From IMG/VR virus record IMGVR_UViG_3300043395_002349, positions 1 to 64,000 of that record: a DNA stretch of 64,000 nucleotides. One strand, written 5' to 3'. Positions 1 through 64,000 of this stretch are shown here, one piece after another. The notes beneath the pieces were generated by a model. That model had not been told where the DNA came from. It saw nothing but the letters and a program-made list of their open reading frames with translations, and ran no database searches. Numbering within the stretch: position 1 is the first letter of the stretch; the number at the start of each line of letters is the position of its first letter. The translations under genes and the position numbers were made by a program. The DNA comes from a virus.

Positions 1-2
1 AA

Positions 3-1415
3 CATTGCATCATCTAACAATGCTTCTTTTTGTAATTCTGCTTCTTCGTAAGTGAAATTAAGTATATTTTTATAAATCCAATCTTTAGAAATAACTTTGA
101 TTTGATCCATTTTTTGAATTAAATCCATCTTCATTGTCCAAAGATTTATTTTTTCTTGTTCGTAAATTACCGATGGTAAAGTTAATTGTAATTCAAAGTT
201 TGTTAATTCACTATCATCAATACCCTGTGAATATAAGTGAGCAATTGCAATCTTTTCTAAACCATCTACAATAATTCTTTGGAATCTTTCAATAGTTTTT
301 GCAAATCGCATATCCATTGCAGCTAATGTAGCTTTTGAATTACCATCTTCTAAATAACCTAAGTGTTGTTTAGGTATTTTTAATGCTGCAAACATTTTAT
401 TCTTTAAATAATCAATATCATCCATTGGTGCATACTCTAAACCATCTAAATTTGTGATTTCAGTACCACTATCACCACCTCTAACAGGTAAATAGAAATC
501 TTCCATTAAATTTTGAATATTATACTTTAAGTTATATTCACCTGTTGTTTGATTTACATATGGAGTTTTCTTTGATTTTTGAATTACCTTTTGGATATAG
601 CTATCAACTTCTCCTGCAGGAATACCACCAACATCTAATTTAAAAATTCTTTTTTGTGGTGCTCTTACAATTCTATGGATAATCATTGCATCTTCCATCA
701 ATGATATTTGTTTCCATAATCTTCTTGCACCTTCTAATAACGATTTACCATAAGGTAAAAAATTTGTATCAGTTAATAAACGGAAGTGAGCAATTTCATA
801 ATTCTCATATTCAGTTTTTTGACCTGCGGTATACAACGATTTAGTTGCTAATGGTGTGTGAACAAATTTAACTGCTTGCCAATTGTTTGGGTCAAATCCT
901 TCAACTCTTGTAATTTCATATACTGATAATACCTGTACACCTACGATACCTAAATTTTCGGCTATCTCTAAGTGTAAAAACATATCACCATATTTAACCA
1001 AACTTCTAACCCAAGGCCATAAGTTAAACTCTACATTCACAATATCGTAAAATAAATTATCTAAAATAGATTTAATATGTTCGTTATTAGTTTTAATTTC
1101 TAACACTCTACCATATTCATTTCTACTTGTAGCTTCATCTGCGTATATATCTAATGCTGAACAAACTATTGGATCGGCATCCATAGCATCGTAATCTCTA
1201 AATAATTCTTGTCTAATTTGTTGATACGCTAAATAATTCTCATAGGTATTATTCATAGCCGATGAGTGTAAACGCATATATCTATCTCTTAGATTTGTTG
1301 CGATTGCTTGCGTTTCATCAAAATCAATAACTCTTAATTTACCCCCAACGTTTCTAACCATTGTAGAGGTTGAAAAGAGTTTTTTTAACCTACCGTAAAA
1401 TGAAGTATCTGCCAT
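3..1415 (-). CDS. Portal vertex protein (T4 gp20-like), 3' end truncated by window edge
   Basis: Not in the ORF track. Manual translation from the ATG at 1415 gives MADTSFYGRLKKLF..., with gp20-family motifs ALDIYADE, LMEDAMIIHRIVRAPQKRIFKLDVG and EDFYLPVRGGDSGTEITNL. Lies just downstream of the terminase. Confidence 0.92.
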   Translation of the reverse strand, partial: MADTSFYGRLKKLFSTSTMVRNVGGKLRVIDFDETQAIATNLRDRYMRLHSSAMNNTYENYLAYQQIRQELFRDYDAMDADPIVCSALDIYADEATSRNEYGRVLEIKTNNEHIKSILDNLFYDIVNVEFNLWPWVRSLVKYGDMFLHLEIAENLGIVGVQVLSVYEITRVEGFDPNNWQAVKFVHTPLATKSLYTAGQKTEYENYEIAHFRLLTDTNFLPYGKSLLEGARRLWKQISLMEDAMIIHRIVRAPQKRIFKLDVGGIPAGEVDSYIQKVIQKSKKTPYVNQTTGEYNLKYNIQNLMEDFYLPVRGGDSGTEITNLDGLEYAPMDDIDYLKNKMFAALKIPKQHLGYLEDGNSKATLAAMDMRFAKTIERFQRIIVDGLEKIAIAHLYSQGIDDSELTNFELQLTLPSVIYEQEKINLWTMKMDLIQKMDQIKVISKDWIYKNILNFTYEEAELQKEALLDDAM

Positions 1416-1427
1416 ATTTTTATTTTA

Positions 1428-1931
1428 TTACCACTTTCTACAAGACCAATATCTTGCTTTTGTTTTTGGTCCTGGATTATCACAATTATGTCTAGCTCTA
1501 AAAGATTTTCTCCTTTCAGGATTTGACTTTTTTATTCTCATATTAGGATCACCAAAGTTTACTTTTACAACTCTTCCAGATGGATTCATTACATAAACTT
1601 TAAACTTCTTAACATCACCTTGCATTGGTTTATTAAGGGTTACTTTATGACCTTGATATTCTGCTTCTTCAATAACACTTTCATTATAAGCTTCTTTTTC
1701 TTTCATTTTGGTTTTTAGAAAAGAAATAAAATCTTCATAATCATATTGATTTTCTACATCATATTCATCTGTCCAATCATCATTTACATCTTCGTTTGTT
1801 GGTTGAGGATTAAATGCGTTTGCATATGGGTCAGAATATACTTTGCCTAATTCAAAGGTTTTTCCGCCAATTGTTGTGGATTTAATATTTGATAATCCAA
1901 AAAATTCTTTTAAAATTGATTTCTTCTTCAT
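1428..1931 (-). CDS. Conserved phage protein (DUF6321-like C-terminal domain)
   Basis: C-terminal KKFKVYV..VKVNFGD..RRKSFRARHNC..KARYWSCRKW block typical of T4-like/large phages; acidic N-terminal half. Confidence 0.6.
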   Translation of the reverse strand: MKKKSILKEFFGLSNIKSTTIGGKTFELGKVYSDPYANAFNPQPTNEDVNDDWTDEYDVENQYDYEDFISFLKTKMKEKEAYNESVIEEAEYQGHKVTLNKPMQGDVKKFKVYVMNPSGRVVKVNFGDPNMRIKKSNPERRKSFRARHNCDNPGPKTKARYWSCRKW

Positions 1932-1935
1932 AATA

Positions 1936-1943
1936 TATAAATA
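1936..1943 (-). promoter_or_regulatory. Putative late promoter TATTTATA
   Basis: Sense strand GATATTTATATATT-ATG; the same motif recurs before many structural genes. Confidence 0.6.
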
Positions 1944-1948
1944 TCAAT

Positions 1949-3535
1949 TTATCTAATAAGCCACCTTAAATCTTCAAAATCATCATTACCAACCTTCATT
2001 TGATATGGATTTTCTCTTAAATCACTTTGAGTATAAACAGGATTAAATTCAGTTTTTTGAAAACCACCTAATACTTGTCTATTCAAATCCATTCTTTCAT
2101 TTCTTAATCTTAATGCAGTATCTCTCACCCATAATCCGATACCTAATGCCATACAAAGGTCATCATTATATCCCTTTGCTGCGGTTGCTCTACCATTTTC
2201 CCAAATGAAAGTAAACAATTCATCTATCGTTCTTTTATCTCTAACAATTAATGATTTGTCTTTCATATATTGATCTATTTTAGATACAATCATAGGACGA
2301 GTTTTTGTAGTAATAGTAAATCCAGGTATCATTTGTTTTTGTTCTCTATACCATTTGTTTGTCCATTGAGTATCTACATCAACATACTGAACATCTCTAC
2401 TACTCCAAAATAAATTTTTATAATCTCTATCTAATATTTGTTGAATTGTAGCCCATCCAATATTTGCATTATCTACAATTAAAACTGCATCGTTATATTC
2501 AACTGAAAATGCAATTAACATATTACCGAAATCAACAGGTTCTATTTTACCTTTGTAACTAACAACCTGCTCACAACTTTCAACATCTATAATATGAAAT
2601 GCCGAATAGTCTTCACCATCACCTCTCGCAACATCTGCTGTAACAACATAACTTCTATTATAATCCGGTCTTTTCCAAATCCAAACGTTACCATCAAATC
2701 CTCTTTTATCAATTGGTTCTGTAACATTATTATCCATATACCATTGAAGAATTTCACCATCAATAACATTTGCACCTGAAGATATAAAATCACAATCACA
2801 TTCCTGTGCCGCTTGTTTTACACCTAATTGCTGTGTTTGTTCATCTCTCCATTGTTGATTTCTATCAGGGTGAACTGTCCAGTGTAATTTAATGGTATTA
2901 AATAAATTTTCACCATTTTCAGCACCCACCCACATTCTATGAAACCAATTACCTACACCATTAGGAGTTGAAAGTGCAATACAGTCACCACCCGTTGCCA
3001 ATGTCAACTGAGCCGCTGTCCAAATCTCATCAATATAATCAATGAATGCTGCTTCATCAAATACTAATAGGGATAATGCTTCAGAACGACCAGAGTCTGG
3101 TTTAGAAGATACTGCTTTTACTTGTGAACCATTTTTAAAACGTAATGAAAGTTTGTTATCTTCTTGCTCCGAAACTCTTAACCATACAGGTAAAAGTTGG
3201 TTCATTGTTCTAACTTTTAATACTAAGTTTTTTGCTACTTCTTGTTTGTTAGCAATAATAAGAACGTTAAAATCTTCATTAAATATCATCTTCCAAAGTG
3301 CGTAACCAGCTACTAAGGTTGAAATACCTAACTGACGTGATTTTAGAACAATATTATATCTGTGTGAGGCGAAATCTGCTAAAGCGTCTTCCTGAAACGG
3401 ATATAACTCAAATGGTATTTTTCCTCTGATTGGATGTTGAATTTTACAATATTTTTTCATGAAGTATATCGGGTCTGCCGCACACTTCTGATATTGTTCT
3501 CTAATTACATCTTTTAAAGATTTTTGATTATCCAT
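1949..3535 (-). CDS. terL: Terminase large subunit (T4 gp17-like)
   Basis: LYPFQ Q-motif, Walker A KSRQLGIST, Walker B LLVFDEAAF, coupling motif STPNG, RNase H-like nuclease ADVARGDGEDYS and NDDLCMA; next to the portal. Confidence 0.95.
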   Translation of the reverse strand: MDNQKSLKDVIREQYQKCAADPIYFMKKYCKIQHPIRGKIPFELYPFQEDALADFASHRYNIVLKSRQLGISTLVAGYALWKMIFNEDFNVLIIANKQEVAKNLVLKVRTMNQLLPVWLRVSEQEDNKLSLRFKNGSQVKAVSSKPDSGRSEALSLLVFDEAAFIDYIDEIWTAAQLTLATGGDCIALSTPNGVGNWFHRMWVGAENGENLFNTIKLHWTVHPDRNQQWRDEQTQQLGVKQAAQECDCDFISSGANVIDGEILQWYMDNNVTEPIDKRGFDGNVWIWKRPDYNRSYVVTADVARGDGEDYSAFHIIDVESCEQVVSYKGKIEPVDFGNMLIAFSVEYNDAVLIVDNANIGWATIQQILDRDYKNLFWSSRDVQYVDVDTQWTNKWYREQKQMIPGFTITTKTRPMIVSKIDQYMKDKSLIVRDKRTIDELFTFIWENGRATAAKGYNDDLCMALGIGLWVRDTALRLRNERMDLNRQVLGGFQKTEFNPVYTQSDLRENPYQMKVGNDDFEDLRWLIR

Positions 3536-4176
3536 TATTTTTTTAATCTAATTTTCCAATATACACCGGCACCTACATATGGTGAAAGTTTACCATTAGT
3601 TCCATCTATTGTTCTGTTAGCAACACCTACTCCTAAATGGAATAATTTATCAGATTTGGTATTAATCATTATACCTGTTCCCATATGAGAAACAACATCC
3701 GCTTTATTAAATCCACCTTCTATACCAACAAACAATTTGGCTTTAGGTAATTCTTTAACAATTGTAGTATGTTCAACTAATCTTTCTTTAACTTTTGCGT
3801 TGAAAGTTCTTCCTAAAATTTGATTTTTAGTAATCGTATCGGTTAATGCTACAAAGCCCAGTCCATCTGGTAAATGCAATGTATCTTTGTAAATATTTTT
3901 AGCAAAATAATCTTTTAAAATAGATAATGTATCTACATTTGCCAATTTAACTAATGTATCATGTACAATTGTTTCATGATAAATATCAGCACCTTTTTTT
4001 GTTACAACTTTAGTTTTTTCTATTTCTGTTGTATCATGTATTTCTTTAATAATTTCATATCGTTTACCATCAACTACGGTTGTTTTTCCGATATTAATTT
4101 TGCCGGCTTTCATTTGATACAAAAAGAAAGCTATAAATCCTACTAATAGAATGTTCTTAATTGTTGAAAATTTCAT
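3535..4176 (-). CDS. Membrane-anchored protein, possible spanin-like lysis accessory
   Basis: N-terminal hydrophobic anchor ILLVGFIAFFLY, five D-T-[LIT] motifs, Gly/aromatic beta-strand-like C-terminus ending GVYWKIRLKK. Confidence 0.45.
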   Translation of the reverse strand: MKFSTIKNILLVGFIAFFLYQMKAGKINIGKTTVVDGKRYEIIKEIHDTTEIEKTKVVTKKGADIYHETIVHDTLVKLANVDTLSILKDYFAKNIYKDTLHLPDGLGFVALTDTITKNQILGRTFNAKVKERLVEHTTIVKELPKAKLFVGIEGGFNKADVVSHMGTGIMINTKSDKLFHLGVGVANRTIDGTNGKLSPYVGAGVYWKIRLKK

Positions 4177-4822
4177 TGTATTTCTCCTTTATTATTTCCC
4201 AATCCTCATCTACTGCGGTTTGGAATTTGTTTATAATTTCAGATATATCTGTTATATCTTGTTCTAAATCTTTTCTAATTTTAGTTGTGTTTTCATTAAA
4301 CTCCCATTTCTCAATACTACCATCTTCATTTACAAATTGTGGTAATGTATCTAAATCTTTTAGTGCTTGTTCAAATCTTGCTTTTTCATCTTTTAATTTT
4401 CCTAATCCTACTGAGTTCATTTTCCAATATTCATAATTTTCATATAAACCCACTTCTCTCATTTTTGCTTCTCTTTTAACTAAACAATTTATACAAAATC
4501 CAGTTTGTCTGATAAATCTTAAGTTTGCTCCCTTTGCTCTACCGATTAAATCACAATCATTTCCTTTACAAGTTGAAATTTTATCTAAAAATTCTCTTGC
4601 TTCATCATATTTTGTAACACTAACTATAAATCCTTCTCTTTGTTCCCATTCTTTACCATCACTATCTGTCCATCTTTCACCAACTTCTCTTTTCTTTTTT
4701 ATTTCACCTTCATAACCAAAAGTACTTTTAGTATAAGTTCCATTCATTACATCTAAAACTTTTCTTCTACTTGGATGAATCCAGGTTTTCTTATCTTTGT
4801 TACCTTTACTTTTAATTAACAT
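4157..4822 (-). CDS. Hypothetical protein with Cys motifs
   Basis: 221-aa ORF with CKGNDC and FCINC, preceded by a TATTTATA box. Confidence 0.6.
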   Translation of the reverse strand: MLIKSKGNKDKKTWIHPSRRKVLDVMNGTYTKSTFGYEGEIKKKREVGERWTDSDGKEWEQREGFIVSVTKYDEAREFLDKISTCKGNDCDLIGRAKGANLRFIRQTGFCINCLVKREAKMREVGLYENYEYWKMNSVGLGKLKDEKARFEQALKDLDTLPQFVNEDGSIEKWEFNENTTKIRKDLEQDITDISEIINKFQTAVDEDWEIIKEKYNEIFNN

Positions 4823-4836
4823 ATTTTATCTTTATA

Positions 4837-4844
4837 TATAAATA
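4837..4844 (-). promoter_or_regulatory. Putative late promoter TATTTATA
   Basis: Intergenic, 14 nt before the ATG at 4822. Confidence 0.6.
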
Positions 4845-4851
4845 TATATTT

Positions 4852-7800
4852 TTATCGGCTAAACTTAAAAATACCGAGTATCTGATTTAAAGGGGCAAAT
4901 GCACCCGTTAATTTATAGGTATTTCCTTTGTAAAAGAATACCAATCCTTCATTTGGCACAATTTTTTCAAATCCTCCAATTGCATTTAATCTCGCTAATT
5001 CTTTTTCCAATTTTTTTATTTGAGTTATAGTACCACCATTCATAATTTGTTGTGCTGTACTTTCTAATGATTTTCGCATAGATTGCAATGCACTGTCAGG
5101 ATTTGCAGTTAATACTGAACCCATAAATGATAATACTTCTGCACCTACTCCTAAAAAGATATCTTCAAACTTTCTTAAATTACCTGCCATAATTGTAGTT
5201 TTAACACCTTTATCAATACCTTCTGCCCATTCTCTAGCTTTATTATCTTTTATATTTGCTATTCTAAAATTTTTATCATCAAATGCCCATCTTTTAATTA
5301 ACCCGGCTCTTTCAACTCCATCTATATTTTTTTTAGATTTAGTTATAAAATTATCCCACCAAGCCTGATGATAATCGGCTACACCATCATTATCTTTCAA
5401 ACTGAACTCTTTTTGAAGTTTACTTATCATTCCAATAAACTTTCCTTTTTTAGATGCCAATTCTTTATTTTTAGGTAATGTTGTAATTGGTGGTCCTTGT
5501 ATTGTATATTTTGATTGAATATGTGCATTAATTTGTTTTATCATTCCTGCTAATACACTTTCACCCCCATCTACTTTTCCAATTGCATTTCCACTTTCGT
5601 TATACTCAACTACGTTATGGAATACTAAAAGATTTTGTCCATACGGAATTACATTTGCATTTTCAGGATATATTACTTCTAAGTTTACAAAACATTTTCC
5701 GTTTTTAAATATTTTTTCTTTTTGTTTATCTGATAATCCTCTAATTGCGTTTTCCAAATCTTTTACTGCGAAAGAATATGCATCACTCAATGCACCTCTA
5801 CCACCGAATTTTGCACCTAATTGTGCCGCATCCATAGCACCTGCACCTGCATTTGCTAAATGTGATTTATTTCTTGCTGCAATCAATCTACCATTTTTCC
5901 AACTTACAGCCAATGCTTGTCCATCGGTTTTTTCTCTAACTATACCCAAATCTCCACTTAATGCACCATTTACTATATTTTTTAAATCACCAAATGTTAA
6001 ATTCATTTGAATATCAAATGGATGGTTCATATGACCGTATGCGCCACCTTCTAATATTAATCCTTCATCTACTTTTCTAAATGTAGTTGCTTGTTTACCA
6101 TTAATTGTTGGCATTCCATGTTGATCCTTACCTAAATCTTTTACAATAACTTTTTTGTTTTTGAATTTACCCATAAGGATTTCATCACCTTTATCTACAT
6201 CTACATTAATATCTTCTTCTATTTCAGTTATTACTTCATTTTGTTGTTGTGGCTTATCCCAATCATCTTCGTGTATCTTTCCATCTTCTTTATCATTATT
6301 ATAATCTTGTATTGCATTTTCCCAAACATCAGCAGGTATTTCACCTTCTTTCATCTGTTGTGCAAAATACAATGTAAACCATTCAATATATTTTTCATTA
6401 TCACCTTCCATTTCAGTTCCGGCAAATAATGCTGCTTTACCTATTCCACCTAATGCTAATTCTCCGGCAATATGTTCTGCTAAATGTCCACCCAAATGAC
6501 CTATAAATGTTGCTGCACCATGTCCTATTCCAGGACCCAATGCTACACCCAATGCACTTAGTGCTACTTGTTTTCCTAATGTTTTAAGTGCATCCTTTTG
6601 TCTATCATCTAATTGTTTTCCACTAAATAAATTTGCAATACCTTCACCCGCACTTCCATAAACATGTCCTAAATGTTGCATTTCTTTTTTAATTGATGGT
6701 AAAATGCCTTTTATTTTTGCATTAATAGTTTCACCAATACTTCGTCTAGTATTTGAATTTGGTTTTTGTTCTCCATTTCTAAAAAATGAACGTTCTTTTT
6801 CACTCCATTTTTTAATATTATTTTTAATTGCTTTTTTAACAATTTCTGGATTTTGTATAGCTTTGGTAACAACTTTTCCTACTCCCGCCGTTCTTGCATC
6901 TTTTTCTTTTGTAGATGTTGGTTGAATTCCTTGTGGTGTTTCTGTGTTTGCGTCTGCTGCTTTTGCTTGTACACCAATATCTTGTGCAAATTGATTAGAT
7001 ACGTTTACTAATTCTTCAATTGGCATATCTATCACTCTAACATTCATGTTTGCAGGTCTACCACTTGCTATTTCATGTGAGGTAACGGCTGCCCATCTAT
7101 GATGTCCATCTAATACATAACCATCTGAACTTACATAAATTGGTGCAGTTATACCTGGATGATTTGGATTTGCTTCCAATGCTTTTGTCATACCGGCTAC
7201 CTTTGCACCAACTAATTCTGTTTGTGTTGCTTTTAATTGATCTGCTGGTACTGATGTTGGTTCTGATACTTTAATACCCTTATCTTCTAACATTTTCTTA
7301 AATAATGCTTCGGTATCTACTTCACCATCTTTATCTTTTGGTAATTTATCTGCTTCTGAACCTGGTGTTGGTTTACCTTTAAATTGAGGCATTTTGGCTC
7401 TTTCAATTCCTTTGTTACCACCACAATATAAATTTGTACCGGGAATAGTAATTTGACAAAGATTAAAATTAGGTGCTTTTTCACCCTTTTCTTTTGCATC
7501 TTTTGCTGCTTGCGCTAATTGATCTATTTTGATAGATACTTCTTTTTGTTGCTTTGGTGTTATTTTATCAATATCTGATTTAGTACTTACATTAAAAGAA
7601 GGTATATCTTTTTTAACTTTATCCAAAGGAACATTTTGTTGAACAGGTTGTTGTGGTTGTCCTGCTCCTGGTTGAACCTTAGATGGTTGTTTAGGTTTGT
7701 TATTTGTAGGAACTACTGGCTGTTGTGCTTGTCCTCTATTTTGTATTGAGGGTTTTGCTTGCGTTGGTGCTGCCGTATGTTGTTTTGCAGCTGCCGTTTT

Positions 7801-9564
7801 CTTTATAGCAACAGGATGTTTTTGTTTACCTACTCTTTTCGATGGTAAATTTTTGTTTACTTGCCTTACTAATTTTATTGCCGCTTGATATGCAGGATGT
7901 TGTTTAGGATAATTTAATGCTGAACGAACTTTTACCATTTCGCCCGTTTCAGGATTTTTTACCATTTGGTCTAATGTTTTTTCATCATACCCACTACCTT
8001 TTACACTTGCTTCATCAATATCTTCCTTTGTATAAGGTCTATATAAATTAAGATTAACTTCAGGTTGTTCTTCTTCGCCAGGTGGGAATAGGTGACTTCC
8101 TATATTTCCACCAACAGATTTATGTTTTAGTGCTAACTGAGCTCTTAAAATTCTAACTGCTTCTTGTCTTGCAAAATCATCCACAGGTTGTTTAAGTGCT
8201 TGTCTTATTGTCATTTTTCTACCGGTTGCAGGATCAGCAAATTCAAAATCTAAAATATTTTCAAAATCCGTATCATCCGGTTGGTACATTGGATTTTCTT
8301 CTGTAATTTCTTTTGGATTTTCTATTTTTGCTAATTTATCATAATACATTAAATCTTCCGCAATATGATCTTTTGCTATTTCAGCTGCTAACTTAATATC
8401 AGAAGTGTGCTCTAATTCAATTTTAATACCTTTTTTAAGTTCTTCTTTTACTGTTTCTAATACATTTCTATAATCGTAGTAATCTCCTGAATATTTCTTT
8501 GCAATATCTATCAATGTTAAATTATCTGCTTTACCACCTGGAATATTATTAGTATTACTTATATTAATATTGGTATTTTCTTCTCTTTTCTTTTTGTTTT
8601 TCTTTGCAGAGGGTGCACCGTTTATATATCCCTGTGGTGAAGTTAAACCAATAAAAGCACCGCCAGGTAATCCTTCACTTAAATTTTTAAGATGTGTTAA
8701 ATCATTATTAGATATTTTATTTTTTACAATATTTTTTATATCTTTTGGATTAGGATTTTTAAGTGCTTTTTTAACATCAGAATCGTTTTTTAGTTTATTA
8801 ACAATTCTTTTGACATCACTATTATTTTTATGTTGTTTCCACCAATTTTTTATTTTTGCTACTATACCACCACTCATTAAATAGCTACCCAATGCACCTA
8901 TACTTAATCCAACCCCACCTTGTATTATAGCCAAAATTAATGCATCCAATACATCAAATGATTCGTTTATAACATTTTCATTTAATTTATTATCCAACGT
9001 GTTGTAAATTGTACTATCATATTTACCAAAAAATCTTTCAAACTCAGAATGTTTCTTTTTATCACCCAACCTTTTATTACGGAACATATTTCTAATATCC
9101 GTTGCTCCAAATGAATTTGATGGTAATTGAGTATAAACATATGCTTCTACTCCATATGGTTTCATCTTATTATCACCTTTATATGGTTTAAAGTATGCAC
9201 CACCTAATCTACTATTATCCTTTTCACCAACCGCTACAATTAATGCTGTTGTTTTTTCATCGTAATCTCTTAGTATTTCTATCGGTTGGTATGGATTTTT
9301 TACTTTTATAAATTTAGAAGATGGAATACCAAATAGTTTAGTTGCAATTTGTTTCTTTTCGTTAAAACTTAATGGAGATTTATCACTATCTTGTACATCA
9401 GATGATGCAATATATACATTTTTAGAACCAAATTTAGACACTAATGCATCATAAACTTTTTTATGTCCTTTATGAAATGGTTGAAATCTTCCACCATAAA
9501 CTATAACCTTATCTTTTACAGCATCTTTTAATACTGCTTCTACAATTTGATTTACTAATTCCAT
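4852..9564 (-). CDS. 1570-aa multidomain protein: HxGH nucleotidyltransferase + DUF5661-like + ParB/Srx-like + C-terminal ligase-like nucleotidyltransferase
   Basis: GGRFQPFHKGH; ELKKGIKIELEHT..IAKDHI..YYDKL; PIYVSSDGYVLDGHHRWAA; EGGAYGHMNHPFD..EKTDGQ..NEGLVF..YKL. Confidence 0.7.
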   Translation of the reverse strand: MELVNQIVEAVLKDAVKDKVIVYGGRFQPFHKGHKKVYDALVSKFGSKNVYIASSDVQDSDKSPLSFNEKKQIATKLFGIPSSKFIKVKNPYQPIEILRDYDEKTTALIVAVGEKDNSRLGGAYFKPYKGDNKMKPYGVEAYVYTQLPSNSFGATDIRNMFRNKRLGDKKKHSEFERFFGKYDSTIYNTLDNKLNENVINESFDVLDALILAIIQGGVGLSIGALGSYLMSGGIVAKIKNWWKQHKNNSDVKRIVNKLKNDSDVKKALKNPNPKDIKNIVKNKISNNDLTHLKNLSEGLPGGAFIGLTSPQGYINGAPSAKKNKKKREENTNINISNTNNIPGGKADNLTLIDIAKKYSGDYYDYRNVLETVKEELKKGIKIELEHTSDIKLAAEIAKDHIAEDLMYYDKLAKIENPKEITEENPMYQPDDTDFENILDFEFADPATGRKMTIRQALKQPVDDFARQEAVRILRAQLALKHKSVGGNIGSHLFPPGEEEQPEVNLNLYRPYTKEDIDEASVKGSGYDEKTLDQMVKNPETGEMVKVRSALNYPKQHPAYQAAIKLVRQVNKNLPSKRVGKQKHPVAIKKTAAAKQHTAAPTQAKPSIQNRGQAQQPVVPTNNKPKQPSKVQPGAGQPQQPVQQNVPLDKVKKDIPSFNVSTKSDIDKITPKQQKEVSIKIDQLAQAAKDAKEKGEKAPNFNLCQITIPGTNLYCGGNKGIERAKMPQFKGKPTPGSEADKLPKDKDGEVDTEALFKKMLEDKGIKVSEPTSVPADQLKATQTELVGAKVAGMTKALEANPNHPGITAPIYVSSDGYVLDGHHRWAAVTSHEIASGRPANMNVRVIDMPIEELVNVSNQFAQDIGVQAKAADANTETPQGIQPTSTKEKDARTAGVGKVVTKAIQNPEIVKKAIKNNIKKWSEKERSFFRNGEQKPNSNTRRSIGETINAKIKGILPSIKKEMQHLGHVYGSAGEGIANLFSGKQLDDRQKDALKTLGKQVALSALGVALGPGIGHGAATFIGHLGGHLAEHIAGELALGGIGKAALFAGTEMEGDNEKYIEWFTLYFAQQMKEGEIPADVWENAIQDYNNDKEDGKIHEDDWDKPQQQNEVITEIEEDINVDVDKGDEILMGKFKNKKVIVKDLGKDQHGMPTINGKQATTFRKVDEGLILEGGAYGHMNHPFDIQMNLTFGDLKNIVNGALSGDLGIVREKTDGQALAVSWKNGRLIAARNKSHLANAGAGAMDAAQLGAKFGGRGALSDAYSFAVKDLENAIRGLSDKQKEKIFKNGKCFVNLEVIYPENANVIPYGQNLLVFHNVVEYNESGNAIGKVDGGESVLAGMIKQINAHIQSKYTIQGPPITTLPKNKELASKKGKFIGMISKLQKEFSLKDNDGVADYHQAWWDNFITKSKKNIDGVERAGLIKRWAFDDKNFRIANIKDNKAREWAEGIDKGVKTTIMAGNLRKFEDIFLGVGAEVLSFMGSVLTANPDSALQSMRKSLESTAQQIMNGGTITQIKKLEKELARLNAIGGFEKIVPNEGLVFFYKGNTYKLTGAFAPLNQILGIFKFSR

Positions 9565-9567
9565 ACT

Positions 9568-9575
9568 AATAAATA
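9568..9575 (-). promoter_or_regulatory. Putative late promoter TATTTATT
   Basis: 3 nt before the ATG of the 1570-aa gene. Confidence 0.55.
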
Positions 9576-9587
9576 TATGATTACAAT

Positions 9588-10694
9588 TTATGTGTTACTT
9601 ACAAAATCAATAATAAATTTTATATACAAAGGCATTTCAAAATCATCAACTGCAACAATAGGTTTTATTAAATCAAAATTATGTTTTAACTTTGCTTTTA
9701 TTATACTATCATTGTACATATCATTCGGATATTTGTTAATCATTTCATAGAAATCTTTAAGACCCGCTAAACTATTATCATCAAAGAATGTTTCAAATCC
9801 TATTTCTTTTAAGAATTTAGTTGATGGATATTTGAATGAGAAATCATAAAATATATTACCCATAGCTAAAGGTATTACTGATTTTTCAGTAAGTGTGTAT
9901 CTAGGTATCATTCCTAATCTTTTATAATCTTCTACACTTAAATCAGGATTTTGCGTTTCTACAATTACATAATATTTGTAATCTAATGTATCAACTTTAC
10001 ATTGAACCTGGTTAAACCCTTCGTCTATTGTCCATTTATCATTTGTTATAGTATAATCAAAATCATTCTTTACATTTAAACTATCTATATAATATTTTAC
10101 TTTATTATTATGATGTTCATCTGGTTCACCACAATTATTGTATGTATATTTTAATATTGATTTATCATTTGTACAATAATTTTTTTGTAGTAAATATACT
10201 AAATCCCTATCCCATTTTCTTTTTCCTAAATATGTTTTAATTGTTTTATTTTTGTTTTCATTATATTGTATTTCTTTATAATGCTTACTTCGCCAAATTG
10301 AAATTTGTGCTTCAATTGGAAATGGATAAAAAGTATTATCATCAAACCACTCTTCAATTAAAGAATGATAATTTGGCATATGAGATATTACTGTTTTATT
10401 TCCTTTATAATTTTTAAGAATTGGCATTATAGTGTTTTTCATACGAATTTCATCTACATATTCATGCCTTTCAAATATAATAATTCTGTTGTATCTATTG
10501 ATTAAATCTAAAATATTTGGTAAATCAAAATGTCTACTAAAAATTAACAGAACATCATTCGGTAAAAACGTATCATTTATATTTTTTATAAATCTACACT
10601 TAAAATTAAATAATACATCATCAAGCATATATACTTCTTCACCATTTGTAAAAATATCAATTTGAAAAGAAGTTATTTTTTTATTGCTTTCCAT
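9588..10694 (-). CDS. Putative glycosyltransferase (GT10-like C-terminal motif)
   Basis: YYVIVET..LTEKSVIPL..LKEIGFETFF, shared with four paralogs in this cluster. Confidence 0.5.
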   Translation of the reverse strand: MESNKKITSFQIDIFTNGEEVYMLDDVLFNFKCRFIKNINDTFLPNDVLLIFSRHFDLPNILDLINRYNRIIIFERHEYVDEIRMKNTIMPILKNYKGNKTVISHMPNYHSLIEEWFDDNTFYPFPIEAQISIWRSKHYKEIQYNENKNKTIKTYLGKRKWDRDLVYLLQKNYCTNDKSILKYTYNNCGEPDEHHNNKVKYYIDSLNVKNDFDYTITNDKWTIDEGFNQVQCKVDTLDYKYYVIVETQNPDLSVEDYKRLGMIPRYTLTEKSVIPLAMGNIFYDFSFKYPSTKFLKEIGFETFFDDNSLAGLKDFYEMINKYPNDMYNDSIIKAKLKHNFDLIKPIVAVDDFEMPLYIKFIIDFVSNT

Positions 10695-11377
10695 TTATTT
10701 ATTATTTTCTCTGCCAATTGTTTATGTCCCTGTTTATTTAAATGAAATTTTTTATTTCCTATATACAACTCTTTATCTATTTGCCATTTGTGTAATGATA
10801 TGTAATTATCTATTTTCACAATTGTTTCATCTTCTAATTCATTTTCATCAAACCATAATGTTATTAATTTTATTCCTTTTTGCTTACATATATCTTTTAA
10901 GATGTTAAGTTGTATTTGTATTCTTTGTTTTTCTTTCTCTTCATCAAATCCATATACTAAATAATATTGATAAAAGTCCGATAGTGTTTTTACAATATCA
11001 TTTTTATCAAAATCATAATATTTTTTATCATCACCATTATTGAATTTCTTTAATAACTGCTGTTCAGTCCACCAACTCTCTATTTCAAATGATTGATATG
11101 TTAACGATGGTTGAAAATGTATATAATCTTTAACTGCTTTAAACCAAAAGGACATTCTATGTAAATAACTAAACTGAATAATGATTGTATCTATATCGTT
11201 GTATGTATAAATTGATTCATATATTCTATCTAATATATTTTGGTTTGATATACCTTTCTCTGCTAATAATTGTAATTCTAATCCTACATTATTACCAAAT
11301 ATATCAAAATAGCCATCACCATCTACTGCATCGTAATCTCGTATACTATGCGAACAACCGGATACTAAAACCTTCAT
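10673..11377 (-). CDS. SGNH/GDSL hydrolase-like protein
   Basis: N-terminal VSGCSHS, G-x-SN block and C-terminal HLNKQGHKQLA. Confidence 0.6.
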   Translation of the reverse strand: MKVLVSGCSHSIRDYDAVDGDGYFDIFGNNVGLELQLLAEKGISNQNILDRIYESIYTYNDIDTIIIQFSYLHRMSFWFKAVKDYIHFQPSLTYQSFEIESWWTEQQLLKKFNNGDDKKYYDFDKNDIVKTLSDFYQYYLVYGFDEEKEKQRIQIQLNILKDICKQKGIKLITLWFDENELEDETIVKIDNYISLHKWQIDKELYIGNKKFHLNKQGHKQLAEKIINKWKAIKK

Positions 11378-11496
11378 TATACATTTTTGTAAATAAATGG
11401 ATCTCTTTTTCTTAATTCTTTTATTTTCTTTTTAAATTCTCTTTTTAATTTCCAAGCTTTATAAATATTTTTAAGCTTATTAAATAATTTTTTCAT
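11377..11496 (-). CDS. 39-aa basic peptide MKKLFNKLKNIYKAWKLKREFKKKIKELRKRDPFIYKNV
   Basis: Below the ORF-track cutoff. Fills the gap exactly: its ATG lies inside the end of the upstream gene and its stop overlaps the next ATG (TAATG). Confidence 0.75.
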   Translation of the reverse strand: MKKLFNKLKNIYKAWKLKREFKKKIKELRKRDPFIYKNV

Positions 11497-12823
11497 AATA
11501 ATAATCTAATTTAAATTCTTTAAATATATCTGAATAACTATAATTATCTTTTTTTATATTTTCTATTAAAAATCTTTCTATCTGTGCCGTTTTTGAACCA
11601 AATGAATTTAATAAGTTATGATTATGTAAAAGTGAATCAAAATTTTCATTTATTTTATCATGTAATTCTTGTAATGATAATTTATTTAGTTTTTGTATTT
11701 CATACACTATATATTCCATTCTTTTATCATTATCTTCAATATTATCATATTCTTCATTTATCAACCAATCAAAAGTTTTAAATCCAATTTCTTTTAAATA
11801 TTTTAATAAATGTGGCCTACCCACTACTATAAATGGATGAAAATTATATAATGGTTTCCATATTTTTTCTGAAATAAAATCATTATCTATATAAAACGAT
11901 GTTTCTGTGACAATGCTAAAATAGCTGTCTAAATATAAATTTTCGTTTTCATGATGATATCCATTTGTATTTTCTATATCATCTCTATCTGCCACTATTT
12001 TATTTGGCAAAGCATCATATTTTTCTAATAAATTATTTTCAATTAAAAATTTACTTACTTCACCTGTAATTAGGTTTTTATCAAATGATATAATTGAATC
12101 ATTTTTAATATCATTATAAATTTCACAAATTAGTTTAACTCTATGTAAATCAAGTCTTCTGTTTAAACATAAAAATTTATTATTTTTTACTTTTTTATGT
12201 TTTGATTTTAAATCCGTAATTCTATGTTTATTGAAAAAATAAGTTGATGATGCTTTGAGATAGAATGAATAATTTATAATTTTTGCAAATTTTTCAATAT
12301 CATATTTTTCTTTAAATAATTCTAATTTTGTTTTTAAATTATAATCGTTTAAAATTAAAATAATATTATCTAAATTAATATTTCTGTTTTTTGCACCCAA
12401 ATAAATTCCTTTCAATAACCATTCACTTACCCATCCTTCATGTGCATAATTAATAATAATTTTTCCTAAATTATTATTAACATCTTTTACAATTTGAATT
12501 GGAATTTTTTCAAAAAAATTTGCATAATCATCTTTTGCTTCTACATTTAATGAATACATTAAATGACCCCAAGGTTCTATTGGATAATACCATTTATCAT
12601 ATATTTGTTGACCATAGAAAATATGATTTGGTGGTGTCTTTTTTAATCCTAAATTACTTGCCCAAATATTATGTTTTGTTTTAAATTTTTTTTCTAATTC
12701 AAACGATAATTCCGTTGTATTATCATTTTCATTTTTATAAAAAATAAATTCTAAAACTGCTTCATCTAAACAATTTGGAAGAGAATTACCCAAAAACCAC
12801 TTATCATATAATAAATTTATCAT
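11480..12823 (-). CDS. Putative glycosyltransferase (GT10-like C-terminal motif)
   Basis: KFLCLNRR..HR; SYFSIVTET..FISEKIWKPL..HPFIVVG..LKEIGFKTF..YD. Confidence 0.55.
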   Translation of the reverse strand: MINLLYDKWFLGNSLPNCLDEAVLEFIFYKNENDNTTELSFELEKKFKTKHNIWASNLGLKKTPPNHIFYGQQIYDKWYYPIEPWGHLMYSLNVEAKDDYANFFEKIPIQIVKDVNNNLGKIIINYAHEGWVSEWLLKGIYLGAKNRNINLDNIILILNDYNLKTKLELFKEKYDIEKFAKIINYSFYLKASSTYFFNKHRITDLKSKHKKVKNNKFLCLNRRLDLHRVKLICEIYNDIKNDSIISFDKNLITGEVSKFLIENNLLEKYDALPNKIVADRDDIENTNGYHHENENLYLDSYFSIVTETSFYIDNDFISEKIWKPLYNFHPFIVVGRPHLLKYLKEIGFKTFDWLINEEYDNIEDNDKRMEYIVYEIQKLNKLSLQELHDKINENFDSLLHNHNLLNSFGSKTAQIERFLIENIKKDNYSYSDIFKEFKLDYYYEKII

Positions 12824-13722
12824 ACATTATTTATTTCGTTTTTAATGTATGTTGCAATACTATTTGCAGTTATTCTATGACACTCTATTGTTTGATGATC
12901 ATCATTAACTTTATTTCCATTTAATCTGTAATCCGACTTACTTATCATAAATTTAGGATTATATTGAAATAAATTTACTAACGAGTCAAACTCCTGTCCA
13001 TCATATAAAAGTTTTATGTATCTTTCGTTTAAATAATTATTTTCTTTCAAAAATGGTATGTATTCATTGTGCCAGGTCCATATTCTACATTTAACACCTT
13101 TTTCTTCCAATTCTTTAAATAACTTTTCTACTAATTGTATATTTTGTTTACAAAAATAATCTTCCATTTCTTTATATGAAGAAAAATTATTTATATAAAA
13201 TTGAAAAAATTCTTCATACAATTCATCATCAATTTTTCCTTTAAAATTATCAATTGTATTTTTTTTGGTATTATCCCTCAATCTAATTTGTGCTATATTT
13301 AATGTTACTTTTTTATCTCCCAAATATATTTCATTGTTTCTAAATGGGTCAGTTAATTGTAAAATAACATAATCAATTTCATCAAAATCAAATTTTAAAT
13401 TTAAATCACCATTTAAATAACATTTAGATATTGGATGCTCGCCATGATGACCCATTGAAAATATATATTTTAACCACGCAATAGAACCGTCCTCAGAACC
13501 ACTATTTGTTAATCTATTTACTTCCCATGTCCCTAATTCATTTGCCACTAATCTACTCCATCTATTTGCACAGATAAATTTATATGTAGCATACGAAATA
13601 TATTTTGAATCGAATGTGCCATCGGATATTCTTGCATTTATATCTTTATGATTTGAGTACCATTCTAATCCGCCACCCCAAGTGTGTGAACATCCTATAC
13701 AAACAATACCTTTTTTAAGCAT
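12820..13722 (-). CDS. SGNH hydrolase-like protein
   Basis: GCSHTWGGGL at the N-terminus; DDHQTIECHRITA (DxH) at the C-terminus; paralog of 14232..15110. Confidence 0.6.
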   Translation of the reverse strand: MLKKGIVCIGCSHTWGGGLEWYSNHKDINARISDGTFDSKYISYATYKFICANRWSRLVANELGTWEVNRLTNSGSEDGSIAWLKYIFSMGHHGEHPISKCYLNGDLNLKFDFDEIDYVILQLTDPFRNNEIYLGDKKVTLNIAQIRLRDNTKKNTIDNFKGKIDDELYEEFFQFYINNFSSYKEMEDYFCKQNIQLVEKLFKELEEKGVKCRIWTWHNEYIPFLKENNYLNERYIKLLYDGQEFDSLVNLFQYNPKFMISKSDYRLNGNKVNDDHQTIECHRITANSIATYIKNEINNV

Positions 13723-14260
13723 AATATAATTCCGGATATTCTACCAATACATGAATACCACCTTCTTTGGTTGCGTATTTATAAGCTAATTCAATATCGG
13801 TAGGTGTTTTTAAATCGTGAAATTCAATATTTTTACAAATAGATTTAAATTCTTCAAAATAATTTCCTCTATGTTGGTGACCAGGGTCTAATGGTTTATC
13901 TGAACCCTTGCCTAATCTAATAATTAAATTTGGTTTCCATTTTCCATTGCTCATTAGTCCAATCTTATCAACGTGATTTATTAGTTGATTTGCTGCACAA
14001 ATGATAAAATCCCAACGAGGATAAAATGTAACTACAAATTTACCCTGCATAGCCATTCCTAAACTCATACCCATTTGTGATTCTTCCATTACAGGTACTT
14101 CTATCATTAAATCTTTTGATACATTTCCTAATGTTGTACTCATAGGATTTCCAGGATAAACAATCTGTTGCCCTATGAAAACAATATCATCTTTTTTTGC
14201 TAATTCTGTCATTGCATTTGTTAATGCATCTTTATATGGAGTGTATTCTGGTTGACTCAT
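13715..14260 (-). CDS. ThDP enzyme pyrimidine-binding subunit (PDH E1-beta/transketolase-like; lacks C-terminal domain)
   Basis: YKDALTNAM..IVFIGQ..IEVPVMEESQMGMSLGMA..QLINH..GHQH; only 181 aa. Confidence 0.8.
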   Translation of the reverse strand: MSQPEYTPYKDALTNAMTELAKKDDIVFIGQQIVYPGNPMSTTLGNVSKDLMIEVPVMEESQMGMSLGMAMQGKFVVTFYPRWDFIICAANQLINHVDKIGLMSNGKWKPNLIIRLGKGSDKPLDPGHQHRGNYFEEFKSICKNIEFHDLKTPTDIELAYKYATKEGGIHVLVEYPELYYA

Positions 14261-15110
14261 TTTCTTCTATTTTTTTAATTATTGATTTTGCTATTATATT
14301 ATGTGCTGTAAGTGATGTATGTCCGTTAACTACTCTGATATTTTTTGTTACAAAATATAAATCATCACTTATGCTCATACTTTTTGGTCTATCGTTTCTA
14401 CTTTGTAAATCCCATATTGAATTAAAAGTATTTCCATCTATATCAAATGTAATAAATCTTTCATTTAAAAAAGGATTAGTATGAATAAATGGTATAATAT
14501 CGTTTTGCCATGTTATTAAAAAACATTTTTTAATTCCTTTATGTTCATATTCTTTAAATTTTGTTTCAATAAAATCTGCATAATTTTTTAAATATGAATT
14601 TGTAAATGTATTTATATCGTTATTAAATTTTTGTTCTATGTATTTATCAAATTTTGAATTTTTTATAGAATGTATATCTCTAATGTTACAACTATTAATT
14701 ATGCCTTCAAATTCAAATTTAATTTCTTCTCTAAACATATCCGTAAGTTGCACTACAACGTAATCGAAATCTTCATGAATAAATTTAAAAGCTCTATGTG
14801 CACCTTCTATTCCTAAATTATATGCATATTGATATGCGTTTTCAATTTTATCAATAAACTCAAAAATTTCAGCATTTGTTCCACCATTATTTCTTCTAAC
14901 TACATCAAATGTTTCAAAATAAGATGAAACTTTTCTTGCATATCTATTACATTTAATAAATTCTACTTGTGATGCTGATAGTTTATTTCTATCATATCCT
15001 ATATATTCATAATCATGTATAGGATTATTGTATTCAAAATGTAAATCTGAATAATAATGTAACCCTTCTCCCCAAGTATACGAATCACCTGCAAATATAA
15101 TACCTTTCAT
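14232..15110 (-). CDS. SGNH hydrolase-like protein
   Basis: FAGDSYTWGEGL, NGGTN, C-terminal NGHTSLTAHNIIA. Confidence 0.6.
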   Translation of the reverse strand: MKGIIFAGDSYTWGEGLHYYSDLHFEYNNPIHDYEYIGYDRNKLSASQVEFIKCNRYARKVSSYFETFDVVRRNNGGTNAEIFEFIDKIENAYQYAYNLGIEGAHRAFKFIHEDFDYVVVQLTDMFREEIKFEFEGIINSCNIRDIHSIKNSKFDKYIEQKFNNDINTFTNSYLKNYADFIETKFKEYEHKGIKKCFLITWQNDIIPFIHTNPFLNERFITFDIDGNTFNSIWDLQSRNDRPKSMSISDDLYFVTKNIRVVNGHTSLTAHNIIAKSIIKKIEENESTRIHSI

Positions 15111-16087
15111 TAGTTATTAAATTCATCTTTATGTTCTAAATACCACTCATATGCATTTGCCAACCCATCTTCTAATTTAGTTGTTGCTTGCCATCCTAAT
15201 TTATCATAAATCTTAAATGAATCAATCTTACGCGTTGGAATCATAGAAGGTTTACCTTTAATAAATTCAGTTGGTGCATCAAAATTTGCAATTCGTTTCA
15301 TTGCTTCTAATACTTCTAATACCGAATATACTCTATTAGAACCAATATTGTAAACTTGAAAATCTTCTGTTTCTTTTTCCATAACAATTTGCAATGCTTC
15401 ACAAAAATCTTCAATGTATAATAAATCTCTCAATTCACTACCATCACCCCAAATTGGAATAGGATTCATTTTATCTGCCACTTTTCTTATTGTTGCTGGA
15501 GTAACATGGCATTTATTAAAATCATACTTATCATGCGGTCCAAATAAATTTGCAGGTCTTATTACGGTACATTTCATTGTTGTAGGTAAATATTTTGCAT
15601 ATAATTCACATTGAACCTCTGCATATCTTTTCATCCAACCAACTGGAAAATAAACAGTATATGGAGCATCAAATAAGAAATCAGTTTCTACTACCGGTTT
15701 ATCTCCTTTTGGTGGATAAACAGTATTTGATGATAAGAAAATATAATGTTGAATTTTATTTCTCCAACTTGCATCAATTAAAAAATTATTCATTGCTACG
15801 TTTGGAGTAACATGTGCCAATGGGTCAACAACAGTGTCTACTGCATTTGAAGTACTTGCTGCACAATGATATACTACATCTATATCTTTAGTTGCTGCTA
15901 AACATCCTTCATACGTTTTTAAATCATAGTGTGTATACTCAACACCATCCAATTGTGTTCTTACACCTCTATTGTGTAAATTAATTCTTAAATTTTTATA
16001 ACCTTGTTTATATAATCTATTTGTTAAGTTTTGGCCAACTAAACCGGAACCACCTGTAATTAGGATTTTTGAATCTTTTGTAATCAT
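15110..16087 (-). CDS. NAD(P)-dependent epimerase, GDP-L-fucose synthase-like extended SDR
   Basis: TGGSGLVG, RPANLFGPHD, HVTPATI, WGDGSELRDLLYIED; the YxxxK position reads VGWMK. Confidence 0.85.
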   Translation of the reverse strand: MITKDSKILITGGSGLVGQNLTNRLYKQGYKNLRINLHNRGVRTQLDGVEYTHYDLKTYEGCLAATKDIDVVYHCAASTSNAVDTVVDPLAHVTPNVAMNNFLIDASWRNKIQHYIFLSSNTVYPPKGDKPVVETDFLFDAPYTVYFPVGWMKRYAEVQCELYAKYLPTTMKCTVIRPANLFGPHDKYDFNKCHVTPATIRKVADKMNPIPIWGDGSELRDLLYIEDFCEALQIVMEKETEDFQVYNIGSNRVYSVLEVLEAMKRIANFDAPTEFIKGKPSMIPTRKIDSFKIYDKLGWQATTKLEDGLANAYEWYLEHKDEFNN

Positions 16088-16090
16088 ATT

Positions 16091-16753
16091 TTAATTTTCT
16101 TTGTAATTTAAATTTTTTTCTTTCATTATAAATGCTATTAAAGCCTTTCTGTTAAATATATCAGAAGTTACTTTTTTAACTTCGTGTTCTAAATTTCCAG
16201 TTATAAAATCTAATATTGCTATATTTCCAAACTTAGGTTCTATTTCAATTTTGTTTCCATTTTCATCGGTTATTATCAATTCACCACCCATACCCTTTTC
16301 CCAATCTTTATTTAAATATAAAATAATAACACATAATCTTTTATCATCATTATCATATCCATCTTTATGATTTTTTATAAAACATCCATTATTATAAATT
16401 GATATATTAAATGATGGAGCCCCAAATACATATTGATTTGAATAAAATTCTCTTAATTTAGTGTAGCAATACTGCCCAAGTTCATTTGTTCCAAATATTT
16501 CATTAGTTTTTGATTGAAACCAAAATTGAACAATATCTTTATTATTTAATAATTTTTCTTTTTTTTCATTTTGTATTGCAAAAGTATCATTTTGAATTAT
16601 TTTTACATTATTTACTTCATTTTTAGATAAAATAATTTCAAAACTATCTTCTATTGCTGGTAAGTCAATATATACTTTTTCTAGTAAATTTTCGTATTTT
16701 TCACCAAAAAAATCAATTCCACTTCCTATAATATATCCGTTATCAATTTTCAT
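16091..16753 (-). CDS. 2OG-Fe(II) oxygenase (prolyl-hydroxylase-like)
   Basis: IKNHKDG (HxD), LYLNKDW..GGEL, HEV, distal Arg. Confidence 0.85.
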   Translation of the reverse strand: MKIDNGYIIGSGIDFFGEKYENLLEKVYIDLPAIEDSFEIILSKNEVNNVKIIQNDTFAIQNEKKEKLLNNKDIVQFWFQSKTNEIFGTNELGQYCYTKLREFYSNQYVFGAPSFNISIYNNGCFIKNHKDGYDNDDKRLCVIILYLNKDWEKGMGGELIITDENGNKIEIEPKFGNIAILDFITGNLEHEVKKVTSDIFNRKALIAFIMKEKNLNYKEN

Positions 16754-17468
16754 TTAAAATAACAAAATTAAGATATGCAAACCTATTAAAATCTCCAATC
16801 ACTTTATGTACAGCGTGAACTGGTGTATTTTTTGTAAAATCTAATACGGCATATGTACCTAAAGTTGGATATGCAATATCAATTGTATTTCTTTTATTTT
16901 TTAAAACCAATTCACCACCATTTCCTGCTTTATAGAATTCTTCTGGTGTAAGATATATTAAAACACCACATAATCTATCATTTATTGGTCCATCATCATG
17001 CATTTTTATAAAATCACCTTCGGTATACCAAGTTAATTGGGCCCTCATTTCAAAATTTTTAGCTGTTATATTTTTGTTATATAACTTATTAACTATTTTT
17101 GCACAAAGATTATCTAAAAAAGAATACAATTCATCAAAAAAGAATTCATCAATACCTACTTCTTTTGTAAATTCAGATATATGTGTATGAACTAATTTAT
17201 TTTGTTGGTGTGGTTCATCTAATGGATTTTTACCCATATCAACAAATGTTTTTAATTCTAAAAATTCATCTTTTGTATAATATGCCGAATCTCTTCTTAT
17301 TGGGTGGTTTGCACCACATGAATACAAAAATGTTACAAATTCGTTATTATCTTTAAATTTTATTAAAGTATCATAATAAGATTGTATTTTGATTTTTTCA
17401 TTTTCATTTAAAAATTCCCAAATACTACCTATTTTATATTCATTTTTTTGTATTTCTAAAATATCCAT
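16743..17468 (-). CDS. 2OG-Fe(II) oxygenase
   Basis: IKMHDDG, LIYLT..GGEL, HAV..R. Confidence 0.85.
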   Translation of the reverse strand: MDILEIQKNEYKIGSIWEFLNENEKIKIQSYYDTLIKFKDNNEFVTFLYSCGANHPIRRDSAYYTKDEFLELKTFVDMGKNPLDEPHQQNKLVHTHISEFTKEVGIDEFFFDELYSFLDNLCAKIVNKLYNKNITAKNFEMRAQLTWYTEGDFIKMHDDGPINDRLCGVLIYLTPEEFYKAGNGGELVLKNKRNTIDIAYPTLGTYAVLDFTKNTPVHAVHKVIGDFNRFAYLNFVILNEN

Positions 17469-17469
17469 A

Positions 17470-17985
17470 TTAAATAAGTTTTAATGCTACTTTTTTCTCC
17501 TCTACTCTTGTATTTTCAATTGCAATTAATTCATGTAATTCTCTTCTAATAGAATCCAATCTTTTTCTATCTTCAGATAAATTATCTTCTAATTCTTTTT
17601 CCTTGTCTTTTCTTATTTTTTGATTATACTTGTTCAAATCATCCACAATTTCTTTTCTTAATTTGGAAACTCTTTTTCTTTCTTTTTCTAGTTCTTTTTC
17701 TAAACCCTCTACTTTTTCTTTTTTTATTTTTTCAATTTCTAATTGTGTCAATTCTTCGTATTCTTTATGAATTTTTGCTAATTCATCACCTAAATTTTTT
17801 CTAAGTGTATCAACACGTTCTCTATCCATTGCAATTGAATCTTCTGTTTCTTGTATTTCTTTCCACTCATAATATAATCTGCTGCGCTCGATCATTATTT
17901 TTTCTCGCTCTGCATTAATTATATTTTTTTGTTTTTCTAAATACTCTAATTCTCTATCTATTTCTTTTTGAGATATAACTTTCAT
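17470..17985 (-). CDS. Charged coiled-coil hypothetical protein
   Basis: E/K-rich, with three similar segments (DRERVDTLRKNL, ERKRVSKLRKEI, DRKRLDSIRREL); ends in KLI. Confidence 0.6.
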   Translation of the reverse strand: MKVISQKEIDRELEYLEKQKNIINAEREKIMIERSRLYYEWKEIQETEDSIAMDRERVDTLRKNLGDELAKIHKEYEELTQLEIEKIKKEKVEGLEKELEKERKRVSKLRKEIVDDLNKYNQKIRKDKEKELEDNLSEDRKRLDSIRRELHELIAIENTRVEEKKVALKLI

Positions 17986-18892
17986 ATGTTAATTTTAATG
18001 CTTCTTTAAAACCGTTAAGTGGTAACAAACCTATTTCTTTTTGTTTAGTAGTATCCATTTGTCTACGAATATCACCATTAGGTTTAGTAGTATCCCATTT
18101 GATATATATATCTTTTCCACTAATTTTTATTAGTTGTTCAATCATTGATTTGATTGTGATTTCTTCACCTGCACCAAAGTTAATAGTAGTATGAATTTGT
18201 CTTTCATATAATGATAAAATTGCATTTGCTACATCACCTGCATATACAAAATCTCTGATGGGCGTTCCATCACCCCATGCTTCTATTTCATTTTCTGCTT
18301 CAAATACTTTTTTACATTGAGTTGCAATAACCGTTCCTGTTCCATCAAAATTATCATACTCACCAAAAATGTTTGCTGGTCGTATGATTGCCCAATTTGT
18401 ATAACTATATTGAACTTTATATGCTTCCAATAAAACTTCACCCATTCTCTTACTCCAACTTGGAAACCAGTCTGCTTCTGATGGTAATGTTTTCCACACA
18501 CTATCTTCTACAAATGTTTCTGCCGGAGCGTATACACCAACTGAACTAACAAATATTAACCAAATATTATTCTTTGCACATTGGTTGATAATTTCAGTAT
18601 TGATTTTAAATGATGGATATAAAAAGTCTACTGGTTTTTCTTTAGCTCTTAATGGTGAACCTTTTACTCCAAAACAATTAAATACAACATCCGGAGTTTC
18701 ATAGAAAAATAATTGTTCTATATTTTCTGTTTTTGTTAAATCCATTTCATAGAATGTAAATTTTTGTGATATTGGTAAATCATCAGATTTTTTCATATCT
18801 ACACCAATTACTTCATATCCTTTTGCTAAACATTGTTTTACTAAATGTATTCCTACTAATCCACTGCAGCCTGTTATTAAAACTTTTTTCAT
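17954..18892 (-). CDS. NAD(P)-dependent epimerase, GDP-L-fucose synthase-like extended SDR
   Basis: TGCSGLVG, RPANIFGEYDNF, WGDGTPIRDFVYAGD, WDTTKPNG; the YxxxK position reads PSWSK. Confidence 0.85.
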   Translation of the reverse strand: MKKVLITGCSGLVGIHLVKQCLAKGYEVIGVDMKKSDDLPISQKFTFYEMDLTKTENIEQLFFYETPDVVFNCFGVKGSPLRAKEKPVDFLYPSFKINTEIINQCAKNNIWLIFVSSVGVYAPAETFVEDSVWKTLPSEADWFPSWSKRMGEVLLEAYKVQYSYTNWAIIRPANIFGEYDNFDGTGTVIATQCKKVFEAENEIEAWGDGTPIRDFVYAGDVANAILSLYERQIHTTINFGAGEEITIKSMIEQLIKISGKDIYIKWDTTKPNGDIRRQMDTTKQKEIGLLPLNGFKEALKLTYESYISKRNR

Positions 18893-20184
18893 TATATAAT
18901 TTTTGTTTCTATTAATTTAGAATAATAATCGTAAAGAACTTGATTTCTGTCAAATCCTAATAATAGTTTTTGATTTTGTTCAATTCTATCCATATCAAAG
19001 GTAGGAAGTTTTTCGTTTTCTTCAAAATATTTAATTAATTTTTTAATTTGTTCAAATGTTTTTACTAATCTTAACCAAGGAAATTCTTCACTATCAATAT
19101 AATCATAATCTATAAAAGGTGGAATATAAAATCCCATATCTTCCAAAATTTTTGTTGTATATCTTGGTCCAATTACAATAAACGGATGACAATTCGCAAT
19201 CGGTCTTAATACTTTTTCCGAAATCATTATATCTCTTTCAAAATATTTTGTTTCTAAAACTATTGAAAAATAACTTTCTGCATATAACCAAGCATCATTA
19301 TTCCAATTATGTAAAAGATTTTCAACATATCCTGGATCATTTTTTCTCACATCTACCGATACTTCATCATGTGGTGCATTGTCAATATAAAATTGTTTAT
19401 ATTCATTTAATATTGGCATTCCCATTGTTTCATAAAATTTTACATGTTCATCTGGAAATTCTAAAAAAGAAATATAATTATCTTCTATTAAGTTTTCTAA
19501 TCTACAAAAATTATAAAACCAAAAACGATGTTCTCTTTTTACATTTCGATTAAATGATAAAATCATTTTTCTTTTTCCTACATTTTCATACATTTCTCTA
19601 TTACACACACTAAATATGCTTCCATCGTTTTTAAAATTATGGTCTAAATCATACGTTAAAAATGGAAAAAATATATGGTTTCCTTTTGAAAATTGTTTTA
19701 TATTATAACAAGGTGTTATGGTATATATTTGTGAGTGATATTTGTTATTATTTATCCATTCATAAAATTTTGTATAAACTCCACTTTCATGAAAACTAAC
19801 AAATAAAATTTTGTTTCCCTGTTCTAAAATAGAATCATAATGTGGAAGATATTCATGTAAATCTTCCATGTGAACTTTTGGTGTAACTAAATAATAATTA
19901 GCTACTGCTCCTTCTAATTTTGGTTTATCTGTTAATACAATTTTTAAATCTTTATATTCAAATGCAACTGCATAACGTTTTTCACCATATTTTGCTCTTA
20001 GAAAAATTTCATTCAAACTACTTTGTAATTGTGAATCTCTTATTTCATCAATTACACCTGTAAAGTTATTTGACGCAAACGTTTGTGTAAAATTAAAATC
20101 TTTAACCCCATTTGGTAGTGGGGTAAACCCATCATTTATACCATCATTTGCCCAATTTTCAATATAAAAATTTATTATTTTCAT
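18892..20184 (-). CDS. Putative glycosyltransferase (GT10-like C-terminal motif)
   Basis: LSFNRNVKREHR; SYFSIVLET..ISEKVLRPI..HPFIVIG..LEDMGF. Confidence 0.55.
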   Translation of the reverse strand: MKIINFYIENWANDGINDGFTPLPNGVKDFNFTQTFASNNFTGVIDEIRDSQLQSSLNEIFLRAKYGEKRYAVAFEYKDLKIVLTDKPKLEGAVANYYLVTPKVHMEDLHEYLPHYDSILEQGNKILFVSFHESGVYTKFYEWINNNKYHSQIYTITPCYNIKQFSKGNHIFFPFLTYDLDHNFKNDGSIFSVCNREMYENVGKRKMILSFNRNVKREHRFWFYNFCRLENLIEDNYISFLEFPDEHVKFYETMGMPILNEYKQFYIDNAPHDEVSVDVRKNDPGYVENLLHNWNNDAWLYAESYFSIVLETKYFERDIMISEKVLRPIANCHPFIVIGPRYTTKILEDMGFYIPPFIDYDYIDSEEFPWLRLVKTFEQIKKLIKYFEENEKLPTFDMDRIEQNQKLLLGFDRNQVLYDYYSKLIETKII

Positions 20185-21689
20185 TTTGTTAAAATTGTAT
20201 GAAATAGTTCTTGAATTGTATCATGTGCACTAAATTTTCTACATAGATGTGAATTATAAATTACATCTTCTTTACTATCCATAAATATTTTATGTAATTT
20301 TTTACTATCATTTAATTCCGTTGTTAATTTAAGAACGGCATTCATTCTATCTTTATGATTAAAAATTTTATCATAACTTTCATCATAATATTTGTCAAAA
20401 GTTCTAAATCCTTTTTCTTTACACATTTCCAAATACAACGGGCCGGCTAATGCAATAAATGGATGATAGTATCGTAATCCTTTCACCCCTTTTTCAGAAA
20501 CCTGACAACTAGTAAATGATGATTCAGTAAGTAAAGTCATATATGTTCTTAAAAAGGTAAAATCAAAAGTAGGTTTAGCCCAATCAATCCATCCATAATG
20601 AACTCTTTTCCCTTTAACAAAATATGTAGAATCTTCAAATGTATCTATATCATCTATTTTTATAGAACCCATATCTTTTAATTCTTGCATCCATTTCATG
20701 TTTTGATTAAATTCTTCTTCTGATGTAAATGCTGCAAATCCTCTATATGTATCTTGTCCATATTGAATATCTCTATCATATGGAAAAATCATTGAAAATA
20801 AACAATCTTTTAAAACATTATTTTTATGTAATTGTGATAAATACCAAAATCTATGGTCTTTAAATACTGAACGATTGAATATTAAAAAATTCTTTTCTCT
20901 TGGTCCTTCGTATTCTAACACCTCTTCGTCATATGGATTATTAGAATACGCTCCACATGCAGTTGTGAATAACCAATCAACAAAATGACAATTTATTTTT
21001 TTATAAATAAATTTTCCTTCACAATAACTATTATGTTTTAAATGTATATTAAAATCGGCGTTTACATAATGGATATCAGTAGGGTCTAATCCTAATTCTT
21101 TACAACTCATATAAATTTTTTCAAAAAAAGATTCATAATGAACACCACCTTCGTGGAAAGTTGCAATAATTAATTTACAATCTTTATTTTTAATTGCATT
21201 TATTATTTCATCATTAAAATTAAACAAATGTAATCTATTATGTGATTGTATTTCTTCACAATTTTTTACCGTAAGTGCCGGTCTTTGAAATAAGAAATCT
21301 TCATTACCAAACAAATTAACAATATAAAAGTTTTTTTCTCCTTTTACAATTTCATTTGGTTTAATCAAATTAACTTCAAATTTAGTATCATTTTTTTCAA
21401 AATAATATTTTTTATAATTAATTTCATTAAAATAAAATAAAATATTTTCGTATAGTGTTCTTGTATAAAATACATTAAACGTTTTATCTGGATATTTTGC
21501 AGATAAATTGATTACATTATGATGATCGGTAAATCCTTCGGTAAAGAATTTTTTTGTTGATATTTCATGTAGTTTTATTTGCTCTACTGTACTTAAATAT
21601 GCATCATGTGTTAAACCATTTGGAAAAATAATTCCATCTTGTTCATATTCGTATATAAAATTAATTTTTTCCATTAAAATATAACCCAT
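20181..21689 (-). CDS. Putative glycosyltransferase (GT10-like C-terminal motif)
   Basis: FLIFNRSVFKDHR; TYMTLLTES..VSEKGVKGL..HPFIALAG..GFRTFDKYYDESYD. Confidence 0.55.
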   Translation of the reverse strand: MGYILMEKINFIYEYEQDGIIFPNGLTHDAYLSTVEQIKLHEISTKKFFTEGFTDHHNVINLSAKYPDKTFNVFYTRTLYENILFYFNEINYKKYYFEKNDTKFEVNLIKPNEIVKGEKNFYIVNLFGNEDFLFQRPALTVKNCEEIQSHNRLHLFNFNDEIINAIKNKDCKLIIATFHEGGVHYESFFEKIYMSCKELGLDPTDIHYVNADFNIHLKHNSYCEGKFIYKKINCHFVDWLFTTACGAYSNNPYDEEVLEYEGPREKNFLIFNRSVFKDHRFWYLSQLHKNNVLKDCLFSMIFPYDRDIQYGQDTYRGFAAFTSEEEFNQNMKWMQELKDMGSIKIDDIDTFEDSTYFVKGKRVHYGWIDWAKPTFDFTFLRTYMTLLTESSFTSCQVSEKGVKGLRYYHPFIALAGPLYLEMCKEKGFRTFDKYYDESYDKIFNHKDRMNAVLKLTTELNDSKKLHKIFMDSKEDVIYNSHLCRKFSAHDTIQELFHTILTK

Positions 21690-22309
21690 TTACCTGTTCC
21701 ATAATGCGGCCAAACTTTTTCATAATTGTACCAAATAACTTTTTCTGCAGGTATATCTTTTTTAATTCCACCCCAAGTTGCTTCTGTTGGTGTGTTTGTA
21801 GATACACCATTATCTTCTACAACGAATACAATTGGAAGGTCTAAATTTACTGCGTATTTATGCATTTCATAAAATCCCCCAGTTTCAAATGCCATATCAC
21901 CTACAAAACACCACACTTTGTCATCTTTACCATCTCTTTTATTTGCCAATGCTACACCTGTTGCTATTGGGATGATTGCACCCACAATTGCTGATGCATA
22001 GAATCTTTGTTCTTCACTTACAATTGTAATACTTCTACCTGCTAATATTTCTTCTTCTAACCAAACTGGACAAACTCCTTTGATTAATGCGTGGTAGTGA
22101 GAACGCCAAGTTGAGAATACCCAATCGGTTTCCTTAATACGTTTACCTATTTCAATTAATTCATCTTCGTTTCCACCACTTAAATGAACAGGTCCTTTAA
22201 TTCTACCTGCTTCCCAATGGTCTGCAATCATTCTTTCGTATGCAATAAGTTCATCCTTTGTAAATCTAGCTTCTGATACAATTGGATATTTGTTTAAGTA
22301 ATTTATCAT
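21674..22309 (-). CDS. ThDP enzyme PP-binding subunit (PDH E1-alpha-like, truncated)
   Basis: GPVHLSGGNE, STWRSHYHAL, AIVGA, ThDP motif GDMAFETG..VVEDN; 211 aa. Confidence 0.85.
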   Translation of the reverse strand: MINYLNKYPIVSEARFTKDELIAYERMIADHWEAGRIKGPVHLSGGNEDELIEIGKRIKETDWVFSTWRSHYHALIKGVCPVWLEEEILAGRSITIVSEEQRFYASAIVGAIIPIATGVALANKRDGKDDKVWCFVGDMAFETGGFYEMHKYAVNLDLPIVFVVEDNGVSTNTPTEATWGGIKKDIPAEKVIWYNYEKVWPHYGTGKWVIF

Positions 22310-22932
22310 ATGTATTGTTTAAATATATTTTGTTTTGTTAAATCATTGTACGTTTCCCAATTACCACAGTTTTCATTATAACTATTTAATGTTTTAAATA
22401 TTTCTATTCCTTTTTTTGCGTCTTCTGGTGTCATATACATATGATAACCTATACATTCTAATTCATCTTCATTATACATTGTATTAATATGTCTTCCATC
22501 GTAAATCATAGGTCTACACCAATATACAAAATTTTTATCATTTGTCAAAATCATTCCACCCTTTCCTATATTTAAAATTTTTCTATGGTGAAATGAAAGT
22601 ATCATATAAGTTTCATCCAACGTATCGTAATACATTCCTTCATAAAAAGCAGCTGCAGCATCTACGATTGGTACTCCTCCAAACTTATATTTACCTTCCC
22701 AATGAATTTCATCAAATTTAGGAATATTACCACTATGTATAATTTGCATTGGAACAGATGCATATGTGTTTTTTGGAATTATTATTTCCGTATTTTTTAC
22801 ATTAAGATATTCTAATACCAATTTGATTGCATTTGAATTACTATCACATGCTACTGCATATTTTGACCCACAATAATTTGCAATTAGTTGTTCAAATTCT
22901 AATACTATATCCCAATCATTATTTAATTTCAT
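22306..22932 (-). CDS. DegT/DnrJ/EryC1/StrS-family PLP aminotransferase (short form)
   Basis: FEQLIANYCGSKYAVA, TYASVP, IVDAA, SFHHRKIL..GKGGMILT. Confidence 0.85.
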   Translation of the reverse strand: MKLNNDWDIVLEFEQLIANYCGSKYAVACDSNSNAIKLVLEYLNVKNTEIIIPKNTYASVPMQIIHSGNIPKFDEIHWEGKYKFGGVPIVDAAAAFYEGMYYDTLDETYMILSFHHRKILNIGKGGMILTNDKNFVYWCRPMIYDGRHINTMYNEDELECIGYHMYMTPEDAKKGIEIFKTLNSYNENCGNWETYNDLTKQNIFKQYI

Positions 22933-23614
22933 CTATTGCTTTTTCACCATCAAACCAATATAAACTTCTATGTGGATTTTCGTTTGTAGAATTTGATGTA
23001 TAATAAAATAATCTAAACCCATCTCTATATTCACCATCGGGGCAATCTATCGGATTTGGGTGGCCATGAAATCCTAATTCATCATATTCCCATATAACAC
23101 AATTACCCCAATCTGGAAAATATTTTTGTACACATTTTTTGTTTTGTTTATCCCAAAATTGTATATCTCCATTCCATTTCTTATCCCAATTCCTATTTAA
23201 ATAAATAACTAATGTTAGCACTCTATTCAATTTTATATCAGCTTGCCAATTAAAATCCGTATGTACTTTTAAACTATCACCCTTACCACATCTCATATAT
23301 CCTGCACCATGTAAATGTATATCAGGAATTAAACCATTAATATTTGTTAAATTCTCTAACCACTTTACAAAATCTGATGAATGAAAATAAGAAATTAAAT
23401 CGTATGCAAATGGTGTAGTTGATTGATTATAGTTTGTCCATTCATACATCATTGAACCATTTCTATCAAATACTTTAAATTCTTTTTTCCTAAATTCAAA
23501 CAATTCTTCAACTTCACATTTTAAATTCGCTGCAGCCTGATATGGTAAAAATTTAGGAAATAACCAATGTCGTATTGGTTCTATTTCTTTTATATGTTCT
23601 TTATTTAATATCAT
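22919..23614 (-). CDS. 2OG-Fe(II) oxygenase
   Basis: PDIHLHGAG, LKVHTDFN, YLNRNW..NGD, FHGHP..R..FYYT. Confidence 0.88.
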   Translation of the reverse strand: MILNKEHIKEIEPIRHWLFPKFLPYQAAANLKCEVEELFEFRKKEFKVFDRNGSMMYEWTNYNQSTTPFAYDLISYFHSSDFVKWLENLTNINGLIPDIHLHGAGYMRCGKGDSLKVHTDFNWQADIKLNRVLTLVIYLNRNWDKKWNGDIQFWDKQNKKCVQKYFPDWGNCVIWEYDELGFHGHPNPIDCPDGEYRDGFRLFYYTSNSTNENPHRSLYWFDGEKAIDEIK

Positions 23615-24740
23615 CTATAATTTTTTCAATAAAAGTATTATTTTTAACATACTCATCAAATATTTTTATATTTTCGTTTGCCATTTCATACAATTCAGTT
23701 TTTATTAATTCATATTCTTCAGTTTTTGCTTTAGCTATATAATCAATAATTTGCAATTCGTTTTTTCCTTCAAATCTTTTTAAATTTTTATAATTTAAAA
23801 ATCCAAATTTTTCCATAAAATCATCTGTAATTTTACACATTGCAATAAAAGGTTTTCCGATTGCTAACATATCATATGTTTTTTCGGTCACTAAATTTTT
23901 TTGCATATCGCCATTATCACCATTATCTGTTTCCATTAGGATTGAAATATCACTTTTGATTGTAGTATTTACAAATTTTCTAAAATTAATTTTATAATCT
24001 AAACCACCATTTCCTTGATAAAAATCATCTATTATATATTCATTTGGTAAATTAATAATAAATCCCAAATCTTCTTTGTACATGTCTTTCATTCTTTCAT
24101 ATTGTCCAAATAATTCAGGATTATATTTGTTTAATGTTTCATTTTCCTTTATATTTTTTATATGAAAACTATTTACAGAATAGAATAGATTTTTATATCT
24201 TTTATAAAAATATCTTAAATATTTAATTCTATTTGGCTTGAATGGTAGATAAACTGAAAAATCTAATCTATACTCTTTTTTATTTAATTGTTTAAATGTA
24301 TCTCTTAAATAATAGTGTGTATTCCAATCTCTATGATAAATAAAACGATTTAGTATCAATCCTAAATCAAATATACAATCCTCTTCATCAGTAATTTCAG
24401 ATACTAAATATTTTACATTTGGGTAATCTTTTGATGCTTTTTTAGGTAAATGATGGTCTAAGTTTATTGGGCATAATTCATAAAACATTTTATCAGGATT
24501 TGCTTTAATAATACTTTCCATTTCAGGATAACTTGCACAATCCCACATAAAATTTACATCATAAACAAAATCAGGTTCAAATCGTATATCATGTTTATCA
24601 ATTAAATTGTAATATGCTAATTCCCAATTGTAATCATTCATAAAATACTCATCAAATCTGGTGTTTTTAAACATAAAATAAAACTCACTTGCTCTTGAAA
24701 GTGGAGTCATTGTACCTCTAAAAAAAATTCCTATTTCCAT
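23601..24740 (-). CDS. Putative glycosyltransferase (GT10-like C-terminal motif)
   Basis: SDISILMET..VTEKTYDML..KPFIAM..FGF. Confidence 0.45.
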   Translation of the reverse strand: MEIGIFFRGTMTPLSRASEFYFMFKNTRFDEYFMNDYNWELAYYNLIDKHDIRFEPDFVYDVNFMWDCASYPEMESIIKANPDKMFYELCPINLDHHLPKKASKDYPNVKYLVSEITDEEDCIFDLGLILNRFIYHRDWNTHYYLRDTFKQLNKKEYRLDFSVYLPFKPNRIKYLRYFYKRYKNLFYSVNSFHIKNIKENETLNKYNPELFGQYERMKDMYKEDLGFIINLPNEYIIDDFYQGNGGLDYKINFRKFVNTTIKSDISILMETDNGDNGDMQKNLVTEKTYDMLAIGKPFIAMCKITDDFMEKFGFLNYKNLKRFEGKNELQIIDYIAKAKTEEYELIKTELYEMANENIKIFDEYVKNNTFIEKIIDDIK

Positions 24741-25288
24741 TATCTATCTCTTTTTTGTAATATTGGATTTGTAGTTGGCCATTCCATTTGATATTCCGGG
24801 TCGTTCCATTTTACTACACCTTGTTCATCTGCATCTACATAACCATCTTTGTAGAATAAGTTATAGTGAAACATACAATCAGTTAATGCATAGTGTCCAT
24901 TTGCAAACCCAGGTGGAACTAACACCTGATTTCTTAATCTTTCTGTTATAATAAAACTTTCCCACTCACCATATGTTTTAGATTGAGGTCTCATATCTAA
25001 TACAACTAAATATATATCACCCACTGCTGCTTGTACTAATTTCCACGTTTTATTATCCCAATGTAATCCTCTTAATACACCTTTATAGGAACGAGAAAAT
25101 CTCCCATGAATAGAAAGTTCTTCTTTATTGTAATGTATTTGATTCATTACCGGATGTTCTTCGGAGTGATATGTTGTAAATATTTCCCCTCTATATTCTC
25201 TAAATACCGATGGTTGATACATCGGAACTTCATAACCAAATTTCTTTGATGGAGTAATTTGGAACTCATCCCATTTATTGCTCATCAT
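24740..25288 (-). CDS. rmlC: dTDP-4-dehydrorhamnose 3,5-epimerase-like cupin
   Basis: FREYRG, SYKGVLRGLH, KLV..GDIYLVVLDMR..SKTYGEW, VLVPPGFANG, WNDP..EWP. Confidence 0.85.
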   Translation of the reverse strand: MMSNKWDEFQITPSKKFGYEVPMYQPSVFREYRGEIFTTYHSEEHPVMNQIHYNKEELSIHGRFSRSYKGVLRGLHWDNKTWKLVQAAVGDIYLVVLDMRPQSKTYGEWESFIITERLRNQVLVPPGFANGHYALTDCMFHYNLFYKDGYVDADEQGVVKWNDPEYQMEWPTTNPILQKRDR

Positions 25289-26825
25289 TTAAATGTTTTA
25301 TAATTTCATTTTCTAAATCATCTGTTATAATTCCTTCTTCCAATGCTCTTTTTTCATAATCTTTTTTGTAAAGATTGTTTTCATCACCTCTTACTTTTCT
25401 AATTTCTTGAGTATAATCTACTTTTGTTGCTCTTACTCTTTCCCACCAATCTTCTAATTCAGGAAAAGTTTCTAAAAAGTTTTTACCTCTACGAACATCA
25501 TATTGTTGATAGAAGGATTTAAAATCTCGTTGTCTATGTCTAACATCGGATGAAAATCTATGACCTGTTGTAACTTCTCTTAGATATTCACATAATCTAT
25601 ATATTTGATTTACTAACCCCCATAAATCCGTATCATTGTAATATGAAGGTTTACTCTTAATAAAGTTTTCAACCCAATTTTGAAGGTGTTCTGCCCTTTC
25701 TAAACGTATTTCTTCAGGTAGTGTAGATACTGATTGGAAAGATGGAAAGCGTAAAATATTAAGTGTCATTAATAAAGGTGTTTTATTAATATACTTTTCT
25801 CTTAATAAATTCATTTCATCTAAAAACTCTGTAATACTAAATAAACATAATGCATTTATTGTCATCATTACATTCATTGTTCTTACGTTACCATCTCTTA
25901 AAATCTTTTCTACATTACTTATCCATCTATCCCAATTTTTTCCATCTCTGATATATTCTGCATGCTTTCCTACACTTTCACCACTTGTATAAATGTCTAT
26001 TTCTTTAAAGTTATGGGTTGCTTTAATTAATCTATCAACTAATTCTTGTTTTTGTCCTAAATTTGAATTAACTGCAAATCTTACATCACATTCTTTATTT
26101 TTTTCCCACCAATCCATTAACTTCCAAAAGTCTTTACTCATAGTAGGTTCACCACCCGTAACTCTTAATTCTCGTAATGAATGTTGTAAATCACCTTCCC
26201 ACCATTTCCAAAATGCCTCAACGTATGGATTACCCTCATTATATTTTCCATATAACATTGCATCATCGCCTGCGTGATGGAATGCAGGTGCTCCATCGGT
26301 TGTTAAATTTTGGTATGCACCATTTGTTTTGATATCGGTTTGCCATGTTGTACTAAAAGATGCATTGCAATATGAACAAGCAAAATTACAATTAGCATCA
26401 AAACTTATTTCTAATGTTTTTAAATCTACATCTTTTGTATATCCAAATTTTTCCTTTGCTTCTTTTAATTCATCATCTGAATAAATTACTGATTTATAAA
26501 CTCTATCACTAACTTTATCTACTCCTAAATCCTCTACTCGCCAACAATATTCACATTCGGCAGGTCTAATTCCTTCCAACATTTCTTTTCTCACTAATTT
26601 TTTATAATGAGTATTATGAAGCGCCTTATATGATTTTTGTAATTCTTCTAATGGTATTTTGTGTGCAGGTGGATGATGACATGAAGTAGTTTGTCCCATA
26701 TTTAACCATATAGTAGCATTGTACCACTTTGCACCACAGAATGATGGAGATATAGAATTTATTGCTCTATCTCTATATTCTTGATATGATTCATCGCCTT
26801 TTTTACCCCAAACAAATTTAGCCAT
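25275..26825 (-). CDS. Radical SAM protein with N-terminal twitch-like Cys domain
   Basis: FCGAKW..SCHHP..CEYCW; CNFACSYC (CxxxCxxC); TGGEP. Confidence 0.9.
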   Translation of the reverse strand: MAKFVWGKKGDESYQEYRDRAINSISPSFCGAKWYNATIWLNMGQTTSCHHPPAHKIPLEELQKSYKALHNTHYKKLVRKEMLEGIRPAECEYCWRVEDLGVDKVSDRVYKSVIYSDDELKEAKEKFGYTKDVDLKTLEISFDANCNFACSYCNASFSTTWQTDIKTNGAYQNLTTDGAPAFHHAGDDAMLYGKYNEGNPYVEAFWKWWEGDLQHSLRELRVTGGEPTMSKDFWKLMDWWEKNKECDVRFAVNSNLGQKQELVDRLIKATHNFKEIDIYTSGESVGKHAEYIRDGKNWDRWISNVEKILRDGNVRTMNVMMTINALCLFSITEFLDEMNLLREKYINKTPLLMTLNILRFPSFQSVSTLPEEIRLERAEHLQNWVENFIKSKPSYYNDTDLWGLVNQIYRLCEYLREVTTGHRFSSDVRHRQRDFKSFYQQYDVRRGKNFLETFPELEDWWERVRATKVDYTQEIRKVRGDENNLYKKDYEKRALEEGIITDDLENEIIKHLNDEQ

Positions 26826-26826
26826 A

Positions 26827-27795
26827 TTAAAAGTTTTGTGCGTATCCTAATGGAAAACCGTTTCTAAATTCAGATGTCATTTTTGGAATTAATATCTGGT
26901 ACCCCCTAATCAATTCTTCTATACCCATATCCAGTGTATATTCTGGTTTCCAACCGGTGTTTTCTATTTTTTTGTTTGAAACAATATAATCTCTTTTATC
27001 CGGGTCTTCATAAAAATCTGAGTATGTAATTGCAAAATCAGGAATATGTTGTTGTATTTTTTCTAACAATTCCTGCTTACTTAAATTTGCATTACTTAAT
27101 CCTACATTATAAACATTGTGTTTCATTTTTTCATAATTATTTAATGCCCAAACGAATACGTTTCCAACATCTTGTATATGAATAAAATTACGTTTAAAAT
27201 GTCTTTCAAAGACAGTAATGTATTTATCGGTTAATGCTTTATAAACAAATTCATTAACTAATAAATCTGTTCTCATTCTTGGTGAAACACCAAATACAGT
27301 TGCTAACCGAAAACAAACCGCTGATGAACTTTCTAATAACAATTTTTCCGCTGCTACTTTACTTTCACCATAAACTGAAATTGGATTTAGTGGTGATGTT
27401 TCCGTACATTCTGTTTGTCCTTCACCGATACCATATCCACTATTTGTATTAGGATAAAGTATAATATGATGTTCATCTATTACATCTAATATTGTCTTTA
27501 TTTGCTCAAAGTTAACTTCCCATGCTAATTGTGGGTCTGCTTTACAAGCAGGAAAACCTACAATTGCTGCTAATGGAATAATTACATCATTATCTGCAAC
27601 TAATTTTTGTAATAAATTTTTGTTTCTAACATCACCAAAAATAAATTTGTAATTTATATTGGATACTAATTGTAAGGGTGATAGTTGTTTAAAACTTAAA
27701 TTATCTAAAACGGTAATTTTATGTCCTTGTTCTAACATTTTTTTAGAAATAACCGATCCTAAATAACCTGCCCCACCTGTAATTAAAATATTCAT
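26827..27795 (-). CDS. NAD-dependent epimerase/dehydratase (extended SDR)
   Basis: TGGAGYLG, LAAIVG, YGESK (YxxxK), RLATVFGVSPRMRTDLLVN. Confidence 0.9.
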   Translation of the reverse strand: MNILITGGAGYLGSVISKKMLEQGHKITVLDNLSFKQLSPLQLVSNINYKFIFGDVRNKNLLQKLVADNDVIIPLAAIVGFPACKADPQLAWEVNFEQIKTILDVIDEHHIILYPNTNSGYGIGEGQTECTETSPLNPISVYGESKVAAEKLLLESSSAVCFRLATVFGVSPRMRTDLLVNEFVYKALTDKYITVFERHFKRNFIHIQDVGNVFVWALNNYEKMKHNVYNVGLSNANLSKQELLEKIQQHIPDFAITYSDFYEDPDKRDYIVSNKKIENTGWKPEYTLDMGIEELIRGYQILIPKMTSEFRNGFPLGYAQNF

Positions 27796-28482
27796 TTATA
27801 TTAAAGTTTGTGTTAATGTTGTAGATGCTTTTAATGGGTTTCCTGAAATCATAATATTTAATCTTTCCTGTAATTTTACATTTCCGTATTCTTCAACATA
27901 GGCGTGATTTCCATTACCACTTTTATCTAATACTTTAAATCTGTTTACGTTTGTAAAATCAATATCACATACTATGCCAAATTTATCAACTATTTCAAAT
28001 TTACTAATAACTCCGTTTAAATAATTTTTATTTTGAACAAACGGATTTGAAGTACCTATCCATAATGGAACATTATTATAATCACTTACTATTCCTTCAA
28101 AATTAATTTCTTTAATTTTATCGTTTACTATCGCTCTGAAAATATTCTTTTCCGTATCTATTTGATAGATTATTGAAAAATCAACATCATATTCAAAATC
28201 AAAACTATGTGTTATCGTTTCATCTGAAAAATTGTTTGTATTTTTATTAACCGATAATTCAAATTTGATTGTGTTATTTTCTATATAAACACCACTATCT
28301 ACAATACCTTGTTTTGCAAAAATATATTGTTTTTTTCCATTATTTTTTGCATTAAAAATACAATTAATTGTCAAATCGTTTTGAAACAATCCTTTTAATA
28401 AATTAGGTCTTATTGATGTGTTATACTTTGTTTCTTTAAATAAAGAACAACAAAACGTATCTTTAAATTCAAATAGTTCCAT
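27796..28482 (-). CDS. Stand-alone LamG/ConA-like jelly-roll protein
   Basis: PLWIGTSNP..YLNGVISKF..VLDKSGNGNHAYV; resembles the LamG inserts of the neighbouring GT7 proteins. Confidence 0.6.
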   Translation of the reverse strand: MELFEFKDTFCCSLFKETKYNTSIRPNLLKGLFQNDLTINCIFNAKNNGKKQYIFAKQGIVDSGVYIENNTIKFELSVNKNTNNFSDETITHSFDFEYDVDFSIIYQIDTEKNIFRAIVNDKIKEINFEGIVSDYNNVPLWIGTSNPFVQNKNYLNGVISKFEIVDKFGIVCDIDFTNVNRFKVLDKSGNGNHAYVEEYGNVKLQERLNIMISGNPLKASTTLTQTLI

Positions 28483-29873
28483 TATTTCATTTCTTTACAT
28501 TTGTTATAAAAATCGGCTAATTCAGGGAATGTTTTTTCAAAATTGGTTCCCCTTCTTCTATCATGCTCACTAAAGAAATTATAAAAATCTTTTCTATGTG
28601 TTAATCTATCTTCATCTGCGATTGATGTAAAGTAATCATAAATTCTTCTTACTTTTACAATTTCTACATCACTAAACCCATAACAATTTACATCTTCTCT
28701 TAACATTTCATAAAATTCAACCAATTGTGCTTGTTTCCAAATTTCGTCTGCCCATTCCTTATCTAAAATTTTGATAGATTGATGATTTGGATATCGAAGA
28801 TATGAACTATCTAACAATAATGGCTGCCTATAATATCTTAATGCGTTTGTGTGTTTTGCTTTTAATGAATACACATCTGTAATTAATTTACGATATGATG
28901 GTACTGATAATGCATTATATGTACTCATTATATCAATTGTTAATCTTGGTATATATTCACATAAATCATCAATTCTATCCATTAATTGATTATATACTAA
29001 ACCATTCCTTTGATATTCGGCCTGTGCACCATATCCATCACAACTTGTATATAAAATCAATTCTTTCACTAATCCCTTTTCAGAAATTATTTTAAACTTT
29101 TCTTTAAATTTATTATATAATGCATCGGGTACTCCTAAATTTGAATTTATACTCAATGATAATTCTTTATTAGGATTATCAGTTTCAATGATATAATCTA
29201 AAATTTTCATTGTATCTCTATGCATCATTGGTTCGCCACCGGTAACTCTAAATGTATACAAATCATTATATAATTCAGGCCACCATTTCCAAAATGCCTC
29301 AACGTATGGGTTGTATTCATTTTGTGGAATTGGTATTCTACCACTACCAACAAAATGTTCCAATCCATTAAAATTATCGGATGTTGGATATCCCCCATGT
29401 TGTTCAATTTCTTCCATCCATTTTGTTGAGAATGGTGGTGCACAATATGAACATTTAAAGTTACACGCGTTTGAGAATGCAACTTCAACGTAAGATGGAT
29501 TTATATTATCTCTCCAATCTGAATTTTTTATTTTTTCTATTTGTGGATATGCCCATGGTTCAGAAGATTTAAATGTTCTATCGCTAAATTGATTTGAACT
29601 ATCTTCTACACCCCAACAATAATCACATTCTGTCGGGCGTTGACCTTCTAACATTTCTCTACGCTTTTGTTTCTTAAAACGTGTATTATGCAGTGCGGAT
29701 GGATTTCTTTGAATTTCTGTTGTAGAAATTTGATGTGTCATCGGATGGTGACAACTATGATTATGTCCTATATGTAGATGTAATGTAACCTGCATCCATT
29801 TTGCCAAACAGAATCCTGGTCCTATTTCATTTAACTCTGCTCTTACTTTTTCAAATTTTTCGTAACTTGCCAT
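28482..29873 (-). CDS. Radical SAM protein with N-terminal twitch-like Cys domain
   Basis: FCLAKW..SCHHP..CDYCW; CNFKCSYC; TGGEP; paralog of 25275..26825 (shared NPYVEAFWKWW). Confidence 0.9.
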   Translation of the reverse strand: MASYEKFEKVRAELNEIGPGFCLAKWMQVTLHLHIGHNHSCHHPMTHQISTTEIQRNPSALHNTRFKKQKRREMLEGQRPTECDYCWGVEDSSNQFSDRTFKSSEPWAYPQIEKIKNSDWRDNINPSYVEVAFSNACNFKCSYCAPPFSTKWMEEIEQHGGYPTSDNFNGLEHFVGSGRIPIPQNEYNPYVEAFWKWWPELYNDLYTFRVTGGEPMMHRDTMKILDYIIETDNPNKELSLSINSNLGVPDALYNKFKEKFKIISEKGLVKELILYTSCDGYGAQAEYQRNGLVYNQLMDRIDDLCEYIPRLTIDIMSTYNALSVPSYRKLITDVYSLKAKHTNALRYYRQPLLLDSSYLRYPNHQSIKILDKEWADEIWKQAQLVEFYEMLREDVNCYGFSDVEIVKVRRIYDYFTSIADEDRLTHRKDFYNFFSEHDRRRGTNFEKTFPELADFYNKCKEMK

Positions 29874-31318
29874 TATGCTTTACAATTTATTATTACTGAA
29901 TTATTACCAATATCATCTACTGATAATAATTCATATTTTAAATTATTCATTCCGTCTTCTTTCCAATCATATTTTCCTTGCTGCATTTCTAACACATATC
30001 TTCTTTCATTTCTTGCAGTTGTTTCACCTTTTGCCCATTTATCAACACCACCTACACTTATTAATCCTTCGGTTTGATGTGGTAAACATTCAAACTTACC
30101 ATCTCTACGGAAAGGTAAGATAGTATGATGAATTTTTAAAATATCTTCTTCTTTTATTTCAACATCATAGATTTCGCCGTGATTTCCATTATCGGTTAAA
30201 TCTTCTAGTATATTTCCATTTGTATTATTAAAATCATAATGTGCCACCATATCTTCTGGGAACTCCATTATTTCATTTTCTTCTAAACATCTGTCCCACA
30301 TCATAATTTTTGCAATATCCCCTTTAAACCACCTATTAACCTCATCTATCCCTACTGATGTTGTCGTTCCTATATAATAAGGTTCTGTACCATATCTTTT
30401 TAATAATCCATTATATTCCATTGGTGATGTAACGCCTGTTCCGAATCGTGCATCACTCTTTCTACCATTAATATAAAGTGATATCTGTTTGCTATCATCA
30501 TCAACCGTTAATGTTACCCATGTCCATTGTTGTTCATATCTTTTAGCCCATAGGTATAAAAATTCTCTTTCATTGTTCCATAACATTGTAGTAAATGCTC
30601 TACTATTATTATAAGATATACCCCAATCATGTCCGGGTCTGCGAAATACAGGATATTCACAAAATCTTCTATCTTCATCACCGATTAAATAGATAGGCAC
30701 TTTTTCTTCTTGTTGATGTGCTTTAACTAAAATAGAAACTGAATGTGAACGTGAACATATATTGCGAATAGTTCTTGTTGGTTCTATTTTTACATATGAA
30801 TTACGTCCATTAAAATATCCGTATTTTTGATTTTTAATTATTGGTAAATAATGTTGTTCTGCATTATCAGTTAATACACATCTCCAAAATAAATCATCAT
30901 CTTCCATACCCCAATCCCAATAATCATTTGAGTAACCATTTGTAGCTTCTACTTGTTCTTTTGTAAATAGTACTGCACCTCCAAAATATTCCTCATATTT
31001 AAGGTTATAATCCGTTTGTGATATTCTTACTGCCAAATGCTTTGGGTTCTCAGGATTGTAACTATAATCACAAGAATCATCTTCGGGTACCATATCAATA
31101 TCATGCCAAACTATATAATCACATCCATCATCAAATGCGTGTTTTGCGGCTATGTTTTTCATCTTACCTCGATTGAACAATTTATCATCACATTGATGTG
31201 CAAAATAAATCTTATGTTCAATACCTCTTTCTTCTAAGAATTTATGAACTCTAGGCGAAAACTCTTTTAAATGAGCTTCTCTATTTCTATATGGTACACA
31301 AACACCTAACTTATGCAT
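29873..31318 (-). CDS. GT7 (beta-1,4-galactosyltransferase-like) glycosyltransferase with inserted LamG domain
   Basis: VPYRNREAHL, FNRGKMKN, HDIDM (DxD), YFGGA, NGYSNDYWDWGMEDDDL, LamG block, then GKFECLPH..DGMNNLKY. Confidence 0.85.
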   Translation of the reverse strand: MHKLGVCVPYRNREAHLKEFSPRVHKFLEERGIEHKIYFAHQCDDKLFNRGKMKNIAAKHAFDDGCDYIVWHDIDMVPEDDSCDYSYNPENPKHLAVRISQTDYNLKYEEYFGGAVLFTKEQVEATNGYSNDYWDWGMEDDDLFWRCVLTDNAEQHYLPIIKNQKYGYFNGRNSYVKIEPTRTIRNICSRSHSVSILVKAHQQEEKVPIYLIGDEDRRFCEYPVFRRPGHDWGISYNNSRAFTTMLWNNEREFLYLWAKRYEQQWTWVTLTVDDDSKQISLYINGRKSDARFGTGVTSPMEYNGLLKRYGTEPYYIGTTTSVGIDEVNRWFKGDIAKIMMWDRCLEENEIMEFPEDMVAHYDFNNTNGNILEDLTDNGNHGEIYDVEIKEEDILKIHHTILPFRRDGKFECLPHQTEGLISVGGVDKWAKGETTARNERRYVLEMQQGKYDWKEDGMNNLKYELLSVDDIGNNSVIINCKA

Positions 31319-32751
31319 TATAAATTAACTTTTATTTTTATTGCGTTATTTGTTATATCTTCTCGTTCTACTTCTTTATACACACAGGTATTTAATCCAT
31401 CTATACTCAAATCTACAACATTTCCCTTCATTTCATTATAAAATCTTTCCTGATTTTTTCTAGTTTCAGAATGTACCCAATTATTTCCTATTGTAGAATT
31501 GGAAGTATGTTTTAATGTTTTAAATTTACCTTCTCTACGAATTGGTACAATTATATCTGTCTGAAATTTATCTAACATTACATCATCTTCACAGTTATAA
31601 ATCAATCCATTATTTTTATTTCCACTTAAATCTTGTAATATATCACCTTTAAAATTTTTAAAATCATAATAACATTTTAAAAACTTTGATTTGTTATATT
31701 TTTTAAAATCATTTACAATAGATTTATACAAAGAATTTTCATAAATATCTTTTATATTATTTTCATCTAATGCAATATTCCAAATAGCGAACTCTGCTAT
31801 TAATCCTTTAAAATAAAATTGATTAGTATCTAATGTAGGATTACCAGCACCTAAATACAAATAATCCACATCATATGGAAATATTTGCTCAGTTATTTCT
31901 TTTTTATCTACTAATTCACCATTCATATAAAAACAAAATTCATCATCTGTTTTTGTTATTACTAAATGTGACCAAATTTCATTTAATATTTCGGTTTGAA
32001 TTGATATAGATTTATCATCTTTTGTCCACATTTCACCTTTATATCTTTTGAATGATGTATATGATATACCTGTATTTCTACCTGGTATTGATACAATTTG
32101 ATATTCATCAAAGTCAGTATTAAGTGAAGTTTTACAATCTTCTGGTTTTATTTTTATTGAAATTGTAAAGTCATTATTAAAGATTGATGTTAAATTTTTG
32201 TATGGAACTTTTACATAAGAACTTTTTCCATCAAATTTAAAATAATTAATTAAATAATTTTTATCTTCAATACCAAATGAAATTTTATCTAATGGAATAT
32301 TTCTCTGAATGCATCTATAAAGTAAATCGTCATCTTCAAATCCCCAACCCCAATACTCATTGGAATATCCATTAACAAGTTTGTAATCATGCACATTAAA
32401 CAAAGTAACTCCACCAAAATAATCCATAAATGGAATATCTTTGTTTATTTTAGAAACTAAATGAATAGGTGTTTCTGAATATGAATAATCCACTCCTTTT
32501 AAGGGTAACATATCCACATCATGTAATGCAAAATAATCAAACCCCTCTTTAATAGCAATTCTAGCACCTACATTTAGAAGTTTACCTCTATTAAAAGGTT
32601 TATTATCATTTTGTTCAATGACAAAGATTTTGTAATCGTAATCCTTTAAATATTCTTGCATATAAGGAACGAAAACTTCTAAATGAGATTGTCTGTCTCT
32701 ATAAGGAACTATTATTGCTAATTTCTTATTCTTCATTAAAATCTCTTTCAA
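31318..32751 (-). CDS. GT7 glycosyltransferase with inserted LamG domain
   Basis: AIIVPYRDRQSHL, FNRGKLLNVG, HDVDM, NGYSNEYWGWGFEDDDL, LamG (FDGKSSYV..WSHLVIT..DLSGNKNNG), GKFKTLKH..DGLNT. Confidence 0.88.
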   Translation of the reverse strand: MKEILMKNKKLAIIVPYRDRQSHLEVFVPYMQEYLKDYDYKIFVIEQNDNKPFNRGKLLNVGARIAIKEGFDYFALHDVDMLPLKGVDYSYSETPIHLVSKINKDIPFMDYFGGVTLFNVHDYKLVNGYSNEYWGWGFEDDDLLYRCIQRNIPLDKISFGIEDKNYLINYFKFDGKSSYVKVPYKNLTSIFNNDFTISIKIKPEDCKTSLNTDFDEYQIVSIPGRNTGISYTSFKRYKGEMWTKDDKSISIQTEILNEIWSHLVITKTDDEFCFYMNGELVDKKEITEQIFPYDVDYLYLGAGNPTLDTNQFYFKGLIAEFAIWNIALDENNIKDIYENSLYKSIVNDFKKYNKSKFLKCYYDFKNFKGDILQDLSGNKNNGLIYNCEDDVMLDKFQTDIIVPIRREGKFKTLKHTSNSTIGNNWVHSETRKNQERFYNEMKGNVVDLSIDGLNTCVYKEVEREDITNNAIKIKVNL

Positions 32752-32959
32752 TTCCCTTGTCAGGTCTTGTAGAAGAACCTACACTTTTAGTTTTAGCTAT
32801 GTTATAAAATTCATTCAAATACCATTCTAATCTTGTAGACCATCCTGCGGTATCTAAATCGTATAACCAATCACTAATGTCTTGCATAGAGTGTGCAATA
32901 CTTTCTAAAGCCTTTACACCTCTTTCTTCTGTTGATAATTCTGTTTTTTTGTCTGCCAT
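32726..32959 (-). CDS. Hypothetical protein
   Basis: 77-aa ORF tiling between its neighbours. Confidence 0.6.
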   Translation of the reverse strand: MADKKTELSTEERGVKALESIAHSMQDISDWLYDLDTAGWSTRLEWYLNEFYNIAKTKSVGSSTRPDKGIERDFNEE

Positions 32960-32969
32960 ATTATTTGTT

Positions 32970-33293
32970 TTAATAATTTAATAATTTATTTATAACTTCA
33001 TCAAATACTATTTTTTCATGTCCTTCTACCCAAACCTTATCTTTTATTTGTTTTAATTTTTCTCTTTCTACAACAAATTTTTCATATTGTAACACATATT
33101 CAAACGTATTAGAACCATTCGGATGATATATTTTCATTAAACCTTCCATACATAAAATAAATTTAGGTAAGAAAAATTTAAAATCTCCTTTTCCTTCTTT
33201 TAATGTTTGAAACTCTTCTGCAATTTGCTCTAATTTTTTTACAAAAGTTTCATTATTTAATAAATCTTTTATCATAAAATAATTTTTAACCAT
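32970..33293 (-). CDS. Hypothetical protein
   Basis: 107-aa ORF tiling between its neighbours; the true start may be the second Met. Confidence 0.55.
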   Translation of the reverse strand: MVKNYFMIKDLLNNETFVKKLEQIAEEFQTLKEGKGDFKFFLPKFILCMEGLMKIYHPNGSNTFEYVLQYEKFVVEREKLKQIKDKVWVEGHEKIVFDEVINKLLNY

Positions 33294-34753
33294 TCAGTTT
33301 TTTTATCAAAACTTTCTTGTTTTACTAATTTAAATTTAATATTACTTAATCCTATTTTATTTGTAGGAATTTTCTTTGTTAATATATCATTAAAAAATAT
33401 ATCACCATTTTCTAAAATGTCAGGATCATATGATTTATATCTTTCTACTATATCCGTATCGTTTTCATGTGGTAATGATTGGAAATTGGCTTCTATTCTT
33501 TTTGGTAATTTTATTTTAGAAGTTTTTAATATTTCATCTTCTTTTAAATAAGCTGAATAATTACTACCAAAGTTATTATAAACCGTTGCGTGATTATGAT
33601 TTTTTGTTTCATCTATTATAAAATTTTTATAAAACTTTGTAAAACTATATTTTACAACTGGTTCGAATTGTGTTTGTAATTTTCTATTAAATACTAATCC
33701 ATTTAAATACAAATTTTTGATTTCAGAATCACTTAATACATAATCAAAAAAATATAAATTTGCTAACTTTCCTCTAAATAAATTTTTGTTGTGTGAACCT
33801 GCTCCTAAATAAATTTTATCTTTTGTGTAATCCCATAATGGTAATTCAAAGTCAGTAAGAGTATCTTGTTTTTTACCTTCTTCAAATGTATCTACTATCA
33901 ATCGTAGTTTATTAGAATCAAAATCCATTATACATACAATGTGATGCCATTGATTTGGTGCTAATTTTCTATAATTAAAATAATATTTTTTATCTTTACC
34001 CCAAAAATTAAATCTTAATGTATTATCTGGTTGAATAGAAATTCCACTATTAAATCCTGGAAATGAAATAACATATTGTTCATCTTTAACAAATTCATCA
34101 AAATTAATCCAGGCTGAAATTGTAAATGAATCCGCGGTAATTCCTTTTAAAAATTTATTTGGTATAATTTCAACTTGTGTTTCACCATCAAAATTTAAAT
34201 ATGTTATCTTTTCTTTTTTTATAGAATCAGTAATTCTTAATCTATCTATTTCGTAATTATTATCTATTCGTGGATAAACATATTCGGAATCTAATTTAAT
34301 ACCGTTTTGTTCCATTCTAAATAATAAATCTAAATCCGTATATCCCCAACCATAATATTCATTTGAGTATCCATTTATTGATTGAAAATCTTCTTTAGAA
34401 ATAATAAAAACACCACCTGTGTATTGTAAATATGGTAAGGTATTTTCGTGAACTTGTACTCTTGTTGCTAAATGTGTTGGTATTTTTTTATACGAATAAT
34501 CTGCTTTATCTGATGTTGGTAACATATCTACATCGTGAAAACAGAAATAATCATACTCATCTTTTAATAAATGAAATGCAGAGTTACAAAGTTTTCCATA
34601 ATTAAATGGTTTATCATCGCTTTGTTCAATTACAAATATTTTATAATCAAAATTTTTATCTTTTAGAAACGATTGTATGTGTGGCAAGAAAATATCAAGA
34701 TGTTCTCTCCTATCTCTATACGGAACAATAATTGCTAATTTATGTTTATCCAT
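33272..34753 (-). CDS. GT7 glycosyltransferase with inserted LamG domain, variant active site
   Basis: AIIVPYRDRREHL, FNYGKL, HDVDM, NGYSNEYYGWGYTDLDL, LamG (FTISAWI..QWHHIV..FRGKL), FQSLPH..IGLSNIKF. Confidence 0.85.
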   Translation of the reverse strand: MDKHKLAIIVPYRDRREHLDIFLPHIQSFLKDKNFDYKIFVIEQSDDKPFNYGKLCNSAFHLLKDEYDYFCFHDVDMLPTSDKADYSYKKIPTHLATRVQVHENTLPYLQYTGGVFIISKEDFQSINGYSNEYYGWGYTDLDLLFRMEQNGIKLDSEYVYPRIDNNYEIDRLRITDSIKKEKITYLNFDGETQVEIIPNKFLKGITADSFTISAWINFDEFVKDEQYVISFPGFNSGISIQPDNTLRFNFWGKDKKYYFNYRKLAPNQWHHIVCIMDFDSNKLRLIVDTFEEGKKQDTLTDFELPLWDYTKDKIYLGAGSHNKNLFRGKLANLYFFDYVLSDSEIKNLYLNGLVFNRKLQTQFEPVVKYSFTKFYKNFIIDETKNHNHATVYNNFGSNYSAYLKEDEILKTSKIKLPKRIEANFQSLPHENDTDIVERYKSYDPDILENGDIFFNDILTKKIPTNKIGLSNIKFKLVKQESFDKKTEWLKIIL

Positions 34754-34756
34754 ACC

Positions 34757-34788
34757 TAAATGTAACGAAGTTTTACTATAAAACCAAA
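34757..34788 (-). promoter_or_regulatory. Bacteroidota sigma-A-like promoter (TTTG-N20-TACATTTA)
   Basis: The sense strand reads TTTG, a 20-nt spacer, TACATTTA, GGT, ATG. This matches the -33 TTTG / -7 TAnnTTTG consensus with one mismatch. Confidence 0.5.
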
Positions 34789-35628
34789 TTAAATTGATTG
34801 AATCTTTTTGAAAAGTTTATCCCAGTGTGAATATCCCCATATTCCACAATTTTCAATCATAAACCTCTCATCATATATATCAATTTTAAAATTATTTGAT
34901 TTTATAGCATCATACATTTTCTGATATTCATTAGAATAAGAATGTTCTTTTTTAATATCCGCAACTGCTTTAATTCTTTCTACACAAGTACTATCCCACT
35001 TAAAATGATTAACTATAACATTGTATCTATCGGTAGGTGCAATTAATGGATGATTCCAACCTTGCCATTTCCAAGTTGTTTGCCCGTCTATTTTTGCGTA
35101 ATGTTGACCAGGTGTAAGTTCTACATATCCCTTCATTATACAAACTTTATTAGGGCATGCACCCGAAAGTGGATATCTAAAAAATCCTGCTAATGGAAAT
35201 TGTTTAAATATGTCTTCGTTTTCTTTTATCTCTACAAATTCACCATCTATACCAATTCTATCTACAAAACCACCTCTAACTAATTCCCATCCATTTATTT
35301 CACATTCTTCTATTATAGAATCTATATCCTTTGAATATTCATGAAATTCATCATCATCTGCTACAATCCACCAATCATTAGGATGTAATAATTTAGTTTG
35401 ATTGTATAAATGAGTAACATGTTCCCAATTAAATTTTTCTTTTTTAGAACGTTTGATTATTTGTACATTTGGAAAATTTGATGCAATTTTTTTAACTTCA
35501 TCATATGTACTCATGTCATCCCATTCGTACACAACCACATAAATCTCATCTACTAAATTTTCATAATAAGAAAAAAAATGGTTAAGAGTATTTGTTCTAC
35601 TTCCTGTAACTGTAACTAATCTTGTCAT
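34789..35628 (-). CDS. GT2-like (GT-A fold) glycosyltransferase
   Basis: HFFSYYE..VDEIYVVVY, DWWIVADDDEF (DxD), H-containing C-terminal motifs. Confidence 0.6.
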   Translation of the reverse strand: MTRLVTVTGSRTNTLNHFFSYYENLVDEIYVVVYEWDDMSTYDEVKKIASNFPNVQIIKRSKKEKFNWEHVTHLYNQTKLLHPNDWWIVADDDEFHEYSKDIDSIIEECEINGWELVRGGFVDRIGIDGEFVEIKENEDIFKQFPLAGFFRYPLSGACPNKVCIMKGYVELTPGQHYAKIDGQTTWKWQGWNHPLIAPTDRYNVIVNHFKWDSTCVERIKAVADIKKEHSYSNEYQKMYDAIKSNNFKIDIYDERFMIENCGIWGYSHWDKLFKKIQSI

Positions 35629-36467
35629 AAACTATTTATATATTCTTTTAATTTATCTTTGGGGTGCCAATTTAATTTTTCTACATCATTATTTAATCGT
35701 TTTCCGTTTTTATAATTTCCTAAAACAGATGCTGCATATCTAACTTTTAACTTTCCAAATTTCTCTTCAAACATTTTAAAAATTTGTATAATACTATATG
35801 ATTTTGTATTTCCCATTTCCCAACCTGAAAGGTTTTTCTTCTTAGTTGTTAAAAGTATTTCTAAACCATCAACTACATCATCTATATGTGTAAATGCTCT
35901 ATGAGGCATTCCTAATTGATGTATTGTTATATGTTTTTTATTTTTAATTTGGTTTCTCCATTTGCCAATCAACGCTGCCATATGTGATTCTACTAATTCA
36001 CCTGGTCCGTAAACGTTATATAATCTTACAATTGTAATATCCATTTTTAATCCATCTCTATAAAATCTACATAATTCTTCACCCATTCTTTTTGATGTTG
36101 AATATGGTGATATAGAGTGATGAATTGATGATGAACTACTGAAAATAACTTTACAATTATTTCTAAGTGCATAATCTAATACTTCTTTAGTACCCGTTAC
36201 ATTTACTGAATATGTAATGTTTTGATTTTTGTATGAAGGTAAGACTCTACTATATGCTGCTAAATGATAGATACAATCATAATGTTTATTTGGTATATTT
36301 CCCATTGCTCTAATATCACCACCTAAAAAGTTAGCACCTTCTACTATTTCTGCTTCTTTTCCAATATAAAGATTATCTATAATATCAACTTCATACCCTT
36401 TATCTAAAAATCGTTTGGTTAACGCTTTGCCAATAAAACCACAACCACCTGTAATTAGTATTTTCAT
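35625..36467 (-). CDS. NAD-dependent epimerase (UDP-glucose 4-epimerase-like SDR)
   Basis: TGGCGFIG, YHLAA, NVTGT, SSSS, SPYSTSK, RLYNVYGP, FTHIDDVV. Confidence 0.9.
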   Translation of the reverse strand: MKILITGGCGFIGKALTKRFLDKGYEVDIIDNLYIGKEAEIVEGANFLGGDIRAMGNIPNKHYDCIYHLAAYSRVLPSYKNQNITYSVNVTGTKEVLDYALRNNCKVIFSSSSSIHHSISPYSTSKRMGEELCRFYRDGLKMDITIVRLYNVYGPGELVESHMAALIGKWRNQIKNKKHITIHQLGMPHRAFTHIDDVVDGLEILLTTKKKNLSGWEMGNTKSYSIIQIFKMFEEKFGKLKVRYAASVLGNYKNGKRLNNDVEKLNWHPKDKLKEYINSL

Positions 36468-37219
36468 TTTCTTCTTACTAAAGTTAATCCTGTTGATGCC
36501 GGTTTATTTTTTATGATACCAAAATTGAATAGGTCAAACACTTGCCATTTTTCAGTATCTATTTCTTTTGCTAATTGAATCGGCCCATTCCAATCATCGA
36601 AATCACCTCTGTCTTTAACCTCATTTGTGACTATGTATTTATCTGCGTAATTAGGGTCAGTATCATGAATTGAAATAATACCATTTTCATTTACTAATTG
36701 AGAATATAATTCAAAATCTTCTTTTACGTTTTCGTAACTATGACCGGCATCAATATGTAAATAATCAATCTTAATATCATTTAATACAAAGAAATTATGA
36801 AATGCATTTGCAGTTGTGTCATTTATAATTCTAGGTGAAAATAATCTTCTAAAGAAACTTTCTTCTTTAAACCAATTTACATTACCACCTATACCATTCA
36901 TCGCATCTACAACATAAGTTGTTCCAATATCACCCCAACTTTTATCATTGTTTCCTTCAAAAATATTTTGAGAATGTAAATCCATTCTAGCCTGTGTCAT
37001 TATTCTAGGTATAAATCCACCACCGCTTCCTAAACATACACATACCTTTGCTCTCATATACTGAATTAGTGAATATACGATTAACCCATCTCCGAGATGG
37101 TCATCTGTTGCACCATGTGACCAACGATATGGGACATCTTTTAAAACTTCTTCACCAACTTCATTAAATTCTTGGTTATTTGTAATAAATTCTTTAACGT
37201 AACTTTTATTAATTATCAT
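36464..37219 (-). CDS. Class I SAM-dependent methyltransferase (Methyltransf_24-like)
   Basis: VCLGSGGG, IDYLHIDAGHSYENVKEDF, GIISIHD. Confidence 0.8.
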   Translation of the reverse strand: MIINKSYVKEFITNNQEFNEVGEEVLKDVPYRWSHGATDDHLGDGLIVYSLIQYMRAKVCVCLGSGGGFIPRIMTQARMDLHSQNIFEGNNDKSWGDIGTTYVVDAMNGIGGNVNWFKEESFFRRLFSPRIINDTTANAFHNFFVLNDIKIDYLHIDAGHSYENVKEDFELYSQLVNENGIISIHDTDPNYADKYIVTNEVKDRGDFDDWNGPIQLAKEIDTEKWQVFDLFNFGIIKNKPASTGLTLVRRK

Positions 37220-38229
37220 TTGTTTAATAGGTTTACAATTTCATAAATCCATTCTTCTTTGTTAGTATAAGATTCTAATTCATCTTTTAGTTTATCAAAC
37301 CAATATTGTCTTTCTACTTCAAAATCATTACACATTGTTTGATACACTTTTTTAAATTCTTCTTTTGTTGATGCTCTATATTTGTAATCAATATTAGGTA
37401 ACCAATATTTGTGTATAATTGGAAGTTTACCATAATCAATTGCGTTGAATATAGAATAACCAAACGGTTCATTTACATAACAAGCGTGAAATGGTGTAAA
37501 CTCTAAGTTAAAAAAATTTTTGTGATTTTCCAAAGAATATGGATAAAATCTTATTTTTCGTAAATCTAAGTTTAGCCCTTCTTTTAAATTTTCAAACCCT
37601 ATTTTATCCGTACATGCAAATCCTTTCATACCATCTAAAAAATGAAAACATTTACGAGTTTCACTTCTTGCTGCATATCCTATTTTTTCACTTTCCCATT
37701 TATATTCTCTTTGTTCTTTCCATTCATAATAGTTTGGTATATTAATAGTTTTATTTTTAAAATCTTTTTGAACCATTCCATTATTACATCCTATCCAAAT
37801 TATTTTTTTACATTGATTTAATACATCTTGTTCCCATTGTAAATCCATAGTAGTAGGTAACCAAACTCTATCTAATCCTAAATCTATATTTGTATTTATA
37901 ATTTCTTTAATATAAGCGTGACAAAATATGGTATGAAATTTATGTTTATATTCCCACAATTCATCTCTACGGAAATAGTTGTTATGTAAAAAATGTATTT
38001 TTCTTGCATTTCTTAATATTGGTTCTACTAACAATGGTGCTTCTTTTGTAAACACATATTTACAAGGAATAGATAGTGGATTAAATCCAACTGGCTTTTT
38101 ACTATCAATTAACAGAACAATAGGGTAGTTTAAATATGGTACTACATATTCTATAAATTTGTTTACCCAAATATCACTACCACCAAATGTAACATTTCCG
38201 GCGCCCGTTGTAACTAAAACATCAAACAT
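37216..38229 (-). CDS. GT4-like (GT-B fold) glycosyltransferase
   Basis: N-terminal FGGSDIWV, YAARSETRK, YVNEPFGYSIFNAIDYGKLPI (E-x7-E motif with the second Glu replaced by Asn). Confidence 0.65.
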   Translation of the reverse strand: MFDVLVTTGAGNVTFGGSDIWVNKFIEYVVPYLNYPIVLLIDSKKPVGFNPLSIPCKYVFTKEAPLLVEPILRNARKIHFLHNNYFRRDELWEYKHKFHTIFCHAYIKEIINTNIDLGLDRVWLPTTMDLQWEQDVLNQCKKIIWIGCNNGMVQKDFKNKTINIPNYYEWKEQREYKWESEKIGYAARSETRKCFHFLDGMKGFACTDKIGFENLKEGLNLDLRKIRFYPYSLENHKNFFNLEFTPFHACYVNEPFGYSIFNAIDYGKLPIIHKYWLPNIDYKYRASTKEEFKKVYQTMCNDFEVERQYWFDKLKDELESYTNKEEWIYEIVNLLNK

Positions 38230-38237
38230 ATTTTACT

Positions 38238-38504
38238 TTATAATTCAGGATCAAATGAACATACGATTTCATCATCGTATTTTAAACAACCATATGAAAT
38301 AGTACCATCAATATTAGTCTTTGTTGGTTCTATTTTAAATTTTAATAAAACTGGCTGAAAAGGGTATGTGAATTGAAGTGATGTTTCATTTGATTTTACT
38401 AATACTACTTCTTTTCCTGTATTTTCTACATCTTGTGTATTATCATAATTAATGGTAATTTCCCAATCTATGCCATCATTTCCTTTGTAATTTAATTGTT
38501 TCAT
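38238..38504 (-). CDS. Hypothetical protein
   Basis: 88-aa ORF directly downstream of the tail fibre gene. Confidence 0.6.
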   Translation of the reverse strand: MKQLNYKGNDGIDWEITINYDNTQDVENTGKEVVLVKSNETSLQFTYPFQPVLLKFKIEPTKTNIDGTISYGCLKYDDEIVCSFDPEL

Positions 38505-38508
38505 AACT

Positions 38509-41500
38509 TTATTTTAATTTATTCTCTAATAATTCTACTTTTTTTGTTAATTCCTGAACTGCTTTCCACAAAATTGATGTTACTTTTTCATAATCAATAC
38601 CCGAAACTTTTTCTTCTTCATAAATTGCTTTACCATTTTTATCTGCTTCATATGTTACGGCTTGCCAAAAACCGTTATTATGTAAATCTTCTGCAATTAA
38701 ACCAAATGTTTCAACTTCATCATCTGCCCATTTTTTATATTTAAATCTTTCAACAGGAACTTTTTGTATAATTTCTAATACATTTTCGTTTTCTTTCCAA
38801 TTTCCAAAAATATTTTTTGTTTTACGCGATGATGAACTTGAAAATACATATCCATTACTTCTTACAATTTTAAGAGTATCATTTGTACCTGGATTAGATG
38901 GATTTAAAACTACACTAGTTAAATAAAGTTGATTATGTATATTGGTACTTCCACCCGTTCCTAATCCTGGTCCTGCAAAATAGTGAGAACCTGCTGCAAT
39001 TGTTGCAAATCCCTGGTTTAAATCGGATGTATTTTCAATATACATTCCACCATTTGTATATATACTAGACAATGAATTAGTAGTTCCGGTACTATTATTC
39101 ATAGCAATATAAATCGGCGATGATGCATTTGTTCCTGCTACTTCTGAATAAAATTTAATACCCACACCTATTCCTGTACTTCCAGAATAACCATCCATTT
39201 GGCTATAAACCACTTGACTTGTTGGTGCTACACCGGCTGTTAATCTAATACCACCTGGTACTATTTCAGTAAAGGAATTTAATTGTGGTGTACCAATAAA
39301 TCCAGTTCCTGCTGGCCATTCCATTGTAGGATGTGTATTACCAATTCTAACTCTATAATAATTTGTATTACTAGAATCCATCACTGCAAATTCTTTGTTT
39401 GTACTATCTAATCTAGTAATATTATCAGTTGATTTCAATTTATCAGTAGCAATATCCCAACCACCAATAGAACCAAGAGTTGCAGTTACAGTACCATTAA
39501 TACTTAGTGTAGAACCATCCCAACTTAATTTATCTTTTAATGAAAATTGGCCACTTCCATCTAAATATACGGATGTATCTGTGTTATTATAATTTCCCGC
39601 TCCAACATAAATTCTTCTTGTTGCTGTTGTTGCATCTAAAACAATTGAGTTTGTATTACCAACCGTTACTTTTCCACTAAAATAACCTAAATTACCTGCT
39701 ATGATTGGTGATGCAATGGTTGTACTACTTATAAACGTTCCACCACTATATGTTCCAGCGGCAATTGAATCTGCTACTGCTTTTGCATTTGTATATGCAG
39801 CACTTGCCATTGTCCACGCACTTCCACTTGCTGAACTTATTGCATTTGATTGTGCACTATTTGCTGAAGTGGTTGCCATCGTATATGCACTTCCACTTGC
39901 TGAACTTATTGCATTTGATTCTGCACTATTTGCAGCATTTGTTGCAACAGTATATACACTCGCTGATGTTGCAGCATTACCGCCTGCTACTGTTATATTT
40001 CCATTAATGCTTAATGTAGTTCCATCCCATGTAAGTTTATCTTTTAATGAAAATTGGCCAGCACCATCCATATAAACAGCTGTATTGGTATTATTATATG
40101 TACCTGTTCCCACATATATTCTTCTAGTTGCGGTTGTAGCATCTAATACAATTGGGTTTGCTCCACTACCTACCGTCACTTTACCACTAAAGTATCCTAA
40201 ATTACCTGCTATAATTGGTGATATTACACTACTTCCGTTTATAAATGTTCCATTACTTGAACCAGATGCAATTGAATCCGCTACTGCTTTTGCATTTGTA
40301 TATGCAGAACTTGCTTGCAAATAAGCACTTGCAGATGCATTTGTATATGCTGCTCCCGCTTGGGTATAAGCACTTGCAGATGCATTTGTATATGCTGTAT
40401 TTGCTGATGTAGTTGCAACACTATAAACACTTGCCGATGTTGCTGCTGTTCCACCCGTTACATTTATTGTTCCATTGATTGTAAGATTTGAACCATCCCA
40501 TAATAATGCATTCCCACCTGCACTTCCTGTCAAATAAAATATACCCGATGAACTTAAGAATGATGACCATTTTCCACCATCATAGTAACCTAAATTTTTA
40601 CTTCCTAAATATAAACCTGCACCGGATGGTGTTGCTGTTTTATTTATTAAACCGACAGTATCATTGAATATTCTACTATCTAAATTATTTGTAGTCGTAT
40701 ATATTGATGATGAGTATGCAGATGCTGATGTGTATGATCCCCATGCCGATGCTGATATAGTATTAACCGATGATGTTGTTGCTGCGTTTCCACCAACAAT
40801 ATTAATTGCACCTGCAATAGTTAAAACATTATTTTGCCATGTAAGATAATTAGAACCAGTTCCACTTAAATAGAAATTACCGGTATTATCCATATATGTT
40901 TTCCAACTACTACCACTATAAAATCCTAAATTTGTACTACCTAAATATAAACCATTCGATGTACCTACTAATACGTTTGGTGGTCTTACTATATTTCCAC
41001 TAACATCTGTAAATATATTTGGTGTTATCGAAGCACTTAAGGATGATGTTCCACTATTAACACTTGCAGTTACTCCCGCTTTTGTTGCAGCGTTTGTAAT
41101 CCCACCTTCTTGTATATTAATTTGTCCTTGAACTTGTAGTGTTCCTAATTGACCTGCCCATGCTAAAAATTGCCCATTTGAACCCGTTAAATAAAAATCA
41201 CCCTGGTTATCCATATAGGTTTTCCAACCACTTGTAGATGAAGTTGCACTTGAACTATAAAATCCTAAATAAGTTGAACCTAAAAATAAACCGTTTCCAC
41301 TGGCAGTTGGTGGTTGATTTAATTTACCATTTTGATCGGTAAAAATAAATGTATCTAAAAATTGCGATGCAGAATAAACATTATACAATGAATTTGATTG
41401 TGCCGTATAAATCGAACTACTTAAATTAGATAAAGATGTACTTACAGATGAACTTAAATTATATACACTTCCACTTACTACATTTATAGATGAACTTAAT

Positions 41501-42972
41501 GAACCACTAACTAATATAATAAAATTAGCGGATGATGCACTTACTTCACTTGCTGATTTAGAAATACTGCTTGTTAAACTTCCACTTAATGAATTACTTC
41601 CACTCCAAACATCTTTAAAATATGATTGAGAAAATTCACTTGTATATGCATTTGATGCGGATGTTGATGAACTTATTATTATTAAAGTTCCACCTATATT
41701 GTTATTACCACCATTAAATAAAGCACTTGCAGTTACGGCTACTGGAACATAATTATTGTTTATATCATAAAACTCAAACTTAAAATTAAATGTTTCGTTT
41801 CCCAATACCGTCGGCATAGATGTAATAAAACTAATTTCGTTTGGAGAAAATGCAGTATCTTGTGAAAGATTTAAACTTATATTACCAATATGCCATTGAT
41901 TAGTTCCGCTAGATTGTGAAAAATATAAACTTGCAGTTGGCTCATCTTTTGGTATTGTAAATGCTGTCGTAGTTGTTCCAAAATTTTTGGTTGGTATTGA
42001 ACCAGTAAATGTTGTAATTGGAAACTCTCCGTTTTGTGTACCACTTATATATGCTACTAAATTTCTTTCATGTGAACCAGTATAAAATGCATCTAGTTGT
42101 AGTTCATATGTATTCGAAGCTAATAGGTTCAATGAAGATGTATATTTTAATGTTCCACTACCTGTTAATTCTACGCCATCATCCACCCATGTAGAATTTA
42201 ATGTTGCGTTTAATGAACTTGTATTCCATACCGCACTTAAAGATTCTGATGTAAATAAACCCGCGTTTGCAACCACACTACTACTTAATTCATATGTGGT
42301 TAATAAATTTCTAGATTCAATACCAATATCTTGTATTAACTCATAATCTGATATATCTCCCGCAGATGTTCTAAATACTTTTACTCTTGCTACATCACCT
42401 GCGAATGTTTCTAATTGATTTACAGTTATACTTGCAAATGATTGTGTTACTAATGATGCAACTTTACTACCACTTACAATTGAATATAGAGGTTCTAATA
42501 ATTCTGTAATCGTAACTTTTGGTCTTTTATAAAATCTTACTCTTGTTGTATTTGGAAGTGCAGGATTAATATTAATGGTTTTTGTCCATTTAACACTATA
42601 TCTATTATTCCATTCAATTGGTGTATCTTTTAGTTGACCTAATATCGTAATTGTAGCTGGTCCAAATGCAGTATCAGTTGGATATACATAAACAGCACAT
42701 ACCTTAGAATTTCCTTCATAATAATCAACTGGATATCCATTTGAAAATTCATGATAAAGAACCTTTCCATTAGCATCTCTAATTTGTACTTTTACTTCTG
42801 TATTAGACAAAAGTTTATCAGAACCTGCTATTAGGAACGCATTTTTACCTCCTGATAATGTATCAGGAAGTTCTGTAATATTAAAATATTCTGATGTTGG
42901 GTTGGTATCTTCTATTAGAACTTGAACTAATTCTAATTTTTCATCAGGTGCAACTTTTATTTCAACTGCCAT
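38509..42972 (-). CDS. Ser/Thr-rich tail fibre/spike with C-terminal peptidase S74 intramolecular chaperone
   Basis: C-terminal SSRKTKN..FKY..FGLIAEDL..IDYEKVTSILWKAVQEL plus coiled coil; internal repeats. Confidence 0.85.
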   Translation of the reverse strand: MAVEIKVAPDEKLELVQVLIEDTNPTSEYFNITELPDTLSGGKNAFLIAGSDKLLSNTEVKVQIRDANGKVLYHEFSNGYPVDYYEGNSKVCAVYVYPTDTAFGPATITILGQLKDTPIEWNNRYSVKWTKTININPALPNTTRVRFYKRPKVTITELLEPLYSIVSGSKVASLVTQSFASITVNQLETFAGDVARVKVFRTSAGDISDYELIQDIGIESRNLLTTYELSSSVVANAGLFTSESLSAVWNTSSLNATLNSTWVDDGVELTGSGTLKYTSSLNLLASNTYELQLDAFYTGSHERNLVAYISGTQNGEFPITTFTGSIPTKNFGTTTTAFTIPKDEPTASLYFSQSSGTNQWHIGNISLNLSQDTAFSPNEISFITSMPTVLGNETFNFKFEFYDINNNYVPVAVTASALFNGGNNNIGGTLIIISSSTSASNAYTSEFSQSYFKDVWSGSNSLSGSLTSSISKSASEVSASSANFIILVSGSLSSSINVVSGSVYNLSSSVSTSLSNLSSSIYTAQSNSLYNVYSASQFLDTFIFTDQNGKLNQPPTASGNGLFLGSTYLGFYSSSATSSTSGWKTYMDNQGDFYLTGSNGQFLAWAGQLGTLQVQGQINIQEGGITNAATKAGVTASVNSGTSSLSASITPNIFTDVSGNIVRPPNVLVGTSNGLYLGSTNLGFYSGSSWKTYMDNTGNFYLSGTGSNYLTWQNNVLTIAGAINIVGGNAATTSSVNTISASAWGSYTSASAYSSSIYTTTNNLDSRIFNDTVGLINKTATPSGAGLYLGSKNLGYYDGGKWSSFLSSSGIFYLTGSAGGNALLWDGSNLTINGTINVTGGTAATSASVYSVATTSANTAYTNASASAYTQAGAAYTNASASAYLQASSAYTNAKAVADSIASGSSNGTFINGSSVISPIIAGNLGYFSGKVTVGSGANPIVLDATTATRRIYVGTGTYNNTNTAVYMDGAGQFSLKDKLTWDGTTLSINGNITVAGGNAATSASVYTVATNAANSAESNAISSASGSAYTMATTSANSAQSNAISSASGSAWTMASAAYTNAKAVADSIAAGTYSGGTFISSTTIASPIIAGNLGYFSGKVTVGNTNSIVLDATTATRRIYVGAGNYNNTDTSVYLDGSGQFSLKDKLSWDGSTLSINGTVTATLGSIGGWDIATDKLKSTDNITRLDSTNKEFAVMDSSNTNYYRVRIGNTHPTMEWPAGTGFIGTPQLNSFTEIVPGGIRLTAGVAPTSQVVYSQMDGYSGSTGIGVGIKFYSEVAGTNASSPIYIAMNNSTGTTNSLSSIYTNGGMYIENTSDLNQGFATIAAGSHYFAGPGLGTGGSTNIHNQLYLTSVVLNPSNPGTNDTLKIVRSNGYVFSSSSSRKTKNIFGNWKENENVLEIIQKVPVERFKYKKWADDEVETFGLIAEDLHNNGFWQAVTYEADKNGKAIYEEEKVSGIDYEKVTSILWKAVQELTKKVELLENKLK
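39490..40305 (-). repeat. Two copies of a ~105-aa module in the tail fibre (~39490-39800 and ~39990-40305)
   Basis: AYTNAKAVADSIA..SPIIAGNLGYFSGKVTVG..IVLDATTATRRIYVG..GQFSLKDKLxWDG.TLSING occurs twice. Confidence 0.9.
39818..39933. repeat. 69-nt period tandem duplication (ANSAxSNAISSASGSA)
   Basis: gcacttccacttgctgaacttattgcatttgatt starts at both 39818 and 39887. Confidence 0.9.
40291..40395. repeat. 45-nt period triple repeat (AYTNASASAY)
   Basis: tgcatttgtatatgc starts at 40291, 40336 and 40381. Confidence 0.9.
40440..41350 (-). repeat. Three diverged copies of a ~80-100-aa module in the tail fibre
   Basis: IF.D..G..GL[FY]LGS..LG[FY]Y..W..G.FYL.G..L.W..L...G.IN..GG occurs three times. 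Confidence 0.85.
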
Positions 42973-42993
42973 ATGCTAAACAAATATTCTTTG

Positions 42994-43659
42994 TTATAAA
43001 TATTTGTTCTCTGGATAATGTAACGTTTCAATTAAAGGTATTGATGTAAGAAACGTTTTTCTTTCAAATGTTTCGTTTAATATTGGTGTTACTTGGTGTT
43101 CCGGATTTGAATAGTAAAAATCAATAACGCCATATCTTCCAAATTCAGGTTTTATAATATGTTCTTTTTCTACAACCAATTCACCACCATCACCTTCTTT
43201 ATAATCTTCATTTAAATAAAATAAAATATTACATAATGCGGCACCACTACCACCATCTCTGTGGTTTTTTATGAAACATCCTTTATCAAACAAAGTGTAA
43301 TTAATATGTTTTATTTGATCAAATTTTGAAAATACTTCAATCGGATATAATTCCACAACAATTTTATTACATATATTTTTAAACCATTCAAACTCATCCT
43401 TTTCCCATCTGATAGATGAATCAAAATACCAATATTGCCAAGCTGTATTTTTTTCTAAACAATCTATTTTTTTAGATTTTAATTCTTTAAAAGGAGTATT
43501 ATTAGAATAGTTATTTCCATATCCAGTATGACATGCGTTTGTAAAATTTCCTTCTTGGTGGTTTATGAAAATATTTTTAAGAATATTATAGTCTTCTTGA
43601 TTTAATTTATCCGTATAACAACCATTTGATTTTAATAAATTATTTTTTTCTATATTCAT
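42994..43659 (-). CDS. 2OG-Fe(II) oxygenase
   Basis: GCFIKNHRDG, FYLNEDYKEGDGGEL, PEHQV..R; close paralog of 16091..16753. Confidence 0.85.
   Translation of the reverse strand: MNIEKNNLLKSNGCYTDKLNQEDYNILKNIFINHQEGNFTNACHTGYGNNYSNNTPFKELKSKKIDCLEKNTAWQYWYFDSSIRWEKDEFEWFKNICNKIVVELYPIEVFSKFDQIKHINYTLFDKGCFIKNHRDGGSGAALCNILFYLNEDYKEGDGGELVVEKEHIIKPEFGRYGVIDFYYSNPEHQVTPILNETFERKTFLTSIPLIETLHYPENKYL
42995..43002 (-). promoter_or_regulatory. Putative late promoter TATTTATA
   Basis: Overlaps the upstream stop codon; 22 nt before the tail fibre ATG. Confidence 0.55.
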
Positions 43660-44411
43660 TTTGTTGTATATTGGTTATATAGTTCATCATTTAAAGGAGT
43701 ATAAATTGAATATCGTACTCTATCACTATAATTTGTAGTGACTTCATGCCTATAATTATAAATTTTTTGTTCCAATATAACAACTTTTGTAAAATCTGGA
43801 ACTATTTCTATAACATCATTTTCTGAAAATATTTTTAATAACGATCCATCTTCTATCGTTCTATTTGAATTTATAAAAAATAAAGTAGTAAATAATCTAT
43901 CGTTATTTGTAGTTTCATCGGTATGATCTTTAATGAAAGAATTTTTTGGATAAACATTAATATGTCCAAAATTTATTCTCACACCACTTAAGTTCAACTC
44001 AGTATCAAATAAATGTTCTAAAATATTTTTATATGCTTTTTTATATAATTCTTCTATTTCGGAATTAAAAAAATATACAATATCATCTTTTAAACTATTA
44101 AATGGTTGTCGATACATCATACAAAAATTAAAATAATCTTCCTTAGAAAATCCAAATTTTTGGTTAAATTCATTTAAATAAGAAAAATCATTATAATTTA
44201 GATATTCTTTTTTTAACAAAGAGTTATAAAAATTAATATCGGTTTCTATAAGTTTTGTTTCTACTCTTTTAGACCATGCTAAAGATTTATAATGACATTT
44301 AAAATAATCAAATGGTATATAAAAATGTGCTACTAATGTTTGTAACTTTTCAAATTCTGCTCTCGTTAAAAAATCTTCTATTTGAAAAATTTTATAAGGA
44401 AAATCTATCAT
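43656..44411 (-). CDS. 2OG-Fe(II) oxygenase
   Basis: SFIKDHTDE, LFFIN..DGSLL, HEV..R. Confidence 0.8.
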   Translation of the reverse strand: MIDFPYKIFQIEDFLTRAEFEKLQTLVAHFYIPFDYFKCHYKSLAWSKRVETKLIETDINFYNSLLKKEYLNYNDFSYLNEFNQKFGFSKEDYFNFCMMYRQPFNSLKDDIVYFFNSEIEELYKKAYKNILEHLFDTELNLSGVRINFGHINVYPKNSFIKDHTDETTNNDRLFTTLFFINSNRTIEDGSLLKIFSENDVIEIVPDFTKVVILEQKIYNYRHEVTTNYSDRVRYSIYTPLNDELYNQYTTK

Positions 44412-44414
44412 ACG

Positions 44415-44422
44415 AATAAATA
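44415..44422 (-). promoter_or_regulatory. Putative late promoter TATTTATT
   Basis: 3 nt before the ATG of the 2OG oxygenase pair. Confidence 0.55.
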
Positions 44423-47400
44423 TTACTTATATTGTATTTGTGAGAACCCATCTATTTTTTTAATCTCAACCAAAGTATCTACAATATCTCGCATTGCATC
44501 CAAATGAGAAATGATATTAATAAAATCAAATTGTGTTTTAAGATAATCAAACATCATAAAGATAGATTGTAAATTATCGCTATCTAATGTACCAAATCCT
44601 TCATCAATCACTAAGAAATTAGGACGAGGTAAATTACATACATTAATAAGTGCAACTCTGATTGCCAATCCACTAATAAACTTCTCCATACCACTACACA
44701 TTTCCAATGGCCAATGTTGATCCTCATATACAATCCTAGCGTTCACATTTTTACCACTCATATCAAATACGATACCAAACTCTACAATTTGTTGTAAAAT
44801 GTTATTAACCTCACCTTCTATCACAGGTAGAGCCTTTGCAATTAATTCATATGATACACCATCTCTCTTAACTGCATCTAAGTAATATTCATAGATTTTG
44901 AACTGCTCTTCCAATCCTTTTGCTTCTTCCATCTTATCTACAACTGATTGGATATAACCTTTTGTTTTTGCTATATCTGCATTTGCACTCAATAACTTTT
45001 GATTAATTTCTCTTAAATCTTTTGTTACACTACCTAACTCACTTCTTTTAGTTTCAATCTCATTATTTAATCTTTCGTTGTTTTGAATACTTGCTTCGTT
45101 AGCATGGTATCTTTCAATATCAGATTCAACAGTTTCTAAATTCTTTTGTTGTAATTCTAAATCTTTATGTTGTGTAGCTAATTCTGCCTTTGCTCTATCT
45201 ATAATGATTTTAGCTTTCTGATGTTTTTCTTTTAGTTCTTTATATTCATTATATTGTTCTTCTATACCTTCCCATCTATCTAACGTTTGTTGAATAGAGG
45301 TAGCATCTACTAATGCATCTGTAACTATTTGTTGTAATTCCGGCAATGCATTTTTTGCATTCATTGCATCTTTAACAAATGTATTATCACAACAAAACTT
45401 ACAATTAGGGTCGTACTGATGATTATCTAAGTGTTTAATTTTTTCTTCTGCTAAACTCAAATATACTTTTGCATTTGAATATACTTTCTCTGCTTCTACT
45501 AATTTCTTTTGTTCTTCTTGTAAATTTGAATACGCGATTTCTATATCAATACCATCTGATTTAGCTTTTTGTTTAATAACATCCGAAAGTTCTTCAATCT
45601 TTTCACTATAAGTTTTAATATTGCTTTCTTTTGTTTCAATTACATTTTCAGTATTTTTTATGGCTCTCAAAACACCATCTCTCTTATCACTTAATTGTGT
45701 TACGTTTAAATTACCATCAATAGGAATTAACTGAGCAGATAATTCATTAATCTGTTCGTTTAATTCTTCTTGTCTATCTTCGTAACCTTCTTTCTCAATT
45801 TCTTCTTCTTCGTATAGTTCTTCTAATTCTTCTAACTTATTTTCTGCATTTGCCAATTCTGTTGTAAAATCAGTTCTCTTAAAATTTTTTAATAGAACTG
45901 CTACTTCTTTAATGTCTTCACTTGCTAAATCATACAATTTATCAAATACATTAATACCCATAAACTGAGCCAATAAATCTTTTCTTTCTGATTGTGATTT
46001 ATCAATGAATAATGAATTGTTACCCTGTAAAGATAATGCAGTTAAAACGAAATCTTCGTATTTTCCTAAATAACTTTCAATCATCTTATCGGTATCTCTA
46101 CGTTCTGTTCCGTTTAGTGATACTACTTCATCACCTTCCATTTTGTAAAACTGAACATCTACTTTAACAGCATCACCCTTCTTATTCATTTTAGCAGTTC
46201 TCTCAATAAAAAATCTTTCTTCATTGATTTCAAACTCTAACTTACAAAAGAATTCTGATTTACGATTATTTAATACATTTTGTGCTTTAAATGCTCTACT
46301 ACTTTTATCAAAGATACAAAAAGATAATGCATCAAATAGAGAAGATTTACCACTAGCATTTGGAGCAAATACACCCAATAAACCTTTCATATTTTCAAAG
46401 TTTACTATGTTATTCTCACCATAACTGAACATATTAGAAAACTCAAACTTAATTGGTTTCCAAAGTATGTTTCTTACTAAATCATCATCAGTCAAACGTT
46501 TGTTTAACTTATTATTTAAATCTTCAATCTTACCTAATGTATCATCATCTAACATATAATTTCTAGTTAGATAATCTTTAATAAGACCCGATTGATATTG
46601 TGCATCGTTTACATTACCTACATTTAATTTACCATCCCTATTACCAGTCCTTAATCTTGCTAATGTATCGGTACGTGTGATCGTAAATTCATCAACCTTA
46701 TATTTCTTTTTAATTTCGGTTGTTACTCTTTTCATATCTGATGCATCTGTCTTAGATACCAAAACTCTTAATCTTGGTTTCTTAGGCATATCGGTTACAT
46801 CAGGTACTTCACCATTCTCTACCATTAAAGTATAATAACCATAATCATTTGGAACATCTGCATATTCAACTGATAAATCTTCTAAATTCCAAATAGCGTA
46901 ACCATGTTCAGTTAATTTCTCACCATGATTTTGCTGAACTAATGAACCAGGATAGACTACTTTACATCCTTTTGGTGAAATCATTTGTTGCCTTCTATGA
47001 ATATCACCTAAAAGAGCCAAATCATATCCATCAAACATTTCTGTTGTAAAATGACGAGAAGAAATAGTAAATCCTATATCGGTTGTTGCATCTAAAATAG
47101 GTCCGTGAAATAAAGCAATGTTAATTGTATCTGAATTTAACTCATCAAATTTCCAATTTTCTTTATCATCAAAGATAGAAAAAGTATCAAATCTAACTCC
47201 ACCATAAACATAGGTAGAAGTATCTCTTAGATAAACTAAATTGGGTAAATTAAGTGCATCTACAATTGGACTCAATACGTCCAATCTACCTACGTTGTTA
47301 AGATTACAATCGTGGTTTCCTGCAATTAAAATGGTATGGGTTAATTCACTACACCTTTTAAGGAAGTAATTTATTTCATTTACTAACTCAGGTGACATTT

Positions 47401-47569
47401 CTAATTTAGCGTGTGCTAGGTCACCCGCTAAATAAATTAAGGAGTCTTCAACTCCTCTTTTCTTAATATCATCAAACAATCTATCAAAAACTTCTCTATA
47501 CTCTTGATGTCTTTTTAAGTTTCTAATATGAATGTCTGCGATATGATAAATTCTTTTTATTTTATTCAT
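44423..47569 (-). CDS. SbcD-SbcC (Mre11-Rad50 / T4 gp47-gp46) fusion nuclease-ATPase
   Basis: Metallophosphoesterase motifs ADIH, AGD, GNHD, LGDIH; Walker A APNASGKSS; coiled coil with Zn-hook CKFC; signature CSGME; Walker B VIDEGFGTLD; ISH. Confidence 0.93.
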   Translation of the reverse strand: MNKIKRIYHIADIHIRNLKRHQEYREVFDRLFDDIKKRGVEDSLIYLAGDLAHAKLEMSPELVNEINYFLKRCSELTHTILIAGNHDCNLNNVGRLDVLSPIVDALNLPNLVYLRDTSTYVYGGVRFDTFSIFDDKENWKFDELNSDTINIALFHGPILDATTDIGFTISSRHFTTEMFDGYDLALLGDIHRRQQMISPKGCKVVYPGSLVQQNHGEKLTEHGYAIWNLEDLSVEYADVPNDYGYYTLMVENGEVPDVTDMPKKPRLRVLVSKTDASDMKRVTTEIKKKYKVDEFTITRTDTLARLRTGNRDGKLNVGNVNDAQYQSGLIKDYLTRNYMLDDDTLGKIEDLNNKLNKRLTDDDLVRNILWKPIKFEFSNMFSYGENNIVNFENMKGLLGVFAPNASGKSSLFDALSFCIFDKSSRAFKAQNVLNNRKSEFFCKLEFEINEERFFIERTAKMNKKGDAVKVDVQFYKMEGDEVVSLNGTERRDTDKMIESYLGKYEDFVLTALSLQGNNSLFIDKSQSERKDLLAQFMGINVFDKLYDLASEDIKEVAVLLKNFKRTDFTTELANAENKLEELEELYEEEEIEKEGYEDRQEELNEQINELSAQLIPIDGNLNVTQLSDKRDGVLRAIKNTENVIETKESNIKTYSEKIEELSDVIKQKAKSDGIDIEIAYSNLQEEQKKLVEAEKVYSNAKVYLSLAEEKIKHLDNHQYDPNCKFCCDNTFVKDAMNAKNALPELQQIVTDALVDATSIQQTLDRWEGIEEQYNEYKELKEKHQKAKIIIDRAKAELATQHKDLELQQKNLETVESDIERYHANEASIQNNERLNNEIETKRSELGSVTKDLREINQKLLSANADIAKTKGYIQSVVDKMEEAKGLEEQFKIYEYYLDAVKRDGVSYELIAKALPVIEGEVNNILQQIVEFGIVFDMSGKNVNARIVYEDQHWPLEMCSGMEKFISGLAIRVALINVCNLPRPNFLVIDEGFGTLDSDNLQSIFMMFDYLKTQFDFINIISHLDAMRDIVDTLVEIKKIDGFSQIQYK

Positions 47570-47572
47570 ATC

Positions 47573-48583
47573 TTATTTTAAAATGGAAGAACTTATATTA
47601 TATAGTTTTTCTTTTAATAAGCTTTCCCAACTCAAAGTTACGGATTTTTTCTGATATTTCAAAATATTTTGGAAGGAAATTTCACCAGCATCTTTCTCAT
47701 CTAACTTAATGTTTTTCACCGACTTTACATATGATTTAATTTTATCATATAAGTTTAACGCATCATCTTGAGCATCATTATCTAAACATATATAAACCAT
47801 TTCAGGTTTTCTACTCTTTAATTCGTTATCTAACCTTTTTTGTATAAATTTACCCAATAACGGTATAGCATTTCTTTTTAGACCTATTGCATCAAATACA
47901 CCCTCACATAAAGTAATAGGTGCATTCCAATTTACTTGATTTTCGAATACAATTACATCTTTACTAACAGGAGGATTTTTGTACTTTTGTTTTTCATCCA
48001 CAAATATACTTCTTGCTATAAAGTAATTTAATTGATTATTTTTATCATAAGAAGGTATTATAATTCTACCAGCATACAAACCCGTTTTACAAAAACCAAT
48101 GTTATATCTGATAATATGTTTTTTATTTATACCTCTTCTTTTTAAATATGCAATTGCTTGTCCTTCAATTGGAGATTCTAAATTATAACTTAAATCTAAT
48201 GCAGAAATAAATTCTTCAGGTAATAATAAAGTTGAATGTGAATCATCTTCTTCATCAACCATTTCATCTAAATTTTCTAATATATCTTTTATTGTTGTAA
48301 TCCAATCGTTATTATTCTTTTTTATTTTTTCTAATATCTTTGAATATGTTCCGGTAAAACTAGATAGATTAATTAAATCGGTATCATTCATACCAACTCT
48401 TTTTCCTAAATAATGTAAGTTACCACCCGCATTACAAGTCCAACAATGGAACTTATGTGATTTATCGTTTATCTGTAATTTTTGTTTGTGGTGATGACAA
48501 AATGGACAATAATACGCATACTCATTCTTTTTAAGAGTAAGATGTGAACCTAAATACTTGTCAAATAGTTGTATTATTTCCAT
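47573..48583 (-). CDS. dnaG: DNA primase (Zn finger + TOPRIM)
   Basis: CPFCHH..FHCWTC, GRIIIP, KYKNP, LCEGVFDAI, CLDNDA, KDAGE. Confidence 0.88.
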   Translation of the reverse strand: MEIIQLFDKYLGSHLTLKKNEYAYYCPFCHHHKQKLQINDKSHKFHCWTCNAGGNLHYLGKRVGMNDTDLINLSSFTGTYSKILEKIKKNNNDWITTIKDILENLDEMVDEEDDSHSTLLLPEEFISALDLSYNLESPIEGQAIAYLKRRGINKKHIIRYNIGFCKTGLYAGRIIIPSYDKNNQLNYFIARSIFVDEKQKYKNPPVSKDVIVFENQVNWNAPITLCEGVFDAIGLKRNAIPLLGKFIQKRLDNELKSRKPEMVYICLDNDAQDDALNLYDKIKSYVKSVKNIKLDEKDAGEISFQNILKYQKKSVTLSWESLLKEKLYNISSSILK

Positions 48584-48587
48584 TAAT

Positions 48588-48595
48588 CAAATATA
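48588..48595 (-). promoter_or_regulatory. Bacteroidota -7 box TATATTTG upstream of the primase
   Basis: Exact TAnnTTTG match 4 nt before the ATG; no clear -33 element. Confidence 0.45.
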
Positions 48596-48608
48596 CAAAA
48601 AAAATACC

Positions 48609-50270
48609 TTAAATAAAAAAGTTTTCTAGTTTCTTTTCTGTACTTCCCACTAAATTATAAGGTCTAAAATCTTGTACTTCTATAAATGTTGAATTAAATT
48701 GTTCTTTTTCAATTCCCCAACCCTCAATACAACTATAATAACCAAACGGATATTTTTTTGTAATTACTAAATCTAAATATTTTCCATTACCAACCCCAAT
48801 TGTCATCAACACACAACTTTTACCATATCGGTTTAACTTTCTAAAATTTGCTACTAATCCTACAAAATATGTTTGATTACCTTCCGTTTCAACCCCCATA
48901 TCAGGTAAGAACTCCTTTTTATCCCACCATCCTGTCTTTGTTAATTGATCGTATATTGTACCACTATTATCGTTTTGTAACTGCACACCATTGATTATTG
49001 CTTCTCTTTTGTGTACCCACTTTTTATATGATGATTGATTATGTTTAAGTGTTGCTTCCCAAAACTTTTTAGGATTACGTGCTTTATGATATGCTAATGC
49101 CCAAACCATTTGACCGTATGCTATTGAATGTCCTTTTGCAAACGAATATTTACGAAGATGTGTTAATTCTTCTAATACAGATTTATTATTACATCTTTCT
49201 TTAAATTCTTTTATTATATCCTGTCTTAAATTTGCAAATCCTCTACGATACCTATCTGCTTCTGAAAGTGTACATCCAACTGCCGATGATATAAATGTAA
49301 GTGCATCTTCATCATACACAAACATTGCTTTTCCATCTCTAAAATAACTTGCCTTTCTACCACCATCCGCTGCTGCAGGTCTGATAAGTGCTAATGCTAA
49401 TGCAACATCGTACATATTCTTTGGTTGGATAGCTAGAATAGTTTTTCTCATTGTTCTACTCTCACTTTGTGTCAACCCTAATACATCACCACTACATAAT
49501 AATTCTGATGTAAGTTTATCATCAAATGGATAATCACATAATTTAGTTTGTGGATCTAATTCTCTTAGTTGTGCTAACCCTCTATTACAAAGTAAATCAA
49601 TTTTTATCCAATTGTTATCTTCAACATCGTATTTATCTACTGCTATTTGGTTTTCTTTTAAAATTAAATCTTCAGGTATACCATCTTTCCAAATTACAAT
49701 ACCACCACAATGTTTACTCCAATTTCGTTGTGTACCCATTAATTCTTCGGCAATCTGATAACACTTTTGTTGTGTTTCTTTGTCACTAAAAATCTTTTCT
49801 ACTTTAAAATATTTGGGAACGAACTTGCGATAACCACATTGTCGGATTGCTTCTCTTAATGCAGTTTTTTCAGAATATTTTACTCTGTTTGAAATACGAG
49901 AAACCATATTAGGATATATCTCACCCACATCTGAAAGTATTGTATCTCTTACATCGTATGGTACATCAATATCAAAATCAGGCTGGTCTTCTCTTGTCCA
50001 ATTTAAGAATCTTTCTAACGGAATATTTTCTTTTATGGGGTCTATATCGTGAATACCCATATAGTATGCTACCAATGAACTAGCACCACTTCCTCTTAAT
50101 AACCAAAGTGAATTTCTTCGTTTGATAACTTGTACAATATCCCACACTTGTTTATAGGTTTCTACAAATCCCTTTGCCTCAATTATTTCAAACTCTTCTT
50201 TTAACCTTCTAACGTAATCAATGTGTGTTGGATATTCTTTTACAAATCGTTCTATCAACACTTTTGACAT
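48609..50270 (-). CDS. dnaE: Compact DNA polymerase III alpha (family C) lacking the PHP domain
   Basis: RGSGASSLVAY, DPI..LERFLN, PDFDID, KHCGGIVI, KIDLL, ALIRP, YSFAKGHSIAY, C-terminal OB-like region; 553 aa. Confidence 0.88.
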   Translation of the reverse strand: MSKVLIERFVKEYPTHIDYVRRLKEEFEIIEAKGFVETYKQVWDIVQVIKRRNSLWLLRGSGASSLVAYYMGIHDIDPIKENIPLERFLNWTREDQPDFDIDVPYDVRDTILSDVGEIYPNMVSRISNRVKYSEKTALREAIRQCGYRKFVPKYFKVEKIFSDKETQQKCYQIAEELMGTQRNWSKHCGGIVIWKDGIPEDLILKENQIAVDKYDVEDNNWIKIDLLCNRGLAQLRELDPQTKLCDYPFDDKLTSELLCSGDVLGLTQSESRTMRKTILAIQPKNMYDVALALALIRPAAADGGRKASYFRDGKAMFVYDEDALTFISSAVGCTLSEADRYRRGFANLRQDIIKEFKERCNNKSVLEELTHLRKYSFAKGHSIAYGQMVWALAYHKARNPKKFWEATLKHNQSSYKKWVHKREAIINGVQLQNDNSGTIYDQLTKTGWWDKKEFLPDMGVETEGNQTYFVGLVANFRKLNRYGKSCVLMTIGVGNGKYLDLVITKKYPFGYYSCIEGWGIEKEQFNSTFIEVQDFRPYNLVGSTEKKLENFFI

Positions 50271-50275
50271 ATAAC

Positions 50276-50689
50276 TTATTCATCAAACCACTTATCTGGT
50301 ATGGTTTTATCGGCATATTTAAAACCGTTTTTCTCACACCAATCTGCGTAAGTTGTTTTGGATTTTTTATTAATTTTGTTTTTGGAATTCGTAAATACAA
50401 AACGAATATCTAAATTAGGATTTTGTTCCTTTACTAATAAATGTTTCTTCCTATCTGCAAGAACAAATCTACCTTTCGTTTCTACCCTAATACCATTGGG
50501 TAACTTAAAATCAGGATTGTAAGTATGTTCAGAAGCAGGTATAATATAAGCCACTTTTTCGGACTCATATTCAACTTTAATACCTTTACTTTCGATTTGT
50601 TGGGATATAGACTCCTCAAGACCTGATTTAAATCCATTCTTTTTTCCTACCCATTTTGAACTTTTTTTTGTAACCTTTTTCTTTGTCAT
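50276..50689 (-). CDS. T7 endonuclease I-like Holliday junction resolvase
   Basis: FKSGLEE..YE..Y.PDF.LPNGI.VETKGRF..DRKKHLLVKEQ.P.LDIRFVF..TTYADWCEKNGF.YADK.IP..W. Confidence 0.92.
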   Translation of the reverse strand: MTKKKVTKKSSKWVGKKNGFKSGLEESISQQIESKGIKVEYESEKVAYIIPASEHTYNPDFKLPNGIRVETKGRFVLADRKKHLLVKEQNPNLDIRFVFTNSKNKINKKSKTTYADWCEKNGFKYADKTIPDKWFDE

Positions 50690-50694
50690 TAACC

Positions 50695-51072
50695 TTATGG
50701 ATTTGTAGGTTTTTTGTATCTTTTCACAGAGTTAAATCCTGTAATATTTGCACCATTGTATTTATAATCGTTATTAATATCTAATGGATCAAAATCTGCG
50801 TTAGTTGTTTGTCCGCCTTCATTAATCATATTGAACAAACTAAAATTTTTATCACCAGGAGTTAAATTTGCAGTAAATCCTGAACTAGCATCACCCTTAT
50901 ATTTAACAGGTCTTTCTTGTGGAGTTATACCTTTAATAAAGTCAGTTGTTACAGGTGCAGTTCCACCTGCTGCTTTAGCATTATCAAACCCAACATATTC
51001 ACCACCAAACTTTTTATTATCTTTGTAGGTATCTAATATTGAACCCTTCCATTGTACGCCATTTATTGCCAT
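50695..51072 (-). CDS. Hypothetical protein (probably late/virion)
   Basis: 125-aa ORF preceded by a TATTTATA box. Confidence 0.6.
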   Translation of the reverse strand: MAINGVQWKGSILDTYKDNKKFGGEYVGFDNAKAAGGTAPVTTDFIKGITPQERPVKYKGDASSGFTANLTPGDKNFSLFNMINEGGQTTNADFDPLDINNDYKYNGANITGFNSVKRYKKPTNP

Positions 51073-51094
51073 AGCTTAAATTCCTTTTGTTTTA

Positions 51095-51102
51095 TATAAA
51101 TA
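51095..51102 (-). promoter_or_regulatory. Putative late promoter TATTTATA
   Basis: Intergenic, upstream of 50695..51072. Confidence 0.55.
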
Positions 51103-51109
51103 TAATTAT

Positions 51110-51778
51110 TTATTTTATTTCGTAATCTTCTCTTTTAAAATAGGTATTATTAAAATCTATATTTTTTCTAATTGGATATGCTTCATAAATTAATGGATTT
51201 TTTCCTAATCCCCAAAATCTGTTTTCAACATCCGTTCTTATAGTTCTATCACCAATTCTAGTATCTACTGATTTTGCGTATTCACCACTAACCGCCCAAA
51301 AATTACCTGTCATAAACCAAAACGGTTTATCCCAATCATATTCATGTTTACTTACACCATAAACATTATAATTTTTATTATCTAATATTTTTTTAATATT
51401 ATCTATTTTTTCTAATAAAAAATAATTCATCATTTGTCTCCATGTAACAATTGAATTATAATTAGATTTATCAAAATGAGTAATTCCTTTTGTATGAATA
51501 TAAATTATAATATCACTATCTTGAAATTTTTCCTTATCACCTTCTATAAGATTTAATGTACACCATTCTGAGTGGGCTGTTTGTAAATCTCTAATAATTC
51601 TTTTTTTATTTCTTAAAAAATGACATATATCATCTAACACTTTTATTTCATTCTCTAAACAAATTCCTATATTTAATTCGTAATCAAAATTAAAGTGTTT
51701 TTCTATTAATGAAATTTGTTCTTCTACTATTGGAAGTACACCTTGTTTTGCAAAAATGTTGTAATAAATTCTAACCAT
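51110..51778 (-). CDS. Putative glycosyltransferase-like protein (YxHTKG / GNFW family)
   Basis: IYIHTKG, WRQMMNYF, GNFWA; coupled by a TAATG overlap to a structural gene. Confidence 0.5.
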   Translation of the reverse strand: MVRIYYNIFAKQGVLPIVEEQISLIEKHFNFDYELNIGICLENEIKVLDDICHFLRNKKRIIRDLQTAHSEWCTLNLIEGDKEKFQDSDIIIYIHTKGITHFDKSNYNSIVTWRQMMNYFLLEKIDNIKKILDNKNYNVYGVSKHEYDWDKPFWFMTGNFWAVSGEYAKSVDTRIGDRTIRTDVENRFWGLGKNPLIYEAYPIRKNIDFNNTYFKREDYEIK

Positions 51779-53064
51779 TATGTATCAAATCTAACTAAAA
51801 AGTTCACAGGTAAATCAGGCATTGATTTTACAGGTGTTGCTAATTTAGCTACTGCAACCATTTCCATATTTTCATCATATAACCCAATTGTTGTAATATA
51901 AGGTGCCACATAACTTCCAGTTGGATCAATTGATGAACTATATTCATATTCTAAAAACATATCCTTTTGGTATTTGTCACTATTTCTCCATTTTACCACA
52001 TTATCACTAAATTTTTGTAACGAACACCCAATCAAACCATCCTCTAAAATTTCTCTAGCAAAAAAATCATAAATAGTGTTTGTATCTATTGCTAATGTTA
52101 CTTCATTACCACCATCATCAGTATAACGTACAAATCCACCATCACCACCTAATAAATCTGCTGCAGATGCATCTATTTGATATTTGGTTATTGTATTTAG
52201 ATATATTGTACCAACTTCAACATTAGTTTCTGTTATTGCAGTTGGATTTGTTGAAGCATTAAATTCATCTTCACCTACTACGATTAAATATTCGTTTTCA
52301 TATATTGTATTTGTAGATTTAAACAATAAATCAAACGTAGGAATATCTTCTCTATTTCCACCTTCATTAGAATCACCTGTAATTATTACAATGCCATGTG
52401 AATATATAAGATTCCCTATAATTCCTTTTTCTAAATTTGAATTAGTAAATATTCCTAAAAATGTAATTTTATTTGTTTGAAAATTTACCAAAACATCTAA
52501 AAATATATCTTCGTCTTGCAACAACATGCTACCATTTTCTAAATTAATAGAAATAATTTTTAATACTATTTCATTATTTGTTGCATCTAAAAAATAAAAA
52601 TCATCATTTTGAAAATCAATTGATATAAAATCAAATTCATTGAGATTTGATATTAAATTTCCAAATCCATCATCATATATTGTTTCATTTAAATTTTCAT
52701 TATATAATTGAAATGATAATGGTTTTATTTCTTCTCCAAATTTAATTTGCGGAATAGTAAATACTAATGCTCTTTCTTTTAAATTACGTTGTTTCCCTAA
52801 TTCATTTTCTGTGTAAATAGGCTTAAATGTACCATATGATATAAATGGATTTAATGAATTATTTGCATTATAATACATTGTTTTTAATTGATGATACAAT
52901 CCATTTTCTTTCAACTGTTCGTCTGTTAAAGTTGAAATATCACTTGAACTATAATCTTTTGCAATTAATTTTTTTAACCACCCATCACTCTCAGTTGCAG
53001 CCCATCTTTTGTAAGCTTTAAATGGTCTAATATTAATATCTGATTTTGGTATCTGTTTTAACAT
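51778..53064 (-). CDS. Tail/baseplate structural protein
   Basis: FGEEIKPLSF..DDGFGNL..GNLIYSHGIVII..EFNASTNPT..YITTIGLYDENMEMVAVAKL; paralog of 53137..54363. Confidence 0.65.
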   Translation of the reverse strand: MLKQIPKSDINIRPFKAYKRWAATESDGWLKKLIAKDYSSSDISTLTDEQLKENGLYHQLKTMYYNANNSLNPFISYGTFKPIYTENELGKQRNLKERALVFTIPQIKFGEEIKPLSFQLYNENLNETIYDDGFGNLISNLNEFDFISIDFQNDDFYFLDATNNEIVLKIISINLENGSMLLQDEDIFLDVLVNFQTNKITFLGIFTNSNLEKGIIGNLIYSHGIVIITGDSNEGGNREDIPTFDLLFKSTNTIYENEYLIVVGEDEFNASTNPTAITETNVEVGTIYLNTITKYQIDASAADLLGGDGGFVRYTDDGGNEVTLAIDTNTIYDFFAREILEDGLIGCSLQKFSDNVVKWRNSDKYQKDMFLEYEYSSSIDPTGSYVAPYITTIGLYDENMEMVAVAKLATPVKSMPDLPVNFLVRFDT

Positions 53065-53070
53065 ATCGTA

Positions 53071-53078
53071 TATAAATA
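53071..53078 (-). promoter_or_regulatory. Putative late promoter TATTTATA
   Basis: Right after the terminator hairpin; 6 nt before the ATG at 53064. Confidence 0.65.
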
Positions 53079-53089
53079 TCTCTTTAACT

Positions 53090-53111
53090 AAAAACCCACC
53101 AAAAGGTGGGT
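53090..53111 (-). terminator. Rho-independent terminator
   Basis: The minus strand reads ACCCACC-TTTT-GGTGGGT followed by a T tract. It lies between two genes, just before a TATTTATA box. Confidence 0.75.
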
Positions 53112-53136
53112 CATTAGGTTATATGTTATATTATAA

Positions 53137-54363
53137 TTAGAAATCTAATTTAACTTTTAATAATAATTCTTTACTAAATGATTTTGCAATTGGTTGTGAA
53201 GTTTTTGCTACTGCTAATAATTCATTTGCATCGTTGTATAAACCTACTGTTGTAATGTAAGTCATAGGTTCAACCACAAATGTTGGTTCTGTAAATGAAC
53301 CAGTAGCATCTACAAATGTTGGATTATTTGAGAAGTTAAATTCTCTATTATTAACTCTTACAAAATAATGTGCTGTTGATACATTTTCTATTCTTCTTGC
53401 TTCAAAATATTCACCCTTTTTAATTGCGTTGAATAATTTTTTATGGTTATATTCATCTGATATATAAGAACCAGATGGAGTTAATTCGCTACCTATTAAA
53501 TTAGATAATGCACTAGGATTAAATACTAATACACCATAATCAGGATAAAATTTACCAAAACCATATCCGTTTGATGCAGTATAAGTTGAGATAGTAGCAT
53601 CGTTATTTGTTCCTAAATTTAATGTTCCACTTACAATATTAAATTCATTTGTACCACTATTTGTGATATTGAATTTTTCACCACTATTATCAATAAATGT
53701 AAATTCTCCATTAGAACCACTTAAACTAATTTCCCAGTTTCCTGCATCTATTCTTTCTCTATAATTAGAACGTGCTACGTTAATTACATAGATATCATCC
53801 GATGCATATCCATCTTGAGTTGTTCCATCATAAAAACGGAATTTGTTTTCACCCGTATCTGTCAATAATGCTCTATATTGAAAATATGTAGCTTGTGTAG
53901 ATAAAGTTGCATTAGGGTCAGCTGCTGTTGTTGGGGCTCCTGCACCACTAATATGTCCGTATGATACCGCAAATTCAACTCCTAAAGAAGAAGTTAATGC
54001 AGGATCTCCACTATATACGTTATAATAGTATTTACTTGCACTTGAACCATTATGACCAGCAATATTACTTGTAGAACCCGTATAAAACTCATATAAAGTT
54101 CCATTTCCGTTGCTCCATAATCCTGTAGTAACAATTTCATTTTTAGCTGGAACAATATCCGTTGTATTAAATGTTTTATATACAGAGTTTGTAGTTACTC
54201 CTGTTTCCATCACCAATTTTTCACCCGTTGTAAGGTAATTGTTGATAATTGCAGCTAATTGTGTTGTATCTAACACTCCATTAGCACTTTGTCTTTGTTG
54301 ATTAAGATAATTTGCTAAATCGTTGGTTAATTGTGTACCAGTTGTTGAACCTAATGTTGCCAT
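53137..54363 (-). CDS. Tail/baseplate structural protein
   Basis: RERIDAGNW..GKFYPDYGVLV..YFVRV..EFNFSNNPTF..YITTVGLYNDANELLAVAKTSQP..KVKLDF. Confidence 0.65.
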   Translation of the reverse strand: MATLGSTTGTQLTNDLANYLNQQRQSANGVLDTTQLAAIINNYLTTGEKLVMETGVTTNSVYKTFNTTDIVPAKNEIVTTGLWSNGNGTLYEFYTGSTSNIAGHNGSSASKYYYNVYSGDPALTSSLGVEFAVSYGHISGAGAPTTAADPNATLSTQATYFQYRALLTDTGENKFRFYDGTTQDGYASDDIYVINVARSNYRERIDAGNWEISLSGSNGEFTFIDNSGEKFNITNSGTNEFNIVSGTLNLGTNNDATISTYTASNGYGFGKFYPDYGVLVFNPSALSNLIGSELTPSGSYISDEYNHKKLFNAIKKGEYFEARRIENVSTAHYFVRVNNREFNFSNNPTFVDATGSFTEPTFVVEPMTYITTVGLYNDANELLAVAKTSQPIAKSFSKELLLKVKLDF

Positions 54364-54380
54364 ATCAATGTTTTATATTT

Positions 54381-55001
54381 TTATCCTGCTACATAAGTAA
54401 CTGTTACTGGAATAGTTACACTACCACCAGTTTCATTACCAAATATAGTCAATGTTGTTATTAATGTTGAAGTTAATGAACTATTTGGAATAAACGTAAA
54501 CGTTAAACCTCTTTCTACTTGTGCTGTTGCTGTTACACTATTAGTAAATGTTGTTGTAGTTGTTACGTTTGATAAACCTTCACCAACAATAGTTCCCGCA
54601 TTTTTATTACCTAAAACAGCAGTGTATCCACCATTCTTATTCCCAGCAGGAGATGTAGAAGGATTAATAGGATATTGACCACCTGTTGTTTTTGCTGCAA
54701 TCGAAGATACATTGATAGAAACAACTGGAATTTTTTGAGTTCCCTTTGGTAAAGTTACTAATTTATATTTTAATGCCTGAGTTTCATCAGGAGATGCTTC
54801 TAAAATTGGAGTTTTTAAAATTGCGTAATCATAAAAGGAAGAACCCTTTGGATGTCCCGTATCATATAAATCATAATCAATTTCATCATCACCCAACGCA
54901 AATTGTGTAATGTTCAAAGGTTGTCCTGCCGCTAATTTTTCTCTACCTTTTTTAGTTAAGATAGCGTCTACTGTAATTGTTGTGTTATCTAAGTATGCCA
55001 T
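54381..55001 (-). CDS. Tail/baseplate structural protein
   Basis: DAILTKKGREKLA..ITQFALGDDEIDY resembles the N-terminus of tail-collar (DUF3751-like) domains; C-terminal GNETGG. Confidence 0.6.
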   Translation of the reverse strand: MAYLDNTTITVDAILTKKGREKLAAGQPLNITQFALGDDEIDYDLYDTGHPKGSSFYDYAILKTPILEASPDETQALKYKLVTLPKGTQKIPVVSINVSSIAAKTTGGQYPINPSTSPAGNKNGGYTAVLGNKNAGTIVGEGLSNVTTTTTFTNSVTATAQVERGLTFTFIPNSSLTSTLITTLTIFGNETGGSVTIPVTVTYVAG

Positions 55002-55020
55002 AGTTCGTTTATTATTCTTT

Positions 55021-55028
55021 TATAAATA
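55021..55028 (-). promoter_or_regulatory. Putative late promoter TATTTATA
   Basis: Intergenic, upstream of 54381..55001. Confidence 0.6.
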
Positions 55029-55056
55029 TATAAAATATTTTTTCTTTACATTATTT

Positions 55057-58000
55057 TTAATCAACTTCTAATATCGGTTCATTATTACTTCTACCTTGAG
55101 CGGTTACTCTTAATGTAGTTGGATTAGTTGTGAATGTTTCAACTGCTGCTTTACCATCTATCGTTGTATATGTAGTTTGTTTAGAACCAAAATAGTAAGA
55201 GTTTTGTAAACCTGTTGTTTTATCCCCAGTATAAATATAATGCGTAGGTAAATATCCACTTGCAGTTACTACATTAACAATGTTAGAATCTACTTCTAAA
55301 CTTGATGATTGATTTAATTCTTGGATTATAAATTCAGTACGATATGATGGTACAACTACACTTTGTTGTGTATTTTGTACGTTTACTAATATACAATCTA
55401 TTAAAGCATTTGTATTTATTTCTCTTGCCGAAAAATTGTATTCATTTCCAGGAATAGGTGCTAAAACTTGTTCTACACCATTTAAATCTGTATAATTTAC
55501 GAATCCGGCGCCACTTAAAGGATTTATTGCAGTTGCATCTATATAATATCCTGAATTTATTTGAGTTATTGTTGGTGTCTGTTTAGTTACTAAAAATCCT
55601 CTAATTCCCTTAGATTTAAATACCCCATTTTCCTCGTAATGATATTTTCCATATCCATTTGTAAAATAAGTATTAAAACCATAATTAATATATTTTTCAT
55701 CCATCCCAATAATCTGTCCTGCATTTAAAATATCCAATTCAGTTAATATAGATGCACTAATTCTATTATAATTAATAGTTCCATCATATGTAATCCAATC
55801 ACCATTTGCAATATTATCTGTTATACCAAATATTTCAGCAGTATGTGTAATATTATCTGCACCAAAGTTATATATTTTAGATGCATCTAAATCTGCATCT
55901 TTTGATATAACATCACCATTAATTTTTTCAATAGATTCTGTTAAATTTAAAATACCTTCATTATAATCAAATGTAGAGTATAAATCAGTAATTTGCGTAT
56001 CAGTTACAACACCTTCTAAACTTTCCGCCTGTACTGATGGTTTATTTCTTTTTACTTTACTCCTTTCCAAAAAGTGTGGTGCTATTAATAAACCAGTAGT
56101 AACAACTGCTCTAGCTGGTAACATTTCTCTTAAATTGATAAATAAAGATTTATCATAATATTTTACCAAACGTATAAATTCATATAAATTTCTTTCACCA
56201 ACTCGTCTGAAATAATAGGTTCTTAATTCATCTAATTCAGGATATGTTGTATATCCGTATTCGTATTCCGGATTTCCTATATAATCATCTAAACTTTCAC
56301 CACCCAATGATTTTGCAATATCCAAATCCAAATCTTTATTAGGTGAGAAAAATAATCCAACTCTATTAGAATCCTTTGCTGAAGTATCAAACGCTTTTTT
56401 GGTTGCTCTTTTTGTTGGCGATAAATTTGCTACTAAAGTTTGTTCTTCTAATCTTACTTTATTTGTATAGTATCTACTTGCACCGGTGTTAGGTATAACT
56501 AAAGAAATTTCTCTTTCATATACTTCATAGTTAAATGGATAATTAGTCTGAACACCAAACCCACTTGCACTCACATTTGTTACATAATCTAAATATGGTG
56601 CTACATTATTAATTGAACCGGTTAATGATAAATCTTGTGGTCTTTCAAAATCAAGTCTTATCAATAAATCATCAGTAGATGCTGAAATATGATTACCATT
56701 AATTGCTTCTGAATTTATAACATGATTATCAAACACACTTTCACTCAATGCTGTTTTCCAAATTCTTAATTCTTCTAAACTACCACTAAAACCATGTCCA
56801 TTTCCACCAAAATAAAGTGAAGTATTATTAGTAAAATCAACACTACTTGTTATCCACTCACCTTGTGTTACAATTGTATCTTTATCATTTGAGGCAGCAT
56901 ATACTATAAATGAAGAACCACTTAATTGTGCCAATATTGTATGATAGTTACCATCATAAAAAGGATAAGAAGTAGAAACCTGATTTCCATTAATTGTAAA
57001 TTTACCAAATATTCCATTTGTATTAATTACACTAATTCCCAATTCAAACCCACTTGCACTTATAAACGTATAGTTTTCTAATTCTGCAGGTTTTATTTTA
57101 AATTCAATTGCCTCAAATGTTGATGCTGTAACTGGAACTTCTATTTTTGCATTTGTATTATCAAATACTAAATTATGTGTTAAACTATTATAAATAAATT
57201 TAGGCGAATCCGTTACCGTATCTGTATTTGGTCCACCAAATTCTATAATAGATAAATTAGATGATGGAATACCATAACAAGTTAATAATGCATTTATACC
57301 TCTTATACTTCCTCTGTGCTTTAATAAATAAGGTAAGTTATTTGCAATTCTTCTCCAAATTTGTTTTGTTGCTTGTTGTGGTGTTATTAAAGTGTCATTA
57401 TCACCTAAATAATTATCGGATGTAAGTGAACCTACAACTCCATCATTATTTACACCAAATGTATATTCCCAAAGTTGTTTATTTGAATTAAGATTTTTTG
57501 CATCCCACCCAAATGATTTCAAATATTGATATAAAAAATCATCATTAATACCAACTGTATTTGTTTCACTAATTTTCTTTTGTTCTGTGATTCCTTTGAT
57601 ATATGCCCAAATAATATCAAAATAATTACCAATCATATCTAAGAATAATAAAAATTCTGCATTATTACTATCTTCTATAATGTGTAATGGTAAATTTCTT
57701 TTTAATAAGTTGTTATTATCTTTATCATATGTACTTGCTAATTCATAATAATCTGCATATAAATTTGTAGTATTTGAATAATAACCAACAGGTTTTCCAC
57801 TACTAAATCCACCCGATACAAATGAAGATGTGAATATACTTTGTGTAAGGTATGTTTCCCAACCATCAAAACCGGTAATTAAATTGGATTTTTTAGTTTC
57901 AATATTCTTTATATCTAAATTTAATGTAATTGTATTATTTGATGAACTTACACTTAAATTTTGTATTTGCCAATCATAATATTCGGCTAATTCTTTTTTA

Positions 58001-64000: not shown

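What the first reader, a model, noticed from the sequence alone, without database searches (positions are those of the whole stretch)
13715..25288. Probable branched-chain sugar pathway: minimal split ThDP carboligase plus GDP-fucose-synthase-like SDRs lacking the catalytic Tyr
Seen: an E1-alpha-like gene (211 aa; GDM replaces GDG) and an E1-beta-like gene (181 aa, Pyr domain only) lie ~7.4 kb apart, with no E2/E3 in the window. Both fucose-synthase-like SDRs have lost the YxxxK Tyr (VGWMK and PSWSK). RmlC-like and DegT-like genes are nearby. Established: E1-alpha/beta pairs in sugar clusters (AviB1/AviB2 in avilamycin) and ThDP enzymes such as YerE transfer a C2 unit from pyruvate onto NDP-4-keto-6-deoxysugars. 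Inference: the SDRs may epimerise or bind without 4-reduction, leaving a keto sugar for C-branching. The phage would then make a rare branched and possibly aminated sugar.
Basis: partly seen in the sequence, partly recalled or inferred. Interest (0 to 1): 0.72.

Follow-up and report, generated by a model that had tools for sequence, protein, structure and literature searches.

The report
Minimal thiamine enzyme in phage sugar island
A large uncultured marine phage carries a stripped-down two-part vitamin-B1 enzyme among genes that make an activated 4-keto sugar, so it most likely adds a two-carbon branch to that sugar; the same unstudied module is common in ocean phages and in bacteria such as SAR11.

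Summary
There is a 211-aa E1-alpha-like gene (GDM...EDN cofactor motif) and a 181-aa E1-beta-like gene (Pyr domain only) 7.4 kb apart. The 100-kb contig has no E2, lipoyl or transketolase-C domain. Both GMER-like SDRs lack Tyr at the YxxxK position.

New here:
- In 132 related phage and cellular loci alpha and beta always co-occur. They are adjacent in most cellular loci and fused in about 62 cyanophage-type contigs.
- Their constant partners are an RmlC-like C3/C5 epimerase and one 4-keto-generating enzyme. That enzyme is either a Cj1427-like GDP-sugar C4-dehydrogenase (present here at 26827-27795) or GDP-mannose 4,6-dehydratase, never both.

This supports ThDP-dependent C2 transfer onto a GDP-4-keto sugar, as in alphaKADH2-type enzymes. 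It is inferred, not shown.

The SDR reading is only partly right:
- SDR1 keeps an invariant Tyr three residues upstream of the canonical position (seven before the Lys), on the same helix face in the model. SDR2 has no conserved Tyr.
- The two SDRs always occur together, are sometimes fused to each other or to a 2OG oxygenase, and are dispensable for alpha/beta.

The DegT-like gene is a lineage-specific insert from a real family of about 210 aa. This scan has found the same module in many other genomes. I found no published study.

The parts
26827..27795 (-). SDR3: Cj1427-like GDP-sugar C4-dehydrogenase (canonical YGESK). It is the predicted 4-keto generator of the module and lies just outside the finding's coordinates.
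   Evidence: phmmer against PDB 6VO6/6VO8: E = 4e-111 over residues 2-303. Present in 33 of 38 phage loci with full context and never together with GMD.
24740..25288 (-). RmlC-like cupin, predicted GDP-4-keto-sugar C3/C5 epimerase.
   Evidence: PF00908, 5e-32. Best PDB matches are C. jejuni GDP-4-keto-heptose 3- and 3,5-epimerases 8dco, 8dcl and 7ani, E about 1e-33. The RGxH, KLV, YxLxY and C-terminal RD residues align. Present in 34 of 38 phage loci.
21674..22309 (-). Mini E1-alpha: the PP (diphosphate-binding) domain only, with ThDP/Mg motif GDM-X26-EDN.
   Evidence: PF00676, 6e-17, profile positions 12-170 of 300. Alignment to human E1-alpha. 115 clusters at 50% identity with E <= 1e-30, mostly 195-255 aa. 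GDM in 53 of 77 cellular homologues.
13715..14260 (-). Mini E1-beta: the Pyr (pyrimidine-binding) domain only, with the catalytic Glu and a conserved QH.
   Evidence: PF02779, 1e-7. Alignments to E1-beta structures 1ik6 and 1um9. Glu, Gln and His invariant in 69 of 69 sequences. Present with alpha in 48 of 52 viral and 73 of 80 cellular loci.
15110..16087 (-). SDR1: GMER / C. jejuni C4-reductase-like extended SDR. Val sits at the canonical Tyr position and an invariant Tyr146 sits at K-7.
   Evidence: AF2 model pLDDT 91.7, helix 144-166. Best fold match is 8ewu, a GDP-6-deoxy-4-keto-heptose 4-reductase, TM 0.85. NF047922 scores 142 bits against a cut-off of 500.
17954..18892 (-). SDR2: GMER-like extended SDR with no conserved Tyr (motif D-W-F-P-S-W-S-K). 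The Cys109 and His179 equivalents are also lost. It is an obligate partner of SDR1.
   Evidence: SDR1 and SDR2 co-occur in 28 of 28 phage loci that have either. SDR2-SDR1 and SDR2-2OG fusions exist in relatives.
16091..17468 (-). Two tandem 2OG-Fe(II) oxygenases (16091-16753 and 16743-17468) between SDR2 and SDR1.
   Evidence: PF13640, 9e-13 and 9e-7. A homologous domain is fused to SDR2 in L021, L036, L039, L042 and L052, and to both SDRs in L034.
17470..17985 (-). 171-aa protein rich in Glu, Lys and Arg, predicted coiled coil, function unknown.
   Evidence: No significant Pfam match. Homologues in 8 related loci.
22306..22932 (-). Mini-DegT: a 208-aa PLP aminotransferase-like protein that keeps the DAA Asp and the SFxxxK Lys. 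It is a lineage-specific insert next to E1-alpha.
   Evidence: PF01041, 4e-21. Best PDB matches are GDP-perosamine synthases 3bn1 and 3dr7. Found in only 1 of 52 related loci. It belongs to a large family of 205-213-aa proteins (973 hits).
22919..23614 (-). Third 2OG-Fe(II) oxygenase, part of the same lineage-specific insert.
   Evidence: PF13640, 1.5e-14. Found in 1 of 52 loci.
18892..21689 (-). Two paralogous proteins of unknown family (430 and 502 aa), candidate glycosyltransferases. Further paralogues lie at 23601-24740 and 11480-12823.
   Evidence: No Pfam or PDB sequence match. They share a C-terminal ETSF...SEK...HPF motif. The ESM Atlas gives only a weak lead to GT10, cosine 0.80-0.81.
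23601..24740 (-). Paralogue (379 aa) of the candidate glycosyltransferases, part of the lineage-specific insert.
14232..15110 (-). SGNH/GDSL-like protein (N-terminal G-D-S motif). A paralogue lies at 12820-13722. Candidate sugar O-acyl esterase or transferase.
   Evidence: No Pfam match. ESM Atlas lead: Lipase_GDSL on 17% of the members of one near cluster. Present in 25 related loci.
25275..26825 (-). Twitch-domain radical SAM protein between SDR3 and RmlC. A paralogue lies at 28482-29873.
   Evidence: NF033640, 6e-94 and 4e-96. Present in about 25 related loci.

Best explanation
The finding is the middle of a glycan-biosynthesis island of about 28 kb (roughly 9.6-38.2 kb) in a large marine phage. 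The conserved core has four enzymes.

1. A Cj1427-like SDR oxidises C4 of a GDP-sugar (GDP-heptose or GDP-mannose type) to the 4-ketone. This is inferred from very strong homology.
2. An RmlC-like cupin epimerises C3 and/or C5. This is inferred from homology and conserved catalytic residues.
3. The mini E1-alpha (PP domain) and mini E1-beta (Pyr domain) assemble into a minimal ThDP enzyme with no E2-docking parts.
4. That enzyme decarboxylates pyruvate and adds the resulting C2 unit to the C4 carbonyl. The product would be a 4-C-acetyl tertiary-alcohol branched sugar, as alphaKADH2-type E1 pairs do in actinomycete antibiotic sugars. This step is inferred from gene context and analogy only.

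In this phage a cassette has been inserted between alpha and beta. It holds SDR2, two 2OG oxygenases and SDR1. SDR1 has a Tyr relocated to K-7, SDR2 has no conserved Tyr, and the two probably work as a heterodimer. The cassette tailors the product further, most plausibly by acting on the branch carbonyl or on a displaced ketone. This last point is speculative.
For: Pairing of alpha and beta:
- They co-occur in 38/38 phage and 38/38 cellular loci with at least 7 kb on each side.
- They are directly adjacent in 8 phage loci and in most of 73 cellular loci.
- They are fused in 62 cyanophage-type contigs, including S-SM2 and P-TIM68.
- The AF2 model of the fusion (pLDDT 83.7, pTM 0.88) matches transketolase over both domains, TM 0.63-0.67.

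Active-site residues are kept:
- GD(M)-X26-EDN in alpha, plus an invariant C-terminal P-H.
- Glu and QH are invariant in beta.

Not a dehydrogenase complex: no E2, lipoyl or TK_C domain on the contig.

Link to 4-keto sugars:
- GMD or the Cj1427-like SDR is present in 37/38 phage and 27/38 cellular loci, and never both.
- In one locus type GMD sits between alpha and beta.
- The compact SDR3-RmlC-alpha-beta loci carry none of the GMER-like SDR1/SDR2 reductases; a reductase of another family in those loci is not excluded, because several neighbouring ORFs have no family match.
- Different oxidoreductases sit next to other clades of the pair: Zn-ADH in 60/62 fused loci and an aldo-keto reductase in 11 cellular loci. 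This parallels Pau7, which reduces the C4' acetyl branch (PMC4753412).

Literature: E1-alpha/beta-like pairs attach a pyruvate-derived C2 unit to keto sugars, and KbDH-alpha/beta has been shown to do so in vitro (PMC12247030, PMC4802897).
Against: - No member of the short family has been assayed. Donor, acceptor and the carbon attacked are all inferred.
- As far as I recall, characterised alphaKADH2 enzymes are full-length E1 subunits. This pair lacks the alpha C-terminal half and the beta C-terminal domain.
- I did not test whether it groups phylogenetically with them.
- The contig (53% complete) has no nucleotidyltransferase or heptose-phosphate genes, so the substrate must come from the host or from the unsequenced half.
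- 11 of 38 cellular loci show no recognised 4-keto generator within 10 kb.
- That PDB 6VO6 is Cj1427 rests on my memory and on the depositor's molecule name. I could not confirm it in the paper library.
Confidence: 0.55

Rival explanations
1. The island only makes unbranched epimers of GDP-heptose or GDP-6-deoxyhexose, as in the C. jejuni capsule: C4 oxidation, C3/C5 epimerisation, then C4 reduction by SDR1/SDR2. Under this reading the ThDP pair does something else, for example making an acyl or hydroxyethyl group for O- or N-decoration, or decarboxylating a 2-oxo acid.
For: SDR3, the RmlC-like protein and SDR1 find their closest solved relatives in the C. jejuni trio Cj1427, Cj1430/MlghB and the C4-reductases. 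SDR1 keeps Ser, Lys and a conserved nearby Tyr. DegT-type aminotransferases accompany the pair in 20 cellular loci.
Against: Alpha and beta persist in compact loci that have no SDR1 or SDR2. Both SDRs score far below the GDP-fucose-synthase cut-off, 142 and 137 bits against 500. No acyltransferase is consistently linked to the pair.
Confidence: 0.17
2. The pair is a miniature transketolase- or DXS-like enzyme. It would supply or remodel a sugar-phosphate precursor (for example sedoheptulose 7-phosphate for heptose synthesis) rather than act on the nucleotide sugar.
For: The fused form's model is closest in fold to transketolases. Many cellular and cyanophage loci carry GmhA, a GHMP kinase and a nucleotidyltransferase of the GDP-heptose route.
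Against: Sequence profiles favour E1_dh over transketolase or DXS (6e-17 against 1e-5). The SAR11-type cassette GMD-alpha-beta-SDR2-RmlC-SDR1 has no heptose genes. 12 cellular loci carry a separate genuine split transketolase as well.
Confidence: 0.12
3. An auxiliary metabolic gene pair that supports host pyruvate or acetoin metabolism.
For: The best profile hits are PDH E1 alpha and beta, and JGI names homologues 'pyruvate/acetoin dehydrogenase alpha subunit'.
Against: Scores are far below the equivalog cut-offs (91 bits against 394). The regions that contact E2 are absent, there are no E2 or lipoyl genes, and the pair is always embedded in sugar clusters.
Confidence: 0.03
4. The short subunits and the Tyr-less SDRs are decaying remnants with no activity.
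For: The domains are truncated and canonical motifs are changed (GDM for GDG, loss of YxxxK).
Against: Lengths and variant motifs are conserved across dozens to hundreds of homologues in phages, bacteria and archaea down to about 32-45% identity. The frames are intact and tightly packed.
Confidence: 0.02

Closest known systems
alphaKADH2-type (E1-alpha/E1-beta) sugar C-branching ThDP enzymes: AviB1/AviB2, Pau11/Pau12 (Plm8/Plm9), the aldgamycin and kosinostatin pairs, and KbDH-alpha/beta
   Same: A two-subunit E1-type ThDP enzyme with no E2 or E3, encoded inside a nucleotide-sugar cluster next to enzymes that make and epimerise a keto sugar. A separate oxidoreductase for the branch ketone often lies nearby (PMC12247030, PMC4802897, PMC4753412).
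   Different: - Here each subunit is cut down to its single cofactor-binding domain (211 and 181 aa).
- The motif is GDM rather than GDG.
- The sugar is apparently GDP-linked (heptose or mannose type) rather than dTDP-deoxyhexose.
- The setting is phage or cell-surface glycan rather than an actinomycete antibiotic.
- No biochemical data exist for the short family.
Campylobacter jejuni capsular heptose pathway: Cj1427 (MlghA), Cj1430 (MlghB) and Cj1428 (MlghC)
   Same: SDR3, the RmlC-like protein and SDR1 have these enzymes as their closest solved relatives. The order of chemistry matches: C4 oxidation, C3/C5 epimerisation, then action at the ketone.
   Different: C. jejuni has no ThDP enzyme in this pathway. 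Its C4-reductases keep the S-Y-K triad, whereas SDR1 has Val at the canonical Tyr position and SDR2 has Pro.
YerE (yersiniose A) and YerE-like ThDP carboligases of LPS pathways
   Same: The proposed reaction is the same: a pyruvate-derived C2 unit added to the C4 carbonyl of a nucleotide-activated 4-keto sugar destined for a surface glycan.
   Different: YerE is a single-chain enzyme of the decarboxylase/acetolactate-synthase superfamily. The pair here belongs to the E1/transketolase-like superfamily. YerE/ALS-like genes also occur in 12 of the cellular loci.
Fused 'transketolase central region-containing protein' of cyanomyophages S-SM2 (SSM2_198) and P-TIM68 (gp190)
   Same: Homologous PP and Pyr domains (about 43% and 33% identity) sit inside phage sugar or heptose islands.
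   Different: It is a single chain of about 400 aa with canonical GDG. A Zn-dependent alcohol dehydrogenase almost always lies immediately upstream (60/62), instead of the Cj1427-like, RmlC and SDR1/2 partners.

Membership tests
alphaKADH2-type sugar C-branching E1-alpha/beta ThDP enzymes | E1-type PP domain with a ThDP/Mg2+-binding motif, and an E1-type Pyr domain with the cofactor-activating Glu | tested here: met
   PF00676 6e-17 and PF02779 1e-7. GDM-X26-EDN aligns with GDG...ENN of human E1-alpha. Glu is invariant in 69 of 69 beta homologues.
alphaKADH2-type sugar C-branching E1-alpha/beta ThDP enzymes | Full-length E1 subunits (alpha about 320-370 aa; beta with a Transketolase_C domain) | tested here: not met
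   Alpha covers only profile positions 12-170 of 300, and beta has the Pyr domain only. There is no PF02780 on the contig. That characterised members are full length is from my own knowledge.
alphaKADH2-type sugar C-branching E1-alpha/beta ThDP enzymes | Stand-alone (no E2/E3) and encoded within a nucleotide-sugar cluster that makes a keto sugar | tested here: met
   (no E2 or lipoyl domain). (GMD or the Cj1427-like SDR, plus RmlC, as constant neighbours).
alphaKADH2-type sugar C-branching E1-alpha/beta ThDP enzymes | Pyruvate-dependent C2 transfer to a ketone acceptor | not testable with these tools
   Needs an enzyme assay.
alphaKADH2-type sugar C-branching E1-alpha/beta ThDP enzymes | Phylogenetic grouping with characterised members rather than with PDH, BCKDH or AcoAB E1 | not tested
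   No tool gave me sequences of AviB1, Pau11 or KbDH-alpha.
Pyruvate / 2-oxoacid dehydrogenase E1 (PDH, BCKDH, AcoAB) | Equivalog-level score, an E2-interacting C-terminal domain, and E2/E3 partners | tested here: not met
   TIGR03182 scores 90.8 bits against a cut-off of 394, and NF006667 41 against 321. No TK_C, E2 or lipoyl domain.
GDP-L-fucose synthase (GMER/Fcl) | Ser107-Tyr136-Lys140 triad plus the Cys109/His179 epimerisation pair, and the NCBIfam equivalog score | tested here: not met
   NF047922 scores 142 bits (SDR1) and 137 bits (SDR2) against a cut-off of 500. In SDR1, Tyr becomes Val and Cys becomes Thr. In SDR2, Tyr becomes Pro, Cys becomes Gly and His becomes Tyr.
Cj1427-type GDP-sugar C4-dehydrogenase | Close full-length homology to Cj1427 with a canonical YxxxK | tested here: met
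   E = 4e-111 to PDB 6VO6/6VO8 over residues 2-303, and YGESK is present. Equating 6VO6 with Cj1427 is from memory. Tight NADH binding and the need for alpha-ketoglutarate cannot be tested here.
RmlC-like GDP-4-keto-heptose C3/C5 epimerases (MlghB/DdahB/Cj1430) | Cupin fold with the catalytic His, the Tyr pair, Asn and C-terminal Asp named in PMC7949155 | tested here: met
   In the alignment to 8dco the RGxH, N-x-H-Y, Y-x-L-x-Y and C-terminal R-D residues are conserved, E = 4.5e-34.
DegT/DnrJ/EryC1 sugar aminotransferases | PLP-binding Lys and Asp within a fold-type I chain of about 360-390 aa | tested here: inconclusive
   The Lys (SFHHRK) and the DAA Asp align with perosamine synthase 3bn1. 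The chain is only 208 aa, and the whole family is 205-213 aa. Activity is unknown.

The most novel reading that the evidence does not exclude
The SDR1/SDR2/2OG-oxygenase cassette would be a new kind of tailoring machine for the C2 branch. It would be a heterodimer of one SDR whose catalytic Tyr has moved one helical turn (YxxxxxxK) and one Tyr-less, probably non-catalytic SDR. In some phages it is physically fused to a 2OG oxygenase. It would reduce and/or hydroxylate the side-chain ketone of a GDP-4-C-acetyl heptose or hexose. The result would be a class of branched octose or nonose sugars not yet described, on SAR11-type cells and on their phages.
Probability: 0.2. Interest if true: 0.8.

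Novelty: new variant of a known kind. Interest (0 to 1): 0.6.

Why it matters
If the pair really branches GDP-4-keto sugars, three things follow.
- C-branched sugars, known mostly from a few LPS types and actinomycete antibiotics, would be common surface components in the ocean's most abundant bacteria, in ultra-small bacteria and archaea, and in the phages that infect them. That bears on phage-host recognition.
- The enzyme would be the smallest known E1-type ThDP carboligase: one PP and one Pyr domain, about 390 aa in total. That makes it attractive for structural work. The 2025 review PMC12247030 notes that no alphaKADH2 structure exists. It is also attractive for biocatalytic synthesis of tertiary alcohols.
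- The SDR pair offers a natural test of how far the SDR catalytic Tyr can be moved or dispensed with.

Tried and rejected
- Megablast of 13-26 kb against the phage collection found nothing. The phage has no close named relative. Only its DnaE-like polymerase is 55% identical to that of huge phage LR756508.
- The GT-like paralogues gave no Pfam or PDB sequence match even at relaxed thresholds. The ESM Atlas gave only a sub-threshold GT10 lead, so I do not call them GT10.
- I tried to confirm in the paper library that PDB 6VO6 is Cj1427. The two primary papers are not held and a text search for '6VO6' found nothing relevant.
- I tried to fold the natural SDR2-SDR1 fusion with an alignment. MAFFT stacked both paralogue sets on the first half, so I folded SDR1 alone instead.
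- The tools return no coordinates, so the distance from Tyr146 to the nicotinamide or substrate could not be measured. Only the helix register could be read.
- I rejected a PDH-type auxiliary metabolic gene and pseudogene decay (see rivals).
- I rejected SDR4 (35625-36467) as a 4,6-dehydratase. Its best matches are 4-epimerases and UXS, and only a weak hit to GMD was found.
- No tRNA genes lie in the window. The host remains unassigned.

Full report
**Setting**

The window is the first 64 kb of a 100,089-bp IMG/VR virus contig that CheckV estimates as 53% complete. It has about 28% G+C and every gene lies on the minus strand. A T4-type terminase and a short DnaE-like polymerase mark it as a large tailed phage. 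The polymerase is 55% identical to that of the 484-kb uncultured phage LR756508. Megablast found no close DNA relative among named phages.

The finding lies inside a much longer sugar island, roughly 9.6-38.2 kb. Outside the finding's coordinates the island also holds:
- two twitch-type radical SAM genes;
- a third and a fourth SDR;
- three GT7 + LamG genes;
- a GT2 and a methyltransferase.

**Observation**

The alpha gene (21674-22309, 211 aa) matches only the first half of the E1 profile (PF00676 positions 12-170 of 300, E = 6e-17). Aligned to human PDH E1-alpha, YGDGA corresponds to VGDMA and the Mg-binding ENN to EDN.

The beta gene (13715-14260, 181 aa) matches only the Pyr domain. It keeps the Glu that activates ThDP.

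The two genes are 7,414 bp apart. The whole contig has no E2 catalytic domain, no lipoyl domain and no transketolase C-terminal domain. The same searches hit 10 to 14 of 14 control genomes.

SDR1 (15110-16087) aligns end to end with E. coli GMER. Val149 falls on Tyr136, Lys153 on Lys140 and Thr on Cys109, while Ser107 and His179 are kept. SDR2 (17954-18892) reads P-S-W-S-K at that place and has also lost the Cys109 and His179 equivalents. Both score about 140 bits on the GDP-fucose-synthase equivalog model, whose cut-off is 500.

**The ThDP pair is a real, conserved, two-part enzyme**

- Alpha homologues of 75-93% identity and the same length are very abundant in metagenomes.
- A search of 1.84 billion representatives found 115 clusters at 50% identity with E <= 1e-30. 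Nearly all are 195-255 aa and a few are 394-408 aa.
- I fetched 52 viral loci and 80 loci from cellular genome assemblies and mapped all island proteins onto them.
- Beta accompanies alpha in 48 of 52 viral and 73 of 80 cellular loci. The exceptions are loci cut by contig ends.
- Among loci with at least 7 kb on both sides, the figures are 38 of 38 and 38 of 38.
- In 8 viral loci and in most cellular ones the two genes are adjacent. In 7 viral loci a single gene, GDP-mannose 4,6-dehydratase, sits between them.
- So the 7.4-kb separation in this window comes from a cassette inserted between two ancestrally neighbouring genes.

In cyanomyophages S-SM2 and P-TIM68, and in about 60 further viral contigs, the two domains are fused into one protein of about 400 aa. 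An AlphaFold model of that fusion is confident (pLDDT 83.7, pTM 0.88). It superposes on transketolases over both domains (TM 0.63-0.67). This amounts to a complete PP + Pyr catalytic core without the third domain.

The variant motif GDM is the family norm, not a defect. It occurs in all 42 distinct phage sequences and in 53 of 77 cellular ones, always followed by EDN at a fixed spacing. In beta, the Glu and a Q-H pair are invariant in 69 sequences.

The cellular carriers include:
- many Pelagibacteraceae single-cell genomes and MAGs;
- SAR116 and Chloroflexota;
- Patescibacteria;
- DPANN archaea.

**What the pair travels with**

The conserved order in the phage loci is SDR3, RmlC-like, alpha, [variable insert], beta.

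SDR3 (26827-27795) matches PDB 6VO6/6VO8 with E = 4e-111. [quoted passage not shown] I could not confirm the PDB code in the library.

The closest solved relatives of the RmlC-like protein are the C. jejuni GDP-4-keto-heptose C3 and C3/C5 epimerases. Their catalytic residues are conserved in it.

Across loci with full context, either this Cj1427-like SDR or GMD is present in 37 of 38 phage and 27 of 38 cellular loci, and never both. That mutual exclusion is what two alternative suppliers of one intermediate, a GDP-4-keto sugar, would show.

In the cellular loci the further frequent neighbours are:
- the GDP-heptose route (SIS/GmhA, GHMP kinase, nucleotidyltransferase);
- DegT aminotransferases;
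- B12-radical SAM enzymes;
- an aldo-keto reductase;
- a YerE/acetolactate-synthase-like ThDP enzyme;
- a separate split transketolase.

The SAR11-type cassette is GMD-alpha-beta-SDR2-RmlC-SDR1 (for example L079). The contig itself has no GMD orthologue and no nucleotidyltransferase. The GDP-sugar must therefore come from the host or from the unsequenced half.

**Most likely mechanism**

E1-alpha/beta-like pairs without E2/E3 in sugar clusters are the alphaKADH2 type of ThDP enzyme. They decarboxylate pyruvate and add the C2 unit to a ring ketone of a nucleotide sugar, giving a tertiary alpha-hydroxy ketone. Known cases are aldgamycin, avilamycin, paulomycin and kosinostatin. KbDH-alpha/beta has been characterised in vitro with pyruvate as donor (PMC12247030, PMC4802897).

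The branch ketone is then often reduced, for example by the aldo-keto reductase Pau7 (PMC4753412), or transaminated.

The context here fits that scheme:
- a 4-keto generator;
- an epimerase;
- the ThDP pair;
- in different clades, a neighbouring oxidoreductase of a different family. This is SDR1/SDR2 here, an AKR in 11 cellular loci, and a Zn-ADH directly upstream of the fused form in 60 of 62 loci.

Compact phage loci have only SDR3-RmlC-alpha-beta and none of the GMER-like SDR1/SDR2 reductases; several neighbouring ORFs there have no family match, so another kind of reductase is not excluded.

What is shown: homology, conserved active-site residues, pairing and fusion, and the context statistics. 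What is inferred: the donor (pyruvate), the acceptor (GDP-4-keto heptose or hexose), the carbon attacked (C4) and the product. I put this reading at about 0.55.

**The SDRs**

It is a conserved family trait. VGWMK and PSWSK, or close variants, are kept in 26-27 distinct phage homologues and in cellular ones.

The inference that they therefore cannot reduce needs correction for SDR1:
- Among 48 Tyr-less SDR1-type sequences, the position seven residues before the Lys is Tyr in 45. Canonical GMER-like neighbours have Asn there.
- In a 21-sequence alignment reaching 32% identity, Tyr146, Val149, Lys153 and Ser119 are invariant.
- In the AF2 model (pLDDT 91.7) a single helix runs from 144 to 166. 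Tyr146 and Lys153 are seven residues apart in that helix and so lie on the same face. The Tyr sits one turn further from the Lys than the canonical Tyr would.
- The best fold match is a C. jejuni GDP-6-deoxy-4-keto-heptose 4-reductase (TM 0.85).
- A relocated catalytic Tyr is therefore plausible. I could not measure distances because no coordinates are returned.

SDR2 is different. K-7 is Asp in 45 of 45 sequences, K-4 is Pro in 36 and K-2 is Trp in 43. No conserved Tyr exists nearby.

SDR1 and SDR2 always occur together (28 of 28 phage loci; 17 of 19 cellular). They are fused into one 634-aa protein in L044 and L045. SDR2 is fused to a 2OG oxygenase in five loci. All three are fused into an 870-aa protein in L034. 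This points to a heteromeric unit in which SDR2 may be non-catalytic.

The pair is absent from 10 of 38 phage loci that keep alpha and beta. It is therefore an accessory to the ThDP step, not a precondition for it. Its target is unknown: it could be the branch carbonyl, a ring ketone or something else.

**DegT-like gene**

This gene, the adjacent 2OG oxygenase and one GT-like paralogue occur in only one of the 52 related loci (L013). They form a recent insert between RmlC and alpha.

The protein is only 208 aa but is not a fragment. 973 homologues of 205-213 aa were found at 57-88% identity among the best 120 listed. It keeps the PLP Lys and the Asp of perosamine synthase.

Whether it aminates C4 of the unbranched 4-keto sugar or the branch ketone is open.

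**Comparison and novelty**

In working principle the closest known systems are the alphaKADH2 sugar-branching pairs. In its other enzymes the closest is the C. jejuni heptose pathway.

Membership in the alphaKADH2 group is met for cofactor motifs, stand-alone status and context. It is not met for subunit architecture. It is untested for phylogeny and activity.

I found no paper on the short family. The 2025 review states that alphaKADH2 enzymes are known mainly from specialised metabolites and that no structure exists (PMC12247030).

This scan has flagged the same module many times in other genomes, and follow-up notes reached similar readings. Those are not independent evidence.

I rate it a new variant of a known kind, with interest 0.6.

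Noticed in passing
window 22306-22932: The half-size DegT-like protein (208 aa) belongs to a large, length-conserved family of 205-213-aa proteins. There were 973 hits, at 57-88% identity among the best 120 listed. The family keeps the PLP Lys and Asp but lacks most of the C-terminal domain of normal sugar aminotransferases of about 370 aa.
   Followed up: partly
L044:2093-3997, L045:11965-13869, L034:13043-15655, L036:11876-13525: Natural fusions occur in related phage contigs: SDR2-SDR1 (634 aa), SDR2-2OG oxygenase (about 550 aa) and SDR2-2OG-SDR1 (870 aa). They tie the 2OG-Fe(II) oxygenases of marine phages to nucleotide-sugar chemistry.
   Followed up: partly
L137-L198 (S-SM2-type viral contigs); L002:10969-13191: In the clade with fused alpha-beta, a Zn-dependent alcohol dehydrogenase gene lies immediately upstream in 60 of 62 loci. 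This is a different, tightly coupled partner from the one in the split clade.
   Followed up: partly
window 11480-12823, 18892-20184, 20181-21689, 23601-24740: Four paralogous proteins of 380-500 aa share a C-terminal ETSF...SEK...HPF motif and have no Pfam or PDB sequence match. A language-model search gives only a weak lead (0.80-0.81) to GT10 fucosyltransferases.
   Followed up: partly
L058 (VHCC01000006.1, 'Pelagibacterales' MAG) and L059 (Flavobacteriales MAG): These 'cellular' contigs carry the phage-type gene order (GT7, radical SAM, SDR3, RmlC, alpha ... beta) at about 60% identity. They are probably phage contigs binned into MAGs, so they are weak evidence for a host.
   Followed up: no
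cellular loci L057-L136: A B12-binding radical SAM enzyme (28 loci) and a second radical SAM family (13 loci) are frequent neighbours of the mini-E1 pair. In the phage their place is taken by twitch-type radical SAM proteins (25275-26825 and 28482-29873). Their role is unknown.
   Followed up: no
window 17470-17985: A 171-aa protein very rich in Glu, Lys and Arg, predicted coiled coil, sits between SDR2 and the 2OG oxygenases. It recurs, sometimes duplicated, in 8 related loci.
   Followed up: no
window 21674-22309 and A1: An invariant P-H near the C-terminus of mini-alpha (W-P-H-Y-G-T-G-K-W) is conserved even in the fused cyanophage forms. It could stand in for the catalytic His that full-length E1-alpha supplies from its missing C-terminal half.
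   Followed up: no
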